DNA from: Parvibaculaceae bacterium
GTDB taxonomy: Bacteria; Pseudomonadota; Alphaproteobacteria; RS24; CBDDDD01
Length of the DNA stretch: 64,000 nucleotides
Assembly (NCBI GenBank): GCA_965226465.1
Contig: OZ245362.1
Coordinates: forward strand, 961,931 to 1,025,930
Direction: 5' to 3'
A program made the translations under genes and the position numbers. The stretch's first letter is position 1. The number at the start of each line of letters is the position of its first letter. The notes under the pieces are model-generated. The model was not told the DNA's origin. It did not search any database and saw nothing but the letters and a program-made list of their open reading frames with translations. Positions 1-64,000 of the stretch are shown here, one piece after another.

Positions 1-435
1 TATCGCCTTGATATAATCCAGCCCATAGACACCGGCGGGGAATAATTTGAGATGGCGCGCCCCCAACTCACACGCCGCAGATGCCTCTGAGGGCGTCAGA
101 AAACCAGGAAACATAGCAAGCTCCCTCTCCAAAGCCCGCTTAATCACAGCGGGATTAATATTCGGCGTGACAATAATCTCACCACCCAGATCCGCAATCT
201 GGTCAACCTGCTCGGCGTTCATCACCGTGCCCGCACCGATAACCGCCTCATCACCATAATGCTCCTTCAGCAACTTAATGCTCTCCAAAGGCGAAGGCGA
301 GTTCATCGTGACCTCCATAATCGTAATCCCCGCCTCCAGCAAAGCCTGCCCGACATCCACGGCTTCCTCAGGCTTAATCCCGCGCAATACGGAGATGATG
401 GGCATCTCGCTCAGACTTTTTGCAAATTTATCCAT
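1..435 (-). CDS. KDPG/KDPGal-type class I aldolase (2-dehydro-3-deoxy-phosphogalactonate/gluconate aldolase); C-terminus runs off the left edge
   Basis: Absent from the ORF track because it leaves the window. My translation from ATG at 435 (minus) gives MDKFAKSLSEMPIISVLRGIKPEEAVDVGQALLEAGITIMEVTMNSPSPLESIK...AVIGAGTVMNAEQV...IVTPNINPAVIK...FPGFLTPSEA. The ILRG / EVT.NSP / GAGTV / TPN pattern is typical of Eda/DgoA aldolases. It lies downstream of a sugar-acid dehydratase and an SDR. Confidence 0.7.
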   Translation of the reverse strand, partial: MDKFAKSLSEMPIISVLRGIKPEEAVDVGQALLEAGITIMEVTMNSPSPLESIKLLKEHYGDEAVIGAGTVMNAEQVDQIADLGGEIIVTPNINPAVIKRALERELAMFPGFLTPSEASAACELGARHLKLFPAGVYGLDYIKAI

Positions 436-444
436 GTTTTCCTC

Positions 445-1227
445 TCACGTTCTGCCCGCACAAATGGCGATGCTCTGCCCCGTAATAACCGTGCTCTCAT
501 CGCTGGCAAGAAACAAAGTGAGGCGGGCGACATCCACAGGATAAATCGTCTCCTTAATAGAGACCATTTTTTTCCATTCCTTTTCGGCTTCGGACGTATA
601 CCATAATTCTTTTTGCTTTTCGGTAATGATAGCCCCCGGCAAAAGCGCATTAACACGAATGCCAAACGGACCATATTCGCGCGCCAAAGCCTTACTCATG
701 CCCTCAATGCCCGCTTTGGCGGTGACATAATGCACCATATTGGGCGGCGCAATGATGGAATTGATAGACCCGAAATTAATAATAGTCCCCCGCCCCGCCT
801 TTTTCATAGCGGGGAAAGCCGTCTGCGCCGCAAAAAAAGCAGGGTGCAAATTAATATCAATGGATTTGTGCCACTCCTCCTCCTGCAGCTCGTCAATATC
901 GGTACGCTTATCATTGGCGACATTATTAATAAGGGCATGAATGGTGCCAAACTTCCCCATCGCCTCCTCAATAGATTGGCGAAGTGCGGCAGTATCCGTA
1001 ACATCCACTTTCGTAAAAGAAATAACCGCCCCCGTCTCCTTCTCCAAAGCCTCAGCAAGCGCTACCCCCTCCTTTTCCTGAATATCAACAAAAGCAATCC
1101 TCGCCCCCTGATGAGCAAAAGCCGCAACCAGCGACGCCCCAATACCGGTAGCCCCGCCCGTAATAAAAATATGCGCCCCCTTCAGGTCAGGATAGTTTGC
1201 GATGCTTTTCCAATTAATCTTATTCAT
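445..1227 (-). CDS. SDR-family oxidoreductase (sugar or sugar-acid dehydrogenase by context)
   Basis: 260-aa ORF with Rossmann motif TGGATGIGAS, NNVA, and catalytic Y-x3-K (YVTAKAG). It abuts the dehydratase gene upstream. Confidence 0.85.
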   Translation of the reverse strand: MNKINWKSIANYPDLKGAHIFITGGATGIGASLVAAFAHQGARIAFVDIQEKEGVALAEALEKETGAVISFTKVDVTDTAALRQSIEEAMGKFGTIHALINNVANDKRTDIDELQEEEWHKSIDINLHPAFFAAQTAFPAMKKAGRGTIINFGSINSIIAPPNMVHYVTAKAGIEGMSKALAREYGPFGIRVNALLPGAIITEKQKELWYTSEAEKEWKKMVSIKETIYPVDVARLTLFLASDESTVITGQSIAICAGRT

Positions 1228-2960
1228 TAATGCGACTCCCTTTCTACTTTTGCGCCGGACTTTCCGATGAGGAAATCTAAATCACATCCCTCATGTGCCT
1301 GCAATACATGTTCAATATATAGCTTAGCATAACCCCTATCATATTGGGGAGCGGTTTGGGGACCTTTCCATTTTTTGAGCCTATCCGCCATTTCTTTATC
1401 GGAAATACAGAGATTGAGGACTCTTTTCGGACCATCAAACTCAATCATATCGCCATTTTGCACAATAGCAAGCGGACCGCCACTTTCTGCCTCAGGCGAA
1501 ACATGCAAGATAACCGTCCCAAACGCCGTCCCCGACATGCGCCCATCCGAAATACGAATGAGATCGCGCACCCCCTTTTTCAACAGCTTTTGCGGAAGAG
1601 GCATATTCCCAACCTCCGGCATGCCCGGATATCCCTTCGGTCCCACCCCCTTCAGTACAAGGATAGAGTTTTCATCAATTTCCAAAGAAGGCTTATCAAT
1701 ATTGTTCTTAAACTCCTCAATATTTTCAAACACCACCGCCTTGCCCTTATGCTTGGTGAGCGCAGGAGATGCCGCCGAAGGCTTAATGACCGCCCCCTTT
1801 GGCGCCAGATTGCCACGCAAGACCCATATCCCGCTCTGCTCCTTCACAGGCTTTTTGCAAGAAGTGATGACCTCCTCATTATAACAGTTCGCCTTTTTGA
1901 TAATATCGCCAACGCTCTCACCCGACACCGACACCTCGCCCAGATGAAGCCTATCGGAAATATTCTTCATAATGACAGGCACCCCACCCGCATAATCAAA
2001 ATCCTCCATCAGATATTTCCCCGATGGCTGCAGGTTGGCAATCAACGGAACCCCTTCGGACAGCGTATCAAAATCATCCAAAGAAAGCGGCACCCCCGCC
2101 CGCCCCGCAATGGCAAGCAGATGAATAACCGCATTGGTAGAGCCGCCAATGGCTGCCAAAACCCGAATGGCATTTTCAAAAGCCTTGCGAGTTAAAAAAC
2201 GGGAAAGCCGCTTATCCTCCTTCACAAGCTGCACAATTCTGCGCCCCGTCAAATGCGAGAGTGCCTTACGCCTAGCGTCCACACCCGGTATAGAAGCATT
2301 GCCCGAAAGCGAAAGCCCCATAGCCTCCACAAGAGAAGCAATCGTAGAAGCCGTCCCCATCGTCATGCACGTTCCTGGACTCCTAGACATCCCCGCCTCC
2401 GCATCCACAAATTCCTGCATGGACATCTTCCCCGCACGAACCTCCTCACTAAACTTCCAAACATCCGTACCCGACCCAATATCCTTGCCACAATATTTAC
2501 CGTTCAACATCGGACCCGAAGAAATAACCATCACGGGAAGGTCAACGCTCGCCGCCCCCATAAGCTGAGCCGGAGTCGTCTTATCGCACCCACCAAGCAA
2601 CACCGCCCCATCAATAGGATTGCCACGAATAGATTCCTCCACATCCATAGCAACCAGATTGCGAAACAACATGGCGGTAGGGCGCATCTGCGTCTCCCCC
2701 AACGACATCACGGGAAACTCCAACGGAAGCCCCCCAGCCTCCCAAACCCCCTTTTTGACACACTCCGCCAAATCCCTAAGGTGCGAATTGCAAGGCGTCA
2801 GCTCCGACCAAGTATTACAAATCCCAATCACCGGACGCCCATCAAAAACATCATTAGGAAACCCCTGATTTTTCATCCAACTCCGATGAATAAACCCATC
2901 CCTATCAAGCTTCCCATAACTCTCCCCACTCCGCAGCCTATTACTTTTTTTCTTACTCAT
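1227..2960 (-). CDS. IlvD/Edd-family dehydratase (sugar-acid dehydratase type)
   Basis: 577-aa ORF carrying family motifs CDKTTPA, MTMGTASTIASL, GGSTNAVIHL and ISDGRMSG. Confidence 0.9.
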   Translation of the reverse strand: MSKKKSNRLRSGESYGKLDRDGFIHRSWMKNQGFPNDVFDGRPVIGICNTWSELTPCNSHLRDLAECVKKGVWEAGGLPLEFPVMSLGETQMRPTAMLFRNLVAMDVEESIRGNPIDGAVLLGGCDKTTPAQLMGAASVDLPVMVISSGPMLNGKYCGKDIGSGTDVWKFSEEVRAGKMSMQEFVDAEAGMSRSPGTCMTMGTASTIASLVEAMGLSLSGNASIPGVDARRKALSHLTGRRIVQLVKEDKRLSRFLTRKAFENAIRVLAAIGGSTNAVIHLLAIAGRAGVPLSLDDFDTLSEGVPLIANLQPSGKYLMEDFDYAGGVPVIMKNISDRLHLGEVSVSGESVGDIIKKANCYNEEVITSCKKPVKEQSGIWVLRGNLAPKGAVIKPSAASPALTKHKGKAVVFENIEEFKNNIDKPSLEIDENSILVLKGVGPKGYPGMPEVGNMPLPQKLLKKGVRDLIRISDGRMSGTAFGTVILHVSPEAESGGPLAIVQNGDMIEFDGPKRVLNLCISDKEMADRLKKWKGPQTAPQYDRGYAKLYIEHVLQAHEGCDLDFLIGKSGAKVERESH

Positions 2961-3045
2961 TTCAACCCTTTCCTTCTCCCCCCCCTGTTTATATCCCTAA
3001 CTCCCCCCCACCGCCATATATTTTTACCCCTTTCCCCAAAAAATC

Positions 3046-3338
3046 CCCCCATAAATAAAAATGCGCCCCCAAAGGGACACTCCTACCCCCCCCCTATTTT
3101 TGATTGCATAAGCAATCAAAAAGGGTGGCGGTAGAGGGTAGTGTTTTCCTCAAACCTCCCCCCAACCTCAGAACAAGTTCCCCCCTATTTTTTAATAGGC
3201 ATTACATGCCTATTAAAAAAGGGTGAAAAAAGCTCCCCAGCTTTGCTGGGGTCTAGCTTTTTGCGCGCAGGAACACAAAGCATTCCGAGCGAAGGGGGGT
3301 TAGGGGGGTGTGGGCGGGGCATGCGCCTTCGGCGCATG
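3046..3338. repeat. Composite block of short hairpin repeats, collinear with a second block at 49439-49680
   Basis: The units, in order, are:
- cccataaataaaaatgcgcccccaaagggacactcctacccc (3048-3090)
- cccccctattttt-gattgcataagcaatc-aaaaaggg (3089-3125)
- cccccctattttttaataggcattacatgcctattaaaaaaggg (3180-3223)
- ggggggttaggggggtgtgggcgggg (3294-3319)
- GC hairpin gcatgcgccttcggcgcatg (3319-3338)
Near-identical strings recur in the same order at 49439-49680. Confidence 0.85.
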
Positions 3339-3399
3339 TTATATGAACTGCAAATTGCTGGGGTTTTGTTTTTCAATAGAATCTTATATACCTCTTAAG

Positions 3400-5202
3400 A
3401 TGGGAAAATCTAAAAAAATCAAACCATGGTCAATTTCTACTACAATGAGAAATCCTGCACGCGCTAGGAGTTTTCTACGTGTTTTAGCACAAATGGAAGG
3501 AAGAGAATGGGATAACGAAGCAAAAATGGAATTCCAAACACGCCTTATCCAGAATCGCTTATTTGGATATGGGAGTGCGCAATTTTATGACTCACTATCA
3601 GAGTCTGATAAAGCATTATTAGAGAATACTAAAAAAAAGATACCGCTTGCTGAGGCAAAGAGAATTTTTGTGGAAAAAGGATATAAAGACCCCCCAATGA
3701 GGGGAAGAACTTCTTATAAACCACTTGAAAAATTTGGTTTTGCCAATCATGCCATTGGTAAGAAAATTGCTATTACCTCATCAGGAATAGCTTTGCTGGA
3801 AGAAATCACAGAAATGAGTGAGCTTTTTACAAAGTCATTTATAAAATGGCAATTGCCCAATCCACAAGACAAAAGAGGCTTCCCTGCCAAGCATGGCTAT
3901 AACATTAAACCTTTCATAGGAGTTTTGCATTTGATTAGAGAGGTAAACCGCCTTTGTAAAATAAATAAAACAAAAGCAAAAGGAATCTCGCTATGGGAGT
4001 TTAAAGTATTTGGCGTGACTTTAATTAACTACCAAAAAATAAAAGATACCGCTAAAGAAATTATAAAATTTCGGGAAATGGTGAAGAAAAATTCTTCAAG
4101 AGATGACCAAATATATAATAATGATACTATTGAGAAATTACGCCCTGATTTTGATATAGACAATTTGCATGACTATGCTGACAATGCCTTAAGATATTTT
4201 AGAACAACCAAGCTTATTCACTTGAGGGGAGGCAATCGGTATATTGACCTTGAGCCTTTGAGGCGCATTGAAATAGATACTCTGCTTGATAGTCAAACAG
4301 GAGAGGCGAATATTCCAGCATCAGATTATGTTCAAGAAATAGGGGATGTAACAAAACCCATTCTACCTTGGGAAACAACAAAATATATTCAAAAAGCTGC
4401 AGAAATAGTTAAGAAATCAATAAATGAGCAGGGAGGCACAGTTCAACATGCTCCAGATTTTGATAACATATCTTTACAAGAACAAAAAGAATATCTTAAG
4501 CGGTTAAGAAAAGAAGCTATTATAGAGAAAAGAAAACAAGAAAAAACGGAGATGCAATCCCCTGAAAAAATTCAAGAAATTATCAAACAATTAGAAATCT
4601 TAGCAGATCGAAAAAAGGCGAAAGAAATTCCCAATAAGCCTGTCTTGTTAGAATATCTAATTAATTTGGGAATGGTCGCTTTAAATGATGCGAAAAAAAT
4701 AGAGCCTAACTATCCCGTCGGAGATGATAATACTCCCTCCTTCACTGCTCCAGCGGGAAAGCCAGACATTGAGTGTTATTATGAAAACTTTTCTCTCATT
4801 TGTGAAGTGACTATGCTAAGAACAAGAGACCAATGGTATAATGAAGGACAGCCTGTTCTACGACATTTGGATGATTTTGAAAAAGACAGAAAAGAGGATT
4901 GCTTTTGTCTATTTATTGCCCCTTACATTCATCAGGATACCGCCAATACCTTTTTATTCTCTGTAAAGCATTCTTATGAGAATAAAAAAAGATTGATAGT
5001 TCCCCTAACAATAAAAGAGTTTTCTGAGATTTTATCTTTTTGTGCAAATAGGCTTGAAGAAGGAAACCCTTTAAGCAGAAATGAATTGAAAGACATATTC
5101 TTGTCTATCTCTGCTGAAGCAGAAGCTTTAGAAAGCGGCAAGGATTGGTGCAATGCTGTGCCTAAATTACTCTCTCAATGGTTTCAGGAAGCATCAAGAT
5201 GA
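3400..5202 (+). CDS. Type IIS-like restriction endonuclease, AlwI/PleI/MlyI/Nt.BstNBI family (assigned from memory)
   Basis: The ORF spans 3310-5202. I prefer the ATG at 3400 (MGKSKKIKPW...) because the first 90 nt overlap the repeated intergenic element. Blocks FIKWQLPNP, NALRYFRTTKLIHLRG and the C-terminal PDIECYYENFSLICEVTM...CLFIAPYI...IVPLTIKEF resemble my recollection of Nt.BstNBI. The stop overlaps the next start (ATGA). The gene is visibly AT-rich. Confidence 0.65.
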   Translation: MGKSKKIKPWSISTTMRNPARARSFLRVLAQMEGREWDNEAKMEFQTRLIQNRLFGYGSAQFYDSLSESDKALLENTKKKIPLAEAKRIFVEKGYKDPPMRGRTSYKPLEKFGFANHAIGKKIAITSSGIALLEEITEMSELFTKSFIKWQLPNPQDKRGFPAKHGYNIKPFIGVLHLIREVNRLCKINKTKAKGISLWEFKVFGVTLINYQKIKDTAKEIIKFREMVKKNSSRDDQIYNNDTIEKLRPDFDIDNLHDYADNALRYFRTTKLIHLRGGNRYIDLEPLRRIEIDTLLDSQTGEANIPASDYVQEIGDVTKPILPWETTKYIQKAAEIVKKSINEQGGTVQHAPDFDNISLQEQKEYLKRLRKEAIIEKRKQEKTEMQSPEKIQEIIKQLEILADRKKAKEIPNKPVLLEYLINLGMVALNDAKKIEPNYPVGDDNTPSFTAPAGKPDIECYYENFSLICEVTMLRTRDQWYNEGQPVLRHLDDFEKDRKEDCFCLFIAPYIHQDTANTFLFSVKHSYENKKRLIVPLTIKEFSEILSFCANRLEEGNPLSRNELKDIFLSISAEAEALESGKDWCNAVPKLLSQWFQEASR

Positions 5203-5975
5203 AGCTGAATCATATATATACGGGCGACTGCACAAAAATACTCAAGCAACATATAAACTCAAAATCTGTTGATATGATTTATGCCGACCCTCCATATAAT
5301 GCATCTCATAAGAAGGTAACCCTCCCCAATAATAAAACAGGAGGAGCTTTTTATAAGGTGAATGAAGGTTGGGATAAGTTCACAGATGAGGAATATTGGA
5401 AATTTTCTGACGCTTGGATAGATGAGGCATATAGAGTTCTTAAAAAAAACGGAAGCCTATATGTTTCATGTAGCATGCATAATATTGGTGAAGTTCTCGT
5501 CATTGCCAAACAAAAGGGATTCCTTTTAAAAAACATTATTACTTGGCATAAAGCAAATGCGATGCCCAACATATCAAAAAGAACCTTTCAGCACTCAACA
5601 GAATATGTTTGCTGGTTTGTTGCGGGCGGAAAATGGATTTTTAATTATATGAACCTTAAAAAAATAAATGATGAAAAAACAAAAGATGGAAAAAGCAGGC
5701 AAATGCAAGATTTGATAAAAATGCCTGTTTTGCAAGGAAAAGAAAGATTAAAGGGGAAAGATGGAAGGGCATATCATCCGACACAAAAGCCTGAAAAATT
5801 GCTTGAAATCCTTATTACAGCATCAACAAATAAAGGGGATATTGTCCTAGACCCTTTTTTGGGAGTGGGAACAACTGCCGCAGTTGCTCATAAAATGAAA
5901 AGAAGGTGGATTGGAATTGAAAAAGAGGCTAGCTATGTAAGGGCTACAAAACAACGATTAAGGAGAATCACGTGA
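5199..5975 (+). CDS. DNA methyltransferase M1 (beta-class N6-adenine/N4-cytosine, DPPY type)
   Basis: Motif IV MIYADPPYN lies at the N-terminus. HPTQKPEKLLEILI and motif I DPFLGVGTT lie at the C-terminus. The start at 5199 forms an ATGA overlap with the endonuclease stop. Confidence 0.9.
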   Translation: MKLNHIYTGDCTKILKQHINSKSVDMIYADPPYNASHKKVTLPNNKTGGAFYKVNEGWDKFTDEEYWKFSDAWIDEAYRVLKKNGSLYVSCSMHNIGEVLVIAKQKGFLLKNIITWHKANAMPNISKRTFQHSTEYVCWFVAGGKWIFNYMNLKKINDEKTKDGKSRQMQDLIKMPVLQGKERLKGKDGRAYHPTQKPEKLLEILITASTNKGDIVLDPFLGVGTTAAVAHKMKRRWIGIEKEASYVRATKQRLRRIT

Positions 5976-6706
5976 ATAATATTTTGCAATGTATTGATTG
6001 TTTGGAAGGAATGAAAAATCTGCCAGAAAATTCCGTAGACCTTATCTTTGCCGACCCTCCATATAATTTGTCGGGAAAAAGCCATATGACCGTTAAAAGC
6101 GGGAAGAGAGCAACATGCGATAAGGGCAAGTGGGATATTATAGGTGATATTGATAAATTTAACGAACAATGGATAAAAGCATGTGTTCGGGTTTTAAAAG
6201 AAGAAGGAACAATTTGGATTTCTGGAACGCTACATAACCACCCATCTGTTGGTAAAATACTGAAAAAACTAGACCTTTGGATTATCAATGACATTATTTG
6301 GTATAAGCATAATGCGCCCCCTCTTGCTAGCTGCAATCGCTTTGTGCCATCCACAGAACTTATCTGGTTAGCAAGCAAAACCAAGAAATATTATTTTGAT
6401 TATGATGAAGCAAAAAGAATCAATCAGGGAAAGCAGATGCGTAATCTTTGGACTATCAATGCAATGCGCCATAAAACGGCACACCCGACTGAAAAACCAG
6501 AAACCCTACTTGACCGTATTATCACTATAGGCTCACAAAAAGGGGATACAATCCTAGACCCCTTTACAGGTTCCGGCACAACAGGTGTTGTGGCAAAAAG
6601 GCTTCAAAGAAACTTTATTGGTTTTGAGATTTCACCAGAATATTTCAATATTGCTAAAAATCGCATAGAGGCAGAAACCCTTCAGCCACAGCGTGATGCC
6701 GTCTAA
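5972..6706 (+). CDS. DNA methyltransferase M2 (beta-class, DPPY type)
   Basis: Motifs LIFADPPYNL, HPTEKPETLLDRII and DPFTGSGTT are present. The GTG start at 5972 overlaps the M1 stop (GTGA) and is preceded by AGGAGA. Confidence 0.9.
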   Translation: MNNILQCIDCLEGMKNLPENSVDLIFADPPYNLSGKSHMTVKSGKRATCDKGKWDIIGDIDKFNEQWIKACVRVLKEEGTIWISGTLHNHPSVGKILKKLDLWIINDIIWYKHNAPPLASCNRFVPSTELIWLASKTKKYYFDYDEAKRINQGKQMRNLWTINAMRHKTAHPTEKPETLLDRIITIGSQKGDTILDPFTGSGTTGVVAKRLQRNFIGFEISPEYFNIAKNRIEAETLQPQRDAV

Positions 6707-6729
6707 AACACACCCCCAATCCTTTACTA

Positions 6730-7821
6730 TTACTTCCCAACCATCTCCAACCGCAAAACCGCGCGCAAATCATCAATCGGAACCAGCCGCTCGCCGCTGG
6801 CAATGTGCCAGAACTTCCAGCCATTGCACGCCTCGCGCCCCTGCAGCAAGGCGCCCATTTTATGGATGGAGCCGGTCTTATCCTGCGCCTTTAGCGAGCC
6901 ATCGGCGCGCACCTTTGCGCCATATTTCCGCGCCGGTCCAAATAATTGCGTGCCGGGCTTAACAATGCCCCTCTCCACCAAAGCCCCAAAAGCGATGCGA
7001 GGCTCGGCTCTAGGCGAGAGCGTCACCGCCAACGCCTCCTCCGATAAGGGCTTAATTCCAGCAAGGCGCGCTTTGGCATGCTGCACATATTCCGTATACG
7101 CCTCAATTCCGATAAAATTGCGCCCCAGCTTTTTAGCAACCGCACATGATGTCGCCGTTCCCGCAAAAGGGTCAAGCACCACATCACCTGGCTTGCTGGA
7201 AGCGAGCAGCACCCGATATAAAAGCGCCTCAGGTTTTTGGGTCGGGTGCAGCTTTTCGCCCTTTTCATTTTTCAGCCGCTCTCCGCCGACACAAAGCGGA
7301 AGCACCCAGTCAGAGCGCATTTGCACGCCTTCATTCAGCGCCTTCATGGCATGATATTGGAAGCATGGGCGCGCATTTTTATCGCGCCCCGCCCAGATAA
7401 GCGTCTCATGGGCATTGGTAAATCTCGTGCCCCGAAAATTCGGCATGGGATTAGTTTTGAGCCAAATAACATCATTCAAAATCCAAAACCCAAGATTTTG
7501 CATAATATTCCCTACACGGAATATATTATGATAACTCCCCATTGTCCAAATTGCGCCATTTTTTTTCAATATGCGCCGTGCCTGCACCAGCCATTTTTCC
7601 GTAAACTCATCATAATGAGCAAAACTTTCAAAGCTATCCCATTTTTCATGCACGCCCTCCACCCTGCTCTCATCGGGGCGTTTCAGCTTTCGGTCAATTT
7701 GCAGATTATAAGGCGGGTCGGCAAAAATAAGGTCAATGCTCTCATCGGGCATTTTTTCCATAGCGGCGATGCACTCGCTATGGATAATTTCATTTACTGG
7801 CAATGATTTTTTCATCGGCAC
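6730..7821 (-). CDS. ccrM: Cell-cycle-regulated GANTC adenine methyltransferase CcrM homologue
   Basis: 363 aa. It is near-collinear with my memory of Caulobacter CcrM: LIFADPPYNLQ, GAIWTMGSYHNIFRVG, FWILNDVIWLKTNPMPNFRGTRFTNAHETLIWA, HPTQKPEALLYRVLLASSKPGDVVLDPFAGTATS, plus the roughly 90-aa C-terminal extension ending ACNGWKFWH. Confidence 0.9.
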   Translation of the reverse strand: MPMKKSLPVNEIIHSECIAAMEKMPDESIDLIFADPPYNLQIDRKLKRPDESRVEGVHEKWDSFESFAHYDEFTEKWLVQARRILKKNGAIWTMGSYHNIFRVGNIMQNLGFWILNDVIWLKTNPMPNFRGTRFTNAHETLIWAGRDKNARPCFQYHAMKALNEGVQMRSDWVLPLCVGGERLKNEKGEKLHPTQKPEALLYRVLLASSKPGDVVLDPFAGTATSCAVAKKLGRNFIGIEAYTEYVQHAKARLAGIKPLSEEALAVTLSPRAEPRIAFGALVERGIVKPGTQLFGPARKYGAKVRADGSLKAQDKTGSIHKMGALLQGREACNGWKFWHIASGERLVPIDDLRAVLRLEMVGK

Positions 7822-7884
7822 ACCTTCCCAAAAAAGGCATGTTGGTTGCCAAGTCCGCCAATGTCAACGCCCCTATATATAGAG

Positions 7885-8499
7885 TCACATTTTCCCTTCC
7901 ACCGACAAGATATTGCGTATGGGTGCAAAACTGCGGCGATGATGTCTGGTAACGCCATATTTTTTGACCGCCTCCTGATGCTGCCGGGTAGGATATCCGC
8001 TATTGGTTTCCCACCCATATTGCGGATATTTTTCCGCAAGCTTTTTCATAAGCTTATCCCGATGAGTTTTAGCGATGATAGAAGCCGCCGCAATCGTCAA
8101 AGACAGCCCATCCCCCTTAATAATAGCGCGCGCAGGAATAGAAATATCGGGAATATGATTACCATCAATAAGAACATATTTCGGCACGCTCGGCAGCGCA
8201 AAAATAGCCCGCTTCATGGCAAGCAAGCTCGCCTGCAAAATATTCAGCTCCTCAATTTCAGAAGGCGACGCCTCCCCAATCCCCCATTCTGATATGGAGC
8301 GCAACTCCTCAGCAAGCGCCTCTCTTTTCTTCTCCCCCAGCTTTTTACTATCACGAATATCCAACTGCTCCGCATACGGAGGAAGCACACACGCCGCCGC
8401 AATCACAGGACCCGCCAGCGGACCCCGCCCCACCTCATCAATACCAGCAATATGCGAAAGCGGCAGGTCAAGGGCATATTCATGCGAGAAATCAGGCAT
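7885..8499 (-). CDS. rnhB: Ribonuclease HII
   Basis: 204 aa with GIDEVGRGPLAGPV and DSKKL motifs. It overlaps the gcvPB stop by 8 nt. Confidence 0.9.
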   Translation of the reverse strand: MPDFSHEYALDLPLSHIAGIDEVGRGPLAGPVIAAACVLPPYAEQLDIRDSKKLGEKKREALAEELRSISEWGIGEASPSEIEELNILQASLLAMKRAIFALPSVPKYVLIDGNHIPDISIPARAIIKGDGLSLTIAAASIIAKTHRDKLMKKLAEKYPQYGWETNSGYPTRQHQEAVKKYGVTRHHRRSFAPIRNILSVEGKM

Positions 8500-10000
8500 T
8501 TTTCTTCCAGCTCAATATAGGCTCACGGGCGGCTTTGGTCTCATCCAACCGCCTTCTTGGCGCAAAAAAGGGCGCCTCATGAAACCGCTCCTTGTCACCC
8601 GCCTTCGCCTTTTCGGCAAGAAAGATAATAGCGTCAATAAACTGGTCAAGCGTCATTTTGCTTTCCGTCTCAGTCGGCTCAATCAGCAGCGCACCCGATA
8701 CGACAAGCGGAAAATACATCGTCATGGGATGATATCCCTCATCAATCATCGCCTTAGCAAAATCCAAAGTAGAAATATCCGTATTCTTCAAAAAACTATC
8801 ATCAAACAGCGCCTCATGCATACAGGGCGGCGCAAAGCTCGGCTTCATAACTTTGCCAAGCCGCGCCAACACATAATTGGCGTTCAGCACCGCATCCTCA
8901 GCAACCTGCAAAAGCCCATCAGCGCCATGGCTCATCATATAGGCGAGCGAGCGCACAAACATACCCATCTGCCCATGAAAAGCCGCCATCCGTCCAAAGG
9001 GCGAAAGCCCCTCACTTTCTGCGCTTTCTTGGCTTTCTATAAGCTCAAAACGCCCCTCTTTCTGCCGCAAAATAGGAAGCGGCGCAAAGGGTGCCAGCGC
9101 CTCACTAAACACCACAGGACCCGCCCCCGGTCCCCCGCCCCCATGCGGCGTAGAAAAGGTCTTATGAAGATTAATATGCATGGCATCAATCCCCAAATCA
9201 CCCGGACAAACCTTGCCAACAATGGCATTAAAATTAGCACCATCACAATAAAAATACCCGCCCGCCTCGTGAAGAGCGGCGGCAATTTCAATAATATCAG
9301 GCTCAAACAAACCGCATGTATTGGGATTGGTCAGCATGATGGCGGCGACATCATCGGATAGCTTCTCCTTAAAAGCGGCAAGGTCAACCCGCCCACGCTT
9401 ATTGGCAGGCACGACATCAACCCTATAGCCCAAAGCCGCAGCAGTAGCGGGATTGGTACCATGTGCGCTATCGGGAACCAGCACGCGTTTTCTCTTTTCC
9501 CCCTCGCCACGCGCCTCAAGGGCGGCACGAATAGCCATCATACCGCAAAGCTCACCATGCGCCCCCGCTTTGGGGGAAAGCGCAACACAAGGCATATTGG
9601 TAAGGGTTTTCAGCCAATGGGACAACTCATGCAAAACTTGCAACGCTCCTTGTACGGAGCTTTGTGGTTGCAAAGGATGAATAGCGGCAAACCCATTAAG
9701 GCGCGCCATTTTCTCATTAAGGCGCGGATTATGCTTCATCGTGCAAGACCCAAGCGGATAAATCCCGCCATCAATAGAATAATTTTTCTGACTAAGCCGA
9801 ATATAATGGCGAATAAGCCGAGGCTCGGCAACACCCGGAAGCCCAATATTTCCCTCACGCTCCAGCCCACCAAGTCTGGGCGTAAAGCCCTCCAGCTCCT
9901 CAAGGTCAACGCCCGAAGTTCCCGGCACATCAAGCTCAAAAATAAGCGCCTCCTCAGCGACTAAGGCACGATTTCCGGTAAAGGTTTTGCGCCCCCTCAT
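8492..10000 (-). CDS. gcvPB: Glycine dehydrogenase (decarboxylating) subunit 2
   Basis: 502 aa with PLP-lysine block NLHKTFSTPHGGGGPG. It forms an ATGA overlap with gcvPA. Confidence 0.95.
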   Translation of the reverse strand: MRGRKTFTGNRALVAEEALIFELDVPGTSGVDLEELEGFTPRLGGLEREGNIGLPGVAEPRLIRHYIRLSQKNYSIDGGIYPLGSCTMKHNPRLNEKMARLNGFAAIHPLQPQSSVQGALQVLHELSHWLKTLTNMPCVALSPKAGAHGELCGMMAIRAALEARGEGEKRKRVLVPDSAHGTNPATAAALGYRVDVVPANKRGRVDLAAFKEKLSDDVAAIMLTNPNTCGLFEPDIIEIAAALHEAGGYFYCDGANFNAIVGKVCPGDLGIDAMHINLHKTFSTPHGGGGPGAGPVVFSEALAPFAPLPILRQKEGRFELIESQESAESEGLSPFGRMAAFHGQMGMFVRSLAYMMSHGADGLLQVAEDAVLNANYVLARLGKVMKPSFAPPCMHEALFDDSFLKNTDISTLDFAKAMIDEGYHPMTMYFPLVVSGALLIEPTETESKMTLDQFIDAIIFLAEKAKAGDKERFHEAPFFAPRRRLDETKAAREPILSWKKNA

Positions 10001-11343
10001 GCCAGCACCTCCACCAAAGCAGCATGGAGAGCGTCAATATCCTCATCACTATTCATCTCAGTTGCGGCAAGAAGCAGCAGGTTTTCCATAGAAGGCTCAT
10101 TGGGCAGAAGCCGCGACACCGGAATCCCGCCAAGAATATTTTTATCAGCAAGCGCCTCAATAATCTGAGCAGCAGGCTTTGGCAGCGCAATACAAATCTC
10201 ATTAAAAAACGCATTTGTCAGACAAGAAACCCCCTTTATAGAAGCCACCCGCTCCGCCAGCCGACAAGCATTAGCATGGTTAATCCGCGCAAGCCGCTTA
10301 TATCCCTCCTCACCGAGCAGAGCGAGATGAATGGTAAAAGCAAGGCTACACAGCCCCGAATTGGTGCAGATATTACTGGTCGCCTTTTCGCGCCGAATAT
10401 GCTGCTCACGGGTAGAAAGCGTCAGCACAAAACCCCGCCGCCCCTCCTCATCCACAGTCTGCCCGCAAATACGACCCGGCATTTGGCGAATATATTTCTC
10501 TCTGCATGCGAACAATCCAATATACGGACCGCCAAAACTAAGCCCGTTGCCAAGCGACTGCCCTTCGGCGACGGCAATATCGGCACCCATTGTGCCAAAA
10601 GGTTTGATAAGCCCCAGCGCAATAATTTCGGTAGTAACCCCAATAAGAAGAATATTTTTCTCATGCAGGGTCTTGGCGAGCTTAGAAAAATCCCGAATAT
10701 TCCCAAAGAAATCAGGGTTTTGCACAACAATCGCCGAAACATCATCATCAATAAGCCCCAGCAAATCCTCCTCCCCCTCCAGCGAAAGGGCGGGCTGGAG
10801 AATAGTAAGGGAAGCAAATTGCGTCTGGTTTCTAACCGTCTCAGCATAATGAGGATGAAGGCGAGCGGATAAAATAGTTTTGCCCCTCCTCGTGATGCGG
10901 TGTGCCATAAGCACGGCTTCGGCACAAGCGGTGGAGCCGTCATACATGGAAGCATTGGCGACATCCATATCCATGATACGCGCCGTTTGGGTCTGAAACT
11001 CAAAGAGATATTGCAGCGTGCCTTGCGTAATTTCGGGCTGATAGGGCGTATAAGAAGTAAGAAACTCGGAGCGCTGAATAATATGGTCAACACTGGCAGG
11101 AATATGATGGCGATACGCCCCCCCACCAAGAAAAAAAGCAGCTTTTCCCGCATGTAAGCTCTTCTCCGCCATATCCGACAAAGCCCGCTCCACCTCCATC
11201 TCCCCCCTATGAGGGGGAAGGCTAAGCGGCACATTTTGGCGCACCGCTTTTGGCACATCGGCAAATAAATCCTCAATACTCTTTACACCGATTGTTTTTA
11301 ACATTTCGGCTCTGGTTTTGTCATTATGCGGAAGATAACGCAT
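9997..11343 (-). CDS. gcvPA: Glycine dehydrogenase (decarboxylating) subunit 1
   Basis: 448 aa. The N-terminus MRYLPHNDKTRAEMLKTIGV and the operon position between gcvH and gcvPB support the call. Confidence 0.95.
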   Translation of the reverse strand: MRYLPHNDKTRAEMLKTIGVKSIEDLFADVPKAVRQNVPLSLPPHRGEMEVERALSDMAEKSLHAGKAAFFLGGGAYRHHIPASVDHIIQRSEFLTSYTPYQPEITQGTLQYLFEFQTQTARIMDMDVANASMYDGSTACAEAVLMAHRITRRGKTILSARLHPHYAETVRNQTQFASLTILQPALSLEGEEDLLGLIDDDVSAIVVQNPDFFGNIRDFSKLAKTLHEKNILLIGVTTEIIALGLIKPFGTMGADIAVAEGQSLGNGLSFGGPYIGLFACREKYIRQMPGRICGQTVDEEGRRGFVLTLSTREQHIRREKATSNICTNSGLCSLAFTIHLALLGEEGYKRLARINHANACRLAERVASIKGVSCLTNAFFNEICIALPKPAAQIIEALADKNILGGIPVSRLLPNEPSMENLLLLAATEMNSDEDIDALHAALVEVLA

Positions 11344-11714
11344 TATTCAAGGCTCTCCAAATAATTCTGATATTGGTCTTCATCCATCAAGCTCTCCGCC
11401 TCTTTATGGGAGCTGATGGTAAGGCGATAAATCCACGCCTCCAAAGGCTTCTCATTAATAAAAGCCGGATTTTTGCTAAGGCTCTCATTGACCTCCACCA
11501 CCTCGCCCGTGAGGGGTGCATAAATCTCACCCGCCGCCTTAACGCTCTCAATAACCGCACTTTCCTCGCCTTTTTTGACCTTTTTGCCAATTTCGGGAAG
11601 CTCCACAAACACAACATCGCCCAGCTGTTTCTGGGCATAATTGGAAATGCCAATGCGGGCACTTTCCCCCTCAATAAGGCACCACTCATGTTCTTTGGTA
11701 TATTTGACGCTCAT
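11343..11714 (-). CDS. gcvH: Glycine cleavage system H protein
   Basis: 123 aa with lipoyl-lysine motif VIESVKAAGEIYAP. Confidence 0.95.
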   Translation of the reverse strand: MSVKYTKEHEWCLIEGESARIGISNYAQKQLGDVVFVELPEIGKKVKKGEESAVIESVKAAGEIYAPLTGEVVEVNESLSKNPAFINEKPLEAWIYRLTISSHKEAESLMDEDQYQNYLESLE

Positions 11715-12817
11715 TTTTTTCCTCCTTTATAATATTGATGATTGACGAATGGAAGCCTCGTGATAAGGGCAGGCGTTTTTTTATTCCGTATAGAGATAAA
11801 AACCTCGCCGCTTTCCACTTTGCTCAAAATAATCCCCATAGCAATCCCCTTTTTCAAAACAGGCGAAAACCCACCCGAAGTGACCTGCCCCAAAACCTCC
11901 CCTTCCCCATTTTTAATCACCGCCCCTTCTCTGGCAAGCCCCGCCCCCTGAATAATAAGCCCCACCCTCTTTTTTTCGGGTGGCGGGGCAGAAAGAACCA
12001 AGTCCCCCACAAATCCGCCCTTTTCACGACGGCTTTTAGCAATCGTCCAGCCCAGCCCGACCTCAAAAGGGCTCATGCCCTCATCCATATCATGCCCATA
12101 TAGGCAAAGCCCCGCCTCCAGCCGCAACACATCACGCGCCCCAAGACCAGCAAGCGAAACCCGCTCATCGCCCAGCAATTTCTCAGCAAAACCAGCAGCA
12201 TATTCCGCCCCAAGCGAAACCTCAAACCCATCCTCACCCGTATACCCCGAGCGCGAAACCCGAAGCCCCACCCCCTCATGGATACAGCAACGCTCGCGCA
12301 TAAAAGCAAGCTCCCCAATTTGCGGACTATATTTCGCAAGAACATCAACAGCCGCCCCCCCCTGCAACGCCAGCAACGCATTATCACTTTCCTCAAGATG
12401 CGCCCCGCTCAAATGCCCCCGAATATGCGCAAAATCAACCTCTTTGCGCCCCGCATTGACCACAATTCGCACCCCCTCCCCGCTCCGCGTCAGCATCAGA
12501 TCATCAATAATCCCCCCCCGCTCATTCAGCATGACGCTATAGCGCATCTCGCCCTCAGCAAGCCCGCCAATATCCACAGGAAACAGCTGCTCTGCCTCAC
12601 GCACCGCACCCGCCCCGACAATCATCGCCTGCCCCATATGGGAAACATCAAAAAGCCCGGCACGCTTGCGTACCGCCTCATGCTCCTTCAAAATCCCGCC
12701 CTCATAATGGAGCGGCATGAGATAGCCAGCAAAGCCGACCATATTGGCATGATGAGCAATATGCAGCCCATAGAGCGGGGTATGATTTTGTTTTTTCTGC
12801 CTCTGCTGTTCGGGCAT
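11711..12817 (-). CDS. gcvT: Aminomethyltransferase (glycine cleavage T protein)
   Basis: LFDVSHMGQ motif. I use the internal ATG at 12817 (MPEQQRQKK...) because the longer ORF start at 12952 would run through the riboswitch. Confidence 0.9.
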   Translation of the reverse strand: MPEQQRQKKQNHTPLYGLHIAHHANMVGFAGYLMPLHYEGGILKEHEAVRKRAGLFDVSHMGQAMIVGAGAVREAEQLFPVDIGGLAEGEMRYSVMLNERGGIIDDLMLTRSGEGVRIVVNAGRKEVDFAHIRGHLSGAHLEESDNALLALQGGAAVDVLAKYSPQIGELAFMRERCCIHEGVGLRVSRSGYTGEDGFEVSLGAEYAAGFAEKLLGDERVSLAGLGARDVLRLEAGLCLYGHDMDEGMSPFEVGLGWTIAKSRREKGGFVGDLVLSAPPPEKKRVGLIIQGAGLAREGAVIKNGEGEVLGQVTSGGFSPVLKKGIAMGIILSKVESGEVFISIRNKKTPALITRLPFVNHQYYKGGKK

Positions 12818-12871
12818 TATGCTTCCTTCCACCAATTTTCGGGCAAAGGCACGCACGCACCATAACCCAGA

Positions 12872-13055
12872 CCTCCCTCTGTCGGTGGACCTGAGAGCAT
12901 TCGCTCTGCGAGCATTCACCCCGCAAGGCTTACTCCTTCGGTGGAAGAGCAACTACCCTTCGCTTTCCAGAGTGACATTAACACGCGGTCCGTTTGCCTG
13001 AGAGATTATGGAGGATTTTGCTCCTTCGGCGTCGTATGACTACTCCTCTTCCGCG
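12872..13055 (-). promoter_or_regulatory. Tandem glycine riboswitch (two aptamers) in the gcvT leader
   Basis: The minus strand reads GCGGAAGAGGAG...CGCCGAAGGAGCAA...CTCTCAGGCAAACGGACCGC. It continues CTCTGGAAAGCGAAGGG...CCACCGAAGGAGTAA...CTCTCAGGTCCACCGACAGAGGG. These are the conserved glycine-aptamer cores, present twice immediately upstream of gcvT. Confidence 0.8.
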
Positions 13056-13146
13056 CGCATCTTTTGTCGGTTTCAGCTTATGGTTGCGGAGCGATAAGTC
13101 AAACGCAAAAGCGGACTTACCCACAGCCAAACTCTTGCCTTGACTT

Positions 13147-14121
13147 ATGGTGTCAAGGGCTGAATATATGGGTTTCATGGAAAAGAAGCTTGCAATTTGT
13201 TTGACTTTGGCGAAGCCGCGCGGATTTTGTGCGGGCGTGGAGCGTGCGATATTGATAGTTGAGCGCGCACTGGAGAAATATGGAGCGCCGATATATGTCC
13301 GCCATGAGATAGTGCATAACCGCTTTGTGGTGGAGGCGTTGGAGGCGAAGGGAGCAATATTTGTCTCCTCGCTCGCCGATATCCCAGACGGCGAAAGGGT
13401 AATCTTCTCCGCGCATGGCGTCGCCAAAAAAGTCCCCCAAAACGCACAACAACGCGGGCTACACTATCTGGACGCAACCTGCCCCCTCGTCTCCAAAGTC
13501 CACAGAGAAGCAGAACGCTTCCACGAGCAAGGCTACAGAATCATCCTCATAGGACATAGCGGACACCCCGAAGTTGTCGGCACAATGGGGCAGTTACCCG
13601 AAGGTGCCATAGAGCTTGTTGAAACCATTGCCGACATCGCAACCCTCCCCCCAAGCGACAAAAAAACCGCCTGCATCACCCAAACCACGCTTTCCATAGA
13701 CGACACCGCCGCCATCATAAAGGCACTGGAGCAGAAGCTTGGCAAAACCGCCCGCCCCCCCAAAGAGGATATTTGCTATGCCACCACCAACCGCCAGCTT
13801 GCCGTCAAGGAGCTTGCCAAAAAAGTGGACTATATGCTGATTATCGGCGGCAAGCACAGCTCCAACTCACAAAGGCTGGTAGAGGTCGCCCAAGCCGCCG
13901 GCTGCCAAGCCGAAGGCATAGAGGGAGCGAGCGCCATTAACTGGCAGACACTCGCCCAATACCAGCATATCGGATTAAGCGCAGGAGCCAGCGCCCCCGA
14001 AGCCCTAATCGCCGAAGTCGTCGCCGCCTTCCAAAAGCGTTTCCAAATAGAGCTATCCGAAAGAGAAGCAATGGCAGAAAACGTATCCTTCAAACTCCCC
14101 CTTGAACTACGAGAGGCATAA
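13147..14121 (+). CDS. ispH: 4-hydroxy-3-methylbut-2-enyl diphosphate reductase
   Basis: Motifs [16 protein letters not shown] and HSSNSQRL are present. The start may instead be one of the downstream ATGs (MGFMEKK). Confidence 0.9.
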
Positions 14122-14122
14122 C

Positions 14123-15097
14123 ATGGCAGTCTATACCCATATTGACGAAGGACAGCTGGAGCAGTTTTTGCAAGGCTACCCGCTTGGCAAGGCGGTGAGC
14201 TTTAAGGGCATAGCAGAAGGCATCTCCAACTCAAACTTCCTGCTGGAAACCGAAAAAGGGCGCTACATATTGACCATTTACGAAAGGCGCATTGACACTG
14301 ACGACCTCCCCTTTTTCCTGAACCTCATGTCGCATTTTTCCAAAAAAGGCATTTCCTGCCCCCTGCCGATAAAGGCGAAAAACGGCAAGAGGCAGAACAT
14401 GCTCGCCAATAAACACGCCGCCCTTTTCACCCTGCTGGAGGGCATCAGCATTTACAACCCCACCGCCGCCCATTGCCATGCCATAGGCGAGCTATGCGCC
14501 AATATGCACCTCAACGGTCAGGATTTTGAAATGTCGCGCAAAAATGCCTTTTCGCTGGAGGCATGGCAGCAGATTTACGAGCAGACCAAAACCCACGCCG
14601 AGCGACTAAAAAAGGGGCTGGCAGCGGATCTCGCCAAAGAATGCGCCTTTCTCCAAAGCCAATGGCAGCAAAAAACCAAGCCCCTAACAAAGGGCATCAT
14701 CCACGCCGATTTATTCCCCGATAATGTCTTTTTTCTGAACAATAGACTTTCCGGTGTCATAGATTTCTATTTCGCCTGCAGCGATATCCTTGCCTATGAT
14801 GTAGCGGTGGCGATAAATGCCTGGTGCTTTGAGCGCGATGGCAGTTTCAACACCACCAAAGCGCAAAAATTAATGCAAGGCTATCAATCGCTCCGCAAGC
14901 TAAGCAGCGCCGAGATGGAAGCCTTACCACTTCTGGCAAGGGGAGCGGCGATGCGCTTTTTACTAACCCGCCTGCAAGACTGGTTTGCGGTGGAAAGCGA
15001 TGCGCTGGTGCAAAGAAAAGACCCGCTCCAATATTGGAACCGCCTCTCATTCCACCGCAAAGTCACCACCATAGCCGATTACGGGATAAGTCCATGA
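14123..15097 (+). CDS. thrB: Homoserine kinase, ThrB type II (APH-fold)
   Basis: Begins MAVYTHIDEGQLEQFL and carries GISNSNFLL and IHADLFPDNVFF. ATG at 14123, just after the ispH stop. Confidence 0.85.
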   Translation: MAVYTHIDEGQLEQFLQGYPLGKAVSFKGIAEGISNSNFLLETEKGRYILTIYERRIDTDDLPFFLNLMSHFSKKGISCPLPIKAKNGKRQNMLANKHAALFTLLEGISIYNPTAAHCHAIGELCANMHLNGQDFEMSRKNAFSLEAWQQIYEQTKTHAERLKKGLAADLAKECAFLQSQWQQKTKPLTKGIIHADLFPDNVFFLNNRLSGVIDFYFACSDILAYDVAVAINAWCFERDGSFNTTKAQKLMQGYQSLRKLSSAEMEALPLLARGAAMRFLLTRLQDWFAVESDALVQRKDPLQYWNRLSFHRKVTTIADYGISP

Positions 15098-15525
15098 GCC
15101 AGATTATCGTCTATACCGATGGCGCCTGCTCCCACAATCCGGGACCTGGCGGCTGGGGTGCCTATCTCCAAATAGGCGACAAAACCCACGAGCTTTATGG
15201 CGGCGAGAGCGACACCACCAATAACCGCATGGAGCTATTGGCAGTCATAAAAGTCTTTGAGTTTTTAGACGAGGGAAGCGATATTACTCTTTACACGGAT
15301 AGTAAATATGTCCATGACGGCATCACCCAATGGCTAGAAAATTGGAAAAGACGCGGCTGGCGCACCGCCTCAAAAAAGCCCGTCAAAAACGAAGATTTAT
15401 GGAAAAGACTGGACAGCCTCACCCACAAGCACAAAATCTCATGGAACTGGGTACGCGGTCATGCAGGCATTTCGGGCAATGAGCATGCCGACAGGCTAGC
15501 AAGAAAAGGCATAGAAACCATATAG
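15094..15525 (+). CDS. rnhA: Ribonuclease HI
   Basis: Begins MSQIIVYTDGAC..NPGPGGWG and carries TTNNRMEL and VRGHAGISGNEHADRLA. It forms an ATGA overlap with thrB. Confidence 0.9.
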   Translation: MSQIIVYTDGACSHNPGPGGWGAYLQIGDKTHELYGGESDTTNNRMELLAVIKVFEFLDEGSDITLYTDSKYVHDGITQWLENWKRRGWRTASKKPVKNEDLWKRLDSLTHKHKISWNWVRGHAGISGNEHADRLARKGIETI

Positions 15526-15614
15526 ATAGCAAGCCCCATTTGCCCCCTTCCCTTAAAATATTCTATGATAGGGCTATCTGAAACCGAATCAAACATAGAA
15601 AGGGAGATAGGGAA

Positions 15615-15965
15615 ATGCATAATAAAATAGAATCAGCATTGCTGGCAATTGTCAGCCTCGCCATCATCGCCAATATTATTATTCTTGGTGCGAATGATGT
15701 TCTTTGGGGCTGGATAGATGTCGCCGTTTTGGCATTGGGGGGTTATGGCTTTTGCCAGATTGCCTCTGCGCCAAAAAGCAGAAAGAAAAACCTTCTGCAA
15801 TGGGGCTATGGCATCTCGGTTGTCGGCATGGCAGTTATGATGCAGAGCTTTATTGATAATGGCACGGACGCTTATATGGCATTAGATAATGATGTCGCAT
15901 GGGTCGTTCTTGATGCGATTATTGTGATAAGCTTCATCACACGAGCCTTAGAAATAAGGAAATAG
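15615..15965 (+). CDS. Hypothetical small membrane protein
   Basis: 116-aa ORF with 3-4 hydrophobic helices, preceded by aaagggag. No family recognised. Confidence 0.45.
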   Translation: MHNKIESALLAIVSLAIIANIIILGANDVLWGWIDVAVLALGGYGFCQIASAPKSRKKNLLQWGYGISVVGMAVMMQSFIDNGTDAYMALDNDVAWVVLDAIIVISFITRALEIRK

Positions 15966-15998
15966 TGGTAGTTTTAGAGTAACCCTCTAAAGCGAAAA

Positions 15999-16030
15999 GC
16001 CCCCTCTCTTTTTGAGAGGGGGTTTTTTTT
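15999..16030. terminator. Bidirectional intrinsic terminator between convergent genes
   Basis: Sequence aaaagCCCCCTCTCtttttGAGAGGGGGtttttttt forms a perfect 9-bp GC stem flanked by an A-run and a T-run. Confidence 0.7.
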
Positions 16031-16511
16031 AGATATTTTGAAGCATATGCTCCGCCCCCGAAAGCTCAGCACCATCACCCTGCTCAATATTGAGCGTCTT
16101 GACGACAGCATCCTCCAACAACATGGAATATCGTTGCGAGCGAATACCATACCCCGCCTCAACCAGGTTCAACACAAGCCCAACCGCATTCGTAAAAGCA
16201 GCCGCCCCATCCGCCAGCATCATAATTTTATTATGCGTGTTCTGCTCCCGCCCCCAAGCGTTCATAACAAAAACATCATTCACGGAAACACAGGCAATCA
16301 CATCCACCCCCTTTTGCAAAAGCGCATCATGGTTTTTCAAATAACCCGGCACATGCTGATTGGAACAAGTCGGCGTAAACGCACCCGGCAACGCAAAAAG
16401 CACCGCTTTTTTCCCGCCAAAAATCTGAGCAGGCGTCACCGACTGCACCCCGCTCTCATCCATATATTGCAAAACCGTTTCAGGCAAGCTATCGCCGATT
16501 GTAATAGTCAT
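16029..16511 (-). CDS. Peroxiredoxin (Prx5-like)
   Basis: 160 aa with active-site block PGAFTPTCS. Confidence 0.9.
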   Translation of the reverse strand: MTITIGDSLPETVLQYMDESGVQSVTPAQIFGGKKAVLFALPGAFTPTCSNQHVPGYLKNHDALLQKGVDVIACVSVNDVFVMNAWGREQNTHNKIMMLADGAAAFTNAVGLVLNLVEAGYGIRSQRYSMLLEDAVVKTLNIEQGDGAELSGAEHMLQNI

Positions 16512-16545
16512 GATCTCTCCTCAAAAACCCCAGTGTAGCAAATTT

Positions 16546-17013
16546 TCAACGAGGCGCAAGCACCAGCGAAAGCGAAGCTGACACAGGCACACAAATATTC
16601 TTACAAATCCCATAATGAAAGCCGATAACAAGGCGCACAGGCTCAGCAGGATTTTTCGCCACCAGCACCAGCGGCACAAGCACCTCCCCCCCATACCCAT
16701 AAAACGCCCCCAAAGCAGGAATCTCATATTTTTCCCCCTTAGGAAAATGCGCCCTCAACTCCCGCAAATTCTCCGAACCCCCCCAGTCAATCTCAGGCGC
16801 AATCCCACCCGACTTGACCTCAGGCGCATAGCTATACCACCCCTCCGCCAAGCTAAGAATCAGCATCGCATTCCCATTCTCCAGCGAGATAAGCCGCACC
16901 TCCGAAGGAGCTTTCGCAAAGCCAGCACCCCCACCCCCCCACAGCAAAAGGGCAAAAAACAGCAGAAAATAAGCCTTTTTCATCACCATTTCGGGATTAT
17001 AACCTTTTGGCAA
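16546..17013 (-). CDS. DsbD N-terminal-like (thiol-disulfide interchange) domain protein, secreted
   Basis: Signal-peptide-like N-terminus, GWYSYAPE...PEIDW, and C-terminal CKNICVP resembling the DsbD-alpha/ScsB-type domain. Confidence 0.6.
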   Translation of the reverse strand: MPKGYNPEMVMKKAYFLLFFALLLWGGGGAGFAKAPSEVRLISLENGNAMLILSLAEGWYSYAPEVKSGGIAPEIDWGGSENLRELRAHFPKGEKYEIPALGAFYGYGGEVLVPLVLVAKNPAEPVRLVIGFHYGICKNICVPVSASLSLVLAPR

Positions 17014-17073
17014 GAGTTTTAGGGATAAAGTTTTATTCTTTGAAGAAAAGCGAATAGCGGATAAAATAAGGGC

Positions 17074-17640
17074 ATGAAAATGGACAAGACATTAGAGGGC
17101 AAATTATTGGTAGCGATGCCGGGGCTGGAGGATGAGAGCTTTTCCCACTCGGTCATATATATATGTATGCATAATGAGGATGGCACAATGGGCGTTGTCG
17201 TCAATAAGCCGAGCCGCCACATTCGCCTAGAAGATTTATTTGAAGGCGTACCGCTGCTTTCCAATATGGAGCCAAGCTATATGCCGATATTGGTCGGCGG
17301 ACCCTGCGACAGAAATCGCGGCTTTGTTCTGCACTCCCGCGATTACTGCCCCTCCAATAGCGAGATAGACACAAGCGGTCCCTTCCAGCTAACGGCAACC
17401 ATGGACATCCTCCAAGCCATCGCACAAGGCAAAGGACCCGAACACGCTCTCCTTGCGCTCGGCTATGCAGGCTGGGGCTCAGGACAGCTGGAGAAAGAGC
17501 TTTCCCATAATAGCTGGTTCATCAGCGATGCCGATGCCGGGCTTGTTTTTTCCAAAGAGCAAGAGAGCATTTACCCCACCGCATTACGGCGCATTGGCGT
17601 AGATATAGGGCGTTTCAGCACCCAAGCAGGCGAGGCGTAA
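17074..17640 (+). CDS. YqgE/AlgH family protein (UPF0301)
   Basis: 188 aa with LLVAMPGLEDESFSHSVIYICMHNEDGTMGVVVNKP, GGP and AGWGSGQLE. Confidence 0.85.
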   Translation: MKMDKTLEGKLLVAMPGLEDESFSHSVIYICMHNEDGTMGVVVNKPSRHIRLEDLFEGVPLLSNMEPSYMPILVGGPCDRNRGFVLHSRDYCPSNSEIDTSGPFQLTATMDILQAIAQGKGPEHALLALGYAGWGSGQLEKELSHNSWFISDADAGLVFSKEQESIYPTALRRIGVDIGRFSTQAGEA

Positions 17641-17641
17641 C

Positions 17642-19033
17642 TCAGCCCAAAACCTCCTCCATATATCCCATAATGGCAGCCATATCATTGGGCAGCACTT
17701 TTTCCTTTTCCTTTTTCTCAAGACATTTCTGCAAACGGGGCGGAATATCAGGCACAAAGCCCAGCGCCTTTTTCACCGCTTTCGGAAACTTTGCCGCATC
17801 CGCCGTCGCCAAAGAGACAATAGGCGTCGTTGAAGCCCCCGCTATTTTCTGCGAAGCCGCAAACCCAACCGCACTATGCGGGTCAAGAATAATCTCCTTA
17901 TGCTGATAAAGCTCCTTAATCGCCGCAAGCGTCTGCTTCTCATCAATAGAAAAAGCCGAAAATGTTTTTGAAATTTCCGCCAATACATCAGGCGCAATAG
18001 AAAAAACCCCGCTCTCAGCAAACCCCGCCATCCAAGCCGCCGTAGTTTGCGGACACCGCTCCGAGCACTCATAAAGCAGCCGCTCAAAATTACTGGAAAT
18101 TTGAATATCCATGCTGGGGCTCATCGTATGCACAACCTTTTGCGGAACATATTTCCCGAGCGCCAAGGCACGGGGCAGAATATCATTAGAATTACTAGCA
18201 ATCACCAGCCTCTCCACAGGAAGCCCCATCTTCATAGCGGCGAACCCTGCAAAAATATCCCCAAAGTTCCCCGTCGGCACCGAAAAAATCAATTTTTGAG
18301 CAGGCGCATTAAGGCGCGAGCCAGCATAAAAATAATACACAATCTGCGCCATAATCCGCCCCCAATTTATGGAGTTAATCCCGCCAAGATTATGTTTTTT
18401 GCGAAACGCCGCATTGGCAAAAAGCTCCTTCACGCACCCCTGACAATCATCAAAACTACCCTCAAGTGCCACCACATGCACATTATCAAAACCGGCAGTC
18501 GTCATCTGCTTGCGCTGGACATCAGACACCTTGCCATGGGGATAAAAAATAACCATATCGCAATTTTCCAGCCCCCCAAAGGCACGAATTGCCGCCCCCC
18601 CCGTATCCCCCGAAGTCGCCCCAATAATAGTAGAGCGTGCATGTTTTCGCAAAAGTGCCCGCTCCATAAGCGGCGCCAGCAATTGCATCGCAACATCCTT
18701 AAACGCAAGCGTCGGTCCATGAAAAAGCTCCAATAAATACCGCCGCTCCCCAATCTCCACAAGCGGCGTAATCTCCTTATCGGAAAAACTGCCATAAGCC
18801 CGCTCAATAATTTCCGCCAATTCCCCTTCAGCAATTTCCCCCTCCACAAAAGGCAAAATAACCTCAAGCGCAATTTGCTGATAGGACATCTGTGCAAACG
18901 AAGCAATCCTATCATCCGAAAAATGCGGATACCGCTCCGGCACATACAGCCCCCCATCACTTGCCAAAGCGGTCAGAATAGTCTCCTCAAAACCTAAAAC
19001 GGGCGCTTTCGCTCTTGTACTTTGATATTTCAT
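17642..19033 (-). CDS. thrC: Threonine synthase
   Basis: 463 aa with PLP-lysine block FHGPTLAFKD and SGDTGGAA. Confidence 0.95.
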   Translation of the reverse strand: MKYQSTRAKAPVLGFEETILTALASDGGLYVPERYPHFSDDRIASFAQMSYQQIALEVILPFVEGEIAEGELAEIIERAYGSFSDKEITPLVEIGERRYLLELFHGPTLAFKDVAMQLLAPLMERALLRKHARSTIIGATSGDTGGAAIRAFGGLENCDMVIFYPHGKVSDVQRKQMTTAGFDNVHVVALEGSFDDCQGCVKELFANAAFRKKHNLGGINSINWGRIMAQIVYYFYAGSRLNAPAQKLIFSVPTGNFGDIFAGFAAMKMGLPVERLVIASNSNDILPRALALGKYVPQKVVHTMSPSMDIQISSNFERLLYECSERCPQTTAAWMAGFAESGVFSIAPDVLAEISKTFSAFSIDEKQTLAAIKELYQHKEIILDPHSAVGFAASQKIAGASTTPIVSLATADAAKFPKAVKKALGFVPDIPPRLQKCLEKKEKEKVLPNDMAAIMGYMEEVLG

Positions 19034-19051
19034 AGCGAGTTCACAATAGCG

Positions 19052-19708
19052 TTAAGATTTTCTCTGACGCAAGCCCCAAGTGAAAAGGCACGCCAATAAA
19101 GCAAGCGCCAACCCATACCAGCTAAGGGCATAAGACAAATGCCGCGCAGGTGATACCGCAGGCTGAGGCGGCGTATCAAGATGAGTAACCACAAAAAAAG
19201 GCGCCACAACCCCAGAAACCCCCATATTCCCCGCCATAGCCACAATATCCGAACGATACCAAATATGCCGCCCCGCCTCATTAGCAGGCGTAAAAGGGCT
19301 CTGCCCCTGCGGAAAATAAATCCGCCCATTCAAAAACTTAAAATCCGAACGCCTCGGCAAAACCTCCCCCAACGCAAAAAACCGCCCCATCACCAAAACC
19401 ACCCCGCCCCCTTCCAAAAAGAACGGCAACACTTCCCGAAACCCCCCCTGCTTCCCCTCCAGCACATAAAAATATTCCACCCCCTCCCCAAACCGCCCGA
19501 CAAGGCTCACCCCATAATATTGCTCCCGCTTGGAAACATGCGCAAAAGAAGACACCGAAGATATCTCCATTTCCCCCCCCCTTTCCGCAAGCGAAACATG
19601 GTCAATCATCTCCAACTTCTCCCCCCGCCTCTCCCATTGCCAATTACCAAGCCCGACAAGCACGACAATCACCACCAGCGAAAAAAGAATAAAAAGCTTC
19701 GCCTTCAT
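19052..19708 (-). CDS. SURF1-family cytochrome oxidase assembly protein
   Basis: N-terminal TM helix, then GNWQWERR and a C-terminal TM helix. The ATG at 19708 forms an ATGA overlap with ctaE. The longer ORF start at 19783 lies inside ctaE. Confidence 0.8.
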   Translation of the reverse strand: MKAKLFILFSLVVIVVLVGLGNWQWERRGEKLEMIDHVSLAERGGEMEISSVSSFAHVSKREQYYGVSLVGRFGEGVEYFYVLEGKQGGFREVLPFFLEGGGVVLVMGRFFALGEVLPRRSDFKFLNGRIYFPQGQSPFTPANEAGRHIWYRSDIVAMAGNMGVSGVVAPFFVVTHLDTPPQPAVSPARHLSYALSWYGLALALLACLFTWGLRQRKS

Positions 19709-20538
19709 TGCGCCAAAACGGGCGCACCGACAACATAGATAATGACAAAAAGAAACAGCCAGACGACATCCACAAAATGCCAATACCAGGCGGCGGCTTC
19801 AAAGCCAAAATGCCGCTCCGGCGAAAACGCCCCCTTGCGCGCCCGAAAATAACACACCCCAAGAAATATAGTCCCGATAATCACATGAAACCCATGAAAC
19901 CCCGTCGCCATAAAAAACACCGCCCCATAAAGGTTTTGCGAAAAGGGAAAGCCCGCATGCATATATTCATAAGCCTGCAAACAGGTAAAAGAAATCCCCA
20001 GCACAATCGTCAAAAGCAGCCCATTTTTCAACCCCTCACGGTCATTATTCAACAGCGCATGATGCGCCCAAGTCACACTCGTTCCGGAAGTCAGCAAAAT
20101 CAGCGTATTGATAAACGGCAAATGCCAAGGGTCAAAGCCGATAATATTTTCAGGCGGCCAAACCCCACCCGTCACCGCCATACGCTCCACCAGCACGGCG
20201 GCGTCCCCCGGATACAGGCTGGCATTAAAATACGCCCAAAACCAAGCGACAAAAAACATAACCTCAGAAAGAATAAACAAAATCATGCCATAACGCAGAT
20301 GAAGCTCAACAACAGGCGTATGGTCGCCCTCATTGCCCTCCTGAATCACCTCCCGCCACCAGCCCAGCATGGTATAAAGAATAAGCAGCGTGCCAATCCC
20401 AATCAGCCAAAAGCTCCCAATTTTCATAGCAAGGATTGCCCCCAACGCAAAAACCAGCACCGCAACACTCCCCATAGCCGGCCAAATGCTCGGATTTACA
20501 AGGTGATAATCATGTTTTTTCATATCTTGATTTGCCAT
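19705..20538 (-). CDS. ctaE: Cytochrome c oxidase subunit III
   Basis: 277 aa, 7-TM, with GFHGFHVIIGT and WYWHFVDVVWLFLF. Confidence 0.95.
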   Translation of the reverse strand: MANQDMKKHDYHLVNPSIWPAMGSVAVLVFALGAILAMKIGSFWLIGIGTLLILYTMLGWWREVIQEGNEGDHTPVVELHLRYGMILFILSEVMFFVAWFWAYFNASLYPGDAAVLVERMAVTGGVWPPENIIGFDPWHLPFINTLILLTSGTSVTWAHHALLNNDREGLKNGLLLTIVLGISFTCLQAYEYMHAGFPFSQNLYGAVFFMATGFHGFHVIIGTIFLGVCYFRARKGAFSPERHFGFEAAAWYWHFVDVVWLFLFVIIYVVGAPVLAQ

Positions 20539-20555
20539 TTTCGCACTCTACCAGA

Positions 20556-21092
20556 TTATTCCGCCATAAGGAAGAAGCTATAGGATAAAGTAATTTGCTT
20601 AACATCGCGCATATTTTCATCCTCCATGAACTCAGGGTCAATATAAAAACTAACAGGCAAGCGCGCGCCCTCACCAGGGGCAAGCACCTGCTCACGAAAG
20701 CAGAAGCAGTCAATTTTAGAAAAATAAACCCCCGCCTTATCGGGCACCACATTAAAACTTGCCGTGCCGGTAATGGTCTTATCCGTAGGATTATGCGCAT
20801 GATAAAAAGCCAGCCTATTCTCCCCGACCTTGACGACAATTTTATTTTTCTCAGGACGAAACTCCCACGGCATATCGCGGTGCGTATTAGCGGTAAAGAG
20901 GATCTCCACCTCGCGCTCAAATATTTTTTGCGGCACAGTTTCCGATATCTGCGTCGTCCCCCCATATCCCGTCACCTGACAAAACCAGCGATATAACGGC
21001 ACGCTAACCGAAACAAGCCCCACCATAAAAGCGATAACCGCAAGACAAAGAAACAGCGTATTTTTTATTTTCCTCTGCATCCGCTCACCCAA
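20556..21092 (-). CDS. ctaG: Cytochrome c oxidase assembly protein CtaG/Cox11
   Basis: One N-terminal TM helix and the copper motif CFCF (KIDCFCFREQ). The start may be the ATG at 21080. Confidence 0.9.
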   Translation of the reverse strand: MGERMQRKIKNTLFLCLAVIAFMVGLVSVSVPLYRWFCQVTGYGGTTQISETVPQKIFEREVEILFTANTHRDMPWEFRPEKNKIVVKVGENRLAFYHAHNPTDKTITGTASFNVVPDKAGVYFSKIDCFCFREQVLAPGEGARLPVSFYIDPEFMEDENMRDVKQITLSYSFFLMAE

Positions 21093-21225
21093 GCTGAGAA
21101 AGCTTTACAAGCGTAAGCAGAAAAACCCCCATAATGAAAGCGGCGAGTATAAAAGCTAGACTCCTCGCCCGCCTCTTCTTAGCCGCAAGCAAGCCCGCCG
21201 ATATTTTTGGTTTCGGCTCCCTCAT
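21085..21225 (-). CDS. Small single-TM ORF between ctaB and ctaG (46 aa, below the ORF-track cut-off)
   Basis: My translation is MREPKPKISAGLLAAKKRRARSLAFILAAFIMGVFLLTLVKLSQLG. It forms an ATGA overlap with the ctaB stop. Small ORFs occupy this position in other alphaproteobacterial cta clusters. Confidence 0.35.
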   Translation of the reverse strand: MREPKPKISAGLLAAKKRRARSLAFILAAFIMGVFLLTLVKLSQLG

Positions 21226-22127
21226 AACAGACCCACAAAAAAAGGCGCAAGGAGCAGCGCAAAAACCAAAAACAAATACAGAATGGAATAGCGAAAAAGC
21301 ACCCGCGCATAATAATTTCTTTTCCCCTCAGCCCCTCGCCAAAGCCGCCACGCATAAAAAACAAAAACAACCCCCAGCAAAGGTGCCGCCACCAAATACA
21401 CCGCCCCCCCCATGCCAAAATAGACAGGCAATAAAGAGCAAAGAACCAACAAAATCGCATAAAAAAAGCACTGCTTGGCAGTCGCCCTATCCCCATGAAT
21501 AAGCGGCAACATCGGCAGACGGGTAGGAGCATATTCACTTTTACGCAAAATCGCCAACGCCCAAAAATGCGGCGGTGTCCAAAGAAAAATAATCGCAAAT
21601 AAAATCAGCGGCTCAAAAGACAAGCTATTCTCCACACACGCCCACCCAATAACAGGCGGCAACGCCCCCGCCGCTCCCCCAATAACAATATTTTGCGGTG
21701 TGGAAGGCTTCAACCAAAGCGTATAAATCACCGCATAAAAGAAAATGGTAAAGCCAAGCAGAAAAGCCGCAAGCCAATTTACAAAAACCCCCATCATCAT
21801 CACCGCCCCAAAACTTAACACCAGCCCAAAAGCAAGCGCATCCTGCGCATTAATAACCCCGCGCGCCACAGGGCGAAGCTTTGTGCGCGGCATCAGCGCA
21901 TCAATATCGCCCTCAAGGGCTTGGTTCAACGCCCCCGCCGCCCCCGCCCCAATCGTGATGAGCAGAATAGCCGCCACCCCCAGCACAGGGTGCAAGGAGT
22001 GTGGTGCCAAAACAAGCCCGACAAAAGCGGTAAAAACAACCAACGACATCACGCGCGGTTTTAAGAGCTGAAAATAATCCCGCGCAGTGCCACCCAAAAC
22101 TTCATCATATTGCAGTTGTTTTTGCAT
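21222..22127 (-). CDS. ctaB: Protoheme IX farnesyltransferase (heme O synthase)
   Basis: 301 aa, a polytopic UbiA-family protein, in cox-cluster context. Confidence 0.9.
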   Translation of the reverse strand: MQKQLQYDEVLGGTARDYFQLLKPRVMSLVVFTAFVGLVLAPHSLHPVLGVAAILLITIGAGAAGALNQALEGDIDALMPRTKLRPVARGVINAQDALAFGLVLSFGAVMMMGVFVNWLAAFLLGFTIFFYAVIYTLWLKPSTPQNIVIGGAAGALPPVIGWACVENSLSFEPLILFAIIFLWTPPHFWALAILRKSEYAPTRLPMLPLIHGDRATAKQCFFYAILLVLCSLLPVYFGMGGAVYLVAAPLLGVVFVFYAWRLWRGAEGKRNYYARVLFRYSILYLFLVFALLLAPFFVGLL

Positions 22128-22135
22128 GGGGCAAA

Positions 22136-23722
22136 CTATTTCATTTTTGGCAAGGTTTCAAATTGATGGAAAGGCGGCGGTGAAGAAAGCGTCCACTCAA
22201 GGCTGGTAGCCCCCTCCCCCCAAGGATTACCTTTGGCAGGGTCTTTGCGAATAAACGCAACCGCAATCCCAAAAAGAAAAATCACAACCGCAAAAGCCGA
22301 GATATAACTGCCAATAGAGGAGAGATAATTCCACCCCGCAAACGCATCAGGATAATCCGCATAACGGCGCGGCATTCCCGCCAGCCCCAAAAAATGTTGC
22401 GGGAAGAAAAGCAGATTAACCCCGATAAAACTCGTCCAAAAATGCAGCTTGCCAATGGCTTCCGAATAATTATATCCCGTAATTTTCCCAAACCAATAAT
22501 ACCACCCCGCAAAGATTGCAAACACCGCCCCAAGCGAAAGCACATAATGAAAATGGGCAACCACAAAATAGGTATCATGCAGCGCCTTATCCAAAGGCGA
22601 GCTTGCCAACATGATACCGGTCACACCCCCCATTGTGAAGAGAAACACAAAGCCGATAGCCCAGAGCATAGGCGTTTTCAAACTGATAGAGCCGCCCCAC
22701 ATGGTCGCAATCCAGGAGAACACCTTAATCCCAGTCGGCACCGCAATCACCATGGTGGAGAGCATGAAATAGGCTTGCATATTGACGGGCATGCCGACGG
22801 TGAACATATGGTGCGCCCAAACGATAAAGCCCACCGCCCCGATGGATGCCATCGCATATGCCATGCCCAAATATCCAAATATCGGCTTTTTGGAAAAAGT
22901 AGAAATTATATGACTGATAATCCCAAATCCCGGCAGAATAATCACATAAACCTCAGGGTGCCCAAAGAACCAAAAAAGATGCTGAAACAAGACGGGATCA
23001 CCCCCCCCCGCCGCATCAAAAAACACCGTGCCAAAGTTCCTATCCGCCAATAACATCGTAATCGCCCCTGCCAATACAGGCAATGAGAGCAACAATAAAA
23101 ACGCCGTAACCAAAATAGACCACACAAAAAGCGGCATCTTATGCAGCGTGATACCGGGCGCCCGCATATTAAAAATCGTAGTAATAAAATTAATCACCCC
23201 CAATATGGAAGAAATCCCCGCAACATGTAGCGATAAAATAGCAAAATCCATCGCAGGACCCGGATGACCAGAAGTAGAAAGCGGAGGATAGGCAGTCCAC
23301 CCCCCCCCAAATCCCGCACTCCCAGGCGGTCCCTCCACAAAAAGCGAAATGACCAGCAATATAAGCGCCACCGGCAAAAGCCAGAACGAGATATTATTCA
23401 TACGCGGAAACGCCATATCCGGCGCCCCTATCATAATCGGCACAAACCAGTTTCCAAAACCGCCAATAAGCGCAGGCATCGCCATAAAAAACACCATAAT
23501 CAGCCCATGCCCAGTAATCAGCACATTAAAAAGATGATGATTGCCGCTCAAAATCCCATCACCCGGAAACTGCAACTCCATCCGCATCAGCACCGACATC
23601 ACGCCTCCGACAACCCCACCAATAATCGCAAAAATAAGATACATCGTCCCAATATCTTTATGATTGGTAGAAAGCACCCAGCGCCGCCACCCCGTCGGGT
23701 GAGATGTATGATTTTCGCTCAT
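22136..23722 (-). CDS. ctaD: Cytochrome c oxidase subunit I
   Basis: 528 aa with [23 protein letters not shown] and HFHYVLS. Confidence 0.95.
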
Positions 23723-23737
23723 ATTCCTACTCCTTTC

Positions 23738-24508
23738 CTATTCGGCAAATGCCAGCTCTTTCTTTTTGGCGGCAACCCAGCGCTTAAACGCCTCACGGCT
23801 CACCACCTTCAACTCAATGGGCATAAACGCATGCCCCCTGCCACAAAGCTCCGAACACTGCCCATAAAAAGTGCCCTCCTTATTGGCACGAAACCAAACC
23901 TGATTTATCCGACCCGGAACCCCATCAATTTTCACCCCAAAAGCAGGCATTGCCCAGCTATGCAGCACATCACCCGCCGTCACCAGCAGACGAATATTCG
24001 TATCCACCGGCACCACCACCACATTATCGGTGCTGAGAAGTCGCGGCTTATTAGGCGGCAGCTCCTCCTCCGCCAACATAAGCGCATCAAAGCTCAACCC
24101 CTCATGGTCAGGATATTCATAGCCCCAATACCACTGATAGCCGGTCGCCTTAATCGTAAGCTCCGTTTGCGGAATACGCTCCTGATAATAAAGCAAATGC
24201 GTAGCAGGAATAGCCACCGAGATAATAATGGAAACAGGGATAAGCGTCCAAATAATCTCCAATAACGTATTATGACTAGTCGTAGAAGGCGTAGGGTTCC
24301 TGCTTTCATGATACCGAAAAACACACCAAACCAACAACACCAATACCAGAATACAAATCGCAGTAATCAGAATCAGAATAAAATTATTAAGCGCAATCAC
24401 CCTCTCCATAAGCGATGTCGCTGGCTCCTGAAACCCCATCTGCCAAGGCACCGCCTCCGAAGCCGCTAGCGGCGAGGCAAGATTTATCAAAAAAGCAAGA
24501 AACTGCAT
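23738..24508 (-). CDS. ctaC: Cytochrome c oxidase subunit II
   Basis: CuA site DVLHSWAMP...CSELCGRGHAFM. Preferred start is the ATG at 24508 (MQFLAFLINL...). Confidence 0.9.
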   Translation of the reverse strand: MQFLAFLINLASPLAASEAVPWQMGFQEPATSLMERVIALNNFILILITAICILVLVLLVWCVFRYHESRNPTPSTTSHNTLLEIIWTLIPVSIIISVAIPATHLLYYQERIPQTELTIKATGYQWYWGYEYPDHEGLSFDALMLAEEELPPNKPRLLSTDNVVVVPVDTNIRLLVTAGDVLHSWAMPAFGVKIDGVPGRINQVWFRANKEGTFYGQCSELCGRGHAFMPIELKVVSREAFKRWVAAKKKELAFAE

Positions 24509-24612
24509 AAAGGATCTCCAAAAAGCTATTATATTCTTGTAGCAAGCGACAAGGCTTCCAGCAAGAGTCATTATATATGGATTCTCTTTTTATAAAACAC
24601 TAAGCTTAGAAT

Positions 24613-26031
24613 ATGAAAAAGCAGATGGATATTTTTTCCGATATGGCACTGGAGCGCAACCACGCCGAGCGCATCGCTATGGATGCCCTCACCCATAGCG
24701 AGGATGGCGAGCTATATATAGAACATAGTATCAGCGAGAGCTTCAGCTATGATGACGGACGCCTACGCTCCGCAAGCTACGACAAAAGCTATGGCTTCGG
24801 CTTGCGCGCCCTTATGGGCGAGGCAAGCGTCTATGCCCACTCAACCGATATGAGCCAAGCCTCCCTCCAGCGCGCCGCCACTATCGTAAAGAGCATTAAA
24901 GGCGGCAAAAGCGGCACTTGGAAGGATGACAGCCAAAGCACCCCCCGCACCCTATATGACAGCGAAAACCCGCTAGACGGCGAAGGCTTTTCCGACAAAG
25001 CCAAGCTATTGGCAGAGATAAACGCCTATGCCCGCCAATGCGACAATCGCGTGCGCCAAGTCAGCATAGCCCTATCAGGCGAATGGCAAGCGGTTTCCAT
25101 ATTGCGCCATAGCGGCGAATGGGTAGAGGATATCCGCCCGCTCGTGCGCCTGGATATCAGCATCATTGTCGGCGAGGGCAAAAAGCAGGAGCGCGGTCAC
25201 AGCGGCAGAGGCGGCAGAGCAGGATATCGCCGCTGGCTCACAGAAGAAAACTGGAAAAGCCAAGCAGACGAAGCACTGCGACAGGCACTAATAGCCCTAG
25301 ACGCCAAGCCCGCCCCCATGGGCGAGATGGACGTGGTATTAGGAGCAGGCTGGCCCGGCATCCTCCTCCATGAAGCAGTCGGACACGGGCTGGAAGGCGA
25401 CTTCAACCGCAAACAAAGCTCCGTCTTCACGGGCAAAATAGGCGAGCGCATCGCCAGCAAAGGCGTAAATGTCGTAGATGACGGCACGTTAGAAGGCAGA
25501 AGAGGCTCCCTCAATATAGACGATGAAGGCACAAGAACCGCCCGCAACATCCTCATAGAAGACGGCATCCTAAAGGGCTATATGCAAGACCGCCAAAACG
25601 CCCGCCTCATGGGCGCCCAACCCACAGGAAACGGCAGACGCGAGAGCTACGCCTATGCCCCCATGCCACGCATGACCAATACCTATATGCTAAACGGCGA
25701 CAAAGAACAGGCAGAAATAATCGCCAATGTCCAAGACGGCATTTACGCCGTCAGCTTCGGCGGCGGCGAAGTAGACATCACCAGCGGCAAGTTCGTCTTC
25801 AGCTGCACCGAAGCCTATCGCATAGAACACGGAAAAATCACCCACCCCATAAAAGGCGCCACCCTCATAGGCAACGGCGCCGACGCCCTAACCAAAATCA
25901 GCATGATAGCCAACAACATGAAACTAGACGAAGGCATAGGAACCTGCGGCAAAGACGGCCAAGGCGTCCCCGTAGGCGTAGGCCAACCCAGCATGCTATT
26001 AAACGGCTTAACGGTAGGCGGCACCGGCTAA
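24613..26031 (+). CDS. tldD: Metalloprotease TldD
   Basis: 472 aa with HEAVGHGLE and the C-terminal PmbA_TldD fold pattern. Confidence 0.95.
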   Translation: MKKQMDIFSDMALERNHAERIAMDALTHSEDGELYIEHSISESFSYDDGRLRSASYDKSYGFGLRALMGEASVYAHSTDMSQASLQRAATIVKSIKGGKSGTWKDDSQSTPRTLYDSENPLDGEGFSDKAKLLAEINAYARQCDNRVRQVSIALSGEWQAVSILRHSGEWVEDIRPLVRLDISIIVGEGKKQERGHSGRGGRAGYRRWLTEENWKSQADEALRQALIALDAKPAPMGEMDVVLGAGWPGILLHEAVGHGLEGDFNRKQSSVFTGKIGERIASKGVNVVDDGTLEGRRGSLNIDDEGTRTARNILIEDGILKGYMQDRQNARLMGAQPTGNGRRESYAYAPMPRMTNTYMLNGDKEQAEIIANVQDGIYAVSFGGGEVDITSGKFVFSCTEAYRIEHGKITHPIKGATLIGNGADALTKISMIANNMKLDEGIGTCGKDGQGVPVGVGQPSMLLNGLTVGGTG

Positions 26032-26202
26032 TAGCCTAACTCTTATAAAAAAGCGGTTTTTTGCCAAAAAAATCATATTTTCTTAACTTATCAACGCCAT
26101 AGAAGAATATGTTATATTTGCTATTATTTCATCACAATCTTTGATTATAGCTTGTCTGCATGAGTCTCAGAGTGCTATAAAATAGAAAAAGAGGAAAAAG
26201 AA

Positions 26203-26448
26203 ATGCTTAATGCAAAACCTACAGAATATGGCAATTTGTTTGAGCCTATGTTCAAAGATGTTGTCACGCTTGACCCAAGACGCAGTGAAGAGGTTTGGGA
26301 GAAATTAAGCACTGACACACAAATGCTGGAGATAGGTTCTATCATACCGCTTCTGACATTGGCATTTTATGATACCTTATGCGAAAGAAACCTGATTGAT
26401 GGCTCCGCCCCAAAAAACAAAAAAACAAAAATTGCCAAAAGCCGATAA
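26203..26448 (+). CDS. Hypothetical 81-aa ORF (possible N-terminal fragment of a split gene)
   Basis: AT-rich ORF preceded by agaggaaaaag. It ends inside a poly-A/C run where the next ORF begins in another frame. Confidence 0.35.
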   Translation: MLNAKPTEYGNLFEPMFKDVVTLDPRRSEEVWEKLSTDTQMLEIGSIIPLLTLAFYDTLCERNLIDGSAPKNKKTKIAKSR

Positions 26449-26872
26449 TAGCAACCGCAAAAATGATATTCTACCGTCGCAAGCTGATATGCCGCTTGTT
26501 GGGGGGGACTTAACCATTCAAGCCCTTATCCAGCACTTTCCTGATGATCCGCAAAAAACGCTGGATGCTTTGGAAAAGCATGACCCAGGTTTTACCAAGC
26601 GCATGATAAAGAAAAGTCAAGTCTTTCATGATAAAGGACGTGAGGTGCGTTTTGCTTTTGGAAAACGGCAAGCCTATTCTGGCTTGGCAGTACGCATTAT
26701 CGCTGCGTTGCTTCTATTTGGTGCTCTGTTCTACGTCATATATTTAGATAGAAGTCCTTTTTGGTGTTTAGGGCTGATTATATTCTTTGCCGTTTCACAA
26801 GGCGGTCCTGGCGACTGGTCAAGAATAATAGCCTCCGTTTTCAAAACAAAGAAAAAACCCTCAAAGAAATAA
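26396..26872 (+). CDS. Hypothetical membrane protein, DUF2335-like (weak)
   Basis: Two C-terminal TM helices (GLAVRIIAALLLFGALFYVIYL; WCLGLIIFFAVS) are preceded by LEKHDPGFTKRMI, reminiscent of DUF2335 proteins. The true start is uncertain. Confidence 0.45.
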   Translation: MMAPPQKTKKQKLPKADNSNRKNDILPSQADMPLVGGDLTIQALIQHFPDDPQKTLDALEKHDPGFTKRMIKKSQVFHDKGREVRFAFGKRQAYSGLAVRIIAALLLFGALFYVIYLDRSPFWCLGLIIFFAVSQGGPGDWSRIIASVFKTKKKPSKK

Positions 26873-26916
26873 TAGCCCTTTGGCTGTTTATATAAAACCC
26901 CTGCCTTCAAAAAAAC

Positions 26917-28209
26917 CTAAAGCCCATACTCCCGAAAAATAGGCAACACGCTTTCCCCCCACTCCCCATAATATTTTTCCAACAGCTTTTCAGAAAGCGT
27001 CTTACCCTCATCAATAATCCCCTCAAGCGGCGCAAGATAACCCTCCTCCCCCAGCCCCCTTTTCTGCAAGCCCCTTTTCGCAAGCCCGACCATCTCGCCA
27101 GCCAACGCCCCGACCATGCCCTGCAATTTCTGCGAAGACGCATCCCGCAACAACGCCGCCCGCTTCTCACCCCCCCACTCAGAGCACAACGCCCACGCCT
27201 CCTCCAAAATTTGCGGCTCATAAAGCAGCCCAACCCAAAGTGCGGGCAGCGCATTGACATATTTTTGCGGCACCATATCAGCCCCGCGCATTTCCAAAAA
27301 AGTCTTGAGCCGTATCTCAGGAAACAGGGTGGTCAAATGAATATCCCAATCGCCCATATCCGCATAAACGCCCTCCAAGCCGGGCAGTTTCCCCTCCATA
27401 AAATCAGCAAAAAACCACCCCGCTCCAGACAAAAACTCCCCATCCCGAATGACAAAATAAAGCGGTGCGCGCAACGCCCAATCAATATAGGAGGCAAACC
27501 CCGCCCCCTCATCAAAAATAAACGGCGATGCCCCCCCGCGCGCCCCATCCACATCCAGCCAGCAGCCCACCCGCTCCGAAACCTGTGCGCTCGGCGCCCC
27601 CTCATAAAACGGCGCATTAGCAAAAATCGTAGAAACAATCGGCTGCAAAGAAAGAGCCGTCCGCATTTTCAGCACCATATCCCCCTCACTTTCATAATCC
27701 AAATTGACCTGCACCGTGGCGGTACGATACATCATATCCAACCCCCTACCCCCCGTTTTCGGCATGATAGCGCGCATATATTCATATCGTTTTTTCGGCA
27801 TATGCGGCATATCGGACAGCCTCCAATGAGGCGCAAACCCAATAGGCAGAAACCCAATATCCAACGGCTCAGCAATTTTTTTCAGCGCAAGAATATGCTC
27901 ATCCAACCCCTTTTGCGTTTCATGAAGCGTCCCCAGCGGCGCACTGGAAAGCTCAAACTGCCCGCCCGGCTCAAGCGTGATAGTAGCACCACCCCTCGCA
28001 AGCGCAACAGTTTTCCCGCCCTCCTCTTGCCCCTTCCACCCCTCAGCCATAAAGCCCTCAAAGATACGGACAATATCCCCATACCCTATCGGCTTCAGCG
28101 TTTCTTTATGAAAGCCAAACTTCTCATGCTCCACCCCAATACGAAAATCCCGCCGCTTTTTGCAGCCCTTTTCCATCTGGGCGATGAGGTCATTTCTTTT
28201 CAGTTTCAT
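26917..28209 (-). CDS. gshA: Glutamate--cysteine ligase, GCS2 (plant/alphaproteobacterial) type
   Basis: 430 aa with GVEHEKFGF and ITLEPGGQFELSSAPL. Confidence 0.85.
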   Translation of the reverse strand: MKLKRNDLIAQMEKGCKKRRDFRIGVEHEKFGFHKETLKPIGYGDIVRIFEGFMAEGWKGQEEGGKTVALARGGATITLEPGGQFELSSAPLGTLHETQKGLDEHILALKKIAEPLDIGFLPIGFAPHWRLSDMPHMPKKRYEYMRAIMPKTGGRGLDMMYRTATVQVNLDYESEGDMVLKMRTALSLQPIVSTIFANAPFYEGAPSAQVSERVGCWLDVDGARGGASPFIFDEGAGFASYIDWALRAPLYFVIRDGEFLSGAGWFFADFMEGKLPGLEGVYADMGDWDIHLTTLFPEIRLKTFLEMRGADMVPQKYVNALPALWVGLLYEPQILEEAWALCSEWGGEKRAALLRDASSQKLQGMVGALAGEMVGLAKRGLQKRGLGEEGYLAPLEGIIDEGKTLSEKLLEKYYGEWGESVLPIFREYGL

Positions 28210-28930
28210 TTCTGCTTTCTAGCACAGCCTGCCAAAGGCTCAAAGCGGCGAGAGCGGCGGTATCGGCACGAAGCACCCGCTTCCCAAGGCTCACTTGATG
28301 AATATGCGAAAGCCCCAATAAAAAGCCCCGCTCCCTATCCGAAAAACCCCCCTCCGCCCCAATAAGAATCCCAACATTCCCGCCCGACACAGAAGCAAGC
28401 ACCTCAAGGGCAGGTTTCCGCCCCGCCCCCTCATCACAAAAAATAATCTCCCCCTTAAACGCCCCCACCGCCTCCGCCAGCTTCACCGGCGGCAAGATAG
28501 TCGGCACATAATCAATCCCACATTGCTGCGCCGCAAGCACAAGATTCGCCCGCACCCGCCTCTCATTAAACCGCCGCACAGAACTATGCTCCACCCAAAT
28601 CGGTGCCACACAGCTCACCCCCATCTCCGTAGCCTTTTGCAACATATATTCCACCGGCACCTGCTTCACCGGCGCAAAAAAAAGCGTAAGCGGCACCGGC
28701 TCCGATTGCCCCGCAACCCTCTCCCCCACCACAAGCCGCACCTCTTTTTTCCCCACCGCCACAATCTCCGCCCGCCATTCGCCATCCCTACCATTAAACA
28801 GCGCCACCCCCTCGCCCGCCTTACACCGCATAACATTCCTCAAATAATGATGCGCCTCACCGCCCACCAAAAGCTCCACCCCTCCCCCCAAAGGCTCCTC
28901 CACATAAAGACGTGTCTTCGTTTTTTGCAT
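28190..28930 (-). CDS. rsmE: 16S rRNA (uracil1498-N3)-methyltransferase
   Basis: RLYVEE at the N-terminus and LIGAEGGFSDRE near the C-terminus. ATG at 28930. Confidence 0.85.
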   Translation of the reverse strand: MQKTKTRLYVEEPLGGGVELLVGGEAHHYLRNVMRCKAGEGVALFNGRDGEWRAEIVAVGKKEVRLVVGERVAGQSEPVPLTLFFAPVKQVPVEYMLQKATEMGVSCVAPIWVEHSSVRRFNERRVRANLVLAAQQCGIDYVPTILPPVKLAEAVGAFKGEIIFCDEGAGRKPALEVLASVSGGNVGILIGAEGGFSDRERGFLLGLSHIHQVSLGKRVLRADTAALAALSLWQAVLESRNETEKK

Positions 28931-28970
28931 TATGCTTTCCCTCACCGCAATAGCTTGCTACATTACGCCC

Positions 28971-29903
28971 ATGTCGGAGAATGCACAACCGCCCGCGGCT
29001 ATATCGGATAGTCAAAACCCATATTTATGGAAGCTGCTCCCAAAATGGCTTCGCCCCTATGGCGAGCTTGCCCGCTGGGACAGACCGATAGGCACATGGT
29101 TATTATTGCTTCCCTCGCTATGGGGCATCACCCTTTCCGCCCATAATATAGGCGACATTCCCGATTGGAGGCTCATGCTACTCTTCACCTTAGGTGCCTT
29201 CGTAATGCGGGGAGCGGGTTGCTGTTACAATGACATATTAGATAGAAAAATGGATGCCAAAATCCCCCGCACCCAAAACCGCCCCTTAGCGAGCGGTCGC
29301 CTAAGCGTCAAACATGCGGTTGCATTTCTCGCCCTCCAAAGCCTCATCGGACTTCTGATATTATTACAACTGGACATGCTCGCCATCTATCTAGGCTTCG
29401 CCTCCATCACCCTCCTCCTCCTCTATCCGCTCATGAAGCGCCTCACCCATTTCCCCCAATTTTTTCTAGGCTTTGCGATGAATTGGGGCGTGTTGCTCGG
29501 CTGGGGCTGTGTAGACACAAGGCTCAGCGAAGTCGCATGGTTCCTATATATAGGCGGCATATTCTGGACATTAGGCTATGACACAATCTATGCCGAGCAA
29601 GATAAAGCCGCCGACAAAAAAGCAGGCATAAAATCAACGGCATTATTTTTCGGCAAACACAGCCGCTTCTATATCGCTCTCAGCTATCTAATAAGCTTCG
29701 TGATGATAACCGCCGCCGGCACAATCTGCGCACTTGGTCCTTTTTTCTATCTCGCAATGCTGGCAGTCGGTGCCCATTTTATCTGGCAAGTCGCCCGCTT
29801 CCGCCCCGATAATGGAGCCGTCTGCCTCTCTTTATTTCGTAGCAATCGCAATCTGGGTGTGCTGGTATTGGGAGCGATTTTACTGGGCTTCATAGGCAGA
29901 TGA
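28971..29903 (+). CDS. ubiA: 4-hydroxybenzoate polyprenyltransferase
   Basis: Polytopic protein with YNDILDRKMD (NDxxDxxxD). An alternative upstream ATG lies at 28932. Confidence 0.9.
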   Translation: MSENAQPPAAISDSQNPYLWKLLPKWLRPYGELARWDRPIGTWLLLLPSLWGITLSAHNIGDIPDWRLMLLFTLGAFVMRGAGCCYNDILDRKMDAKIPRTQNRPLASGRLSVKHAVAFLALQSLIGLLILLQLDMLAIYLGFASITLLLLYPLMKRLTHFPQFFLGFAMNWGVLLGWGCVDTRLSEVAWFLYIGGIFWTLGYDTIYAEQDKAADKKAGIKSTALFFGKHSRFYIALSYLISFVMITAAGTICALGPFFYLAMLAVGAHFIWQVARFRPDNGAVCLSLFRSNRNLGVLVLGAILLGFIGR

Positions 29904-29912
29904 GGAAGAAAC

Positions 29913-31241
29913 ATGGCAGATAAACTGGCAAAGCAAGCAATGCAAGCCCTTCTGGCAGAGGGCGCCGATAACGCAGTCGTCAAGATAAGAGAGGCAAACG
30001 CCATCAGCGCAAGCTGCCGCTGTGGAGTAATGGAAAGCATAGAAGCAAGCGAAGAAAAAGACATTGCCCTCCACGCCTTATTCGGGAAAAAACAAGCCTT
30101 CCTCTCCGCAAGCGGCATAGAAAAACAAGACATTCAGGCGCTCGCCACCCGCGTCTGTGAAATGGCAAAAGCCGCCCCCCAAGACCCCTATTGCGGCTTG
30201 GCAGAGGAGACCCTTTACTATCAGGGTAAAGACGATTTAGAGCTACACGACACCACCCCCCCCAACATTGAGGAATTAAAAACCCACGCCCTAGAAGCCG
30301 AAAAAACAGCCCTCTCCGAAAAAGGCATAAAAAACAGCGAGGGTGGCAACGCCTATTCCAGCGAAAGCACGCTGACCATGATGACCTCGCAAGGCTTCCT
30401 CAACACCAGAAAAGCAAGCCTTTTCTCCGCCTATGTCTGCGTATTGGCAGAACAAGACGGCAATATGGAGCGCGATTACGCCTGGCATAGCAGCCGGTAT
30501 TGGCAAACCCTTGACAGCCCCGAAACCATAGGCAAAAAAGCCGCCAAACGCGTATTGGCACGGCTTGGTGCCAAAAAAATAAAAAGCACCCAAGCCCCCA
30601 TACTCTTTGACAAAAGAGTTTCCGCCAGCCTTTTAGGACATTTTCTAGGCGCCATTTCTGGAGCCAGCATCGCACGAGGCACGAGCTTCCTACAGGATAA
30701 AATGAATGAGCAAGTTTTCTCCGACACCATCACCATCACCGACAACCCCCATAAAAAAAGAGGACTAGGCTCCCATTTATGGGACGGCGAAGGGGTTGCG
30801 GCACAAAAAATCACCCTATGCGATAAAGGCAAATTAAAAAACTGGCTATTAGACAGCGCGAGCGCCAAAAAACTAAACCTAACAAGCAATGGACACGCAA
30901 GCCACAGCTTCGGCAGCCCCCCAAGCCCCACCGCCAGCAATGCCCTTATGGAAAACGGAACCAAAACCAAAGAGCAGATAATGAGCGATATGGGCGAGGG
31001 GCTACTCGTCACCGAGCTTTTCGGCACCGGCGTCAATTCCGTAACGGGCGACTATAGCTGTGGTGCCGCCGGCTTCTGGATAAAAAACGGCGAGATACAA
31101 CAAGCCGTCCATGAAATTACCATAGCAGGAAGCCTGCAAGATATGTTCCTCGCCTTAACGCCTGCCAATGACGGAAACCACCGCCACCGCCACAACACCC
31201 CAAGCCTCTGCATAGAAGGCATGTCCATAGGGGGCATATAA
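29913..31241 (+). CDS. pmbA: Metalloprotease PmbA/TldE
   Basis: 442 aa, PmbA_TldD family, with C-terminal GDYSCGAAGFWIKNGEI. Confidence 0.9.
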   Translation: MADKLAKQAMQALLAEGADNAVVKIREANAISASCRCGVMESIEASEEKDIALHALFGKKQAFLSASGIEKQDIQALATRVCEMAKAAPQDPYCGLAEETLYYQGKDDLELHDTTPPNIEELKTHALEAEKTALSEKGIKNSEGGNAYSSESTLTMMTSQGFLNTRKASLFSAYVCVLAEQDGNMERDYAWHSSRYWQTLDSPETIGKKAAKRVLARLGAKKIKSTQAPILFDKRVSASLLGHFLGAISGASIARGTSFLQDKMNEQVFSDTITITDNPHKKRGLGSHLWDGEGVAAQKITLCDKGKLKNWLLDSASAKKLNLTSNGHASHSFGSPPSPTASNALMENGTKTKEQIMSDMGEGLLVTELFGTGVNSVTGDYSCGAAGFWIKNGEIQQAVHEITIAGSLQDMFLALTPANDGNHRHRHNTPSLCIEGMSIGGI

Positions 31242-33016
31242 TGGCAGTCAAAAAACAATCCAAAACACTTATTGTCACCTCAAGACTGGTCAGCAAATAT
31301 TTGCGCCCCCTCCTATGGGTAATCGCACTTGGTGGCATTGCCAATATACTCGTCGCCCTCATGACGGGAGCGATGCCATGGCTTATCCAGCAAGCGATAG
31401 ACGAGATTTTCGTCAAAAGCGAAAACCGCATGATATGGCTAATCCCCCTCGCCCTCATCATCGTATCCCTCATTAAGGGAGCCGCCAGCTTCTGCTCCAA
31501 TGTTCTGCTCAATTACGTATCGCAAAGAATAACCGCCACCATGCAAACCGACATGTTCCGCCATTTGGTGCATGCCGACATCTCATGGATAATGGCACGC
31601 CATAGCGGGCAATATGTCTCCATCTTCATGAACGATGTCGGACTTCTCTGCGCCACCGTCAACACGACACTGGTCGGCATATTGCGCCACTTCATCACCG
31701 TTCTGGTTTTGGCTGCCTATATGTTTTATCTAGACTGGCTGATGGCGTCCCTCTTCCTCGCCGCCGTTGTCCCCTTCGGACTTATGGCGGTCAGAAAACT
31801 TGGCAAAAAGACCAGAAAAGCAACCCAAAGAGGACTTGAAGAGCGTGGCGGCTTATCCGCAATCCTCTCCGAAGTGCTAGGCGGCTTCCGAGTAGTAAAA
31901 GCCTATGGTCACGAAAGCAAAGAAGCAAAACGCGCCCAAAATGTCATAGAAAAAATGATGCGCTTCAACCTAAAAGCCCTGCGCGCCAAAAGCGCCGCCG
32001 CCCCCTTAACCGAAATATTGGCAGGACTTGGCATAGCAGGAATTATTTTCTATGGCGGCTATCAAAGCGTACATAGCGGCATGACGGCGGGCGAGTTCAC
32101 AGGCTTCATCTCCACCATGCTGCTCATTTACCAACCCCTAAAAGCAGTCGCCAATCTACAAACCGTCCTCCAAGATGGCGTTGGCGCAGGCTTGCGAGTC
32201 TTTGAAGTCTTAGACAGCCGCCCCTCCATAGAACAAGAAAAAAATGCCAAAGCCTTACGCATAACACAAGGTGGCATTGCCTTTGACAAGGTAAGCTTCA
32301 CCTATGGCGACGGCATCCATATCCTAAAAAACATCACCCTCTCCATAGAAGCAGGCAAGCATATCGCCCTTGTCGGCGCATCGGGTGCGGGCAAAACAAC
32401 CCTCCTCAATCTGATATTGCGCTTTTATGACACCGATAAAGGCAGTATAAAGATAGATGAACAAGATATCCGCAAAGTCAGCTTCACCAGCCTACGAGAT
32501 GCCATGTCCTTAGTCACCCAAGACCCCTTCCTTTTTGACGACAGCATTAAAGCAAACATCGCCTATGGCAAAACAAGTGCCAGCGACAAAGAAATAGAAA
32601 AAGCCGCCAAAGAAGCCGCCGCCCATGACTTCATCATGGCACTACCCAAAGGCTATGACACCCCCGTTGGCGAGCGTGGCGTCAAGCTTTCTGGCGGGCA
32701 AAGACAGCGCATCGCCATTGCCCGAGCCTTGCTCAAAAACGCCCCTATCTTATTACTGGACGAGCCGACCAGCTCACTGGATACGGCTTCGGAAAAACTG
32801 GTGCAAACCGCCCTCCACCGCCTCATGCAGAACCGCACCTGCCTCATCATCGCCCATAGGCTCTCCACTATCATTGACGCTCACTGCATTTATGTTCTGG
32901 ATAAGGGAACGATAGTAGAAAAAGGTCAGCATAAAGACTTATTGCGGAACGGCAAAGCCTATGCCCGCCTTTTTGAAGCCCAATTTTCCAAAAACAAAGA
33001 GGAAGAAGGCGAGTGA
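31241..33016 (+). CDS. msbA: ABC transporter permease/ATPase, MsbA-like lipid A exporter
   Basis: Six-TM N-terminal half, Walker A GASGAGKTT, signature LSGGQRQR, Walker B ILLLDEPTS. It sits upstream of waaA-lpxK. Confidence 0.85.
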   Translation: MAVKKQSKTLIVTSRLVSKYLRPLLWVIALGGIANILVALMTGAMPWLIQQAIDEIFVKSENRMIWLIPLALIIVSLIKGAASFCSNVLLNYVSQRITATMQTDMFRHLVHADISWIMARHSGQYVSIFMNDVGLLCATVNTTLVGILRHFITVLVLAAYMFYLDWLMASLFLAAVVPFGLMAVRKLGKKTRKATQRGLEERGGLSAILSEVLGGFRVVKAYGHESKEAKRAQNVIEKMMRFNLKALRAKSAAAPLTEILAGLGIAGIIFYGGYQSVHSGMTAGEFTGFISTMLLIYQPLKAVANLQTVLQDGVGAGLRVFEVLDSRPSIEQEKNAKALRITQGGIAFDKVSFTYGDGIHILKNITLSIEAGKHIALVGASGAGKTTLLNLILRFYDTDKGSIKIDEQDIRKVSFTSLRDAMSLVTQDPFLFDDSIKANIAYGKTSASDKEIEKAAKEAAAHDFIMALPKGYDTPVGERGVKLSGGQRQRIAIARALLKNAPILLLDEPTSSLDTASEKLVQTALHRLMQNRTCLIIAHRLSTIIDAHCIYVLDKGTIVEKGQHKDLLRNGKAYARLFEAQFSKNKEEEGE

Positions 33017-34278
33017 AACCACCTTTGCCAATCATAATTTATCGGCTATTAAGCCGCCTCTGCTTCGCCCCCCTTTTATGGATACGCCAAAAGCAAGGCA
33101 AGGAGGATAAAACCCGCCTCCATGAACGCCACGCAAAAAACCTGCCAAAACGCCCCAAAGGGCAGCTCATCTGGATACACGCCGCCAGCGTCGGCGAGAC
33201 CGCCAGCATTTTAGGCTTATGCGATTACTTATTAGAAAAAAAGAAAAAAATCCTCCTCACCACAGGCACCCAAAGCAGTGCCCGCATGGTCGCCCAAAGA
33301 AACATAAAAGGCATCCTCCACCAATACGCCCCAATGGACAGCCCAAAAGTGGTCAAGCGTTTCCTCACCCATTGGCACCCCGCTTTAGCATGTTTCGTAG
33401 AAAGCGAGCTATGGCTCAATATGATAATGGCAAGCCATGAAAAAGGCATAAAGCTCCTCCTCATTAATGGGCGCATGTCCGCAAAATCCTTCCGCAAATG
33501 GCAACGCTTCCCCAAAAGCATAAAAGCATTATTAACCTGCTTTGACAGCCTCTTAGCACAAGATGTGATATCGGCAGAACGCCTACAAAGCTTAGGCGCA
33601 AAAAAAATTGAAGTAAGCGGCAATCTAAAACTAGACAGCCCCCCACTGCCCCGCTTTGAAGCAGAAGAAAAGCAACTCCTCGCCCAAATCAACACCAGAA
33701 AAACATGGCTCGCCGCCAGCACCCATGCCGGCGAAGAAGAGGCTTGCAGCAACGCCCATAAAAAACTAAAAACTCAGTATAAAGACCTCCTCACCATCAT
33801 CGTCCCCCGCCACCCCGAAAGAGGCGAAGCCATCCAAGCCAAGCTAAAAGCCTCAGGCTTCAGCGTTGCCCTCTACAGCAAAAACCAAAAAATAGAAAAA
33901 ACCACCGACATCTATATAGGCGACACCATCGGCAGGATGGGACTATTTTACCGCCTCAGCGACATCGTCTTTATGGGCGGCTCGCTTATCCCCCATGGCG
34001 GACAAAACCCCCTAGAACCGGCACGACTTGGCGCCAGCCTATTAAGCGGGCGCAACATCCATAATTTTTCACTGGTCTATACATTATTAGAAAAAGCAGG
34101 CGCCGTGCTTTTCATTGAGAAAGAAGAATCCCTATCAGCACAAATCGCCAGCCTATTAGAAAACGAAAAAAAACGCCAACGCCTCGCCCAAAATGGGCGA
34201 AAGTTCCTAAACAAAAACTTCCAAGCAAGAGAAAAAACCCTAGCCGCCATCAAAACACAATTAGGGGAAAGCCCATGA
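33013..34278 (+). CDS. waaA: 3-deoxy-D-manno-octulosonic acid (Kdo) transferase
   Basis: 421 aa with LIWIHAASVGE and C-terminal GGQNPLEPA. Confidence 0.9.
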   Translation: MKPPLPIIIYRLLSRLCFAPLLWIRQKQGKEDKTRLHERHAKNLPKRPKGQLIWIHAASVGETASILGLCDYLLEKKKKILLTTGTQSSARMVAQRNIKGILHQYAPMDSPKVVKRFLTHWHPALACFVESELWLNMIMASHEKGIKLLLINGRMSAKSFRKWQRFPKSIKALLTCFDSLLAQDVISAERLQSLGAKKIEVSGNLKLDSPPLPRFEAEEKQLLAQINTRKTWLAASTHAGEEEACSNAHKKLKTQYKDLLTIIVPRHPERGEAIQAKLKASGFSVALYSKNQKIEKTTDIYIGDTIGRMGLFYRLSDIVFMGGSLIPHGGQNPLEPARLGASLLSGRNIHNFSLVYTLLEKAGAVLFIEKEESLSAQIASLLENEKKRQRLAQNGRKFLNKNFQAREKTLAAIKTQLGESP

Positions 34279-35264
34279 AAACCCCCGCCTTCTGGTATCA
34301 AAAAACCCAAAGCTGGCAAAGCATAGCCCTCACGCCGCTCAGCCTCCTCTATGGCACCGCCGTCTTCATCACCCAAAAAAGGACTGCCCCAAAAGCCGCC
34401 AAACCCATTATCTGCATCGGCAATCTAACCACAGGCGGCAGCGGCAAAACCCCCTTCTGCCTCTATCTCGGCAAACTGCTAGAGAAGCAAGGCAAAAAAA
34501 TTGCCATCATCAGCCGAGGCTATGGCGGCAGCTTTCACGGCATAAAAAAAGTCAGCCCCAAAACCCACAAAGCAAACGAGGTCGGCGACGAACCCCTTAT
34601 GATGGCAGCCCATTTCCCCCTCTGGGTCGGAGCCAACAGAAAAAAAACCGCCACAGCCGCCAGCAAAACCGCCAATATCATCCTCATGGATGACGGCTTC
34701 CAAAACAGAAGCGTAGAAAAACACCTAACCCTCATTGTCATAAACGGCAACGATGGCTTCGGCAATGGCAGACTTTTCCCGGCAGGACCGCTCCGCCAAT
34801 CCCCCAACCAAGCCCAAAAAAAAATTGACGCCTTCATCGTGATAGGCAAGCTCAGCGACAAACGCGCAAAAGCATTTCTACAAAAAAGCAAAAAGCCCCT
34901 CTTTGAAGCCGAAATAAAACCCGACCCCATGAACTGCAAAGGCAACGCCATCGCCTTTTGCGGCATAGCCCGAAGCGAGCGATTTTTCAAAACCCTAGAA
35001 GCAAAAGGCGCAACGCTCCTCGCCCGCTATGACTTCGGCGACCATTATCCGTTCACGGAGCAAGACGCCCAAATGCTCCTAGCAGAAGCAAAGAAAAAAA
35101 ACGCGCGCCTTTATATGACCGAAAAAGACAAAGCCCGCCTAGAAGGAGCGCCAAAGGGAAGCGCAAGCGCCCGCCTCCTACAACAAGCAAAGGCGCTCCC
35201 CCTCACCCTCGCCCTCAAAAACGAGGCAAGATTTGCCAAATGGCTCAACGGCAAGATAAGGTAG
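34275..35264 (+). CDS. lpxK: Tetraacyldisaccharide 4-prime-kinase
   Basis: P-loop GNLTTGGSGKTP followed by SRGYGG. Confidence 0.9.
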   Translation: MKTPAFWYQKTQSWQSIALTPLSLLYGTAVFITQKRTAPKAAKPIICIGNLTTGGSGKTPFCLYLGKLLEKQGKKIAIISRGYGGSFHGIKKVSPKTHKANEVGDEPLMMAAHFPLWVGANRKKTATAASKTANIILMDDGFQNRSVEKHLTLIVINGNDGFGNGRLFPAGPLRQSPNQAQKKIDAFIVIGKLSDKRAKAFLQKSKKPLFEAEIKPDPMNCKGNAIAFCGIARSERFFKTLEAKGATLLARYDFGDHYPFTEQDAQMLLAEAKKKNARLYMTEKDKARLEGAPKGSASARLLQQAKALPLTLALKNEARFAKWLNGKIR

Positions 35265-35267
35265 GAT

Positions 35268-36185
35268 ATGAGCAAGAGAAAATGGCTTTTATATCTGGCG
35301 CAATATATCCTATTGCTACCGCTAGGGCTTATCATCCGCGCAATGCCTGTGGATACGGCATCCGCGCTCGGCGGTTTATTGGGGCAGCTTTTGGGCAGGT
35401 TTCTGCCCTCCAACAGGGTGGCAAAGCGCAATATCCGAGCCGTGCTAGGCACCAATAAAAAACAAACCGCCACCATCGCCAACCGCATGTGGGATAATTT
35501 AGGTCGCAACATAGCCGAGCTTGTCCATCTAGAAAAGTTCGCCGCCTCCATAACCACCCCCACCCCCCGCATCACCATAAAGGGCGAAAAAAAAGCACTT
35601 GCCACCGCAAAAAAACACGGCAGCGTGATATTATTCTCCGGACATTTCGCCAATTGGGAAGTCCTGCAAGGCATGCTATCAGCGCTCGGCTTCAATGGCG
35701 GCGCCGTATATCGCCACATCAATAACCCCTTTCTCAACCAATGGCTTATCGGCAAAAGAACCACCAATAACACCCTCACCCAAATCCCCAAAGGCAGAAA
35801 AGGCGCATTAAGCGCAGTAGATTTACTCTCACACGGAAAAATGGTCGCCCTCATGGCAGACCAAAAAATGAATGACGGCATAGAAACCCGCTTTTTCGGC
35901 ATAAAGTCCAAAGGACCGGCTTCGCCGGCAAGACTTGCGGCGCGTTTTTCCGCCCCTCTTATTCCCGTCAGTATAAAGAGAGAAAACGGCGCCCATTTTC
36001 ACGTCCACTTCCACGAAAAACTTCCCTTACGCTTTGACAAAAGCCCCGCCGAAAACGCCAAAACCAATATGCAGCTCGTCAATGATTTTTTCGCAAAACA
36101 CATGAAAACCGCCCCTGAGCAATGGTTCTGGGTGCATAGACGCTGGCATAAGAACGAGGTGGAAAAGCGGCTAAGGAATAAGTAA
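35268..36185 (+). CDS. Lipid A biosynthesis (lauroyl/late) acyltransferase family
   Basis: 305 aa with LPLAT/HtrB-type motif SGHFANWE, in lipid A gene context. Confidence 0.85.
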   Translation: MSKRKWLLYLAQYILLLPLGLIIRAMPVDTASALGGLLGQLLGRFLPSNRVAKRNIRAVLGTNKKQTATIANRMWDNLGRNIAELVHLEKFAASITTPTPRITIKGEKKALATAKKHGSVILFSGHFANWEVLQGMLSALGFNGGAVYRHINNPFLNQWLIGKRTTNNTLTQIPKGRKGALSAVDLLSHGKMVALMADQKMNDGIETRFFGIKSKGPASPARLAARFSAPLIPVSIKRENGAHFHVHFHEKLPLRFDKSPAENAKTNMQLVNDFFAKHMKTAPEQWFWVHRRWHKNEVEKRLRNK

Positions 36186-36971
36186 AGCAGGGTCAATATT
36201 CACCCCATTCCAATACACCCGCCAATCCAAATGCACCCCGCTGGAGCGCCCACCGGAACCAATAATAGCAATAGGCTGCCCCTTTTTGACCCTCTGCCCC
36301 TTGCGAACAAGCAATTTCTGCAAATGCAAAAAAGCAGAAGTTAGCCCCATCCCATGCTCCAAAAAGATAAGCCCCCCCTCAAAATACATATCACTTTCCG
36401 CAAGGCGCACAACCCCCCCTTGCGGCGCAACTATCACCGAGCTGGGGGCGGCGGCAATATCAATCCCAAAATGCGGACGGCGCGGCTCGCCATTAAAAAA
36501 ACGTTGCGAGCCATATACCCCCGTAATCACCCCCTCAAGCGGCATAATAAACCCGCCGCTCAAATAATGCTTCCTAAGGCTCGGCATTTTCGCCTTTTTC
36601 TTCCTCACCCCCTCAGAGCGAATCCTATCCAAAACTTCCGGCGGCGGTGTCACATATTTAGGCGCAATCCCCTCAATATATTGCACCTCATATTCCCGCT
36701 GTTTAAGCGGCACGCTCCATTTTTCACTTTTATCCTTATAATGAATAATAATCTCCTGCGGCGAAGCATCATCTCTCCCAAATCCGATAATCACACGGCT
36801 TTTATCACGCCGAATCTTTACCCCATCTTTTTCCACCCACGCCCCCCTCTTCAACGAAAGCGAAAGAATCCCCCCCTGCTCCAACACCCCCGAAGCCGCG
36901 CTCACCGAAGGCGGCATATCCCCCTCAATGGGCGAGAGCGCAAGAAACGGAGCGAGAAGAAAGGCAAACAT
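36171..36971 (-). CDS. M23-family metallopeptidase
   Basis: Motifs HFGIDIAA, and HLDWRV in ...SSGVHLDWRV. Confidence 0.85.
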   Translation of the reverse strand: MFAFLLAPFLALSPIEGDMPPSVSAASGVLEQGGILSLSLKRGAWVEKDGVKIRRDKSRVIIGFGRDDASPQEIIIHYKDKSEKWSVPLKQREYEVQYIEGIAPKYVTPPPEVLDRIRSEGVRKKKAKMPSLRKHYLSGGFIMPLEGVITGVYGSQRFFNGEPRRPHFGIDIAAAPSSVIVAPQGGVVRLAESDMYFEGGLIFLEHGMGLTSAFLHLQKLLVRKGQRVKKGQPIAIIGSGGRSSGVHLDWRVYWNGVNIDPALLIP

Positions 36972-36976
36972 AATCG

Positions 36977-37156
36977 TTATTTTTTCTGATTAGCCGCTTG
37001 CGGGTCATAATACGCCTCTTGCCGCTCCACCGACCAATACATCAATTTTTCCAACGGAATCACTTTCTTAGTAACCGCACAACGCACAAAACTCCCCGCC
37101 TCAACTATATGATACCCCATAGCATGAAACTCCAATTTTGCCTCTTTCGCCTGCAT
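36977..37156 (-). CDS. DUF2093-like small protein (59 aa, below the ORF-track cut-off)
   Basis: My translation is MQAKEAKLEFHAMGYHIVEAGSFVRCAVTKKVIPLEKLMYWSVERQEAYYDPQAANQKK. The C-A-V-T...IPL..L.YWSV..QE.Y core is the one I associate with alphaproteobacterial DUF2093. Confidence 0.55.
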   Translation of the reverse strand: MQAKEAKLEFHAMGYHIVEAGSFVRCAVTKKVIPLEKLMYWSVERQEAYYDPQAANQKK

Positions 37157-37158
37157 AA

Positions 37159-38445
37159 TTATTTCCCACCCTTCACAATCGCACCAGTTTCCCCATCTGC
37201 AAAATGCAGCGTCAGCTCCTGCCCAGTTTTAGTCTGCCCCCTAAGACGCACAAGCCCGCCGCCGCCATCAGTCGCAAATATAAACCCGCGCGCCATAATA
37301 GATTTATGGCTCACCAATTGCAATTGCTTGGTGAGCGAGCCAAGCGCACCCTTTTTTTTCTCATGGAGCTTCTTGGCAGCATTTCTCATCTGCTTATGCA
37401 GGCTCTGCGCCCGCTCCTGACACCGCTCAAGATAAGAAACCCTTTGCGTCAGCGTATTTTGCAAGCGCAGCGAAAGCATATCCAGCTTTTGCATATGAGC
37501 CGCAAACAACGTGTCTGCTTTGGGCAAAGCCTTCTTCACAGCCTGCAATCTCTGCGCCCGATTTTGCAAAATATGATTGAGATTGGCAAACAGCCTCCCC
37601 GCAATCGCCAGCAGCTGAGAGCGCAATTCCTCCCTCACCGGAACCGCCATCTCAGCAGCAGCAGAAGGTGTGGGCGCCCGCCTATCCGCAACAAAATCAG
37701 CCAGCGTCACATCCGTCTCATGCCCAATCGCCGAGATGACAGGAATGGCACTCTCAAAAATCGCCCGCACCACCTCCTCCTCATTAAACCCCCAAAGGTC
37801 TTCCAGCGACCCGCCCCCTCTCGCAATAATAATGAGGTCAGGCTTCTCCCCCTGCAAATAGCGAAGAGCCTCCGCCACCCTCTTGGCACATTCCTTCCCC
37901 TGCACGGGAACAGGAGCGATTAGAACACGACAAGGAAACCGCTCCGATATCCGATGAAGAATATCCTCAATCACCGCCCCGCTCGGACTGGTAATAACCG
38001 CAATCGTTTTCGGCAAAAAAGGCAGCGGCTTTTTACGGTCTGCATCAAACAGCCCCTCCGCCGCCAACGCCTTTTTGCGCTTTTCCAACAACGCCATCAT
38101 CGCCCCCACACCGGCAAGCTCCATATGCTCAATCACAAGCTGATATTTTGACTGCCCACCATAAGTAGTAATCTTTCCGGTACAAATTACCTCCATGCCC
38201 TGCTCAGGATGAAGCGGAATCGTCTTGGCAACCCCCTTCCAAATAACAGCCGCCAGCACGGCTTTCTCATCCTTCAAATCAAGATAAACATGCCCCGAAG
38301 CGGGAATAGAAATGCGCCCCAACTCGCCCCTCACCCGCACATGTCCAAAGCTCCCCTCCACCATTTTCTTCACCGCCAGCGATATCTCACTGACGCTAAA
38401 CTCACTAGCATTGGAAGCAGGATTATGTTTCGTTTCGCTCGTCAT
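37159..38445 (-). CDS. xseA: Exodeoxyribonuclease VII large subunit
   Basis: N-terminal OB fold (VRVRGELGRISIPASGHVYLDLKD), GRGGGSLEDLW, and a long coiled C-terminus. ATG at 38445. Confidence 0.9.
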   Translation of the reverse strand: MTSETKHNPASNASEFSVSEISLAVKKMVEGSFGHVRVRGELGRISIPASGHVYLDLKDEKAVLAAVIWKGVAKTIPLHPEQGMEVICTGKITTYGGQSKYQLVIEHMELAGVGAMMALLEKRKKALAAEGLFDADRKKPLPFLPKTIAVITSPSGAVIEDILHRISERFPCRVLIAPVPVQGKECAKRVAEALRYLQGEKPDLIIIARGGGSLEDLWGFNEEEVVRAIFESAIPVISAIGHETDVTLADFVADRRAPTPSAAAEMAVPVREELRSQLLAIAGRLFANLNHILQNRAQRLQAVKKALPKADTLFAAHMQKLDMLSLRLQNTLTQRVSYLERCQERAQSLHKQMRNAAKKLHEKKKGALGSLTKQLQLVSHKSIMARGFIFATDGGGGLVRLRGQTKTGQELTLHFADGETGAIVKGGK

Positions 38446-38475
38446 TTGTTTATGATAACGCATGAAGGAGGCAAT

Positions 38476-39744
38476 ATGACAGAAAAAATCAACATCTTGG
38501 TTTTGGGCGGAGGCGGCAGAGAACACGCTCTATGCTGGAAGCTGGCACAAAGCGAAAAATGCGCCCGCCTCTATTGCACGCCCGCAAATGGCGGCATAAG
38601 CGAGCTAGCCGAAACCATAGAGCTAGACATCACCGACCACCAAGCCACAGTCACATTCTGCCAAAAAGCACAAATAAAACTGGTCGTAATCGGACCCGAA
38701 GCCCCCCTAACGGAAGGACTTGCCGACAGCCTGCGTGCCAAAAACATCCCCACCTTTGGACCCGGAAAACAAGCCGCCCAGCTAGAAGGCAGCAAGGGCT
38801 TCACCAAAGACATTTGCACCCGCTACCATATCCCCACCGCCGCCTATAAAAGATGCACAAGCAAAGACGAAGCCCTGACTTTCCTAAAAACCCAACCCCT
38901 CCCCATCGTAATAAAAGCCGACGGTCTGGCGGCAGGAAAAGGCGTCATCATCGCCGAAACCGAGCAAGAAGCCCACCAAGCCGTAGAAACCATGTTCGGC
39001 GGAAAGTTCGGCGAGGCAGGCACCGAGATTGTCATAGAAGCCTTTTTGCAAGGCGAGGAGGCAAGCTTTTTTGCAATATGCGACGGCAAAACCGCCTTAC
39101 CGCTTGCAACAGCCCAAGACCATAAACGCCTCAATGACGGCGACAAAGGACCCAATACCGGCGGCATGGGCGCCTATTCCCCCGCCCCCATCATGACCAA
39201 TGCCCGCTGTCACTATGTGATGAAACACATCATCACCCCGACCCTGCAGGCTATGGCAGAGCAAGGCACCCCCTATCAAGGCATCCTATATGCGGGGCTG
39301 ATGGTCGGCGAAAACGGCATTGACCTCATTGAATATAATGCCCGCTTTGGCGACCCCGAATGTCAAGTCTTGCTCCCCCGCCTCAAAACCGATCTCGTGG
39401 ATCTCCTGCTCTGGGCATGCAATGGCGAGCTGGCAGGCAAGAATATAGAATGGCACGAGCAAGCCGCCCTCACCATCGTCATGGCAGCAAAAGGCTATCC
39501 GAATACCTATCAAAAAGGCAGCGAAATAAAAAACCTAGAAACAACAGAGGGACTTATTTTCCACGCCGGCACCAAAAAAGAGAACGACAAGATTTATGCC
39601 AATGGCGGCAGAGTCCTAACCATAACCGCCATGGGCGACACCATACAACAAGCCCATGAAAAAGCATATAAAATGGCAAAAAAAATAGACTGGGAAGACG
39701 GCTTTTACCGCAAAGACATAGGCTGGCGCGCCCTCAAGGATTAA
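38476..39744 (+). CDS. purD: Phosphoribosylamine--glycine ligase
   Basis: Begins MTEKINILVLGGGGREHAL and has an ATP-grasp core. ATG at 38476 is preceded by ggag. The longer ORF from 38209 is antisense to xseA. Confidence 0.95.
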   Translation: MTEKINILVLGGGGREHALCWKLAQSEKCARLYCTPANGGISELAETIELDITDHQATVTFCQKAQIKLVVIGPEAPLTEGLADSLRAKNIPTFGPGKQAAQLEGSKGFTKDICTRYHIPTAAYKRCTSKDEALTFLKTQPLPIVIKADGLAAGKGVIIAETEQEAHQAVETMFGGKFGEAGTEIVIEAFLQGEEASFFAICDGKTALPLATAQDHKRLNDGDKGPNTGGMGAYSPAPIMTNARCHYVMKHIITPTLQAMAEQGTPYQGILYAGLMVGENGIDLIEYNARFGDPECQVLLPRLKTDLVDLLLWACNGELAGKNIEWHEQAALTIVMAAKGYPNTYQKGSEIKNLETTEGLIFHAGTKKENDKIYANGGRVLTITAMGDTIQQAHEKAYKMAKKIDWEDGFYRKDIGWRALKD

Positions 39745-41192
39745 GAACAGAGCCTCTTCATCTCCGCAATAATATCCCCCCTCTTTACCTCAATCTGTGC
39801 ATGCTCAGAAGCCCGCCATTTTTCATTATCCGTAATCTCCCCCGCCGCCCTCGCCCCCAGCGCAAGATTTTTGACCGTAACACTCCCACGCCCCCGCTCA
39901 TCCTCCCCCTGCAACAGCACAAACCGCACCCCCCGCTGGTCAGCATATTTCAACTGCGCCTTAACCGCCCCATCACCCATATAAAGCTCCGCAGTCAGCC
40001 CCGCCGCCCGCAGCTCATGCACCAGCGCCATATCATCACCAATATATTGCTTGTCAAAAACCGCCACCATAATCAGCGGCGCAATAACAGGCTCAGGCAA
40101 TTTCCCCCGCGCCTCCAATATGGCAATCAACCGCGATATACCAAGCGAAATGCCGCAAGCTGGCACCTTCACCCCCTTAAACCGCTCCACCAAACCATCA
40201 TAACGCCCGCCGCCCCCAATCGCCCCCGATAAATCCGAGCCAAGCCCGCCAGTGTCCGTCAGAGAAATCTCAAAAACAATCCCCGTATAATATTCCAGCC
40301 CCCGCACAATGGCAGGCGAAAAAATAATCTTCTCCTCCGAAAAGCCAAGACGGCTAAACAGCATATCCAACTCTGCCAGTTCCGCCAACGCCTCGCCAGC
40401 GTCAGGCAAAACTTTCCCAATTTCCGCCAGCACCTCTTTTCGGCTCCCCCCTATCCCCATAAGCCCCATCACAATTCCAATATTTTTTTCCGAAAGCCCC
40501 GCCCCTTTGGTAAAATCGCCGCTCTTATCCTTGCGCCCCGCCCCCAATAATGCTGCCACCCCCTCAGCCCCAAGCCGCTCCCATTTATCCATCGCCCGCA
40601 AAACCGCACCCGCTTGCGCAGAATCCGCCTCAATAGAAAGCACCCCCATCAACGCCGCCATAATCCCGCGATGATTTACCGCCAGCACATATTCCCCCGC
40701 CGCCATGCCCAGCACCTCCATTGCCTGACAGCCCAACATGCAAAGCTCAGCCTCCACGGCGGCGGAGCTACCCCCAACAATATCCGCATCCAACTGAATA
40801 AACTGCCGAAACCTTCCCGGACCCGCCTTCTCATTACGAAACACAAACCCCGCCTGCACCCGACGAAAGGGCTTGGGCAGGCTATCATAATGACGCGCAA
40901 CAAAACGTGCCAAAGGAGCGGTCAAATCATAGCGCAAAGACAACCATTTCCCATCCTCATCTTGGAGTGAAAACACCCCCTCATTAGGACGCTCACGGTC
41001 GGGCAAAAACTTCCCCAACACCTCGCTATATTCAATGGCGGGCGTTTCCAGTGGCAAAAAGCCATATTGCTGATAAAGCACCAGCAGCTTATTGCAAATC
41101 ATTTCAGCAAAAATATATTTCTCGCTTGGATAATCTTCAAAGCCTGCGGGCAAAAGCGGTTTTGGACGGAATTTTTTTTTGCTTTCGGGCAT
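39741..41192 (-). CDS. hisS: Histidine--tRNA ligase
   Basis: Class II aaRS motifs RYDLTAPLARF, FRNEKAGPGRFRQFIQLD and GGGRYD, plus a C-terminal anticodon-binding domain. Confidence 0.85.
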   Translation of the reverse strand: MPESKKKFRPKPLLPAGFEDYPSEKYIFAEMICNKLLVLYQQYGFLPLETPAIEYSEVLGKFLPDRERPNEGVFSLQDEDGKWLSLRYDLTAPLARFVARHYDSLPKPFRRVQAGFVFRNEKAGPGRFRQFIQLDADIVGGSSAAVEAELCMLGCQAMEVLGMAAGEYVLAVNHRGIMAALMGVLSIEADSAQAGAVLRAMDKWERLGAEGVAALLGAGRKDKSGDFTKGAGLSEKNIGIVMGLMGIGGSRKEVLAEIGKVLPDAGEALAELAELDMLFSRLGFSEEKIIFSPAIVRGLEYYTGIVFEISLTDTGGLGSDLSGAIGGGGRYDGLVERFKGVKVPACGISLGISRLIAILEARGKLPEPVIAPLIMVAVFDKQYIGDDMALVHELRAAGLTAELYMGDGAVKAQLKYADQRGVRFVLLQGEDERGRGSVTVKNLALGARAAGEITDNEKWRASEHAQIEVKRGDIIAEMKRLCS

Positions 41193-41302
41193 AGTTTTTT
41201 TTACTGCAAAGGGGGACGCTCGGCAAGCGGGTTTTAGAAAAGATTAACCTGACTATGGCAATATGGCTTCGGGAAAGATAACAGACAAGGGTTACAAAAC
41301 AC

Positions 41303-42286
41303 ATGAAAGCACAAGAAACAGCCCCCCGCCTGACCCTATTGCAGGAAAGCCCAGAAGCCATGCTTATCCTCACCAATGACGGCAAGATAAGCTTCGTCAA
41401 TCAAGCAGCCGAGCTTCTAATCGGCAAAACCGCAAGCGAATTATTGGGCAAGCCCTTCCGCTCGACAGGCGCCGATATGCAGCGCGAGGAGCTACGCCTC
41501 CACCGCCCCGATGGCGAGGAGCGCATTGTTGAGCTTTGCAACATCGCCACCCAAGAAGGCGAGCAGACCGCCCACATCGCCTCTCTCACCGACATCACCA
41601 TGCGCAAACGCCTCCACGCCGCTATGGAGGAGATGGAGCGCAGCCAATCGCTATTATTCTCCAACGCCGCCCACGACTTGCTGACCCCGCTGACCCATAT
41701 TATGGGCTTTGCCGAGCTATTAGCGGCAGAGCCGTTTGGCGAGCTAGGCACCCCCGATTATAAGGATTACGCCAAAAACATCGTTTCCAGCACCGAGCTT
41801 ATGCTCGCCCTCATCCGCGACATGCTCCTTTCCCACGAGGCACTTGCCTCCTTTTCCGGCGAGGAGAACATTGACAATTGCATCAAAAGAGCACTGGAAG
41901 CCTGCGAAAAAGTCTTCCGCTCCAAAAAAACCAATATAGATTATAAAGAAAACACGAGCCTCCCCCCCATCCTCATCCCCCAAGAAGCCCTCCGCCGAGC
42001 CATGGTCGCCATATTCATAGAAGCAAGCCACATGGTCGCCAACACAGGCAGAATAAAAATCACCACCGAATATTATGACGGGCTGGTCATCAAAATCTCC
42101 CCCCAAACCGAACAACCCCAAAGCAAAGACAATTACGTATTGGACGCCCCCCTCATGCGCTCCAATTCGCTAGGCGTAAATCTGGCAAGAAGGCTCATGG
42201 AAAGCATGGGCGGCGGCATATTAATAGAGGTCAAAGGCAGCTTATGCTTTATGCTCCGCCTCCCCGAAGAGGTGCTATGCGGCTAG
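41303..42286 (+). CDS. Cytoplasmic PAS-domain histidine kinase-like protein with a degenerate ATP-binding domain
   Basis: PAS region (MLILTNDGKISFVNQAAELLIGK) and H-box FSNAAHDLLTPLTHIMGFAELL are present. The C-terminal region lacks a recognisable N-box Asn and the G1 DxGxG. Confidence 0.7.
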   Translation: MKAQETAPRLTLLQESPEAMLILTNDGKISFVNQAAELLIGKTASELLGKPFRSTGADMQREELRLHRPDGEERIVELCNIATQEGEQTAHIASLTDITMRKRLHAAMEEMERSQSLLFSNAAHDLLTPLTHIMGFAELLAAEPFGELGTPDYKDYAKNIVSSTELMLALIRDMLLSHEALASFSGEENIDNCIKRALEACEKVFRSKKTNIDYKENTSLPPILIPQEALRRAMVAIFIEASHMVANTGRIKITTEYYDGLVIKISPQTEQPQSKDNYVLDAPLMRSNSLGVNLARRLMESMGGGILIEVKGSLCFMLRLPEEVLCG

Positions 42287-43706
42287 TTTTTCCGATAAAA
42301 TGCAGCGCAAAAATAATCAGGAAGTTCCCCAAAAGCCCCCAATTTCCGGCATGAATATTAAGCGGCTGAACCCCAAGCCCATATTTCAAAAACACCGTAA
42401 TCACAATCCCCCCCACCATGCCCGAAAGCACAGGACGCACTCTGATAGCGGGAACCCTCGCCCCCAAAAGCATAGCAGGCATAAGCTGGAGCATAAGCTC
42501 TAATTTGAGAACCAATAACGCCCAAATGCTTTGCGGCAGGATACAAGCAACCCCCGCCATCACCAACATCAGCAACCAGGAAAGACTTTTCCCAATGCCA
42601 TGCAGTTTCTTCTCCGATAGCTTCGGCGATAAAGGACGGATAATATCACGCGTAAAAATCGCCCCCAATGCCAAAAGCGCCGAATCAATCGTAGACATAA
42701 TCGCCGCCAGCCCCGCCGCCATAAACAAAGCCAGCAAAATTTTCGCCCACGCAATATTATCCATAAGGTGCTGCAATAAAAGCGGAATAATCTGCTCACT
42801 TTGACCAGCAGAAAGCTCAGGCAGCAAAAAACGCGCCGCCAGTGCCGAAAGAATAATCGGCACCGTCGTAAATAACGGCATAGCCAGCATGATAAAAAAC
42901 CCCCGCCGCAAAACCGAATAGCTTTTCGCCGCATAAATCCGCTGAATAAAATGCGGATACATAGAAAGCGCCAGCCCAAGCAAAAGCACAATAGAAACCC
43001 CCCTCACCAGCCGCCCCCCGCTTGGCGGCTCCCAAAACGCACTGCTTTTCACAAACAGCAAATGCCCCATCTCACTGGGACCACCAAGAATAACCACAAT
43101 CATCGCAAACACAAACACGCACCCCATCAGCAACAAACTACCCTGCAACATATCCGTCAAAACAACCCCCCGCATCCCGCCAAGGCTCTCATAAATCGCC
43201 ATCGCCACCGCCAGAATAAACACCCCGCCAACAAGGCTTATGGAGCCGCCACTAATCGTTTCAATCAGCAAGCCCGCCGCCTTAAAATTGGTCAGAATAT
43301 AACTGGCAAGCGCAAAAATAAGAATCGCATTGGCAAGCGGCAGCAGCGGGCTTTTCCCAAACCGCTCCCGCAAAAAATCAACCATAGTGATATGATTTTT
43401 CTCCCTCGCTTGCTCATACAGCTTTTTGGCAAAGGCAAACGCAAAAGCGATACCGACAAACATGCCGCCTGCCGTAAAAAGAATAACAGGACCCTCCCGA
43501 TATGCCTGCCCCGCCATGCCAAACAATGTATTGCCACTATATTGGGTCGCATAAAGCGTAAAAAACAACGGAATTAGACTGATAGCCCCGCCCGCAAGAT
43601 AATAATCCCTAAGCGATGCCTCCCTCTGCTTTTGCCTCGCCCAAAGCCCGATGGCGGGCAGAACAAGAATATAAATGGCGATAAGCCAGAAACTTGGGCT
43701 ATACAT
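42249..43706 (-). CDS. Sodium:solute symporter (SSF) family transporter
   Basis: Polytopic, about 13 TM helices. I use the ATG at 43706 (MYSPSFWLIAIYIL...) because the longer ORF overlaps the pgi start region. Confidence 0.8.
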   Translation of the reverse strand: MYSPSFWLIAIYILVLPAIGLWARQKQREASLRDYYLAGGAISLIPLFFTLYATQYSGNTLFGMAGQAYREGPVILFTAGGMFVGIAFAFAFAKKLYEQAREKNHITMVDFLRERFGKSPLLPLANAILIFALASYILTNFKAAGLLIETISGGSISLVGGVFILAVAMAIYESLGGMRGVVLTDMLQGSLLLMGCVFVFAMIVVILGGPSEMGHLLFVKSSAFWEPPSGGRLVRGVSIVLLLGLALSMYPHFIQRIYAAKSYSVLRRGFFIMLAMPLFTTVPIILSALAARFLLPELSAGQSEQIIPLLLQHLMDNIAWAKILLALFMAAGLAAIMSTIDSALLALGAIFTRDIIRPLSPKLSEKKLHGIGKSLSWLLMLVMAGVACILPQSIWALLVLKLELMLQLMPAMLLGARVPAIRVRPVLSGMVGGIVITVFLKYGLGVQPLNIHAGNWGLLGNFLIIFALHFIGKTSRIAPLRGGGA

Positions 43707-43746
43707 AATAAACGCAGATATATAGGATATCGGCAAGGAGTGCAAA

Positions 43747-45012
43747 ATGCTTTTTACACAAGACATGAACCAACACGCCAAAGGTTTGGAAGGCAGAGCC
43801 ACCCATATCCAAAACCTGACAACCCCGCTCAGCACCTTACGCAAAATGTGCCAAGAGGGAAAAACTGCCCCCGCCCCCCTATTCCAACAAATCAGCCGAA
43901 GGGACGACCTCGCCGATATGGCACCGGCATTAGAGCTTCTCGCCCCCGCCCCAATACTCGTAGTGCTAGGCACAGGCGGCTCCTCGCTTGGCGCTCAAGC
44001 CCTGCTATCCGCCCTCAAAGGCTGGCAAAGCCCCGCTTGGAGTGCCAAAAAGGAGCTTATTTTCGCCGATAATCTTGACGCAAACAGCTTTTCCGCCCTG
44101 CTGGCAAGGGAGGATTGCGAGGATATGCGCTTTCTCGTCATCTCCAAGTCTGGCAGCACCCCCGAAACGCTGATGCAATTCATAGCCGCCAAAGAGCGGG
44201 TAAAAAATATGGGTGCGGCAAAAACCCGCTTCATCATCATGACCATGAAAACCCCAAGCCCCCTTCGCGAGATTGCCGAAGAAGAAAACATACTCTGCCT
44301 AGAACATGAAGCAGAAATTGGCGGACGCTTCAGCGTATTGACCAATATCGGATTACTCCCCGCAATGGCAATGGGCATAGACGGCGTTGCGCTCAGAGAA
44401 GGTGCCCAAAAAACCCTAACCCCCCTCATAGAAAACAAACCCCCCGACCAAATCCCCGCCGCCCAAGCCGCCGCCATGCAAATGGCAGCCGAGCAACAAG
44501 GCTATAAAACCAGCATCATGATGAGCTATAGCGACCGCCTCTCGCATTTCGGTCTATGGTATCGCCAATTATGGGCAGAGAGCCTCGGCAAAGAGGGTAA
44601 GGGAACTCTCCCCGTCCACTCCCCCTGCCCCCTAGACCATCACAGCCAGCTCCAACTTTATGCCGAAGGCGCCAATGACAAAATATACAGCATACTGACC
44701 ATAACAGACGAGCCAGAAAAGCTTCCAATGCCAGTAATAGAAAAAAAAGAACTAAAATGGCTATCCCAAAAAACCGCAAGCGCCATGGTATCCGCCCAAG
44801 CACAAGGCACAAGAGATGCCCTAGATGCCCTAAACCGCCCCATAAGAGGCATAACACTACACGGATTAGGCGAACAACAAATGGGCGCCCTCCTCATGCA
44901 CTTCATGCTGGAAACCATATTAACCGCCGCCCTCATGAACATTAACGCCTTTGACCAGCAAGGCGTAGAGGACAGCAAGAGAAGGGCGAAAGCCTATATG
45001 CAAAAGGGCTGA
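43747..45012 (+). CDS. pgi: Glucose-6-phosphate isomerase (short form)
   Basis: 421 aa with SIS motifs LGTGGSSLG and ISKSGSTPET. Confidence 0.85.
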   Translation: MLFTQDMNQHAKGLEGRATHIQNLTTPLSTLRKMCQEGKTAPAPLFQQISRRDDLADMAPALELLAPAPILVVLGTGGSSLGAQALLSALKGWQSPAWSAKKELIFADNLDANSFSALLAREDCEDMRFLVISKSGSTPETLMQFIAAKERVKNMGAAKTRFIIMTMKTPSPLREIAEEENILCLEHEAEIGGRFSVLTNIGLLPAMAMGIDGVALREGAQKTLTPLIENKPPDQIPAAQAAAMQMAAEQQGYKTSIMMSYSDRLSHFGLWYRQLWAESLGKEGKGTLPVHSPCPLDHHSQLQLYAEGANDKIYSILTITDEPEKLPMPVIEKKELKWLSQKTASAMVSAQAQGTRDALDALNRPIRGITLHGLGEQQMGALLMHFMLETILTAALMNINAFDQQGVEDSKRRAKAYMQKG

Positions 45013-45013
45013 G

Positions 45014-46810
45014 ATGGGACAGATTCGCAGATTATCGGAAGGAGTAATCAACCGCATCGCCGCTGGCGAGGTCATAGAACGCCCCGCAAGCGTCCTCAAA
45101 GAACTAGTAGAAAACGCCATAGATGCAGGTGCCACCAAAATTGACATAGAAGCCAGAGATGGCGGCAAAACCTATCTCATGGTGCAAGATAACGGCATCG
45201 GCATGGACGAAGAAGAACTTAATTTATGCATAGAACGCCACGCCACCTCCAAGCTCCCCGAAGGCGATGGCGGCTTACACCTTTTCCACATCGCCTCACT
45301 TGGCTTCCGTGGCGAAGCCCTTCCCTCCATCGGAGCGGTGGCAAAACTTTCCCTCTGCTCGCGCAAAAAAAACAGCGACAGCGCATTCCTCATCAAGCTG
45401 GAAGGCGGACAAAAAACCCCACCCCGCCCCTCAGCAGGCGAAAGGGGAACAAGGGTAGAAGTCCATGACTTATTTTTCCGCACCCCCGCCCGCCTCAAAT
45501 TCCTAAAAACCACCCGCACCGAGTTTCTGGCAATGAGCAATATGATAAAACCGCTCGCTATGGCATATCCGCAAATTGCCTTCCGCTTCACCCATGACGG
45601 CAAGCAAAACATGCACCTTTCCGCCCAAAAAGGCGACCAAAAATACGCCCAGATTGCCCGCCTCAACGAGATTATGGGCAGAAGCTTTGGCGAAAACGCA
45701 ATGGAGATTTACGCCGAGCGCGACGGGCTGGCGATAAGCGGCTATGCCTCGCTCCCCACCTTCAACCGCGGCAATGGGCAGATGCAGTTCCTTTTCGTCA
45801 ATGACCGCCCCGTCCGCGACCGCCTTTTACTAGGCTGCGTGCGCGCCGCCTATCAAGACTATTTAGCCCGCCACCGCCACCCTTTGCTCGCCCTTTTCCT
45901 CCGCCTCAACCCCAAAGAGGTAGACGTCAACGTCCACCCAACCAAAGCCGAAATTCGCTTCCGCGACCCCCAAGCCATACGCTCCCTCATCATCGGCTCG
46001 CTCAGAGCCGCATTAGGACAAGCAGGACACCGCGCCTCCAGCTCAGGCGGCACCCAAGCACTAGGCGCCTTCCGCACCCCGCACTACTCACCACCCCCCC
46101 AAATGCAAGCCCCCCAAACAAGGCTGGACATCGGCGCACCATCCGCCCCGCCCCAAGCAGAATCCTTAGAGAGCTATGCCCCCTCCTTCCACCCCCAACA
46201 CCCCCAAACCGCCATAGAAGAAACCGCCGACTACCCGCTCGGCACCGCCCGCGCCCAACTTCACGAAACCTACATCATCGCCCAAACCCAAGACGGACTT
46301 GTCATCATTGACCAACACGCCGCCCATGAACGCCTCGTCTATGAGCAGATGAAAAAAGCAATAGAAAAACAAGGCATCAACCGCCAAGTATTATTACTCC
46401 CCGAACCCGTAACTTTGGAAGAGGGACAATATGACGCCATCAACACCCGCCTCCAAGAGCTCGCCGAGCTTGGCTTCATCGTAGAAAGCTTCGGCGACAA
46501 TAAAATGCTAGTGCGCGAAATACCCGCTTTGCTTGGCGAAGTAGATAGCACCGCCCTCCTCCTCGCCCTAGCAGACGAGATTATGGCACTAGGCGAAAGC
46601 CTCCATCTGCGCGAAAAACTAGAAGAAATATCCGGCACCTGCGCCTGCCATATGAGTGTTCGCGCCGGCAGAAGACTACGCGGCGAAGAAATGAACGCCC
46701 TGTTGCGCGAAATGGAACAAACCCCCTATGCCGGACAATGCAATCACGGCCGCCCCACCTATATAGAGCTAAAGCTCAAAGACATAGAAAAACTTTTCGG
46801 CAGACGCTAG
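45014..46810 (+). CDS. mutL: DNA mismatch repair protein MutL
   Basis: N-terminus INRIAAGEVIERPASVLKELVENAIDAG and C-terminal dimerisation domain with ACHMSVRAG. Confidence 0.95.
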   Translation: MGQIRRLSEGVINRIAAGEVIERPASVLKELVENAIDAGATKIDIEARDGGKTYLMVQDNGIGMDEEELNLCIERHATSKLPEGDGGLHLFHIASLGFRGEALPSIGAVAKLSLCSRKKNSDSAFLIKLEGGQKTPPRPSAGERGTRVEVHDLFFRTPARLKFLKTTRTEFLAMSNMIKPLAMAYPQIAFRFTHDGKQNMHLSAQKGDQKYAQIARLNEIMGRSFGENAMEIYAERDGLAISGYASLPTFNRGNGQMQFLFVNDRPVRDRLLLGCVRAAYQDYLARHRHPLLALFLRLNPKEVDVNVHPTKAEIRFRDPQAIRSLIIGSLRAALGQAGHRASSSGGTQALGAFRTPHYSPPPQMQAPQTRLDIGAPSAPPQAESLESYAPSFHPQHPQTAIEETADYPLGTARAQLHETYIIAQTQDGLVIIDQHAAHERLVYEQMKKAIEKQGINRQVLLLPEPVTLEEGQYDAINTRLQELAELGFIVESFGDNKMLVREIPALLGEVDSTALLLALADEIMALGESLHLREKLEEISGTCACHMSVRAGRRLRGEEMNALLREMEQTPYAGQCNHGRPTYIELKLKDIEKLFGRR

Positions 46811-47259
46811 CGCCGCTCCCGAAAAAACTCTTTAAGAAGCGCAGAACATTCCTCCGCACAAACCCCCGCCACAATTTCAGGGCGATGATTGCAATAGCGT
46901 TGCGAAAAAACCCGCGCCCCATGCTCCACCGCCCCCGTTTTGGGGTCACCCGCCCCATAAACCAAGCACCCGATCCGCGCCAACACCATCGCAAAGGCAC
47001 ACATCGGGCAAGGCTCAAGCGTCACATAAAGCGAACAACCCACCAGCCGCTCATTGCCAAGCTTGGCGCCAGCTTCCCGCATAACCAACATCTCCGCATG
47101 CGCCGAGGGGTCAGAGCGGGTACATATCTCATTACCAAACCCCGCCAGCACCTCGCCCCCGCCCGACACCAGCACCGCCCCCACCGGAACCTCGCCCTTT
47201 TCGGCGGCATTTTCAGCCTTTTGCAAGGCGAGCTTCATATATTTGCTATGCATGGACAA
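46807..47259 (-). CDS. tadA: tRNA adenosine(34) deaminase
   Basis: Motifs HAEMLVMREA and TLEPCPMC. Confidence 0.9.
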   Translation of the reverse strand: MSMHSKYMKLALQKAENAAEKGEVPVGAVLVSGGGEVLAGFGNEICTRSDPSAHAEMLVMREAGAKLGNERLVGCSLYVTLEPCPMCAFAMVLARIGCLVYGAGDPKTGAVEHGARVFSQRYCNHRPEIVAGVCAEECSALLKEFFRERR

Positions 47260-47311
47260 AGCTTTGCGTTTTCAAGCGGACAGGTCAAGCCATCTCTGCT
47301 AGATAAGGGAT

Positions 47312-48037
47312 ATGGATGGCGAACGAATAGCGAAGTTTTTATCCCGCGCCGGCATTGCCTCAAGGCGCGAGGCAGAGCGCATGATTGCGGCAGGGCGCAT
47401 CCAAGTCAATGGCAAAACCATAGAAACCCCCGCGCTCGGCGTCACCGAACAAGACACAATAAGCCTAGACAATGAACCCATAGCCAAAAAGCAACCCACC
47501 CGCCTATGGCGCTATCACAAGGCGGCTGGACTTATGACCACCCATAGCGACCCGCAAGGTCGCAAAACCATATTTGACGCCCTCCCCAAAAGCCTGCCCC
47601 GCCTCATCAGCATAGGCAGGCTAGACTACAACACCGAAGGCTTATTACTGCTCACCAATAATGGCGAGCTAAAAAGGCATTTGGAGCTACCCAAAACCGG
47701 CTGGCGACGACGCTATCGGGTGCGCGCCTTTGGCAAAACCAGCGACGAAAAACTTAAAAAACTGGAACAAGGCGTGCTATTGGACGGCAGAAAAACCGCC
47801 CCCATTTTCGCCAAAATAGAAAGCGGCAAGTCCAGCAATTTATGGATAAGCGTAACCCTAAGCGAGGGGCGCAACCGCGAAGTACGCCGCGTATTAGAAA
47901 TGCAAGGCTTACAAATAAACCGCCTTATACGAATAAGCTTCGGACCCATCGCTTTGGGCAAACTATCCAAAGGCACCTGCCAAGAAATATCACGCCGCCA
48001 AATGAAAGACCATCTCGGCAAAGATTGGTTCGCATAA
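47312..48037 (+). CDS. RsuA/RluB-family pseudouridine synthase
   Basis: S4 domain (RIAKFLSRAGIASRREAERMI) and catalytic GRLDYNTEGLLLLTN. Confidence 0.85.
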   Translation: MDGERIAKFLSRAGIASRREAERMIAAGRIQVNGKTIETPALGVTEQDTISLDNEPIAKKQPTRLWRYHKAAGLMTTHSDPQGRKTIFDALPKSLPRLISIGRLDYNTEGLLLLTNNGELKRHLELPKTGWRRRYRVRAFGKTSDEKLKKLEQGVLLDGRKTAPIFAKIESGKSSNLWISVTLSEGRNREVRRVLEMQGLQINRLIRISFGPIALGKLSKGTCQEISRRQMKDHLGKDWFA

Positions 48038-48618
48038 TGAGAATATTAGGCGGCGCATATAAAGGCAAACCCCTCACCGTGCCAAAAAACACCACAACCC
48101 GCCCAACAGCCGCAAAAATGCGCGAAGCCATTTTTGACATCATCCTAAACGCCAAAGCAATCAACCTTGAACCCCTCTCCATCCTTGACGGCTTTGCCGG
48201 CGCCGGTGCCATGGGACTGGAAGCCCTCTCCAGGGGCGCAAAAACATGCCTCTTCATAGAAAACGATAGAAGCGCCATCAAAGCCATCCAAAAAAACCAA
48301 GAGTCTCTCGGAATGACCCAAAAATCCCAAATCCTCCGCAAAGACATAACCCATCTCGGAAAGTTCTCCCCCCAAACCCCAACCGCAACCCCCTATGACA
48401 TCATCTTCCTAGACCCCCCCTACAACAAATCCCTAGGCGAAAAAGCAATAACCGCCCTAGCAAAAGGCAACTGGCTCTCCCCAAACGCCCTAATCTTCCT
48501 AGAAGAATCCCCCCAAACCCAAATAACCCTCCCCCCCAACACCCCCCTAACCCTCCAAGACCAAAGACAATACAGCAACACCCAACTTCTCCTCTTCCAA
48601 CCCACCCCCACAGACTAA
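48037..48618 (+). CDS. rsmD: 16S rRNA (guanine966-N2)-methyltransferase
   Basis: Begins MRILGGAYKGKPL and carries DGFAGAGAMGLEALSRGA and FLDPPY. ATG at 48037 overlaps the preceding stop. Confidence 0.85.
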   Translation: MRILGGAYKGKPLTVPKNTTTRPTAAKMREAIFDIILNAKAINLEPLSILDGFAGAGAMGLEALSRGAKTCLFIENDRSAIKAIQKNQESLGMTQKSQILRKDITHLGKFSPQTPTATPYDIIFLDPPYNKSLGEKAITALAKGNWLSPNALIFLEESPQTQITLPPNTPLTLQDQRQYSNTQLLLFQPTPTD

Positions 48619-48696
48619 CCCTCCCCCACCTTGCCCAGCATTCAGACTATTGCTAGGGTGGCAACCTTGAAATAATCCGAAAATATAGGAGATAAA

Positions 48697-49422
48697 ATGT
48701 TTACGCCAGAAGTTGCAAACAGGCTTGGCTCTTATGTCTATAGGCTGATTGATCCAAGAAATGGTCAAACATTTTATGTTGGTAAAGGCAAAGGAAATCG
48801 TGTTTTTTCTCACGCTAAGGGCGATATCGGAAAAGAGTCCGATGAGGTGAGCGACAAAATGAAACGAATCCAAGAGATTAAAAATGATGGTTTTGAAGTT
48901 TCGCATATTATTCATCGGCACGGCTTAGATGAAAAAACTGCTATTGAGGTAGAGGCGGCATTAATAGATGCCTATCCAGAAGTTACAAATAAAACCACAG
49001 GACATTATTCCAATGAGCGCGGCATTATGCACGCACAGCAAGTGGTTACTCAATACCAAGCAGAAGAGATACCCTTGTCCAAGCACAAAGTCCTCATGCT
49101 AAGCATTAATGAATCCGCTTCCGAAGCAAATGGTATATATGAAGCCACAAGATATGCTTGGAAGTTAGATGATAAAAGGGCTAAGGAAGCAGAGTTTATA
49201 TTGGCGTTGCAACAAGGTCTTGTCATAGGCGTGTTTATTGCAGAAGACTGGATGGAAGCTACACAGGAGAACTTTCCAGGAAGAGAAAGCATGCCAAAAA
49301 GATGGGGTTTCATCGGCAAAGAAGCAGATAAAGAGATACAAAATATCTACCTCAGAAAGAGATTGCCAGACGATATGAGAAAAAAAGGCGCCGCAAACCC
49401 CATTCGTTATTCATATAAATAA
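48697..49422 (+). CDS. GIY-YIG nuclease-domain protein with an uncharacterised C-terminal domain
   Basis: N-terminus SYVYRLIDPRNGQTFYVGKGKGNRVFSH fits a GIY-YIG variant. I do not recognise the C-terminal ~140 aa (ATRYAWKL...GLVIGVFIAEDW...NPIRYSY). Preceded by aggag. AT-rich. Confidence 0.6.
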   Translation: MFTPEVANRLGSYVYRLIDPRNGQTFYVGKGKGNRVFSHAKGDIGKESDEVSDKMKRIQEIKNDGFEVSHIIHRHGLDEKTAIEVEAALIDAYPEVTNKTTGHYSNERGIMHAQQVVTQYQAEEIPLSKHKVLMLSINESASEANGIYEATRYAWKLDDKRAKEAEFILALQQGLVIGVFIAEDWMEATQENFPGRESMPKRWGFIGKEADKEIQNIYLRKRLPDDMRKKGAANPIRYSYK

Positions 49423-49438
49423 AACCCCTACCCCCCTT

Positions 49439-49680
49439 CCATAAATAAAAATGCGCGCCCCTCAGGGCGCACTCCTAATCCCTCCCAACAAATCAAATAA
49501 TCTAGCCCTATAGAATTAGAGGCAGGCAGGGAGATGTTCCCTATCCCATAAATAAAATGCGCCCCCAAAGGGGGCACTTCAAATCCCCCCCTATTTTTTA
49601 ATAGGCATCACATGCCTATTAAAAAAGGGCGGAGGGGGGCTAGGGGGGTGTGGGCGGGGAAGCCCGCCAAAGGCGGGCTT
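49439..49680. repeat. Composite hairpin-repeat block, collinear with 3046-3338
   Basis: The units, in order, are:
- ccataaataaaaatgcgcgcccctcagggcgcactcctaatcc (49439-49481)
- cccataaataaaatgcgcccccaaagggggcacttc (49545-49580)
- cccccctattttttaataggcatcacatgcctattaaaaaaggg (49585-49629)
- ggggggctaggggggtgtgggcgggg (49634-49659)
- hairpin aagcccgccaaaggcgggctt (49660-49680)
On the minus strand, the hairpins followed by T-rich runs look like stacked terminators after the XRE gene. Confidence 0.85.
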
Positions 49681-49704
49681 ATAAAAAAGCAATGCATACC
49701 TAAT

Positions 49705-49926
49705 CTATAAAAGGTCTTTAATCTCCAGCCCCAGCGCATCAGCGATTTTTGCGATATTATGCAGGGAAACATTTTTTTCACCCCGCTCAATAGACCCCAT
49801 ATAGGTACGATGTACCCCCACCTCATGGGCAAATGCTTCCTGAGAATATCCCTGCTTCTCCCTAAGACTGCGGACACGCTTGCCAAAGTCCTTGCTTACA
49901 TTTCGCAGTTTTTTCGCTGTTACCAT
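49705..49926 (-). CDS. XRE-family HTH transcriptional regulator
   Basis: 73 aa with the classic Cro/CI HTH: LREKQGYSQEAFAHEVGVHRTYMGSIERGEKNVSLHNIAKIADAL. Confidence 0.85.
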   Translation of the reverse strand: MVTAKKLRNVSKDFGKRVRSLREKQGYSQEAFAHEVGVHRTYMGSIERGEKNVSLHNIAKIADALGLEIKDLL

Positions 49927-49943
49927 AGCTTCATAATGGTTTA

Positions 49944-49985
49944 TGCACTCTATAAATCCACACTCTCAAGAGTTGCACTCTATAA
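49944..49985. promoter_or_regulatory. Direct repeats TGCACTCTATAA (x2, 30 bp apart) in the XRE/OMP divergent intergenic region; candidate operator
   Basis: Copies lie at 49944-49955 and 49974-49985. Two further CTATAA cores lie near 50022 and 50035. Confidence 0.4.
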
Positions 49986-50079
49986 TCATCTTTTTTCTTG
50001 CCAAAAAATCCGATACAGACTATAAAGTGTCATACTATAACCATCTTATGAACAAACCATTACAAGAAGGGGGTTTCTC

Positions 50080-50634
50080 ATGTTTTCCATTCGTATTTAT
50101 TTATTCGCCTGTCTTTTCAGCTTTTTCTCTGCCATCACTATGGCACCGGCAAAAGCGGATTTTTATTTTGGTGCCTCGCTACACCAAACTACATTGGAAG
50201 ATTATGAAGCAGAATATACCTTTGATGAAGATGATAGTTCTGCAGGTTTCGGGCTTCTTATCGGCATGAAGATTAACGAGAAATTTTCCGTAGAGTTTGC
50301 CTATTCTGATTATGGAGATTATGGCTTTTCTATTTCTGATTTAAATAATGAAACAGTAAAAGTATCTGCTTCCCATGATGCGCTTAGCTTGTCCTTAAAA
50401 GCAAATATCCTACAAAAAGATAGTCTTAATGCCTATTTCAAATTAGGGCTGGCACAATGGGACCATTCCGTAACAGCAGGGGGAGAGCGTGCCAGTGAGG
50501 ATGGCACGGATATTCTTGTAGGTTTGAGCATTGAGAAACCCATAAATGAGAAGACAGGTCTTCTTTTAGGATATGAATATGTTGACGATGCCGAATCTCA
50601 CACCTTTGGACTTTCCATTATATTCCGCAGATAA
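50080..50634 (+). CDS. Small outer-membrane beta-barrel protein (OmpA-like/OmpW-like 8-strand type)
   Basis: Signal peptide MFSIRIYLFACLFSFFSAITMAPAKA, alternating hydrophobic beta-strand pattern, and a C-terminal aromatic end (GLSIIFRR). Preceded by aagggggt. Confidence 0.65.
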   Translation: MFSIRIYLFACLFSFFSAITMAPAKADFYFGASLHQTTLEDYEAEYTFDEDDSSAGFGLLIGMKINEKFSVEFAYSDYGDYGFSISDLNNETVKVSASHDALSLSLKANILQKDSLNAYFKLGLAQWDHSVTAGGERASEDGTDILVGLSIEKPINEKTGLLLGYEYVDDAESHTFGLSIIFRR

Positions 50635-50665
50635 TCTTTCCCTTCAACCTTCAATTTCAGCAGAA

Positions 50666-51259
50666 TTACCCTGCTGACATAATTCTCTTTTCTTCATCCG
50701 CAATTTTTGTTGTGGCTTTATTATAAAAATTAGATATGCGCTCCTTTAACATTTGCACTTTATGACGCAAGTCAATTTCTGCAGTAGCAGGCAGATCTCC
50801 GATTATATCTAGGACTGTGTCTTCAAACCGATCCAACTCATCTACTGAAAGAATAGTAACTGATTTATAGAAAGAAACTTTTTGCTTCAAATCTTCAAAA
50901 TAATCAGAAAAATCTATCTGGATATCCTCAATAAACTCAGGGAAAGATTCAGATTGAGCCTGACCTGATTTACTAATTTTCCGATTTATCCTTCTGTGTA
51001 TTTCATTAATTTTTTTAAGGTTATCCCGCATTGAATTCGCATAATCATCCTTAAATTGATTTAACTCCAAATTTTTTTTATGAAACCTTCTTCCTGCATA
51101 TAAATTATACACACTAAAGAAAAAATTTAATAAACCAAAAAACACTGCCACTGTGACGATCCAGGGTAAATCACCCTGAATGGTTTTATTCAACGAAATG
51201 TAGAAAACAATTGCAAGTGTGACAATCGGTACAATGAAAATAATGTTAAGAAATTTCAC
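50666..51259 (-). CDS. Hypothetical 2-TM membrane protein with a helical cytoplasmic tail (third gene of the operon)
   Basis: 197 aa. TM helices are FLNIIFIVPIVTLAIVFYISL and LPWIVTVAVFFGLLNFFFSVYNLY, followed by about 140 aa of charged, helical-looking sequence. It starts 3 nt after the upstream gene ends. Confidence 0.6.
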   Translation of the reverse strand: MKFLNIIFIVPIVTLAIVFYISLNKTIQGDLPWIVTVAVFFGLLNFFFSVYNLYAGRRFHKKNLELNQFKDDYANSMRDNLKKINEIHRRINRKISKSGQAQSESFPEFIEDIQIDFSDYFEDLKQKVSFYKSVTILSVDELDRFEDTVLDIIGDLPATAEIDLRHKVQMLKERISNFYNKATTKIADEEKRIMSAG

Positions 51260-51262
51260 TTT

Positions 51263-51571
51263 TCAATCCCACAAGCTAATAGCCAAATCAATATATCCAT
51301 CTATTCTGTCCATTATTGCCGGTGGAGCTTGAAAAATATATTTTTCTAGAAAAGCTCTTTTTCCACCACACTTTTTAATACTCTCAGAAAACAACCCTAA
51401 GAAAAATGAAGAGGAAAAAACAATAATATGATTTGGTATAATAACTTGCACTTCGTCTGGACTATTATCATATTTATCAATATTATAGTCTTTTCTGGTA
51501 GCCTCGCCCTTTGGCTTTCCAGACAACACACTAGCTTTACTTTTTATTACTATCTTAACACTATCCGCCAT
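51263..51571 (-). CDS. Small STAS-like (DUF4325-type) protein (second gene of the operon)
   Basis: 102 aa. The core EVQVIIPNHIIVFSSSFFLGLFSESIKK...YIFQAPPAIMDRI resembles the STAS-like partners found beside GHKL ATP-binding proteins. It overlaps the upstream gene by 11 nt. Assignment is from memory only. Confidence 0.5.
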   Translation of the reverse strand: MADSVKIVIKSKASVLSGKPKGEATRKDYNIDKYDNSPDEVQVIIPNHIIVFSSSFFLGLFSESIKKCGGKRAFLEKYIFQAPPAIMDRIDGYIDLAISLWD

Positions 51572-52979
51572 TTTTGCGCTCCATAGAATTATTGTTTAGT
51601 GCAAACCTTATTGATATAATGGTGCCAGGAAATCTAATATCTGTATCAAAAACATATTGCTTATCTGGAGCAATTTCAGGGTCATTTTCTGTATTAAAAT
51701 ATTGGCTCATTTTACCAGCCTTTTTGCCATCCACTTTTTTTCCGTTATGATACTTATCCTTAAGCATTATGCAAGAATTACCAGATATAATTGTAATTCT
51801 TGGTTTTGTTATAGAGTTTATATCTCCCAATTGGCTAGAAAAATTTGTCATTTGCATCATTCCAACTCCACCTTGAGATTCCCCCATGCGGCTTGTTATC
51901 CCATCCTGCAATGCAAATACTGTGGCTAACGTATCTTTAGAATGTGTTTTTGAGATATGTTTCTTACAGTATTTTTCTGTCATGTCTTTTATTTTTCCGC
52001 CTGCATCTAACAGGCTTTCAGCTATTGTACGCCCCAAACTGATAATAGACAAATGACAAAGATATTCATCTCCTCGCTTCGCCAAAAAGCCAGTAATATA
52101 CCAACCTCCATCATTTTCCTTAACAGTGCTGTGCCTTTGTGCGTTATCAAGAATCTCTGCTACTACACTGCCTAGCCAACTTTTTCCGCTACCAGTAAGT
52201 TTATAAGGGCTTGTAGTTTTCCCTAACCATTGATCAATAGCTTCTATAAGATTTTGAACAACTTTTTCCTGTTTTTGCCTTGCCTCAACTAACGAACCAT
52301 CTGTACGAGAGTGAGAATCTCTACTCTGCAACTTAAATGCCCAAACATCATCTCCCTTTAGCGTATCACTTTGCATACGCAAAAATTCCTTTAACTTTGT
52401 TGCTTCAATGACTTTCAACACAGGCCTCCTTATTTCCCCTCCTTGCATAAAATTCAACATTTTCTGCCTCATAACTCCCAAAACAAGATAAGGACCAACA
52501 TCGTATATATAATAATCCTCAAAGCTTACTCTTGCACTCAGCACCTCTAACTCAAGCTGTGCTAATCCCTTAAGCTGCTGAAGTGTCTCCCTCGGTTTAT
52601 CCAGAAAAGAAAACTCTTTAAGGCTTATTTCCTTTTTTTCTGTGCGTCCTTTACGCTTTCTCCATTGCTTTTTTCTGTCAGATATAAAAGCATCTAAAAT
52701 TTCTGATTCTTGAAATACAAGTTCCCTCTCTGGAGGAAAAAGAGGCTTATTATAGGGGTGAACAATTCTCTTAAGCCTTCTTCGCAAATTATTGGCATGA
52801 ACCTTGCTATGTCCATTTTCTATTGCCCTGTCATAAACATATTTCCGTAAATTACGAAATTCATGAGGACTCAGCTCTTGCAACATCTCTCTATCAGAAA
52901 GTTCAGATATACTAAGTGATTGCAGGTGTTCTGCTAATAAAGGTGATTGCTTCTTTTTATAATTAAATCTATCTGCCAT
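51561..52979 (-). CDS. GHKL (Bergerat-fold) ATPase/kinase-like protein with an unknown ~260-aa N-terminal domain (first gene of the operon)
   Basis: 472 aa. It carries N-box VVAEILDNAQRH (nt 52131-52166), G1-like SIISLGRTI, G2-like GESQGGVGMMQM and terminal strand FPGTIISIRF. I do not recognise the basic N-terminal half. Confidence 0.6.
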   Translation of the reverse strand: MADRFNYKKKQSPLLAEHLQSLSISELSDREMLQELSPHEFRNLRKYVYDRAIENGHSKVHANNLRRRLKRIVHPYNKPLFPPERELVFQESEILDAFISDRKKQWRKRKGRTEKKEISLKEFSFLDKPRETLQQLKGLAQLELEVLSARVSFEDYYIYDVGPYLVLGVMRQKMLNFMQGGEIRRPVLKVIEATKLKEFLRMQSDTLKGDDVWAFKLQSRDSHSRTDGSLVEARQKQEKVVQNLIEAIDQWLGKTTSPYKLTGSGKSWLGSVVAEILDNAQRHSTVKENDGGWYITGFLAKRGDEYLCHLSIISLGRTIAESLLDAGGKIKDMTEKYCKKHISKTHSKDTLATVFALQDGITSRMGESQGGVGMMQMTNFSSQLGDINSITKPRITIISGNSCIMLKDKYHNGKKVDGKKAGKMSQYFNTENDPEIAPDKQYVFDTDIRFPGTIISIRFALNNNSMERKNGG

Positions 52980-53004
52980 AGCTTATTCTTAATATTACTA
53001 AAAT

Positions 53005-53040
53005 CAAAAAAGAGATATGCGCATAAGCGCACTACCCCCT
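53005..53040 (-). terminator. Minus-strand intrinsic-terminator-like hairpin upstream of the GHKL gene; a member of the repeated atgcgc...gcgcact family
   Basis: The plus strand reads aaaaaagagatATGCGCataaGCGCActaccccc. On the minus strand the hairpin is followed by a T-rich run. Confidence 0.45.
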
Positions 53041-53150
53041 TCTCCGTTACAAGTAAAGTGATTCGCATATATAAATCATATCTTAGACATATTTTCCTGT
53101 TGATAACTTTTCCCTATAGGGGGAGCCGTCTTCTCCCCCACCCCCAATCC

Positions 53151-53186
53151 AAAAAAAAGCCTCCCCCGCCGAAGCAGAGGAGGCTT
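53151..53186 (-). terminator. Minus-strand intrinsic terminator
   Basis: The plus strand reads aaaaaaaAGCCTCCcccgccgaagcagaGGAGGCTt. On the minus strand an 8-bp GC-rich stem is followed by T8. Confidence 0.6.
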
Positions 53187-53220
53187 AGGGTCTAAATGTC
53201 CCATAAGAAATCACAGTATA

Positions 53221-53860
53221 CAACAAACCACCCCCAAACACAAATCTCAAAAACCACCCCCCACCCCCTCCTCAATCCCCCCGCTCTCCCTTCCCCCTCT
53301 TAATCTCCCCCCCTCCCCCTCTCCCCTCTCACTCCCACCCCTCCTTTTTCCCCTACTCCCCAAAAAACCCCCCTCCTTCCTCCCAACTCCTCCCCCGCTC
53401 CCCCCTCTCAATCCCCCCGCTCTCTCCGCCACTCCCATCCCCCCTTTTTCGCCCACCCCCCTTATTTCTCCTCCCCCTCCTCACCCCTCAAAACCCCAAA
53501 TCTCCCCTTTTCCTCTCCCCCTCCTCCCAAAAAATCCCCCTCGCCCCTCTTAAATCTCCCCCACCCCCCCAATTCTCCCGGCTCCGCCTCCCCAATTCCC
53601 CCGTCCCCGCGCGCCCTTTTCGCCCCTTCCCCCTTCTTTCTCCAATTCCCCCGCACCCACTCACCCTTTTTGCCCCTCCCGCACCCCCTTTTCGCCCTCC
53701 CCCTTCTTTCTCCCCCAAAATCCCTACCCCCCCTTCCTCTCCCCCCCTCAAAAACCCCCCTTCCTCGCCCCTCTCAATACCGCCCGCTCCCCCACTCCAC
53801 TTCCCCCGCGCCCGCACCCTCTCTTTTTTCACCCCTCCACATTTTTTATTCCTCAAAAAA
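53221..53860. repeat. ~640-bp strand-pure polypyrimidine (C/T-rich) low-complexity tract with degenerate internal repeats
   Basis: By manual count there are only about 24 G in 53221-53880, mostly in CG context. Internal repeats:
- ctcaatccccccgctct at 53271 and 53407, with a variant at 53773
- cccttttcgcccc(t)tcccccttctttctcc at 53614 and 53685
- aattcccccg at 53594 and 53644
- ctcttaa(a)tctccccc near 53297 and 53547. Confidence 0.9.
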
Positions 53861-53862
53861 AC

Positions 53863-53990
53863 ACAAAATCTTCATATTTCATGAAATTTATCTCTTTTTT
53901 ATGAAGTTTTATTAAATTTTCACTCATTTCCATTTCATATTATTCATATTTTATGAATTATACTTCATATTTCATGAACTATATGAACAT
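53863..53990. promoter_or_regulatory. AT-rich block with a repeated TTCATGAA-type palindrome and direct repeats; candidate operator/promoter array
   Basis: The 16-bp direct repeat cttcatatttcatgaa occurs at 53870-53885 and 53963-53978. A perfect palindrome atttcatgaaat lies at about 53877-53888. Further (t)tatgaa(n)t cores lie near 53900, 53952 and 53983. Confidence 0.45.
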
Positions 53991-54060
53991 ATATCCACAT
54001 CCTTCACACAACAAAACCTCTCTTGACATGAACTCAAAAAAAAGCTATTTTCCATTTATT

Positions 54061-54303
54061 ATGTTACAAACCTCGTCAGAAGTGATAGATGCGCTGGGCG
54101 GCACCCAGAAAGTAGCGGAAATGCTAGGCGTTGGCTCGTCTGCGGTTTCCAATTACCGCAAGCTCGGCTTTCCCCGCCGTACTCATTACACATTGGCAAA
54201 GGCGTGCCAGATAGCCAGCTTGCGCGTATCGGAGCAGCTTTTCGGCGCAAAACCGCAGATTTCCGCCCGCGCGCGCGGCACCACCAGCCTCGCCATAGAG
54301 GAT
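54061..54303 (+). CDS. Cro/YdaS-like HTH segment, in frame with and not separated by a stop from the hisZ core
   Basis: MLQTSSEVIDALGGTQKVAEMLGVGSSAVSNYRKLGFPRRTHYTLAKACQIASLRVSEQLF matches the ..GG...vA..LGVs.sAVS.w...g.P pattern of small Cro-like regulators. The ORF 53953-55428 is continuous. Confidence 0.4.
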
Positions 54304-55428
54304 ATGACCGGTCAGCTCGCCCAAGACATGCGGATAGGCAGCATATTTGATGCGGCGGGTTATGAGCGCATAGAGACGCCGATATTGCAGCCCGCCGAGC
54401 CATTTCTAAACCGCCTCGGCGAGACGATGCGGCGGCGCATGTATCTCTTCACCGACCCCGCCGGCGAAGCGCTTTGCCTGCGCCCCGACTTGACCGTGCC
54501 GACCTGCCGCTATTACCTCGCCCAATCCGACGCGGGCGAGGCGCGCCACTACCGCTATCAGGGCACGGCGTTTCGCTATCGCGGCAGCGGCACGGGCGAG
54601 GGCGAGGAGTTCACGCAGGCTGGCATTGAAAACATTGGCGGCGCCAACCCTGAGATAGAGGACGCCGAAGTTTTGGCGCTCACCGTAAACGCCGTCCACG
54701 CTGTCGGCGTTCAGGATTACACCCTGTTGCTGGGCGATATCGGGCTTTTCACGGCGCTCATTGACAGCCTGCCTTTGGCGGAAAGCTGGCGTTTTCGGCT
54801 CAAGCAGCGCTTTTCGCAAGCCGCATTATTTTCCAAGCTTCTGCAAGAAGGCAGCCGCGAAAATGGCAATGATGAGAGCGAGAGCGGGGATATTGTATCC
54901 GCTCTTTCCGATATGGATGAGCAAAATGCCCAGGCTCTCATTGCGGGCATATTGCAAATGGCGGGACTTGTTCCCGGTAGCGGCAGAGATATTCAGCATA
55001 CTGCGCAACGGTTTCTGGCACGCGCCCGCGATAAGGCGGATATTGCCCTTTCCAAAGAAGCGCTTGCCACCATAGAGGCTTTTCTCGCCATTGAGGTGCC
55101 AGCAGAAAAAGCAATGGATGAGCTTCGCGCGCTGGGAATGCCTACTGACAGCGCTTTTGGAAGCGCACTCTCCTCTATGGCACAGCGATTTGACGCCCTG
55201 GAAGGGCGCAATGTCAGCCTAGAAAATGCACGCTTCTCAGCACAAAGCGGACAGAAATTTGCCTATTATACCGGTTTCCTCTTTGAACTGAATATAAATG
55301 GAAAAAAAATTGGCGGCGGCGGTCGCTATGATAAATTATTAAAAAGCTTAGGAAGCGATAAAGATATTCCCGCCATTGGCGGCGCATTGTCTTTAGAAAG
55401 ACTATATGAGGCAGTCGGCAATGCGTAA
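54304..55428 (+). CDS. hisZ: ATP phosphoribosyltransferase regulatory subunit (HisRS paralogue); conservative core from ATG 54304
   Basis: It has a class II aaRS-like core (GYERIETPILQPAEPFL, LRPDLTVP, YRYQGTAFRY, GGGGRYD) but no anticodon-binding domain. Its stop overlaps the hisG start. Confidence 0.8.
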   Translation: MTGQLAQDMRIGSIFDAAGYERIETPILQPAEPFLNRLGETMRRRMYLFTDPAGEALCLRPDLTVPTCRYYLAQSDAGEARHYRYQGTAFRYRGSGTGEGEEFTQAGIENIGGANPEIEDAEVLALTVNAVHAVGVQDYTLLLGDIGLFTALIDSLPLAESWRFRLKQRFSQAALFSKLLQEGSRENGNDESESGDIVSALSDMDEQNAQALIAGILQMAGLVPGSGRDIQHTAQRFLARARDKADIALSKEALATIEAFLAIEVPAEKAMDELRALGMPTDSAFGSALSSMAQRFDALEGRNVSLENARFSAQSGQKFAYYTGFLFELNINGKKIGGGGRYDKLLKSLGSDKDIPAIGGALSLERLYEAVGNA

Positions 55429-56386
55429 CCCCCTCATCATAGCACTACCCTCCAAAGGCAGGCTGGAAGAGCCGGCGAAAAAATATTTTGAGCGTGCGGG
55501 TCTGCCCATAGAAAGGGGCGTTAAGGGGCGGCAATATCGCGGCAGTCTTTCCAATATAGAGGGCGTGGAGATAAGCTATCTTTCCGCCAGCGAGATAGTC
55601 GGGGCGTTGCAGGCGGGCGATGTTCATTTTGGCATAACGGGCGAGGATTTATTGCGCGAGCAATTGCCGATAATGGAGGAGCGCATTGAGATATTGACTG
55701 GTCTTGGTTTTGGCAATGCCGATGTTGTGGTTGCGGTCCCGCAAAGCTGGATAGATGTCACCACCATGTCGGATCTCAGCGAAATTGCGCTGGAATATTT
55801 GCACATAAGAGGCAAGCGTTTGCGTTGCGCCACCAAATATAGCCATTTGGCAGGCGATTTTTTTGCGCGCCATCACATTGACGATTACCGCCTTGTGGAG
55901 AGCAGCGGGGCGACGGAGGGCGCACCAGCGGCGGGCAGTGCCGACTGCATTATTGACATCAGCTCCAGCGGGGCGACTTTGTCGGCGAACAGCCTGAAAA
56001 TACTGGATGACGGCATGATATTGCGCTCGGAGGCGAGCCTTTGTGCGGCGGTCAAAGCGAGCTGGAGCGGTCAGATGGAGCTTGTCCGCATGATATTATC
56101 GCGACTTGGCGCCCGTCAGCAAGGCTTGCGCCATATTGAGCTTCGCTTTGAAAGCAATGATAAGGATAGGCAATGGCTCCCCGCCCTGCTCAAAGAAAAA
56201 GCTGCCCGCTTCAGCTTTGGCGAGGCGCAAGGCGGCATCTGCTCGCTCCTTTGCCCGCAATCCGAGCTTGCCAATCTTTGTAAAGAGCTTCACCTCAAGG
56301 GCAAGAAAACCATTATCGCATCCAAAGCCGATTATATTTTTGAAGCCCAAAACCGCCTCTATGAAAAGCTCACCGCACGGCTTTAA
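55421..56386 (+). CDS. hisG: ATP phosphoribosyltransferase
   Basis: Begins MRNPLIIALPSKGRLEE and carries ITGEDLL and IIDISSSGATL. It has an extra ~100-aa C-terminal region. Its start overlaps hisZ. Confidence 0.9.
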   Translation: MRNPLIIALPSKGRLEEPAKKYFERAGLPIERGVKGRQYRGSLSNIEGVEISYLSASEIVGALQAGDVHFGITGEDLLREQLPIMEERIEILTGLGFGNADVVVAVPQSWIDVTTMSDLSEIALEYLHIRGKRLRCATKYSHLAGDFFARHHIDDYRLVESSGATEGAPAAGSADCIIDISSSGATLSANSLKILDDGMILRSEASLCAAVKASWSGQMELVRMILSRLGARQQGLRHIELRFESNDKDRQWLPALLKEKAARFSFGEAQGGICSLLCPQSELANLCKELHLKGKKTIIASKADYIFEAQNRLYEKLTARL

Positions 56387-57606
56387 TCTTTATCCAGCCC
56401 AAATGCCTCATGCAAGGCTTTTACCGCCTTGCGAGCATGTTTCTCATCAATCAGTACACTGACTTTAATCTCAGAAGTTGAGATAACATGAATATTAACC
56501 CCAAGCTTGGCAAAGACCTCAAACATTTTCTGCGCCACGCCGCTATGGCTTCTCATGCCGACACCGATAATGGAAACCTTCGCCATAGAGCCAATATGCT
56601 CAATCTCGCCAAGCTCCACTTCGCCGCGCAAAGATTCTAGCGCCTCAAGAGCGCGCACCATCTCATCGCTATCAATGGTGAAGGTAATATCCGTATGCTT
56701 ACTGCTTGAAATATTCTGCACAATCATATCAATATTAATACCGGTCTTGCCCAATGCCCCAAAGATTTTAGCGGCAATGCCCGGCTTATCTGGCACGGAG
56801 CGCAGGGTAATTTTCGCCTCATTATGAGCATAGGCGATGCCGCTTACGACGAGCTGTTCCATATTTTCCTCCTCCATGACTATCAGCGTGCCCCCATTAT
56901 CTTCCTTAGCAAAGCTTGAGAGGACGCGCAACTGAACCCCGTATTTCATCGCCATTTCCACGGCGCGGATTTGCAAGACTTTGGCACCGAGCGACGCCAT
57001 TTCCATCATTTCCTCATGGGATATTTTTGCGAGCTTGCCCGCTTTTGGCACAATATTCGGGTCGGCACTATAGACCCCTTTGACATCGGTATAAATATCA
57101 CACCGCTCCGCCCCAAAAGCAGCCGCCAACGCAACCGCCGTAGTATCAGACCCCCCCCGCCCCAAAGTGGTAATACGATTATCATGCCCAAGCCCCTGAA
57201 ACCCCGCAACCACAGCGACCCGCCCCTCAGCAAGCTGAGCCTCAATCTCTTTGGTTTCAACACCCTCAATCCGCGCCGCCCCATGCATCGCATTGGTATG
57301 GATAGGCAGCTGCCACCCCAGCCAGCTACGTGCCGAGACCCCCTCCCTCTGCAACGCCATCGCAAGCAGCCCAGCGCTGACCTGCTCGCCCGCGGCAAGC
57401 ACGGCGTCATATTCACGCAAATCATGCAGGGGAGCTATTTCTCTGGTGAGCGCCACCAGCCGATTGGTTTCGCCCGCTTGTGCCGAAACGGCGGCGATGA
57501 CCTCATAGCCGTTTTTGACCTCGCCCATGACGAGGCGTGCGACATTATTGACATGCTCGCTGTCGCAGATGGACGTTCCGCCGAATTTCATGACCAATCT
57601 GGGCAT
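56383..57606 (-). CDS. lysC: Aspartate kinase
   Basis: 407 aa with VMKFGGTSI and two C-terminal ACT domains. Confidence 0.95.
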   Translation of the reverse strand: MPRLVMKFGGTSICDSEHVNNVARLVMGEVKNGYEVIAAVSAQAGETNRLVALTREIAPLHDLREYDAVLAAGEQVSAGLLAMALQREGVSARSWLGWQLPIHTNAMHGAARIEGVETKEIEAQLAEGRVAVVAGFQGLGHDNRITTLGRGGSDTTAVALAAAFGAERCDIYTDVKGVYSADPNIVPKAGKLAKISHEEMMEMASLGAKVLQIRAVEMAMKYGVQLRVLSSFAKEDNGGTLIVMEEENMEQLVVSGIAYAHNEAKITLRSVPDKPGIAAKIFGALGKTGINIDMIVQNISSSKHTDITFTIDSDEMVRALEALESLRGEVELGEIEHIGSMAKVSIIGVGMRSHSGVAQKMFEVFAKLGVNIHVISTSEIKVSVLIDEKHARKAVKALHEAFGLDKD

Positions 57607-57683
57607 GCTTGCCTCTCCTATTTTTGCTTTTCTATCCTTTATAGTCTATGCAAAGGGGCAGTGATAGCCCGAAGTGAGGAGCG

Positions 57684-58421
57684 ATGTCAAAGAAAACGAC
57701 CATATCGGCGGCGGAGATAGCGAGATTTTCAGCCCTTGCTGACGAGTGGTGGGATATGAACGGCAGCTTCGCCCCCCTCCACGCCTTCACGCCGATACGG
57801 GTGGAATATATCCGCGACCGCATCTGCGCCCATTTCAAAAGGGATAAGAATAAGCCCACCCCCCTCAACGGCATAACAATTATGGATATAGGCTGCGGCG
57901 GCGGGCTGCTATGCGAGCCGCTCGCCCGACTTGGCGCCGAGATAACCGGCATTGATGCCGCCCATAAAAACATAGAAATAGCCAAAATCCACGCCAAAAA
58001 AATGAAGCTGGATATCGCCTATCACTGCGCCGCCCCCGAGCAAATGAGCGAGATGGCGGAACAATTTGATGTGGTTCTGAACATGGAAGTCGTAGAGCAT
58101 GTTGAAAATGTCGCCCTCTTCCTGCAAAGCTCCGCAACCATGCTGACCCCCAATGGCATGATGCTGGTGGCAACATTGAGCCGCACCGCCAAGAGCTTCC
58201 TATTGGCGATAATCGGTGCCGAATATATCCTCCGCTGGCTGCCAAGGGGCACCCATGAATGGAACAAGTTCCTCCTCCCCGACGAGCTGGCAAAAATGCT
58301 GGAGCAAGCAGGGCTGGAAATTAAAGAGCGTATTGGTGTCCGCTACCACCCCATAAGCCGCAAATGGTCACTAAGCCCAGATATGGATGTCAATTATATG
58401 ATAAGAGCGCAAAAAACCTAA
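57684..58421 (+). CDS. ubiG: Ubiquinone biosynthesis O-methyltransferase
   Basis: Motifs FSALADEWWD, SAM motif DIGCGGGLL, and NMEVVEHV. Confidence 0.9.
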   Translation: MSKKTTISAAEIARFSALADEWWDMNGSFAPLHAFTPIRVEYIRDRICAHFKRDKNKPTPLNGITIMDIGCGGGLLCEPLARLGAEITGIDAAHKNIEIAKIHAKKMKLDIAYHCAAPEQMSEMAEQFDVVLNMEVVEHVENVALFLQSSATMLTPNGMMLVATLSRTAKSFLLAIIGAEYILRWLPRGTHEWNKFLLPDELAKMLEQAGLEIKERIGVRYHPISRKWSLSPDMDVNYMIRAQKT

Positions 58422-58837
58422 TTGGTCTTTTTTTCTATGGCGAGGGGCAGCGAGATAATCTCCACCCCCTCCTCCAATAATTCTTCCGCCTCGCTCACAG
58501 AGGTTTCCCCATAAATCGCACGCTCCGCCTTTTCGCCATAATGCATGGCACGCGCCTCCTCAGCAAAATCACCGCCAACATTTTCAAAATTATCGCTAAT
58601 CATTTTTTTCAGCTTTTTCAGCATTTTCCCATCCGCCCCCTTTGCCTTCAACACAGAACGCCCCCCCTTACCGCTCAAGACGGCAGGAGCCATCGGACTT
58701 TTTTCAATTTTCTTGGCGCCACATTGCGGACAGCAAAGCGCCTTTTTTCCCGCCAGCTTGTCATATGCCGCCATGCTCTCAAACCAGGAGGAGAACACCG
58801 CCTCACAAGCCATACACCGCATGGAATATTGGATCAT
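58418..58837 (-). CDS. DUF1178-family zinc-ribbon protein
   Basis: Begins MIQYSMRCMACEAVFSSWFES...CPQCG. The size and Cys pattern are typical of alphaproteobacterial DUF1178. Confidence 0.7.
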   Translation of the reverse strand: MIQYSMRCMACEAVFSSWFESMAAYDKLAGKKALCCPQCGAKKIEKSPMAPAVLSGKGGRSVLKAKGADGKMLKKLKKMISDNFENVGGDFAEEARAMHYGEKAERAIYGETSVSEAEELLEEGVEIISLPLAIEKKTN

Positions 58838-59676
58838 GTCGCCCCACCCTGCTTGCGGATAGAAAAATCATTGGCAGAAGCAAGCGAGGGAATATGACTC
58901 CTCGCCCCCGCCACCTCAGCAGGGTCAATCTCCGCACGAATAATAACAGGCGCCTTGCCACCCGCCTCCGCCAGCACCTTGCCCCAAGGGTTGATAATAA
59001 GACTATGCCCATAAGTCCGCCTCCCATTTTCATGCGTGCCCGATTGTGCCGGTGCAAATAAAAAGCACCCCGTTTCAATCGCACGTGCCCGCAAGAGGCT
59101 ATGCCAATGAGCAGCACCCGTAATTTGCGTAAAAGCCGCAGGCACGGAAAGAAACGCCGCCCCTGCTCTTGCCAGTTCCTGATAAAGATGAGGAAAGCGG
59201 ATATCATAACAAATACTCATGCCAATCTTACCCCAAGGAAGCTCAGCGATAACCGCCTCCTTTCCCGCATGAAAAATATTGCTTTCCCGATATTCCTCCC
59301 CCGAAGGCAGAGCGACATCAAAGAGATGAATCTTATCATAATGCGCCTGAATAGCCCCATCAGGGCGAATAAGATAGGAGCGGTTGACCAGCCGATTATT
59401 TTCATCCCGCTGAGCAAGCGAGCCGATAATGAGCCAAATCCCATGCCCGCGCGCCGCCTTTTGCAAAACAGTCAAGCTCTCATCCTCATTATAAAGAGGA
59501 AAGTTTTCAGCCCCCTGCTTTTCATGGCGCAACATCGCCATACAATTTTCGGGCGTCATGATAAGCTTGTCACCCGCCGCCGCCCCTCCGGCTATCAACT
59601 CAAGCATTAGCGCAAGATTATCCGCAGGCTCAATAGAGGAGCAAAGCTGTATACAACCAATTTGAAATTTACCCAT
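58834..59676 (-). CDS. Carbon-nitrogen hydrolase (nitrilase superfamily, omega-amidase-like)
   Basis: Catalytic Cys block GMSICYDIRFP. ATG at 59676. Confidence 0.85.
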   Translation of the reverse strand: MGKFQIGCIQLCSSIEPADNLALMLELIAGGAAAGDKLIMTPENCMAMLRHEKQGAENFPLYNEDESLTVLQKAARGHGIWLIIGSLAQRDENNRLVNRSYLIRPDGAIQAHYDKIHLFDVALPSGEEYRESNIFHAGKEAVIAELPWGKIGMSICYDIRFPHLYQELARAGAAFLSVPAAFTQITGAAHWHSLLRARAIETGCFLFAPAQSGTHENGRRTYGHSLIINPWGKVLAEAGGKAPVIIRAEIDPAEVAGARSHIPSLASANDFSIRKQGGAT

Positions 59677-59699
59677 AATCCTTCTCACATTCCCCTTCA

Positions 59700-60473
59700 C
59701 TATAGCATATGGTAACTATCTTTCCTAAATTCAACTCTGGCAAGCGTTAAAACCTCAATGCTCGCCGCTTTTGAACGCCGCAAAACACGGCATGCCTCAT
59801 GAATAGTCGCCCCGGTCGTATAGACATCATCAATGAGCAGCACCCGCTTATGGCGAATAAGATGTTTTTTCTTTTGGCGCACCATAAAAGCATTTTTAAT
59901 ATTGGCGCGCCTTTCGCGCCCGCTCAGCCCACTTTGCGGCGGCGTCGCCCGAATACGAATAAGGCTATTGGTATCAATCGGCAATTTGGTCAGATAATGA
60001 ATATGGCGCCCAAGCTCCGAGCTTTGGTTAAAGCTCCTGCTAACATATCGCCCCCGATGAAGCGGAATGGGAATAATAATATCGCAATTTTTGACAATCT
60101 CCCCGCCCGCACGAAGCATCCAAGGCGCAAAAATTTTAGCAATCTCGGTATGGCGCGCAAACTTAAAGCGGTGCAGAATATCCTGCCCCACCCCCTCATA
60201 AAAAAACACCGAGCGCATATGGTCAAAAGCGGGCGGGTGTGCCAGCGCCCTAGCCGAGATAGTGCCGTCCGCCACCTCAAACGGAAAGGGTGCGCCCAAT
60301 ATCGGACAGATAGGCTTTTCAATAAAGCGAATCTTACCCCAGCAATATCCACAAACCCCGCCTTCACTTTCAATGATACGCATACAAGCGGCACAGCGAA
60401 ACGGAATCATAAAATTGGTAACACGGTTCAGCGCATTGATAATCTTACCAAGCAGCGTCTTTTTCTTTTCCAC
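59700..60473 (-). CDS. ComF-family phosphoribosyltransferase-domain protein
   Basis: N-terminal Cys-rich zinc finger (CAAC...CGYCW) and PRTase motif VLLIDDVYTTGAT. Confidence 0.8.
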   Translation of the reverse strand: MEKKKTLLGKIINALNRVTNFMIPFRCAACMRIIESEGGVCGYCWGKIRFIEKPICPILGAPFPFEVADGTISARALAHPPAFDHMRSVFFYEGVGQDILHRFKFARHTEIAKIFAPWMLRAGGEIVKNCDIIIPIPLHRGRYVSRSFNQSSELGRHIHYLTKLPIDTNSLIRIRATPPQSGLSGRERRANIKNAFMVRQKKKHLIRHKRVLLIDDVYTTGATIHEACRVLRRSKAASIEVLTLARVEFRKDSYHML

Positions 60474-60492
60474 ACCTACCCCCTATGGCATA

Positions 60493-61380
60493 ATGGCGAA
60501 TATGGCTGATAGTGTAGCAGAAATTTTTGACCGCAGCCTGCTGAAAAAGCGCAAAGAGCGCGCAGGCAGGAGAAAGGCGGAATATGCGCCCTTACTGGCA
60601 AGCATAGCAGACGGCTTAGCCGAGCGCATAGCCGAAATAAAAAGAACATTCCCGCTCGGCATCTGTCTTGGCGCCCATGGCGAGGCAGGCGCAACCCTAC
60701 ACAACCAAGTCGGAAAGCTGATAGATTGCGCGCTCAGCCAAACCCTATTAGGCGCAAAAGGCGGCATTGTTCTGGACGAAGAACACCTCCCCTTCGCCGA
60801 AAAGAGCCTAGACATCATCATCTCCTTCCTGACCCTCCACCACATCAACCAGGTTCCCAAATTATTAGTGCAAGCAAGAAAAGCCCTTCACCCCGACGGC
60901 GTATTACTCGGCGTACAAATCGGCGCAGGCAGTCTAGACGAACTACGCCAAACCCTCGCCCAAGCCGAAGAACAAACAACAGGCAATTGGACAGCCCGCA
61001 TTGCCCCCATGGCAGAGATACGCGATATGGGCGACATCCTCCAAGCCGCAGGCTTCGCCATGCCCGTCATTGACCGCCAAAAAATCCAGATTACCTATAA
61101 CGACCCCATGCACCTATTGCGCGACATTAACGGACTTGGCGAGAGCAATATTATCAAGCAACAAACCCCCCTGCGCCGAAAAGTCTTGGAGCGCGCAATG
61201 GCACTATATAAAGAAAACCACAGCACCGCTCAGGGCAAAGTTTCCGCCACCCTTGAGCTTCACTATTTCATGGGCTGGGCACCCCATAAAGACCAGCCCA
61301 AACCCCTGCCAAGAGGCAGCGCCAAAATGGGACTGGAAGAAGCACTCGAAAAAATCCGCAAATCAGATATGAGCCAATAA
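60493..61380 (+). CDS. Class I SAM-dependent methyltransferase-like protein (Methyltransf_11 type)
   Basis: LDIIISFLTLHHINQVPKLLVQARKALHPDGVLL is present. Motif I looks degenerate. ATG at 60493; the longer ORF is antisense to comF. Confidence 0.65.
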   Translation: MANMADSVAEIFDRSLLKKRKERAGRRKAEYAPLLASIADGLAERIAEIKRTFPLGICLGAHGEAGATLHNQVGKLIDCALSQTLLGAKGGIVLDEEHLPFAEKSLDIIISFLTLHHINQVPKLLVQARKALHPDGVLLGVQIGAGSLDELRQTLAQAEEQTTGNWTARIAPMAEIRDMGDILQAAGFAMPVIDRQKIQITYNDPMHLLRDINGLGESNIIKQQTPLRRKVLERAMALYKENHSTAQGKVSATLELHYFMGWAPHKDQPKPLPRGSAKMGLEEALEKIRKSDMSQ

Positions 61381-61776
61381 ACAATCAATAAGCGGCATAT
61401 CCGCTGGCAACATTTTCTGCTCCGCCAGTTTCTGAGCCTCCACCCATGCCAGCTTCTGCCCCTCTTGTGCCACAGGCTCCCCGCCCCATTCTCGGCAGAT
61501 AAACAGCATCAACATCACATGCGCCTCCTCATATTCATGACAAGCAAACCCCATTGGCGAAACCGCCCCCGCCTCCACCCGCACCCCAAGCTCCTCATCC
61601 AACTCACGGATAAGACTTGCGGCGGGCGTTTCAGAAGCCTCACATTTCCCACCAGGAAACTCCCAATACCCCGCCCAGCTTTTCCCCTTTGGGCGCTCAT
61701 TAATAAGCACCTCACCGCCCCGCACCAGAGCGGCGGCGACAACAAAACGCACAGGCTTAGCTTCGGTAATCGGCAT
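61363..61776 (-). CDS. mutT: NUDIX hydrolase, MutT-like
   Basis: Nudix box GYWEFPGGKCEASETPAASLIRELDEELG. Start at 61776 (or 61794). Confidence 0.8.
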   Translation of the reverse strand: MPITEAKPVRFVVAAALVRGGEVLINERPKGKSWAGYWEFPGGKCEASETPAASLIRELDEELGVRVEAGAVSPMGFACHEYEEAHVMLMLFICREWGGEPVAQEGQKLAWVEAQKLAEQKMLPADMPLIDCLLAHI

Positions 61777-62974
61777 TGATATCAATATAGCCATGGGTGA
61801 GGTCGCACCCCCACATCTGCGCCACCCCCTTGCCAATCCCCAAGCTGACATGGATAGCAATCTCCCGCTTTTTCAATAATTTCCGCAAAGGCGCGCCATC
61901 CAAAGCAGGGCGAAAAGCCCCCTTAGAGGCAACCAGAATACCCCCCATATAGAGCTTCAACTTCTCAGCAATCACAGGCTCCCCCGTTTTCCCAATCGCC
62001 ATAATCACCCGCCCACAATTGGCATCCTCACCGGCAATAGCCGTCTTCACCAGCGGCGAATTAACAATGGAAGCGGCAATCCTCTTAGCAGAAGCCTCAC
62101 TCCTCGCCCCGCTCACCCGCACCGAGATTAATTTCTGCGCCCCCTCACCATCCCGAACAACCTGCAAAGCAAGGTCAAGACAAAGCTCGCCCAACGCCTT
62201 CTCAATCAAAGCAAAAGAAGTCTTACGCAACGGCTTCTTCTCCTGAGTAGCGATAAAAAACACGCCATCATTGGTAGAACATTCCCCATCCACACTAATC
62301 GCATTAAAACTATTTTCGGTAGCCCGCTTCAGCATTTTCCGCATAACCGCCACGGGCAAAGCCGCATCCGTCACAATATAGGCAAGCATGGTCGCCATAT
62401 CAGGCGCAATCATACCCGAACCCTTCGCAATCGCATTAAAGCGAATGTTCTGCCCCCCCCATTGAATAGTCTTAGTCGCAAGTTTGGGAAACGTATCGGT
62501 CGTACAAATCGCCTTCGCCGCCGCCCCCCAATCCGCCTTTTTCATAAGCGGCAACGCCCCCACCACAGGCTTACTTGGCAACACCTCGCCAATAACCCCG
62601 GTAGAGCAAAGAAAAACATGGCTCACCGAACACCCCAAATGCCCCGCCAGCGCCTTCCCAATCGTTTTGGTAGCCCGCTCCCCCGCCTTCCCGGTAAACG
62701 CATTAGCATTTCCCGCATTGACTAAAACCGCCCGCACCCTGCCATGCTTCAAGTTCTCCCGACACCACAAAACAGAGGACGCACAAAGCCGATTTTCCGT
62801 CAGCACGCCTGCAATCCGCGCCTTCGGCACAAGCGTCATCAATAATAAATCATCCCGCCCCTTATATTTCATGCCGCTCGCCGCCACCGAAAGCGAACAG
62901 CCCGCAATATTTTTCAGCACCGGCACTTTCTTAGGCGCAAGCGGGGAGCGGGGGAGGGTCATTTTTTTTGCCAT
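61757..62974 (-). CDS. argJ: Bifunctional glutamate N-acetyltransferase/amino-acid acetyltransferase
   Basis: Autoprocessing site DMATMLAYIVTD and C-terminal GYIDINADYRS. ATG at 62974. Confidence 0.9.
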   Translation of the reverse strand: MAKKMTLPRSPLAPKKVPVLKNIAGCSLSVAASGMKYKGRDDLLLMTLVPKARIAGVLTENRLCASSVLWCRENLKHGRVRAVLVNAGNANAFTGKAGERATKTIGKALAGHLGCSVSHVFLCSTGVIGEVLPSKPVVGALPLMKKADWGAAAKAICTTDTFPKLATKTIQWGGQNIRFNAIAKGSGMIAPDMATMLAYIVTDAALPVAVMRKMLKRATENSFNAISVDGECSTNDGVFFIATQEKKPLRKTSFALIEKALGELCLDLALQVVRDGEGAQKLISVRVSGARSEASAKRIAASIVNSPLVKTAIAGEDANCGRVIMAIGKTGEPVIAEKLKLYMGGILVASKGAFRPALDGAPLRKLLKKREIAIHVSLGIGKGVAQMWGCDLTHGYIDINADYRS

Positions 62975-63084
62975 GATGGGGGGATAATGCCAGCAAGTTG
63001 CAAAAAGCACAAGCGGGGCAATTGACATTGAGGCAATTGGTGCTTAGATGAAGCAGGTAAGCGAGCAAGGAGGCTACAGGTTTC

Positions 63085-64000
63085 ATGTTTTCTGGAGTAG
63101 CAAAAAAAATATTCGGCACGGCGAATGAGCGCAAGCTCAAAGCCTATCGCTCGGAGCTGGAGGCGATAAATGCGCTGGAAAGCGAGCTTGAAGCCCTGAG
63201 CGATGAGGCGCTGAAAGCCCGCACCCAAACCTTCCGCGAACAGCTAAAAGACGGCAAAAAACTAGACGATTTAATAATCCCCGCCTTTGCCACCGTGCGC
63301 GAAGCCTCCAAAAGAGTATTAGGACAACGCCCCTTTGACGTACAAATAATGAGTGCGCTCGCCCTCCATAAAGGCAAAATAACCGAAATGAAAACGGGCG
63401 AAGGCAAAACCCTCTCCTCCACGCTCCCCAGCTACCTAAACGCCCTCACAGGCGAGGGCGTCCATATCGTCACCGTCAATGACTACCTAGCCAAGCGCGA
63501 CGCCGAGTGGATGGGCGGTCTATACCAATTTCTAGGGCTAGAGGTCGGCTGTGTCTTAGGCGGCATGGACGACAAGGAACGCCGCCAAGCCTATCAAGCC
63601 GACATCACCTATGGCACCAATAATGAGTTCGGCTTTGACTACCTGCGCGACAATATGAAATACCAGCTAGAGGATATGGTACAAAGAGGACACAGCTTTG
63701 CGATAGTTGACGAGGTGGATAGCATATTGATTGACGAGGCGCGCACCCCCCTCATCATCTCAGGAGCGCTGGAGGATAGAAGCGATTTATACATTAAAAT
63801 TGACAAAATCATCCCAAAGCTCAAGCCCAAGCATTACGAGATAGACGAAAAAACCCGCAACGTAACCCTCACCGATGAGGGCAATGAACACACCGAAAAA
63901 CTCCTCAAAGAAGCAGGCATTTTGGAAGAGGGAACCATTTACGACATCGGCAATGTAAACCTCGTCCATCACATCAACCAAGCCTTGCGCGCCCATAAAT
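63085..64000 (+). CDS. secA: Preprotein translocase ATPase SecA (N-terminal part; continues beyond the window)
   Basis: My translation from ATG 63085 gives [21 protein letters not shown]...MKTGEGKTL...[18 protein letters not shown]. It is not listed as one ORF because it leaves the window. Confidence 0.95.

Follow-up and report, generated by a model that had tools for sequence, protein, structure and literature searches.

Chambers et al. (EMBO J 2026; PMC13373217) characterised two related signalling systems, the protein pair CapK and CapS and the three-gene anti-phage operon vapKSC, which encodes a kinase built from a STAS and a GHKL domain, a DUF4325-type STAS antitoxin and a PIN toxin. Phosphorylation of a STAS protein by a GHKL kinase to free a toxin was thus demonstrated only in 2026, with the PIN nuclease as the one effector type, and the authors argued that the kinase-STAS switch is modular (PMC13373217). 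The phosphorylated residues are Ser54 of CapS and Ser48 of VapS; exchange of Asn218 of CapK for Ala abolishes signalling, and Phe54 of VapK, a conserved aromatic residue of its STAS domain, is needed for activation (PMC13373217). Both VapK and CapK act via signal-triggered phosphorylation of a substrate and not via sequestration of a factor, and the capKS genes, often adjoining restriction-modification (R-M) systems, precede and control variable immune operons (PMC13373217).

Here we analyse a three-gene operon located in a 64,000-nucleotide stretch of contig OZ245362.1 from a Parvibaculaceae bacterium (assembly GCA_965226465.1), hereafter termed the window. A preliminary description had interpreted it as a candidate conflict or defence module of an undescribed kind, composed of a GHKL ATPase, a STAS-like protein and a membrane protein. 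The novelty has to be restricted, as the kinase-STAS class was published in 2026 and the gene-1 kinase is homologous to VapK and CapK; the new elements are confined to the family to which this kinase belongs and the membrane protein encoded by the third gene.

The operon and its surroundings

ORF calling reproduced the arrangement initially reported: three minus-strand genes (Table 1), the first two overlapping by 11 nt (51561-51571) and the last two separated by 3 nt (51260-51262). The sequence GGAG is found 7 nt 5′ of the gene-2 ATG within the end of gene 1. The operon region forms the AT-rich island noted before, with a GC content of 32-38% versus about 50-57% in the flanks. The adjacent genes, originally read as a GIY-YIG nuclease and an XRE regulator, correspond to a full-length PD-T4-3 defence protein (E 9e-104) and to a regulator matching R-M control-protein models. 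Of the two terminator hairpins claimed upstream both exist, and one, with a 13-bp stem, is terminator-like and may insulate the operon against transcription from upstream; the other is a small palindrome, perhaps an operator or a weak hairpin. The promoter-like site (53103-53075) lies between them. As stated earlier, a sigma factor is absent from the window ORFs at 46-58 kb (ORF list, read by eye).

Table 1. Positions of the operon genes, their domains and key codons, and upstream elements in the window.
Feature	Position	Strand	Description
Gene 1 (K)	51561..52979	-	472 aa, ATG start; predicted serine kinase of the SpoIIAB/VapK/CapK class (sequence and model)
Gene 1, residues 1-107	52659..52979	-	family-specific, strongly basic N-terminal region, helical in the AF2 model
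Gene 1, residues 108-235	52275..52658	-	α/β domain, collinear with the CapK STAS domain
Gene 1, residues 236-472	51564..52274	-	GHKL (Bergerat) kinase domain, assigned by hhalign and column compositions
Codon Asn279	52143..52145	-	predicted Mg-ATP-coordinating N-box residue; invariant (52/52); aligned to VapK N160 and CapK N218
Gene 2 (S)	51263..51571	-	102 aa, ATG start; small STAS-like (divergent DUF4325) protein; predicted kinase substrate
Codon Ser55	51407..51409	-	predicted phospho-acceptor at the N-terminus of helix 2; neighbouring S/T53 as alternative
Gene 3 (X)	50666..51259	-	197 aa, GTG start; membrane-anchored with helical cytoplasmic domain; predicted effector or toxin
Hydrophobic segment 1, residues 3-21	51197..51253	-	Kyte-Doolittle 19-residue mean 2.65; matched in only some orthologues
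Hydrophobic segment 2, residues 33-54	51098..51163	-	Kyte-Doolittle mean 1.95; followed by RRFHKK
Small palindrome	53017..53032	-	between promoter-like site and gene-1 start
Promoter-like site, TCAACA-17-TATGAT	53075..53103	-	5′ of gene 1; consensus scan with 9/12 matches, a pattern match only
Intrinsic-terminator-like hairpin	53157..53186	-	strong; 13-bp stem with 8 GC pairs and T-run

Conservation and distribution

The three genes constitute a conserved unit which is inherited together and translationally coupled. Homologues of all three proteins, with the order kept, occur in about 60 other loci, and the triad is therefore far beyond chance. In the neighbourhood survey, gene-2 homologues were found at 56-58 of 59 kinase loci and gene-3 homologues at 52 of 53, and the stop of gene 1 is usually overlapped by gene 2 by 4-14 nt. 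The gene-1 family contains 1,424, 1,107 and 892 representatives at E ≤ 1e-3, ≤ 1e-10 and ≤ 1e-30, respectively, the representatives (about 900-1,400) being clusters at 50% identity. The triad shows a patchy, cross-phylum, mainly alphaproteobacterial distribution which also extends to distant low-GC genomes and gammaproteobacterial plasmids; gene 3 is strictly retained throughout, even in very remote lineages.

The unit travels on plasmids, at prophage ends and in defence islands. Integrases are the commonest neighbour family (8 of the 148 nearest ORFs in 37 loci), and other neighbours include terminases, a capsid protein, TrwB and ParB. Two loci have a prophage holin-endolysin cassette directly preceding the triad, one has a Type I R-M system in this position, and in another the triad is followed by GmrSD and a Gp49/HTH pair. 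The Gluconobacter triad abuts a prophage integrase, a Pantoea plasmid carries the triad flanked by two integrases, and on a 6.8-kb MOBQ plasmid it is the main cargo. The conflict-gene setting surmised for the window operon thus recurs, with R-M, prophage, integrase, GmrSD and PD-T4-3 genes beside the triad. Some homologues stand among ordinary housekeeping genes (e.g. locus L001). No homologue was detected in the phage genome collection, and the recurrent neighbour families of the 37 loci include neither a PP2C/SpoIIE-type phosphatase nor a sigma factor. None of the three components has a match to any model of PADLOC-DB v2.0.0, in agreement with the earlier view that the triad belongs to no named defence system. 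VapK and VapS are likewise absent from PADLOC-DB v2.0.0.

The predicted kinase

Gene 1 has no match in Pfam, NCBIfam or PADLOC, and its family has no Pfam model. Sequence profiles and the AF2 model (pLDDT 88.5, pTM 0.83) nevertheless characterise its product as a multidomain protein, the C-terminal half of which is a predicted GHKL serine kinase of the SpoIIAB/VapK/CapK type with intact N-box and ATP lid. A Foldseek search of the model against the PDB returned SpoIIAB or UsfX anti-sigma kinases as all of the top nine matches, in line with the Bergerat/GHKL assignment of the preliminary description; the probabilities are 0.99-1.0 for the top three and drop to 0.25 at the ninth, with target TM-scores of 0.34-0.69. 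The E-value reaches only about 1e-2, a consequence of using the complete 472-aa model as query. In hhalign comparisons the GHKL sub-profile matches the C-terminal domain of VapK with E 3.4e-6 over 180 columns and CapK with E 2.1e-4, while the full gene-1 profile matches VapK with E 8.3e-5.

The signature motifs comprise the N-box (E275/N279/H283), G316 of the G1 box, Q358-D-G, G371xG373 and G452-T453. Six of these residues (E275, N279, G316, G371, G373 and G452) are the same in all 52 aligned members, and two more show few exceptions (H283 in 51/52, T453 in 49/52). All eight residues align to the corresponding residues of VapK and CapK, E275/N279 being paired with E156/N160 of VapK and E214/N218 of CapK, and the ATP-lid glycines G371/G373 with G237/G239 and G307/G309, respectively. 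The four GHKL motifs originally picked by eye are therefore the conserved ones. The G1 box is recognisable yet non-canonical. Its aspartate (position 314), which contacts the adenine in GHKL enzymes, is replaced by Asn in 33 and by Ser in 19 of the 52 members, and its second glycine by Thr, Ser or Pro, with G316 kept. VapK and CapK, in contrast, retain the aspartate. Since the substitution affects all 52 members, ATP binding or kinase activity could be altered.

The two preceding domains are less readily related to known proteins. The N-terminal region carries a median net charge of +14 over about 95 residues (52 members); it has no counterpart in VapK and is not alignable to the HTH domain of CapK. 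The middle domain adopts a β-α-β-α-β-α...β topology in the AF2 model, which would suit a STAS domain, and contains a motif F123-S124-(F/L/I)125...P129, in which F123 is found in 52, S124 in 48 and P129 in 49 of the 52 members. MAFFT places Trp68 of CapK onto position 125, and the collinearity of gene 1 and CapK starts at the β-strand bearing this tryptophan (F123-S-F125 here) and continues across the GHKL domain; the N-box asparagine follows the aromatic residue at a distance of 150 residues in CapK and of 154-156 in gene 1. At the profile level, however, the middle domain is not similar to any STAS domain, those of VapK and CapK included, and MAFFT misaligns the N-terminal domain of VapK against gene 1. 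The invariant F123, the alignment of CapK W68 to position 125, a basic loop after the N-box (residues 301-302) and the charge of the N-terminal region are possible features for sensing single-stranded DNA, as judged from the sequence.

The small partner protein

The AF2 model of gene 2 (pLDDT 95.4) displays a β-β-α-β-α-β-α topology. The earlier assignment as STAS-like protein of the DUF4325 type holds with respect to this topology and to weak PF14213 matches in 10 of 47 orthologues (best E 4.4e-4), and some orthologues are labelled DUF4325 in UniRef. It does not hold as a formal family assignment: the window protein gives no DUF4325 match even at E ≤ 1, one individually scored orthologue reaches 16.6 bits and thus not the Pfam gathering threshold of 23 bits for PF14213, and Foldseek against the PDB yields nothing significant (best STAS entry 2kln, E 0.5). 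Gene 2 therefore appears to be a divergent relative of DUF4325 rather than a threshold member, whereas VapS is a DUF4325 protein at E 2.7e-17. Profile-sequence comparison of gene 2 with VapS or CapS (E 0.055-0.45; 0.055-0.3 for VapS directly) is not significant.

Ser55 is present in 61 of 64 members and S/T53 in 56. In the model, helix 2 (residues 54-68) begins at S54/S55, and an hhalign alignment, itself non-significant, places S55 on the phosphorylated Ser54 of CapS, whose Ser-Ser-Phe phospho-site motif is matched by S54-S55-F56. Sequence and model thus describe gene 2 as a small protein of STAS topology with a conserved serine starting helix 2, and by analogy this serine would occupy the position phosphorylated in SpoIIAA, CapS and VapS. 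A Pfam scan of gene 2 and a set of orthologues revealed no winged-helix domain, in contrast to CapS, where HTH_24 was found.

The membrane protein

Gene 3 of the window is recognised by a family profile built without it (53.6 bits, E 1.5e-18). The two N-terminal transmembrane helices described for it are reflected in hydrophobic segments at residues 3-21 and 33-51, followed by RRFHKK. The second segment aligns with the single conserved transmembrane helix of the orthologues, and 42 of 50 orthologues consist of an N-terminal transmembrane-like segment, basic residues and 140-170 soluble residues. From these sequence features gene 3 is assigned as a membrane-anchored protein whose conserved helical domain faces the cytoplasm. 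Gene 3 diverges fastest, with 13% mean column identity, and the kinase is the largest and best-conserved component. No Pfam or PADLOC family recurs among the 50 gene-3 orthologues, neither gene 3 nor 49 orthologues match a PIN domain or other nuclease, and the PDB matches are generic helical bundles only. Gene 3 could also be a sensor or anchor rather than a toxin.

Discussion

The triad shares with vapKSC the operon order of kinase, small STAS protein and third protein, the homologous GHKL domain with all catalytic motifs in register, a putative counterpart of VapS (proteins of about 100-116 aa, STAS topology, conserved serine followed by an aromatic pair) and the proximity of other defence genes. 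It differs in that the third gene codes for a membrane-anchored helical protein instead of a PIN nuclease, the kinase is 170 aa longer, has a very basic N-terminal region and carries Asn or Ser in place of the G1-box aspartate, its middle domain is not alignable to the VapK STAS domain, gene 2 and VapS compared alone show no significant similarity, and the distribution is mainly alphaproteobacterial. With SpoIIAB/SpoIIAA and RsbW/RsbV it has in common the fold of the kinase domain and the pairing of the kinase with a STAS-like partner, whose helix 2 starts with a serine that is phosphorylatable in these pairs; however, the kinase has three times the size and two additional domains, and the triad resides on mobile or defence islands and not in sporulation or stress operons. 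Membrane-effector abortive-infection systems, such as the CBASS and Thoeris variants with transmembrane effectors or the RexAB type, likewise combine a cytoplasmic sensor with a small membrane protein. This likeness concerns the logic and not homology: gene 3 resembles no PADLOC or Pfam effector family, and the triad would signal by protein phosphorylation and not by a nucleotide second messenger.

Based on the analogy to VapKSC, we give about an even chance to the operon being a kinase-gated toxin-antitoxin or abortive-infection module that works on the same principle, the membrane protein replacing the PIN nuclease. A role in defence is inferred from the genomic context. In resting cells, unphosphorylated S would bind the cytoplasmic domain of X and hold it inactive. 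An infection or DNA-damage signal, which may be a single-stranded nucleic acid, would activate K; candidate signal readers are the N-terminal region with its high positive charge, the basic loop following the N-box and the F123-S-F125 motif. K would then phosphorylate S on Ser55, and phospho-S would release X to act at the membrane by oligomerisation, depolarisation or permeabilisation, which would halt growth or kill the cell ahead of phage production. Carried by a small plasmid, this circuit would serve as an addiction module. The more far-reaching proposal of an unrecognised, widespread anti-phage or addiction system, in which the GHKL kinase, non-canonical in its nucleotide pocket, senses nucleic acids and, by phosphorylating a STAS antitoxin, sets free a new family of membrane-disrupting effectors, is tentative and, in our estimate, somewhat less probable than its opposite; if it holds, the kinase-STAS switch would be a general trigger of bacterial immunity with exchangeable effectors.

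The preliminary description had likened gene 2 to the small partner in RsbW/RsbV-style switching. In a classical module of this kind, the kinase would hold the cytoplasmic domain of gene 3 instead of a sigma factor, the unphosphorylated STAS protein would displace it and phosphorylation would reset the system; the output might then be a stress or envelope response and not killing. The structures most similar to gene 1 are indeed those of anti-sigma factors that work in this manner, the adjoining gene encodes a STAS-like partner and some loci lie among housekeeping genes. However, classical switching fits less well because the operon contains neither a sigma factor nor a PP2C phosphatase, both of which are also missing from the recurrent neighbour families. 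A patchy distribution linked to mobile elements is not that of a housekeeping stress pathway, and the closest sequence relatives, VapK and CapK, phosphorylate a substrate upon a signal and do not act by sequestering a factor. We consider partner switching unlikely, and phosphorylation of a substrate that frees an effector would, by analogy, be the better model. It is quite improbable that the kinase itself is the toxin in a HipA-like fashion, phosphorylating essential host or phage proteins, with the STAS protein as decoy substrate or antitoxin and the membrane protein as accessory localiser or envelope sensor. Three-part kinase toxins such as HipBST exist, small plasmids carry the triad in the manner of an addiction module, and the contrast between the large, well-conserved kinase and the fast-diverging gene 3 would suit this reading. 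Against it, anti-sigma-type GHKL kinases such as SpoIIAB and RsbW are not known to phosphorylate any protein other than their cognate STAS partner. The same applies to CapK and VapK, for which the cognate STAS partner is likewise the only phosphorylation target known (PMC13373217). In addition, the retention of gene 3 even in very distant lineages argues for a core working part, and the altered G1 box speaks against a highly active, promiscuous kinase.

A transcriptional controller of the CapKS type, in which the kinase and the STAS protein do no more than regulate a downstream gene or nearby immune genes upon DNA damage, agrees with the homology of the kinase to CapK and with its collinearity to the STAS-GHKL portion of CapK, setting aside the N-terminal region, in which no HTH was detected. 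The window operon moreover neighbours a PD-T4-3 gene and an R-M-type control protein, reminiscent of the frequent adjacency of capKS to R-M systems. Yet CapS is a DNA-binding repressor defined by its C-terminal winged helix, for which gene 2 with only 102 aa offers no equivalent, and in place of the variable immune operons after capKS the third gene always belongs to one family and is adjacent or overlapping, which renders this explanation very improbable. Finally, the triad might be a conserved module of unrelated function, e.g. in signalling at the envelope or in the cell cycle, that mobile DNA often happens to carry and that plays no role in conflicts. The missing PADLOC matches, the lack of gene-3 relatives of known function and the ordinary neighbours at several loci point in this direction, whereas the recurrence in classic defence slots (after lysis cassettes, beside Type I R-M, GmrSD and PD-T4-3, between integrases), the homology of the kinase to a family with demonstrated anti-phage function and the patchy cross-phylum distribution make it doubtful, and we assign it a low probability.

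If the VapKSC-like reading is true, the triad would be the first concrete case of a kinase-STAS switch wired to a different, membrane-acting output. The kinase family comprises roughly a thousand clusters at 50% identity without annotation, Pfam model or defence-database entry. Confirmation would add a new effector family, would test how general ssDNA sensing is in these kinases despite the changed G1 box and the new basic N-terminal domain, and would give annotation pipelines names for three groups of proteins that are so far hypothetical and occur on plasmids, prophages and defence islands.

Organization of the operon and its island

The three minus-strand ORFs, a predicted SpoIIAB/VapK/CapK-class serine kinase (K, gene 1), a small STAS-like protein (S, gene 2) and a membrane-anchored protein (X, gene 3), are arranged exactly as claimed in the preliminary description, with an 11-nt overlap between genes 1 and 2 and a 3-nt gap between genes 2 and 3 (ORF call in the window). 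The ATG of gene 2 is preceded, 7 nt upstream, by GGAG within the 3′ end of gene 1. The two hairpins described upstream of gene 1 correspond to a strong terminator-like hairpin and a small palindrome, both on the minus strand, and a promoter-like site was also found there. The AT-rich island beside GIY-YIG and XRE genes was borne out by base composition and profile matches: the triad segment has a GC content of 32–38% versus 50–57% in the flanks. Judged by eye, the genes on either side are housekeeping ones (left: mutL, a deaminase gene, rluB-like and rsmD-like genes; right: hisZ/hisG-like), and the AT-rich segment between them therefore has the look of an island inserted there. The GIY-YIG protein beside the operon is a full-length PADLOC match to the single-gene defence system PD-T4-3 (E 9e-104), so the island already holds one recognised defence gene. 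For the 73-aa XRE protein the best matches are models of restriction-modification control proteins (E 8e-26); its gene has neither a restriction nor a methylase gene next to it in the window.

Several other features were recorded. An AT-rich gene for an OmpA-like outer-membrane β-barrel is divergent from the XRE gene and convergent with the triad. Between the upstream terminator of the operon and the hisZ-like gene runs a tract of ca. 600 nt, extremely C-rich on the plus strand (GC skew −0.745 for 53001–54000), which consists of degenerate CCCCCT/CCCCAA-like repeats with no credible ORF inside; its G-rich minus strand could form G-quadruplexes. The first ~100 residues of the HisZ-like ORF resemble a Cro/YdaS-type helix-turn-helix (GGTQKVAEMLGVGSSAVSNYRK) and may represent a separate small regulator gene joined in frame by the ORF caller. 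Two further low-GC patches (GC 0.34–0.41 versus a background of ~50%) may be additional horizontally acquired islands.

Features of the operon and its surroundings (window coordinates)
Feature	Position	Strand	Remark
Low-GC patch	3000–6000
Low-GC patch	26000–27000
C-rich patch	48371–48562		smaller
GIY-YIG gene	48697–49422	+
XRE gene	49705–49926	−
OmpA-like gene	50080–50634	+
Gene 3	50666–51259	−	197-aa ORF, GTG start
Gene 2	51263–51571	−	102-aa ORF
Gene 1	51561–52979	−	472-aa ORF
Small palindrome	53017–53032	−	upstream of gene 1
Promoter-like site	53103–53075	−	upstream of gene 1
Terminator-like hairpin	53186–53157	−	strong; upstream of gene 1
C-rich tract	53240–53850	+
HisZ-like ORF	53953–55428	+	identified by eye

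Conservation and genomic neighbourhoods of the triad

A word-indexed search with gene 1 returned 115 homologous clusters, none with a Pfam domain. By exhaustive profile search the family counts, in clusters at 50% identity, 1,424 representatives at E ≤ 1e-3, 1,107 at E ≤ 1e-10 and 892 at E ≤ 1e-30. Related loci were sought with a 27-sequence alignment as query. At 58 reference-genome and 2 metagenome loci two ORFs come after the gene-1 homologue: the first (94–117 aa) in most cases has a 4–14-nt overlap with the stop codon of that homologue, and the second has roughly 130–280 aa. By sequence comparison, these are true homologues of genes 2 and 3: phmmer with gene 2 of the window matches 56 of 59 second ORFs and the family profile 58, while 52 of 53 candidate third ORFs match the gene-3 family profile, and a profile from which window gene 3 was left out gives it 53.6 bits (E 1.5e-18). 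Where a gene-2 or gene-3 match is lacking, the locus lies at a contig end or holds a frameshifted copy; the module proposed from the single operon is conserved as a unit. A single-sequence database search with gene 2 matched only itself; such a query is insufficient, and its relatives were reached by alignment-based search. In the window genes 2 and 3 share one frame, with TGA-AAA between them and then the GTG start (51257–51265). Stop-codon read-through joining them was rejected because other loci have different frames or overlaps, and such a fusion is probably not a family feature.

The hosts are mainly Alphaproteobacteria, with scattered Bacteroidota, Opitutaceae, Gammaproteobacteria and low-GC lineages; a search of the phage genome collection found no gene-1 homologue. 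The 148 ORFs closest to the triad at 37 genome loci were tallied, a count that is qualitative as it has no background control. Phage integrase is the most frequent Pfam family there (8), accompanied by Arm-DNA-binding domains, terminases, a P2 capsid protein, TrwB, ParB, D12 methyltransferases and AAA_21; PADLOC gave one match each to PD-Lambda-5_B, PD-T4-6 and PDC-M72A. The triad abuts a prophage integrase in Gluconobacter oxydans, is flanked by two integrases on a Pantoea plasmid, adjoins parAB on a Vibrio rarus plasmid and is the main cargo of a 6,778-bp MOBQ plasmid of Providencia vermicola (NZ_CP145939.1, locus L064). Elsewhere it directly follows prophage holin-endolysin cassettes (L067 and L070) or a Type I R-M system (L068), or directly precedes GmrSD and a Gp49/HTH pair (L069). 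Mobile or defence surroundings thus recur, and some loci have ordinary neighbours. On NZ_CP145939.1 the kinase gene is intact in the DNA and absent from the plasmid gene table, so annotation-based surveys would miss the triad there. An association with MADS was rejected: the neighbours with strong mad3/mad8 scores (L043:10067–13006, L049:10265–13180, L009, L020 and L028) are UvrA-like or ABC-transporter ATPases. The PADLOC mad3/mad8 models cross-match generic ABC ATPases, and false MADS calls are therefore possible.

Gene 1, a predicted kinase with a substituted G1 box

Pfam, NCBIfam and PADLOC returned nothing for genes 1 and 2, and a PDB sequence-profile search with gene 1 gave noise. The confident AlphaFold2 model of gene 1 (pLDDT 88.5, pTM 0.83) comprises helices (residues 15–105), a β-α-β-α-β-α…β domain (113–220) and an α/β sandwich (263–461). 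With this model Foldseek ranks SpoIIAB or UsfX anti-sigma serine kinases in all of its first nine places in the PDB (probability 0.99–1.0 for the top three, lower for the rest), in agreement with the GHKL fold read from the sequence. The GHKL motifs picked in the preliminary description coincide with the invariant or near-invariant positions of the 52 family members: E275, N279, G316, G371, G373 and G452 occur in all, H283 in 51 and T453 in 49. The N-terminal stretch of ~95 residues is strongly basic, with a net charge of +14 as the family median.

With VapK, VapS, CapK and CapS sequences taken from the supplementary files of PMC13373217, the gene-1 family profile matches VapK (E 8.3e-5 over 175 columns), and its GHKL sub-profile matches VapK and CapK with E 3.4e-6 and 2.1e-4, respectively. 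The catalytic motifs all line up, and one of the aligned residues is CapK N218; mutating it abolishes signalling (PMC13373217). In the G1 box, Asp is retained by VapK and CapK, whereas every member of the gene-1 family has a substitute, Asn in 33 and Ser in 19. CapK K237/K239 lie in the post-N-box loop, where the family usually has Arg or Lys. Collinearity between CapK and gene 1 extends through the middle domain, and the ssDNA-stacking residue of CapK, W68 (PMC13373217), aligns at position 125, inside the invariant F123-S124-(F/L/I)125…P129 motif. Profile comparisons detected no similarity of the middle domain to any STAS domain, and we tentatively assign it as STAS by topology and collinearity only.

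Genes 2 and 3

The very confident model of gene 2 (pLDDT 95.4) has a β-β-α-β-α-β-α topology, and its second helix begins at residue 54. Ser55, found in 61 of 64 family members (S/T53 in 56), occupies the phospho-serine position of SpoIIAA, CapS (S-S54-F) and VapS. Gene 2 is likely a divergent STAS/DUF4325-like protein, as judged from model and sequence. The DUF4325-type assignment made earlier is favoured by sub-threshold PF14213 (DUF4325, STAS-like) matches in 10 of 47 orthologues, among which no other family recurs, by UniRef labels on several orthologues, and by VapS being itself a clear DUF4325 member (E 2.7e-17). Against it stand direct profile comparisons with VapS and CapS, which are not significant (E 0.055–0.45); the CapS alignments nonetheless place S55 on S54. 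Foldseek against a PDB library apparently devoid of the CapS/VapS structures 9Z71 and 9Z7O likewise gave no significant match, and a PDB sequence-profile search nothing.

Gene 3 has the predicted architecture, two hydrophobic segments (residues 3–21 and 33–51) followed by RRFHKK and a charged helical region of ~140 residues. In 42 of 50 orthologues an N-terminal TM-like segment is followed by net positive charge and 140–170 soluble residues, the second segment of window gene 3 being the family-conserved one; versions from low-GC genomes and plasmids have two segments, of which the first is a TM or signal-like one and the second a TM. It is the fastest-evolving component (13% mean column identity). 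Pfam, NCBIfam and PADLOC yielded only noise, no Pfam or PADLOC family recurs among orthologues, and a PDB profile search retrieved only generic coiled-coil or helical-bundle chains.

Discussion

Chambers et al. (EMBO J 2026, PMC13373217) reported that ssDNA activates CapK (HTH-STAS-GHKL), which phosphorylates the repressor CapS (STAS-wHTH) at Ser54. They also described vapKSC, a related three-gene operon whose products are a kinase with STAS and GHKL domains, an antitoxin of the STAS type (116 aa, Ser48 conserved) and a PIN toxin; it guards E. coli against a phage and for this needs VapC D28, VapS S48 and VapK F54 (PMC13373217). The observed domain identities, invariant residues, operon coupling and mobile or defence context are best accommodated by a VapKSC-like circuit, a reading to which we give an even chance. 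K would sense a signal and phosphorylate S at Ser55, which would free membrane-anchored X to arrest or kill the cell. That S and X interact and that X is toxic is presumed here by analogy, as are the kind of signal and the phenotype. The same components might instead act in classical partner switching, where the sequestered target would be X, or the kinase itself might be the toxin and S a decoy; a function outside conflict is a further competing explanation. A transcriptional controller of the CapKS type is unlikely, because gene 2 is devoid of a DNA-binding domain.

The preliminary description had regarded the operon as a candidate undescribed module. It is not categorically new, since both the kinase-STAS principle and a three-gene kinase-STAS-toxin operon are already in print (PMC13373217). 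That paper does not mention a transmembrane or membrane effector variant, a literature search on DUF4325 or STAS in defence found nothing beyond this paper from the Corbett lab, and PADLOC v2.0.0 holds no model for any triad component. What is new in the triad is its third component, a membrane protein family without known relatives, the large unannotated kinase family with its basic N-terminal region and substituted G1 box, and the mainly alphaproteobacterial distribution.

Follow-up and report, generated by a model that had tools for sequence, protein, structure and literature searches.

Genetic setting of the tract

The window, i.e., the whole 64-kb stretch of DNA that was analyzed, carries a long low-complexity tract in what can be described as a degenerate C-rich simple-sequence region within a 1.08-kb divergent gap, with an acquired three-gene cassette on the left and a gene for a HisZ protein with a fused helix-turn-helix (HTH) domain on the right. 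The first-pass annotation had placed the tract between an accessory island and hisZ, and the border between the low-GC cassette and hisZ is indeed where it lies. The features referred to in the text are:

2961-3050, no strand: smaller tract of the same flavor, flanked by the ilvD start and a minus-strand terminator and bordering the AlwI restriction-modification (R-M) island
50666-52979, minus strand: three-gene cassette (472, 102 and 197 aa; 33-40% GC), acquired DNA left of the tract
53017-53032, minus strand: weaker second hairpin with T-run in the leader of the 472-aa gene (terminator scans)
53149-53186, minus strand: intrinsic terminator with 13-bp stem, TTCG loop and T8 (consensus scan, own scan and fold)
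53217-54074, no strand: whole G-depleted domain, i.e., the tract and the AT-rich promoter region (34 G in 858 nt)
53221-53860, no strand: C-rich, G-depleted low-complexity tract, C-rich on the plus and G-rich on the minus strand (counts and skew)
53861-54060, no strand: AT-rich, G-poor region (4.5% G) from the tract to the HTH-hisZ start, 95-97% conserved in the related contig L001
53871-53885, plus strand: 15-nt motif TTCATATTTCATGAA, copy 1, with the palindrome TTCATGAA, operator-like, identical in L001
53943-53957, plus strand: motif copy 2, TTCATATTTTATGAA, one mismatch (motif search)
53964-53978, plus strand: motif copy 3, exact TTCATATTTCATGAA, identical in L001
54023-54051, plus strand: sigma-70-like promoter (TTGACA, 17 nt, TATTTT; 10/12), ending 9 nt before the ATG at 54061
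54061-55428, plus strand: Cro-like HTH fused in frame to HisZ (Pfam; NCBIfam NF008953 at residues 79-449)

The HisZ profile starts at about residue 74-79 of the fusion protein, and the same fusion is encoded in a related metagenome-assembled genome (MAG; protein P0001). The nearest HisZ and RsmD proteins are labelled Parvibaculales. Homologues of the cassette occur in other bacteria as the same three-gene module with ordinary upstream DNA; the idea that the tract is part of the cassette was rejected, as three homologous cassette loci lack such a tract upstream.

Composition and internal sequence

By exact count, the plus strand of 53221-53860 contains 371 C (58%), 150 T (23%), 95 A (15%) and 24 G (3.75%), which reproduces an earlier estimate by eye of about 24 G. 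The earlier statement that nearly all G lie in a CG context also holds: 22 of the 24 are in CpG, i.e., preceded by C, and C likewise follows the G in 22 of 24 cases. Given the 58% C of the tract, at least 22 of 24 G preceded by C are expected with a probability of 3e-4. The probability of finding 24 or fewer G in 640 nt is 2.5e-34 at the G frequency of the 64-kb window and 3e-12 at that of the four-fold sites of plus-strand genes. The GC skew ranges from -0.80 to -0.94 across the tract (200-nt windows, 53200 to 53899). When segments were scored for G-depletion (+1 / -8), the domain 53217-54074 reached 552, the maximum of the window, with a runner-up of 135.

The tract had been called a strand-pure polypyrimidine sequence with many C5-C8 runs. 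A pyrimidine excess exists (81%), but the strand is not pure, the longest uninterrupted pyrimidine run being 28 nt, and the accurate label is "G-depleted, C-rich". The C-runs are many, with 29 runs of C5 or longer vs. 17.4 ± 2.7 in shuffles of the tract, but the longest is C7 and no C8 lies inside the tract. The repeats listed in the first-pass annotation were recovered: the unit of about 30 nt occurs twice (53614 and 53686), as do CCAATTCCCCCG (53592 and 53642) and CTCTTAA(A)TCTCCCCC (near 53298 and 53548), whereas of the three copies claimed for CTCAATCCCCCCGCTCTC two are exact (53271 and 53407) and the third, near 53775, is degenerate. Overall, internal repeats are modestly above dinucleotide-preserving shuffles (z = 2-3), with 20 repeated 12-mers vs. 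9.4 ± 5.1 and four repeated 16-mers vs. 0.5 ± 1.2. Arrays reported by TRF have 2-6 copies with 62-100% matches. A regular period was not found in the tract (best spectral peak 3.34; 95th percentile of shuffles 3.24), and a tandem array, a minisatellite and helical phasing were rejected on this ground.

At the sequence level the predicted potential of the minus strand for G-quadruplexes (G4), and of the plus strand for i-motifs, is very high, as had been suggested. Ten non-overlapping canonical motifs, defined as four or more G3+ (C3+) runs with loops of 1-7 nt, lie in the 640 nt, compared to 6.6 ± 1.6 in shuffles of the tract and to seven on the same strand of the other 63 kb. The mean G4Hunter score is 1.78, and 85% of the 25-nt windows in the tract score above 1.5 vs. 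2.3% elsewhere. The description as mirror-like, H-DNA-forming sequence is poorly supported: pure-pyrimidine mirror repeats are at chance level (two with 8-nt arms; shuffles have a mean of 1.38 and a mean longest arm of 7.7), and 19% of the bases are purines. An H-DNA-forming mirror repeat was rejected by this test.

Rarity and comparison with a related strain

Such tracts had been held to be rare, and none was present in 80 other alphaproteobacterial hisZ loci (best G-depletion score 38). Two scans of genome contigs for relatives returned hisZ loci only, at no more than 42% identity, and two metagenome scans gave no match. A blastn search of the tract against the rest of the 64-kb window found no match better than E 0.05, i.e., no significant similarity, and a multi-copy element was rejected. 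A 17-mer of the tract matched 18 viral contigs, none of which carries a tract, and these were set aside as chance matches.

L001, an independent contig of a related MAG (GCA_051010235.1), is 95.5% identical over 4.6 kb and starts inside the tract; at least 140 nt of similar sequence adjoin the same flank there. The tract is older than the separation of the two strains. Over about 0.2 kb of the tract the alignment has 15 mismatches and 11 gap events (70 bases), compared to 198 mismatches and three gap events in 4.5 kb of flank; this is a comparison with one relative, whose contig end truncates the tract. The tract differs in length between the two close strains and is an indel hot spot. A 23-nt indel sits where CCCCCCTTCCTC is present twice (53728 and 53755). 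Substitutions relative to L001 are strand-asymmetric, with 94 A<->C and 21 G<->T differences.

Strand bias of the window and origin of the tract

In the 64-kb window, 296 C5+ runs face 18 G5+ runs on this strand. Four-fold sites on this strand are 60% C in plus-strand genes and 46% C in minus-strand genes, and most genes, in either orientation, have a GC3 skew of about -0.5 to -0.65. The strand-specific composition of the whole window was absent from the first-pass annotation; the asymmetry is among the strongest that we have seen computed. With 58% C, the tract shows no difference from the four-fold sites of plus-strand genes (p 0.89), i.e., it has the level that weakly constrained sites in the window already have.

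Our preferred reading, held tentatively and at somewhat less than an even chance, is that the tract is a lineage-specific, unconstrained, slippage-driven non-coding low-complexity spacer. Two processes may have formed it. The first is a very strong strand-specific mutation pressure of this genome, evident from four-fold sites that on this strand are already 46-60% C and G-poor for genes of either orientation. The second would be slipped-strand mispairing, or unequal exchange, at the many short direct repeats and C-runs, to which the gain, loss and duplication of modules relative to L001 points. The leading strand is usually G- and T-rich, and by this rule the G-rich strand of the tract would be the lagging-strand template. 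The approximately ten G4 motifs on the G-rich strand should make the site fragile and prone to indels. Leftward transcription of the tract would yield a G-rich, structure-less RNA, which the terminator at 53186-53149 would stop, thereby insulating the neighboring gene. A dedicated function is neither shown nor excluded by the data, which require no sequence-specific function; the tract is most likely unconstrained. No computed result demonstrates the barrier, boundary or recombinogenic role that the first-pass annotation had listed.

Several observations count against a simple mutational spacer. The strand bias of the window explains the C-richness of the tract, but not its T excess or the depth of its G depletion: relative to the four-fold equilibrium, the tract is depleted 3- to 5-fold in G (p 3e-12) and enriched about 3-fold in T (p 1e-33), and it has T > A, opposite to the A > T of the genome on this strand. 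Elsewhere in the window, intergenic DNA shows no such C-richness (pooled A.29, C.28, G.21, T.23). The source contig is 1.38 Mb long and the genome is probably small, and the deletion bias of a small genome should remove 640 bp of useless DNA, so that the persistence of the tract speaks against a spacer as well. Furthermore, on the minus strand the tract is followed at once by the strongest terminator of the window, and this terminator has no gene upstream, which hints at a transcript; a second small tract at the edge of the other acquired island hints at a link to island borders.

If the tract is only mutational, it would show the fate of unconstrained DNA under extreme strand asymmetry, and it would be a warning to annotators and assemblers, since such DNA breaks short-read contigs. 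If instead the G-rich strand is transcribed, or if the tract is a preferred insertion site of defense cassettes, it would link non-B DNA to the acquisition of islands.

Alternative explanations

A purine-rich transcript, listed among the possible roles in the first-pass annotation, is plausible in view of the terminator directly downstream of the tract on the minus strand. The more specific proposal is that the minus strand encodes a non-coding RNA of about 0.7-0.8 kb, rich in G and A and with hardly any C, that ends at 53186-53149, which we regard as possible, if unlikely. This RNA would be transcribed leftward from the AT-rich region, divergent from the HTH-hisZ promoter, and the three TTCATATTTCATGAA motifs might control it; it would have no Watson-Crick structure and could form RNA G-quadruplexes or a purine-rich (GGA / Shine-Dalgarno-like) sponge. 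The terminator (53186->53157, then T8) has a dG of -24.3 kcal/mol, the lowest among the candidates of the 64-kb window, and a fold z-score of -3.8; read along the minus strand, it comes 35 nt after the tract, and no annotated gene precedes it on that strand. Given its position, a G-rich transcript may be made, and as G-rich RNA is a poor Rho substrate, such a transcript would need an intrinsic terminator. The minus strand is 81% purine with 51 GGA and 14 GGAGG, and the three operator-like motifs are kept in L001. A promoter-like site is found at 53975->53948 on the minus strand, but it is a weak match (9/12) in AT-rich DNA where such matches are expected, and the promoter scan gave four sites vs. 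2.2 ± 1.6 in shuffles. Against an RNA gene also stand the hypervariable sequence between strains that are 95.5% identical, the lack of predicted structure (MFE z-score +0.72) and the lack of a match to any Rfam family. Rfam returned only sub-threshold matches, all to the terminator hairpin; among these, sar RNA was rejected (23.6 bits vs. a gathering score of 43, first stem unpaired). A search for tRNA and tmRNA found none.

It is rather unlikely, though compatible with part of the data, that the tract is a fragile zone prone to G4, i-motifs or R-loops, which would mark a hot spot for the insertion or exchange of foreign cassettes and might even give rise to it; the zone would at the same time separate the acquired AT-rich DNA from the hisZG promoter. 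Beside the ten G4 motifs, the G4Hunter scores and the indel hot spot, this is favored by G-depleted, C-rich segments at the edges of both low-GC islands, i.e., 2961-3050 and 6702-6752 at the AlwI R-M island and 53221-53860 at the cassette. The smaller tract at 2961-3050, which the first-pass annotation had pointed out, is composed of 49% C, 30% T, 19% A and 2% G. Contigs of the related MAG break at about 48673 and inside the tract, i.e., at both edges of island 2, but low complexity or uneven coverage would also produce such breaks. Moreover, only two islands with poorly delimited edges were observed, the tract is not linked to any recombinase or att-like repeat, and mirror repeats are at chance level. 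Two further candidates were rejected: low-complexity terminal inverted repeats of the islands (CCCACACCCCCCTA), as the motif is not specific, and general purine-rich leaders, as ilvD alone has one.

We consider it very unlikely that the plus-strand RNA is an oversized Rho-loading (rut-like) region that halts rightward read-through coming out of the island before HTH-hisZ. The 58% C and 3.75% G of the plus strand are a hallmark of rut sites, and together with the minus-strand intrinsic terminator such a region would insulate in both directions. However, no plus-strand promoter-like site exists left of the tract, its left-hand neighbor genes all run on the minus strand, and a length of 640 nt is roughly eightfold the requirement of Rho.

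That the tract is a decayed or phase-variable gene with frame shifts in its C-runs is highly improbable and already largely refuted. The product would be rich in Gly, Arg and Glu on the minus strand or in Pro, Ser and Leu on the plus strand, e.g., with a start at ATG 53196, from which a 35-aa ORF preceded by GAGGAGG runs. The plus-strand frames are nearly free of stops, but this follows from composition, since G-free sequence cannot hold TAG or TGA, and the long frames have no usable start codon. The earlier conclusion that no coding sequence explains the tract was borne out: the period-3 power is 0.28 vs. 3.7-7.5 in three real genes, Pfam and Rfam searches of the tract gave no family match, and the only long ORF, of 122 aa (53488-53856, minus strand), is flat in composition across codon positions (chi-square p 0.99) and meets a stop after 27 codons in L001 (read by hand), the indels relative to L001 not being multiples of three. 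A protein-coding gene was rejected by six-frame translation, the ORF list, Pfam, codon periodicity and the comparison with L001.

An assembly or sequencing artefact is hardly credible. Homopolymer-rich low-complexity DNA is error-prone and the length of single C-runs may be wrong, but the independent L001 contig of a related strain begins inside the tract with its at least 140 nt of like sequence on the same flank, which argues that the tract is real.

Comparison with known systems

Rut sites are C-rich, G-poor stretches of about 70-80 nt within a known transcript. The plus strand of the tract shares with them a C-rich, G-poor composition over at least about 70 nt, and its RNA, having few G, would be largely free of secondary structure as well; it differs in its length of 640 nt and in that no plus-strand promoter was found.

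Simple-sequence contingency loci include the phase-variable poly-C/poly-G tracts of Neisseria, Haemophilus and Campylobacter and the Bordetella fim promoters. Like the tract, they have C/G homopolymer runs, slipped-strand mispairing and differences between close strains. They consist of a single uninterrupted run or a short perfect tandem repeat in an ORF or promoter spacer, whose length switches the gene. In contrast, the tract is composed of 640 aperiodic bases with 29 short C5-C7 runs (longest C run 7) and no ORF, and it ends 163 nt before the -35 element of hisZ, i.e., outside of the core promoter.

Homopurine-homopyrimidine mirror repeats form H-DNA (reviewed in PMC11667243) and were surveyed in prokaryotes (PMC4060949), and intrastrand triplex motifs of bacteria were linked to genome instability (PMC4666352). 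The tract resembles them in its purine/pyrimidine strand asymmetry and its association with an unstable locus; it differs in a mirror symmetry not above chance, in 19% purines and in a longest pure run of 28 nt. The triplex motif published for bacteria is a short, conserved sequence present in multiple copies (PMC4666352), whereas the tract is long, unique and unconserved.

A minus-strand RNA of the tract would share with the sponge sRNAs CsrB/RsmZ a purine-rich sequence, many GGA and an end at an intrinsic terminator. In CsrB/RsmZ the GGA lie in hairpin loops; the RNA of the tract is almost without C and has no predicted hairpins, so that its 51 GGA lie in a centroid fold that is almost entirely unpaired.

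The pilE-associated G-quadruplex of Neisseria gonorrhoeae is, like those predicted here, encoded by a G4 motif on one intergenic strand. It is associated with the promoter of an sRNA, and the proposal is that it depends on local transcription and promotes recombination. The pilE system has a single 16-nt motif together with defined recombination machinery that uses pilS donor copies, whereas the tract has about ten motifs, no donor cassettes and no sign of programmed recombination.

The G-rich repeats of immunoglobulin class-switch regions and of eukaryotic R-loops are degenerate and have one G-rich strand, as does the tract. Class-switch regions and the tract have in common a sub-kb to kb scale, a proneness to G4 and R-loops (predicted for the tract) and a position at a recombination or island boundary. 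Class-switch regions are eukaryotic, AID-dependent and transcribed from defined promoters; the likeness to the tract is an analogy only. On this analogy, it is conceivable, if improbable, that the tract is a bacterial counterpart of a switch region, i.e., a transcription-activated G4/R-loop zone serving as a landing pad or exchange point for defense cassettes in a small genome, where a leftward G-rich RNA would start in the operator-bearing AT-rich region and be stopped by the terminator, and smaller versions, such as 2961-3050, would lie at island borders.

Composition of the tract

The tract at positions 53221-53860 consists of 371 C, 150 T, 95 A and 24 G on the plus strand, and its GC skew lies between -0.80 and -0.94 across 200-nt windows from 53200 to 53899. 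The first-pass annotation had estimated by eye about 24 G, nearly all in CG context, and the exact count agrees: 22 of the 24 are preceded by C (P = 3e-4 given 58% C) and, as read from the printed contexts, 22 are followed by C. Such a scarcity of G is far from ordinary strand composition, with a probability of 2.5e-34 at the G frequency of the window and of 3e-12 even at that of four-fold sites of plus-strand genes. When G-depleted segments were scored +1/-8, the top segment of the window was 53217-54074 (score 552; runner-up 135), and in 80 other alphaproteobacteria the 660 kb surrounding hisZ gave a maximum of 38 for G- or C-depleted segments. The earlier wording of a strand-pure polypyrimidine tract holds for the strong G depletion but not for the purity, as the tract is 81% pyrimidine with a longest pure run of 28 nt. 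Many C-runs were described as C5-C8; 29 runs of C5 or longer are found (17.4 +/- 2.7 predicted from composition), but the longest is C7. The internal repeats listed are present, repeated k-mers are modestly above dinucleotide-preserving shuffles (z = 2-3), and no regular repeat period was found in the tract. As an observation, the tract was described accurately and it is statistically extreme.

Genome-wide strand asymmetry

The whole window shows an extreme strand asymmetry that is independent of gene orientation. It contains 19001 C versus 12912 G and 18543 A versus 13544 T, and 296 C5+ runs versus 18 G5+ runs, with three to six C5+ runs per kb inside genes. At third positions, most genes on either strand have, in plus-strand letters, a GC skew of about -0.5 to -0.65 together with an AT skew of about +0.5. 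Four-fold sites are 60% C, 20% A, 11% G and 8% T in plus-strand genes and 46% C, 28% A, 19% G and 6% T in minus-strand genes (GC4 skew -0.41 to -0.68, AT4 skew +0.44 to +0.63). The nearest relative at hand is a MAG that carries the label Parvibaculales bacterium (GCA_051010235.1); the RsmD contig of this MAG, L082, shows the same bias, and substitutions between the two strains comprise 94 A<->C versus 21 G<->T. The asymmetry is nearer to that of animal mitochondrial genomes than to what is usual in bacteria.

Four-fold sites are already about as C-rich as the tract (p 0.89 against those of plus-strand genes), therefore its 58% C is the level of weakly constrained sites on this strand, and its orientation agrees with the bias of the genome. 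The depth of the G depletion, the T excess and the clustering of C5+ runs go beyond that bias: G is 3-5 times lower and T about three times higher than at four-fold sites, T exceeds A, opposite to the genome, and other intergenic DNA of the window is not C-rich. The genome-wide bias is the more surprising finding and the source of much of the tract's strangeness, and it merits separate study.

The genes hisZ and hisG (54277-56386) and the AlwI endonuclease gene (3310-5202) do not carry the genomic skew, with GC3 skews of -0.19, -0.04 and +0.09 and AT3 skews of -0.10, -0.17 and +0.07, versus about -0.55 and +0.5 in their neighbours; hisZ-hisG is also GC-richer (55-65%). These genes may be recent arrivals or recently rearranged.

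Genomic surroundings

The features flanking the tract and those of the second low-GC island are:

3310-6706, plus strand: AlwI R-M genes, an AlwI-family restriction endonuclease followed by two putative methyltransferase ORFs
3040-3340 and 49430-49690: element of about 260 nt common to both low-GC islands
48697-49422, plus strand: GIY-YIG gene, PADLOC PD-T4-3 defence model (E = 9e-104)
50666-52979, minus strand: three-gene operon (472, 102 and 197 aa), 33-40% GC, left of the tract
53871-53885, 53943-53957 and 53964-53978: copies of TTCATATTTCATGAA with 0-1 mismatch, all inside 108 nt and preceding the HTH-hisZ promoter
54061-55428, plus strand: in-frame fusion of a Cro/YdaS-like HTH (about 66 aa) with HisZ, whose profile begins at residue 74-79

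The proposed position at the border between an accessory island and hisZ is real, with the low-GC cassette to the left and HTH-hisZ to the right. The three-gene module recurs in other bacteria (L101, L102 and L103 are homologous loci; about 470-490, 102-114 and 197-248 aa), including Rhizobium, Agrobacterium, Phaeobacter, Gluconobacter and many metagenomes. The DNA upstream of the homologous loci is ordinary. It has no Pfam, NCBIfam or PADLOC match, and its large protein is labelled sensor kinase or ATP-binding protein in some sources. The genes further leftward are an OmpA-like beta-barrel gene, an XRE-like ORF and the GIY-YIG gene. Both low-GC islands carry predicted defence genes.

To the right, a 200-nt AT-rich region is G-poor (4.5% G). 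Two exact TTCATATTTCATGAA copies are identical in the related strain, and the copies appear operator-like, possibly for the adjacent Cro-like HTH. A predicted promoter, TTGACA-17-TATTTT, ends 9 nt before ATG 54061 and no Shine-Dalgarno sequence precedes this ATG, therefore the HTH-hisZ mRNA may be leaderless. HisG follows, and the HTH-HisZ fusion is also found in the related MAG (P0001, 466 aa).

The shared 260-nt element may be a cassette junction or insertion-site element. It comprises ATAAATAAAAATGCGC...CACTCCTA, a terminator-like hairpin with a C-run behind it; CCCCCCTATTTTTTAATAGGCATyACATGCCTATTAAAAAAGGG, which is a perfect palindrome; and, on the plus strand, the G-rich motif GGGGGGyTAGGGGGGTGTGGGCGGGG with a GC hairpin after it. 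The element had no match in JGI metagenomes or IMG/VR. Within 2961-3100, the 100 nt upstream of ilvD are 44% G and 2% C in sense direction, a composition that no other gene leader of the window shares; the stretch is flanked by the ilvD start and by a terminator-like hairpin of the minus strand (about 3061-3095). An ordinary tandem glycine riboswitch (12872-13063, minus strand; two aptamers, 54 and 44 bits) precedes glycine-cleavage genes.

Structure-forming potential

The suggested non-B structures fared differently. Predicted G4 and i-motif potential stands: the minus strand holds 10 non-overlapping canonical G4 motifs (shuffles 6.6 +/- 1.6), a count only partly above what the composition yields, and mean G4Hunter is 1.78, with 85% of 25-nt windows above 1.5 versus 2.3% elsewhere. 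H-DNA is unsupported, as mirror repeats in the tract are at chance level.

Divergence from the related strain and origin of the tract

HisZ of the related MAG is 98% identical and the next HisZ in the search 44%; over 4.6 kb the MAG's hisZ contig, L001, shows 95.5% identity. Beyond this MAG, the best relatives of HisZ and RsmD reach no more than 44-46% identity, and the window lies on a contig of 1,379,539 bp; the genome therefore represents a poorly sampled alphaproteobacterial lineage with a probably small genome. L082 stops at about 48673, at the left-hand border of the low-GC region.

In about 0.2 kb of tract the strains differ by 15 mismatches and by 11 gap events that total 70 bases, versus 198 mismatches and three gap events in 4.5 kb of flank; indels are thus roughly 80 times, and substitutions roughly twice, as dense in the tract. 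A 23-nt indel sits where CCCCCCTTCCTC occurs twice (53728, 53755), and a module of about 45 nt, CCACTTCCCCCGCGCCCGCACCCTC...TTTTTTCACCCCT, is differently placed in the two strains. In this comparison with one relative, at a contig end, the pattern points to slippage or unequal exchange in low-complexity DNA and not to constraint.

We tentatively favour, at somewhat below an even chance, a spacer free of constraint where acquired and resident DNA meet. In this reading the strand-specific mutation pressure, which the window does show, drives the tract to C-richness and G-poverty; slippage between C-runs and short repeats within the tract, as the one comparison suggests, would expand and reshuffle it; and G4 formation on the lagging-strand template probably destabilises it.

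Alternative explanations

A G-rich ncRNA gene ended by the strong terminator is unlikely. This intrinsic terminator adjoins the tract on its left and is read on the minus strand (13-bp stem, TTCG loop, then T8). With dG -24.3 kcal/mol it is the strongest among all candidates in 64 kb, and upstream of it on that strand lies only the tract and no annotated gene. A minus-strand RNA would have essentially no Watson-Crick structure (MFE -46 kcal/mol for 640 nt, z = +0.72), and Rfam gave nothing above threshold for the tract. Origin and function are compatible, as a slippage-made tract could have been co-opted.

It is quite unlikely that the tract acts at the DNA level as a fragile or recombinogenic boundary that incoming cassettes use. 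In favour of this, a similar tract of 90 nt, as reported earlier, adjoins one edge of the AlwI R-M island, and at the opposite edge lies a 51-nt stretch free of G. A Rho-loading region for plus-strand read-through has a low probability.

That the tract is coding is hardly credible, in line with the earlier statement that no convincing CDS explains it. Period-3 spectral power is 0.28 versus 3.7-7.5 in three real genes, and no Pfam family matches the tract. Plus-strand frames are open only because G-free sequence cannot contain TAG, TGA, ATG, GTG or TTG. The sole long ORF (122 aa, 53488-53856, minus strand) has identical composition across the three codon positions (chi-square p 0.99) and by hand translation meets a stop after 27 codons in L001; the two strains differ by indels of 1-23 nt that do not come in multiples of three. 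An artefact is rejected as next to impossible, since L001 starts inside the same kind of C-rich sequence, attached to the same AT-rich flank.

Comparison with known systems

In published surveys, most prokaryotic genomes are reported to contain oligopurine/oligopyrimidine runs and G4 patterns generally about as often as expected (PMC4060949), and rearranged loci of enterobacteria are reported to be associated with a short triplex motif (PMC4666352); nothing similar to a 640-nt G-depleted tract is described in these two surveys. The tract has features in common with contingency-locus homopolymers, the pilE G4, rut sites, H-DNA tracts and switch regions, but it misses at least one defining feature of each testable known family and is therefore classed outside any functional family, as hypervariable low-complexity, G4-rich simple sequence.
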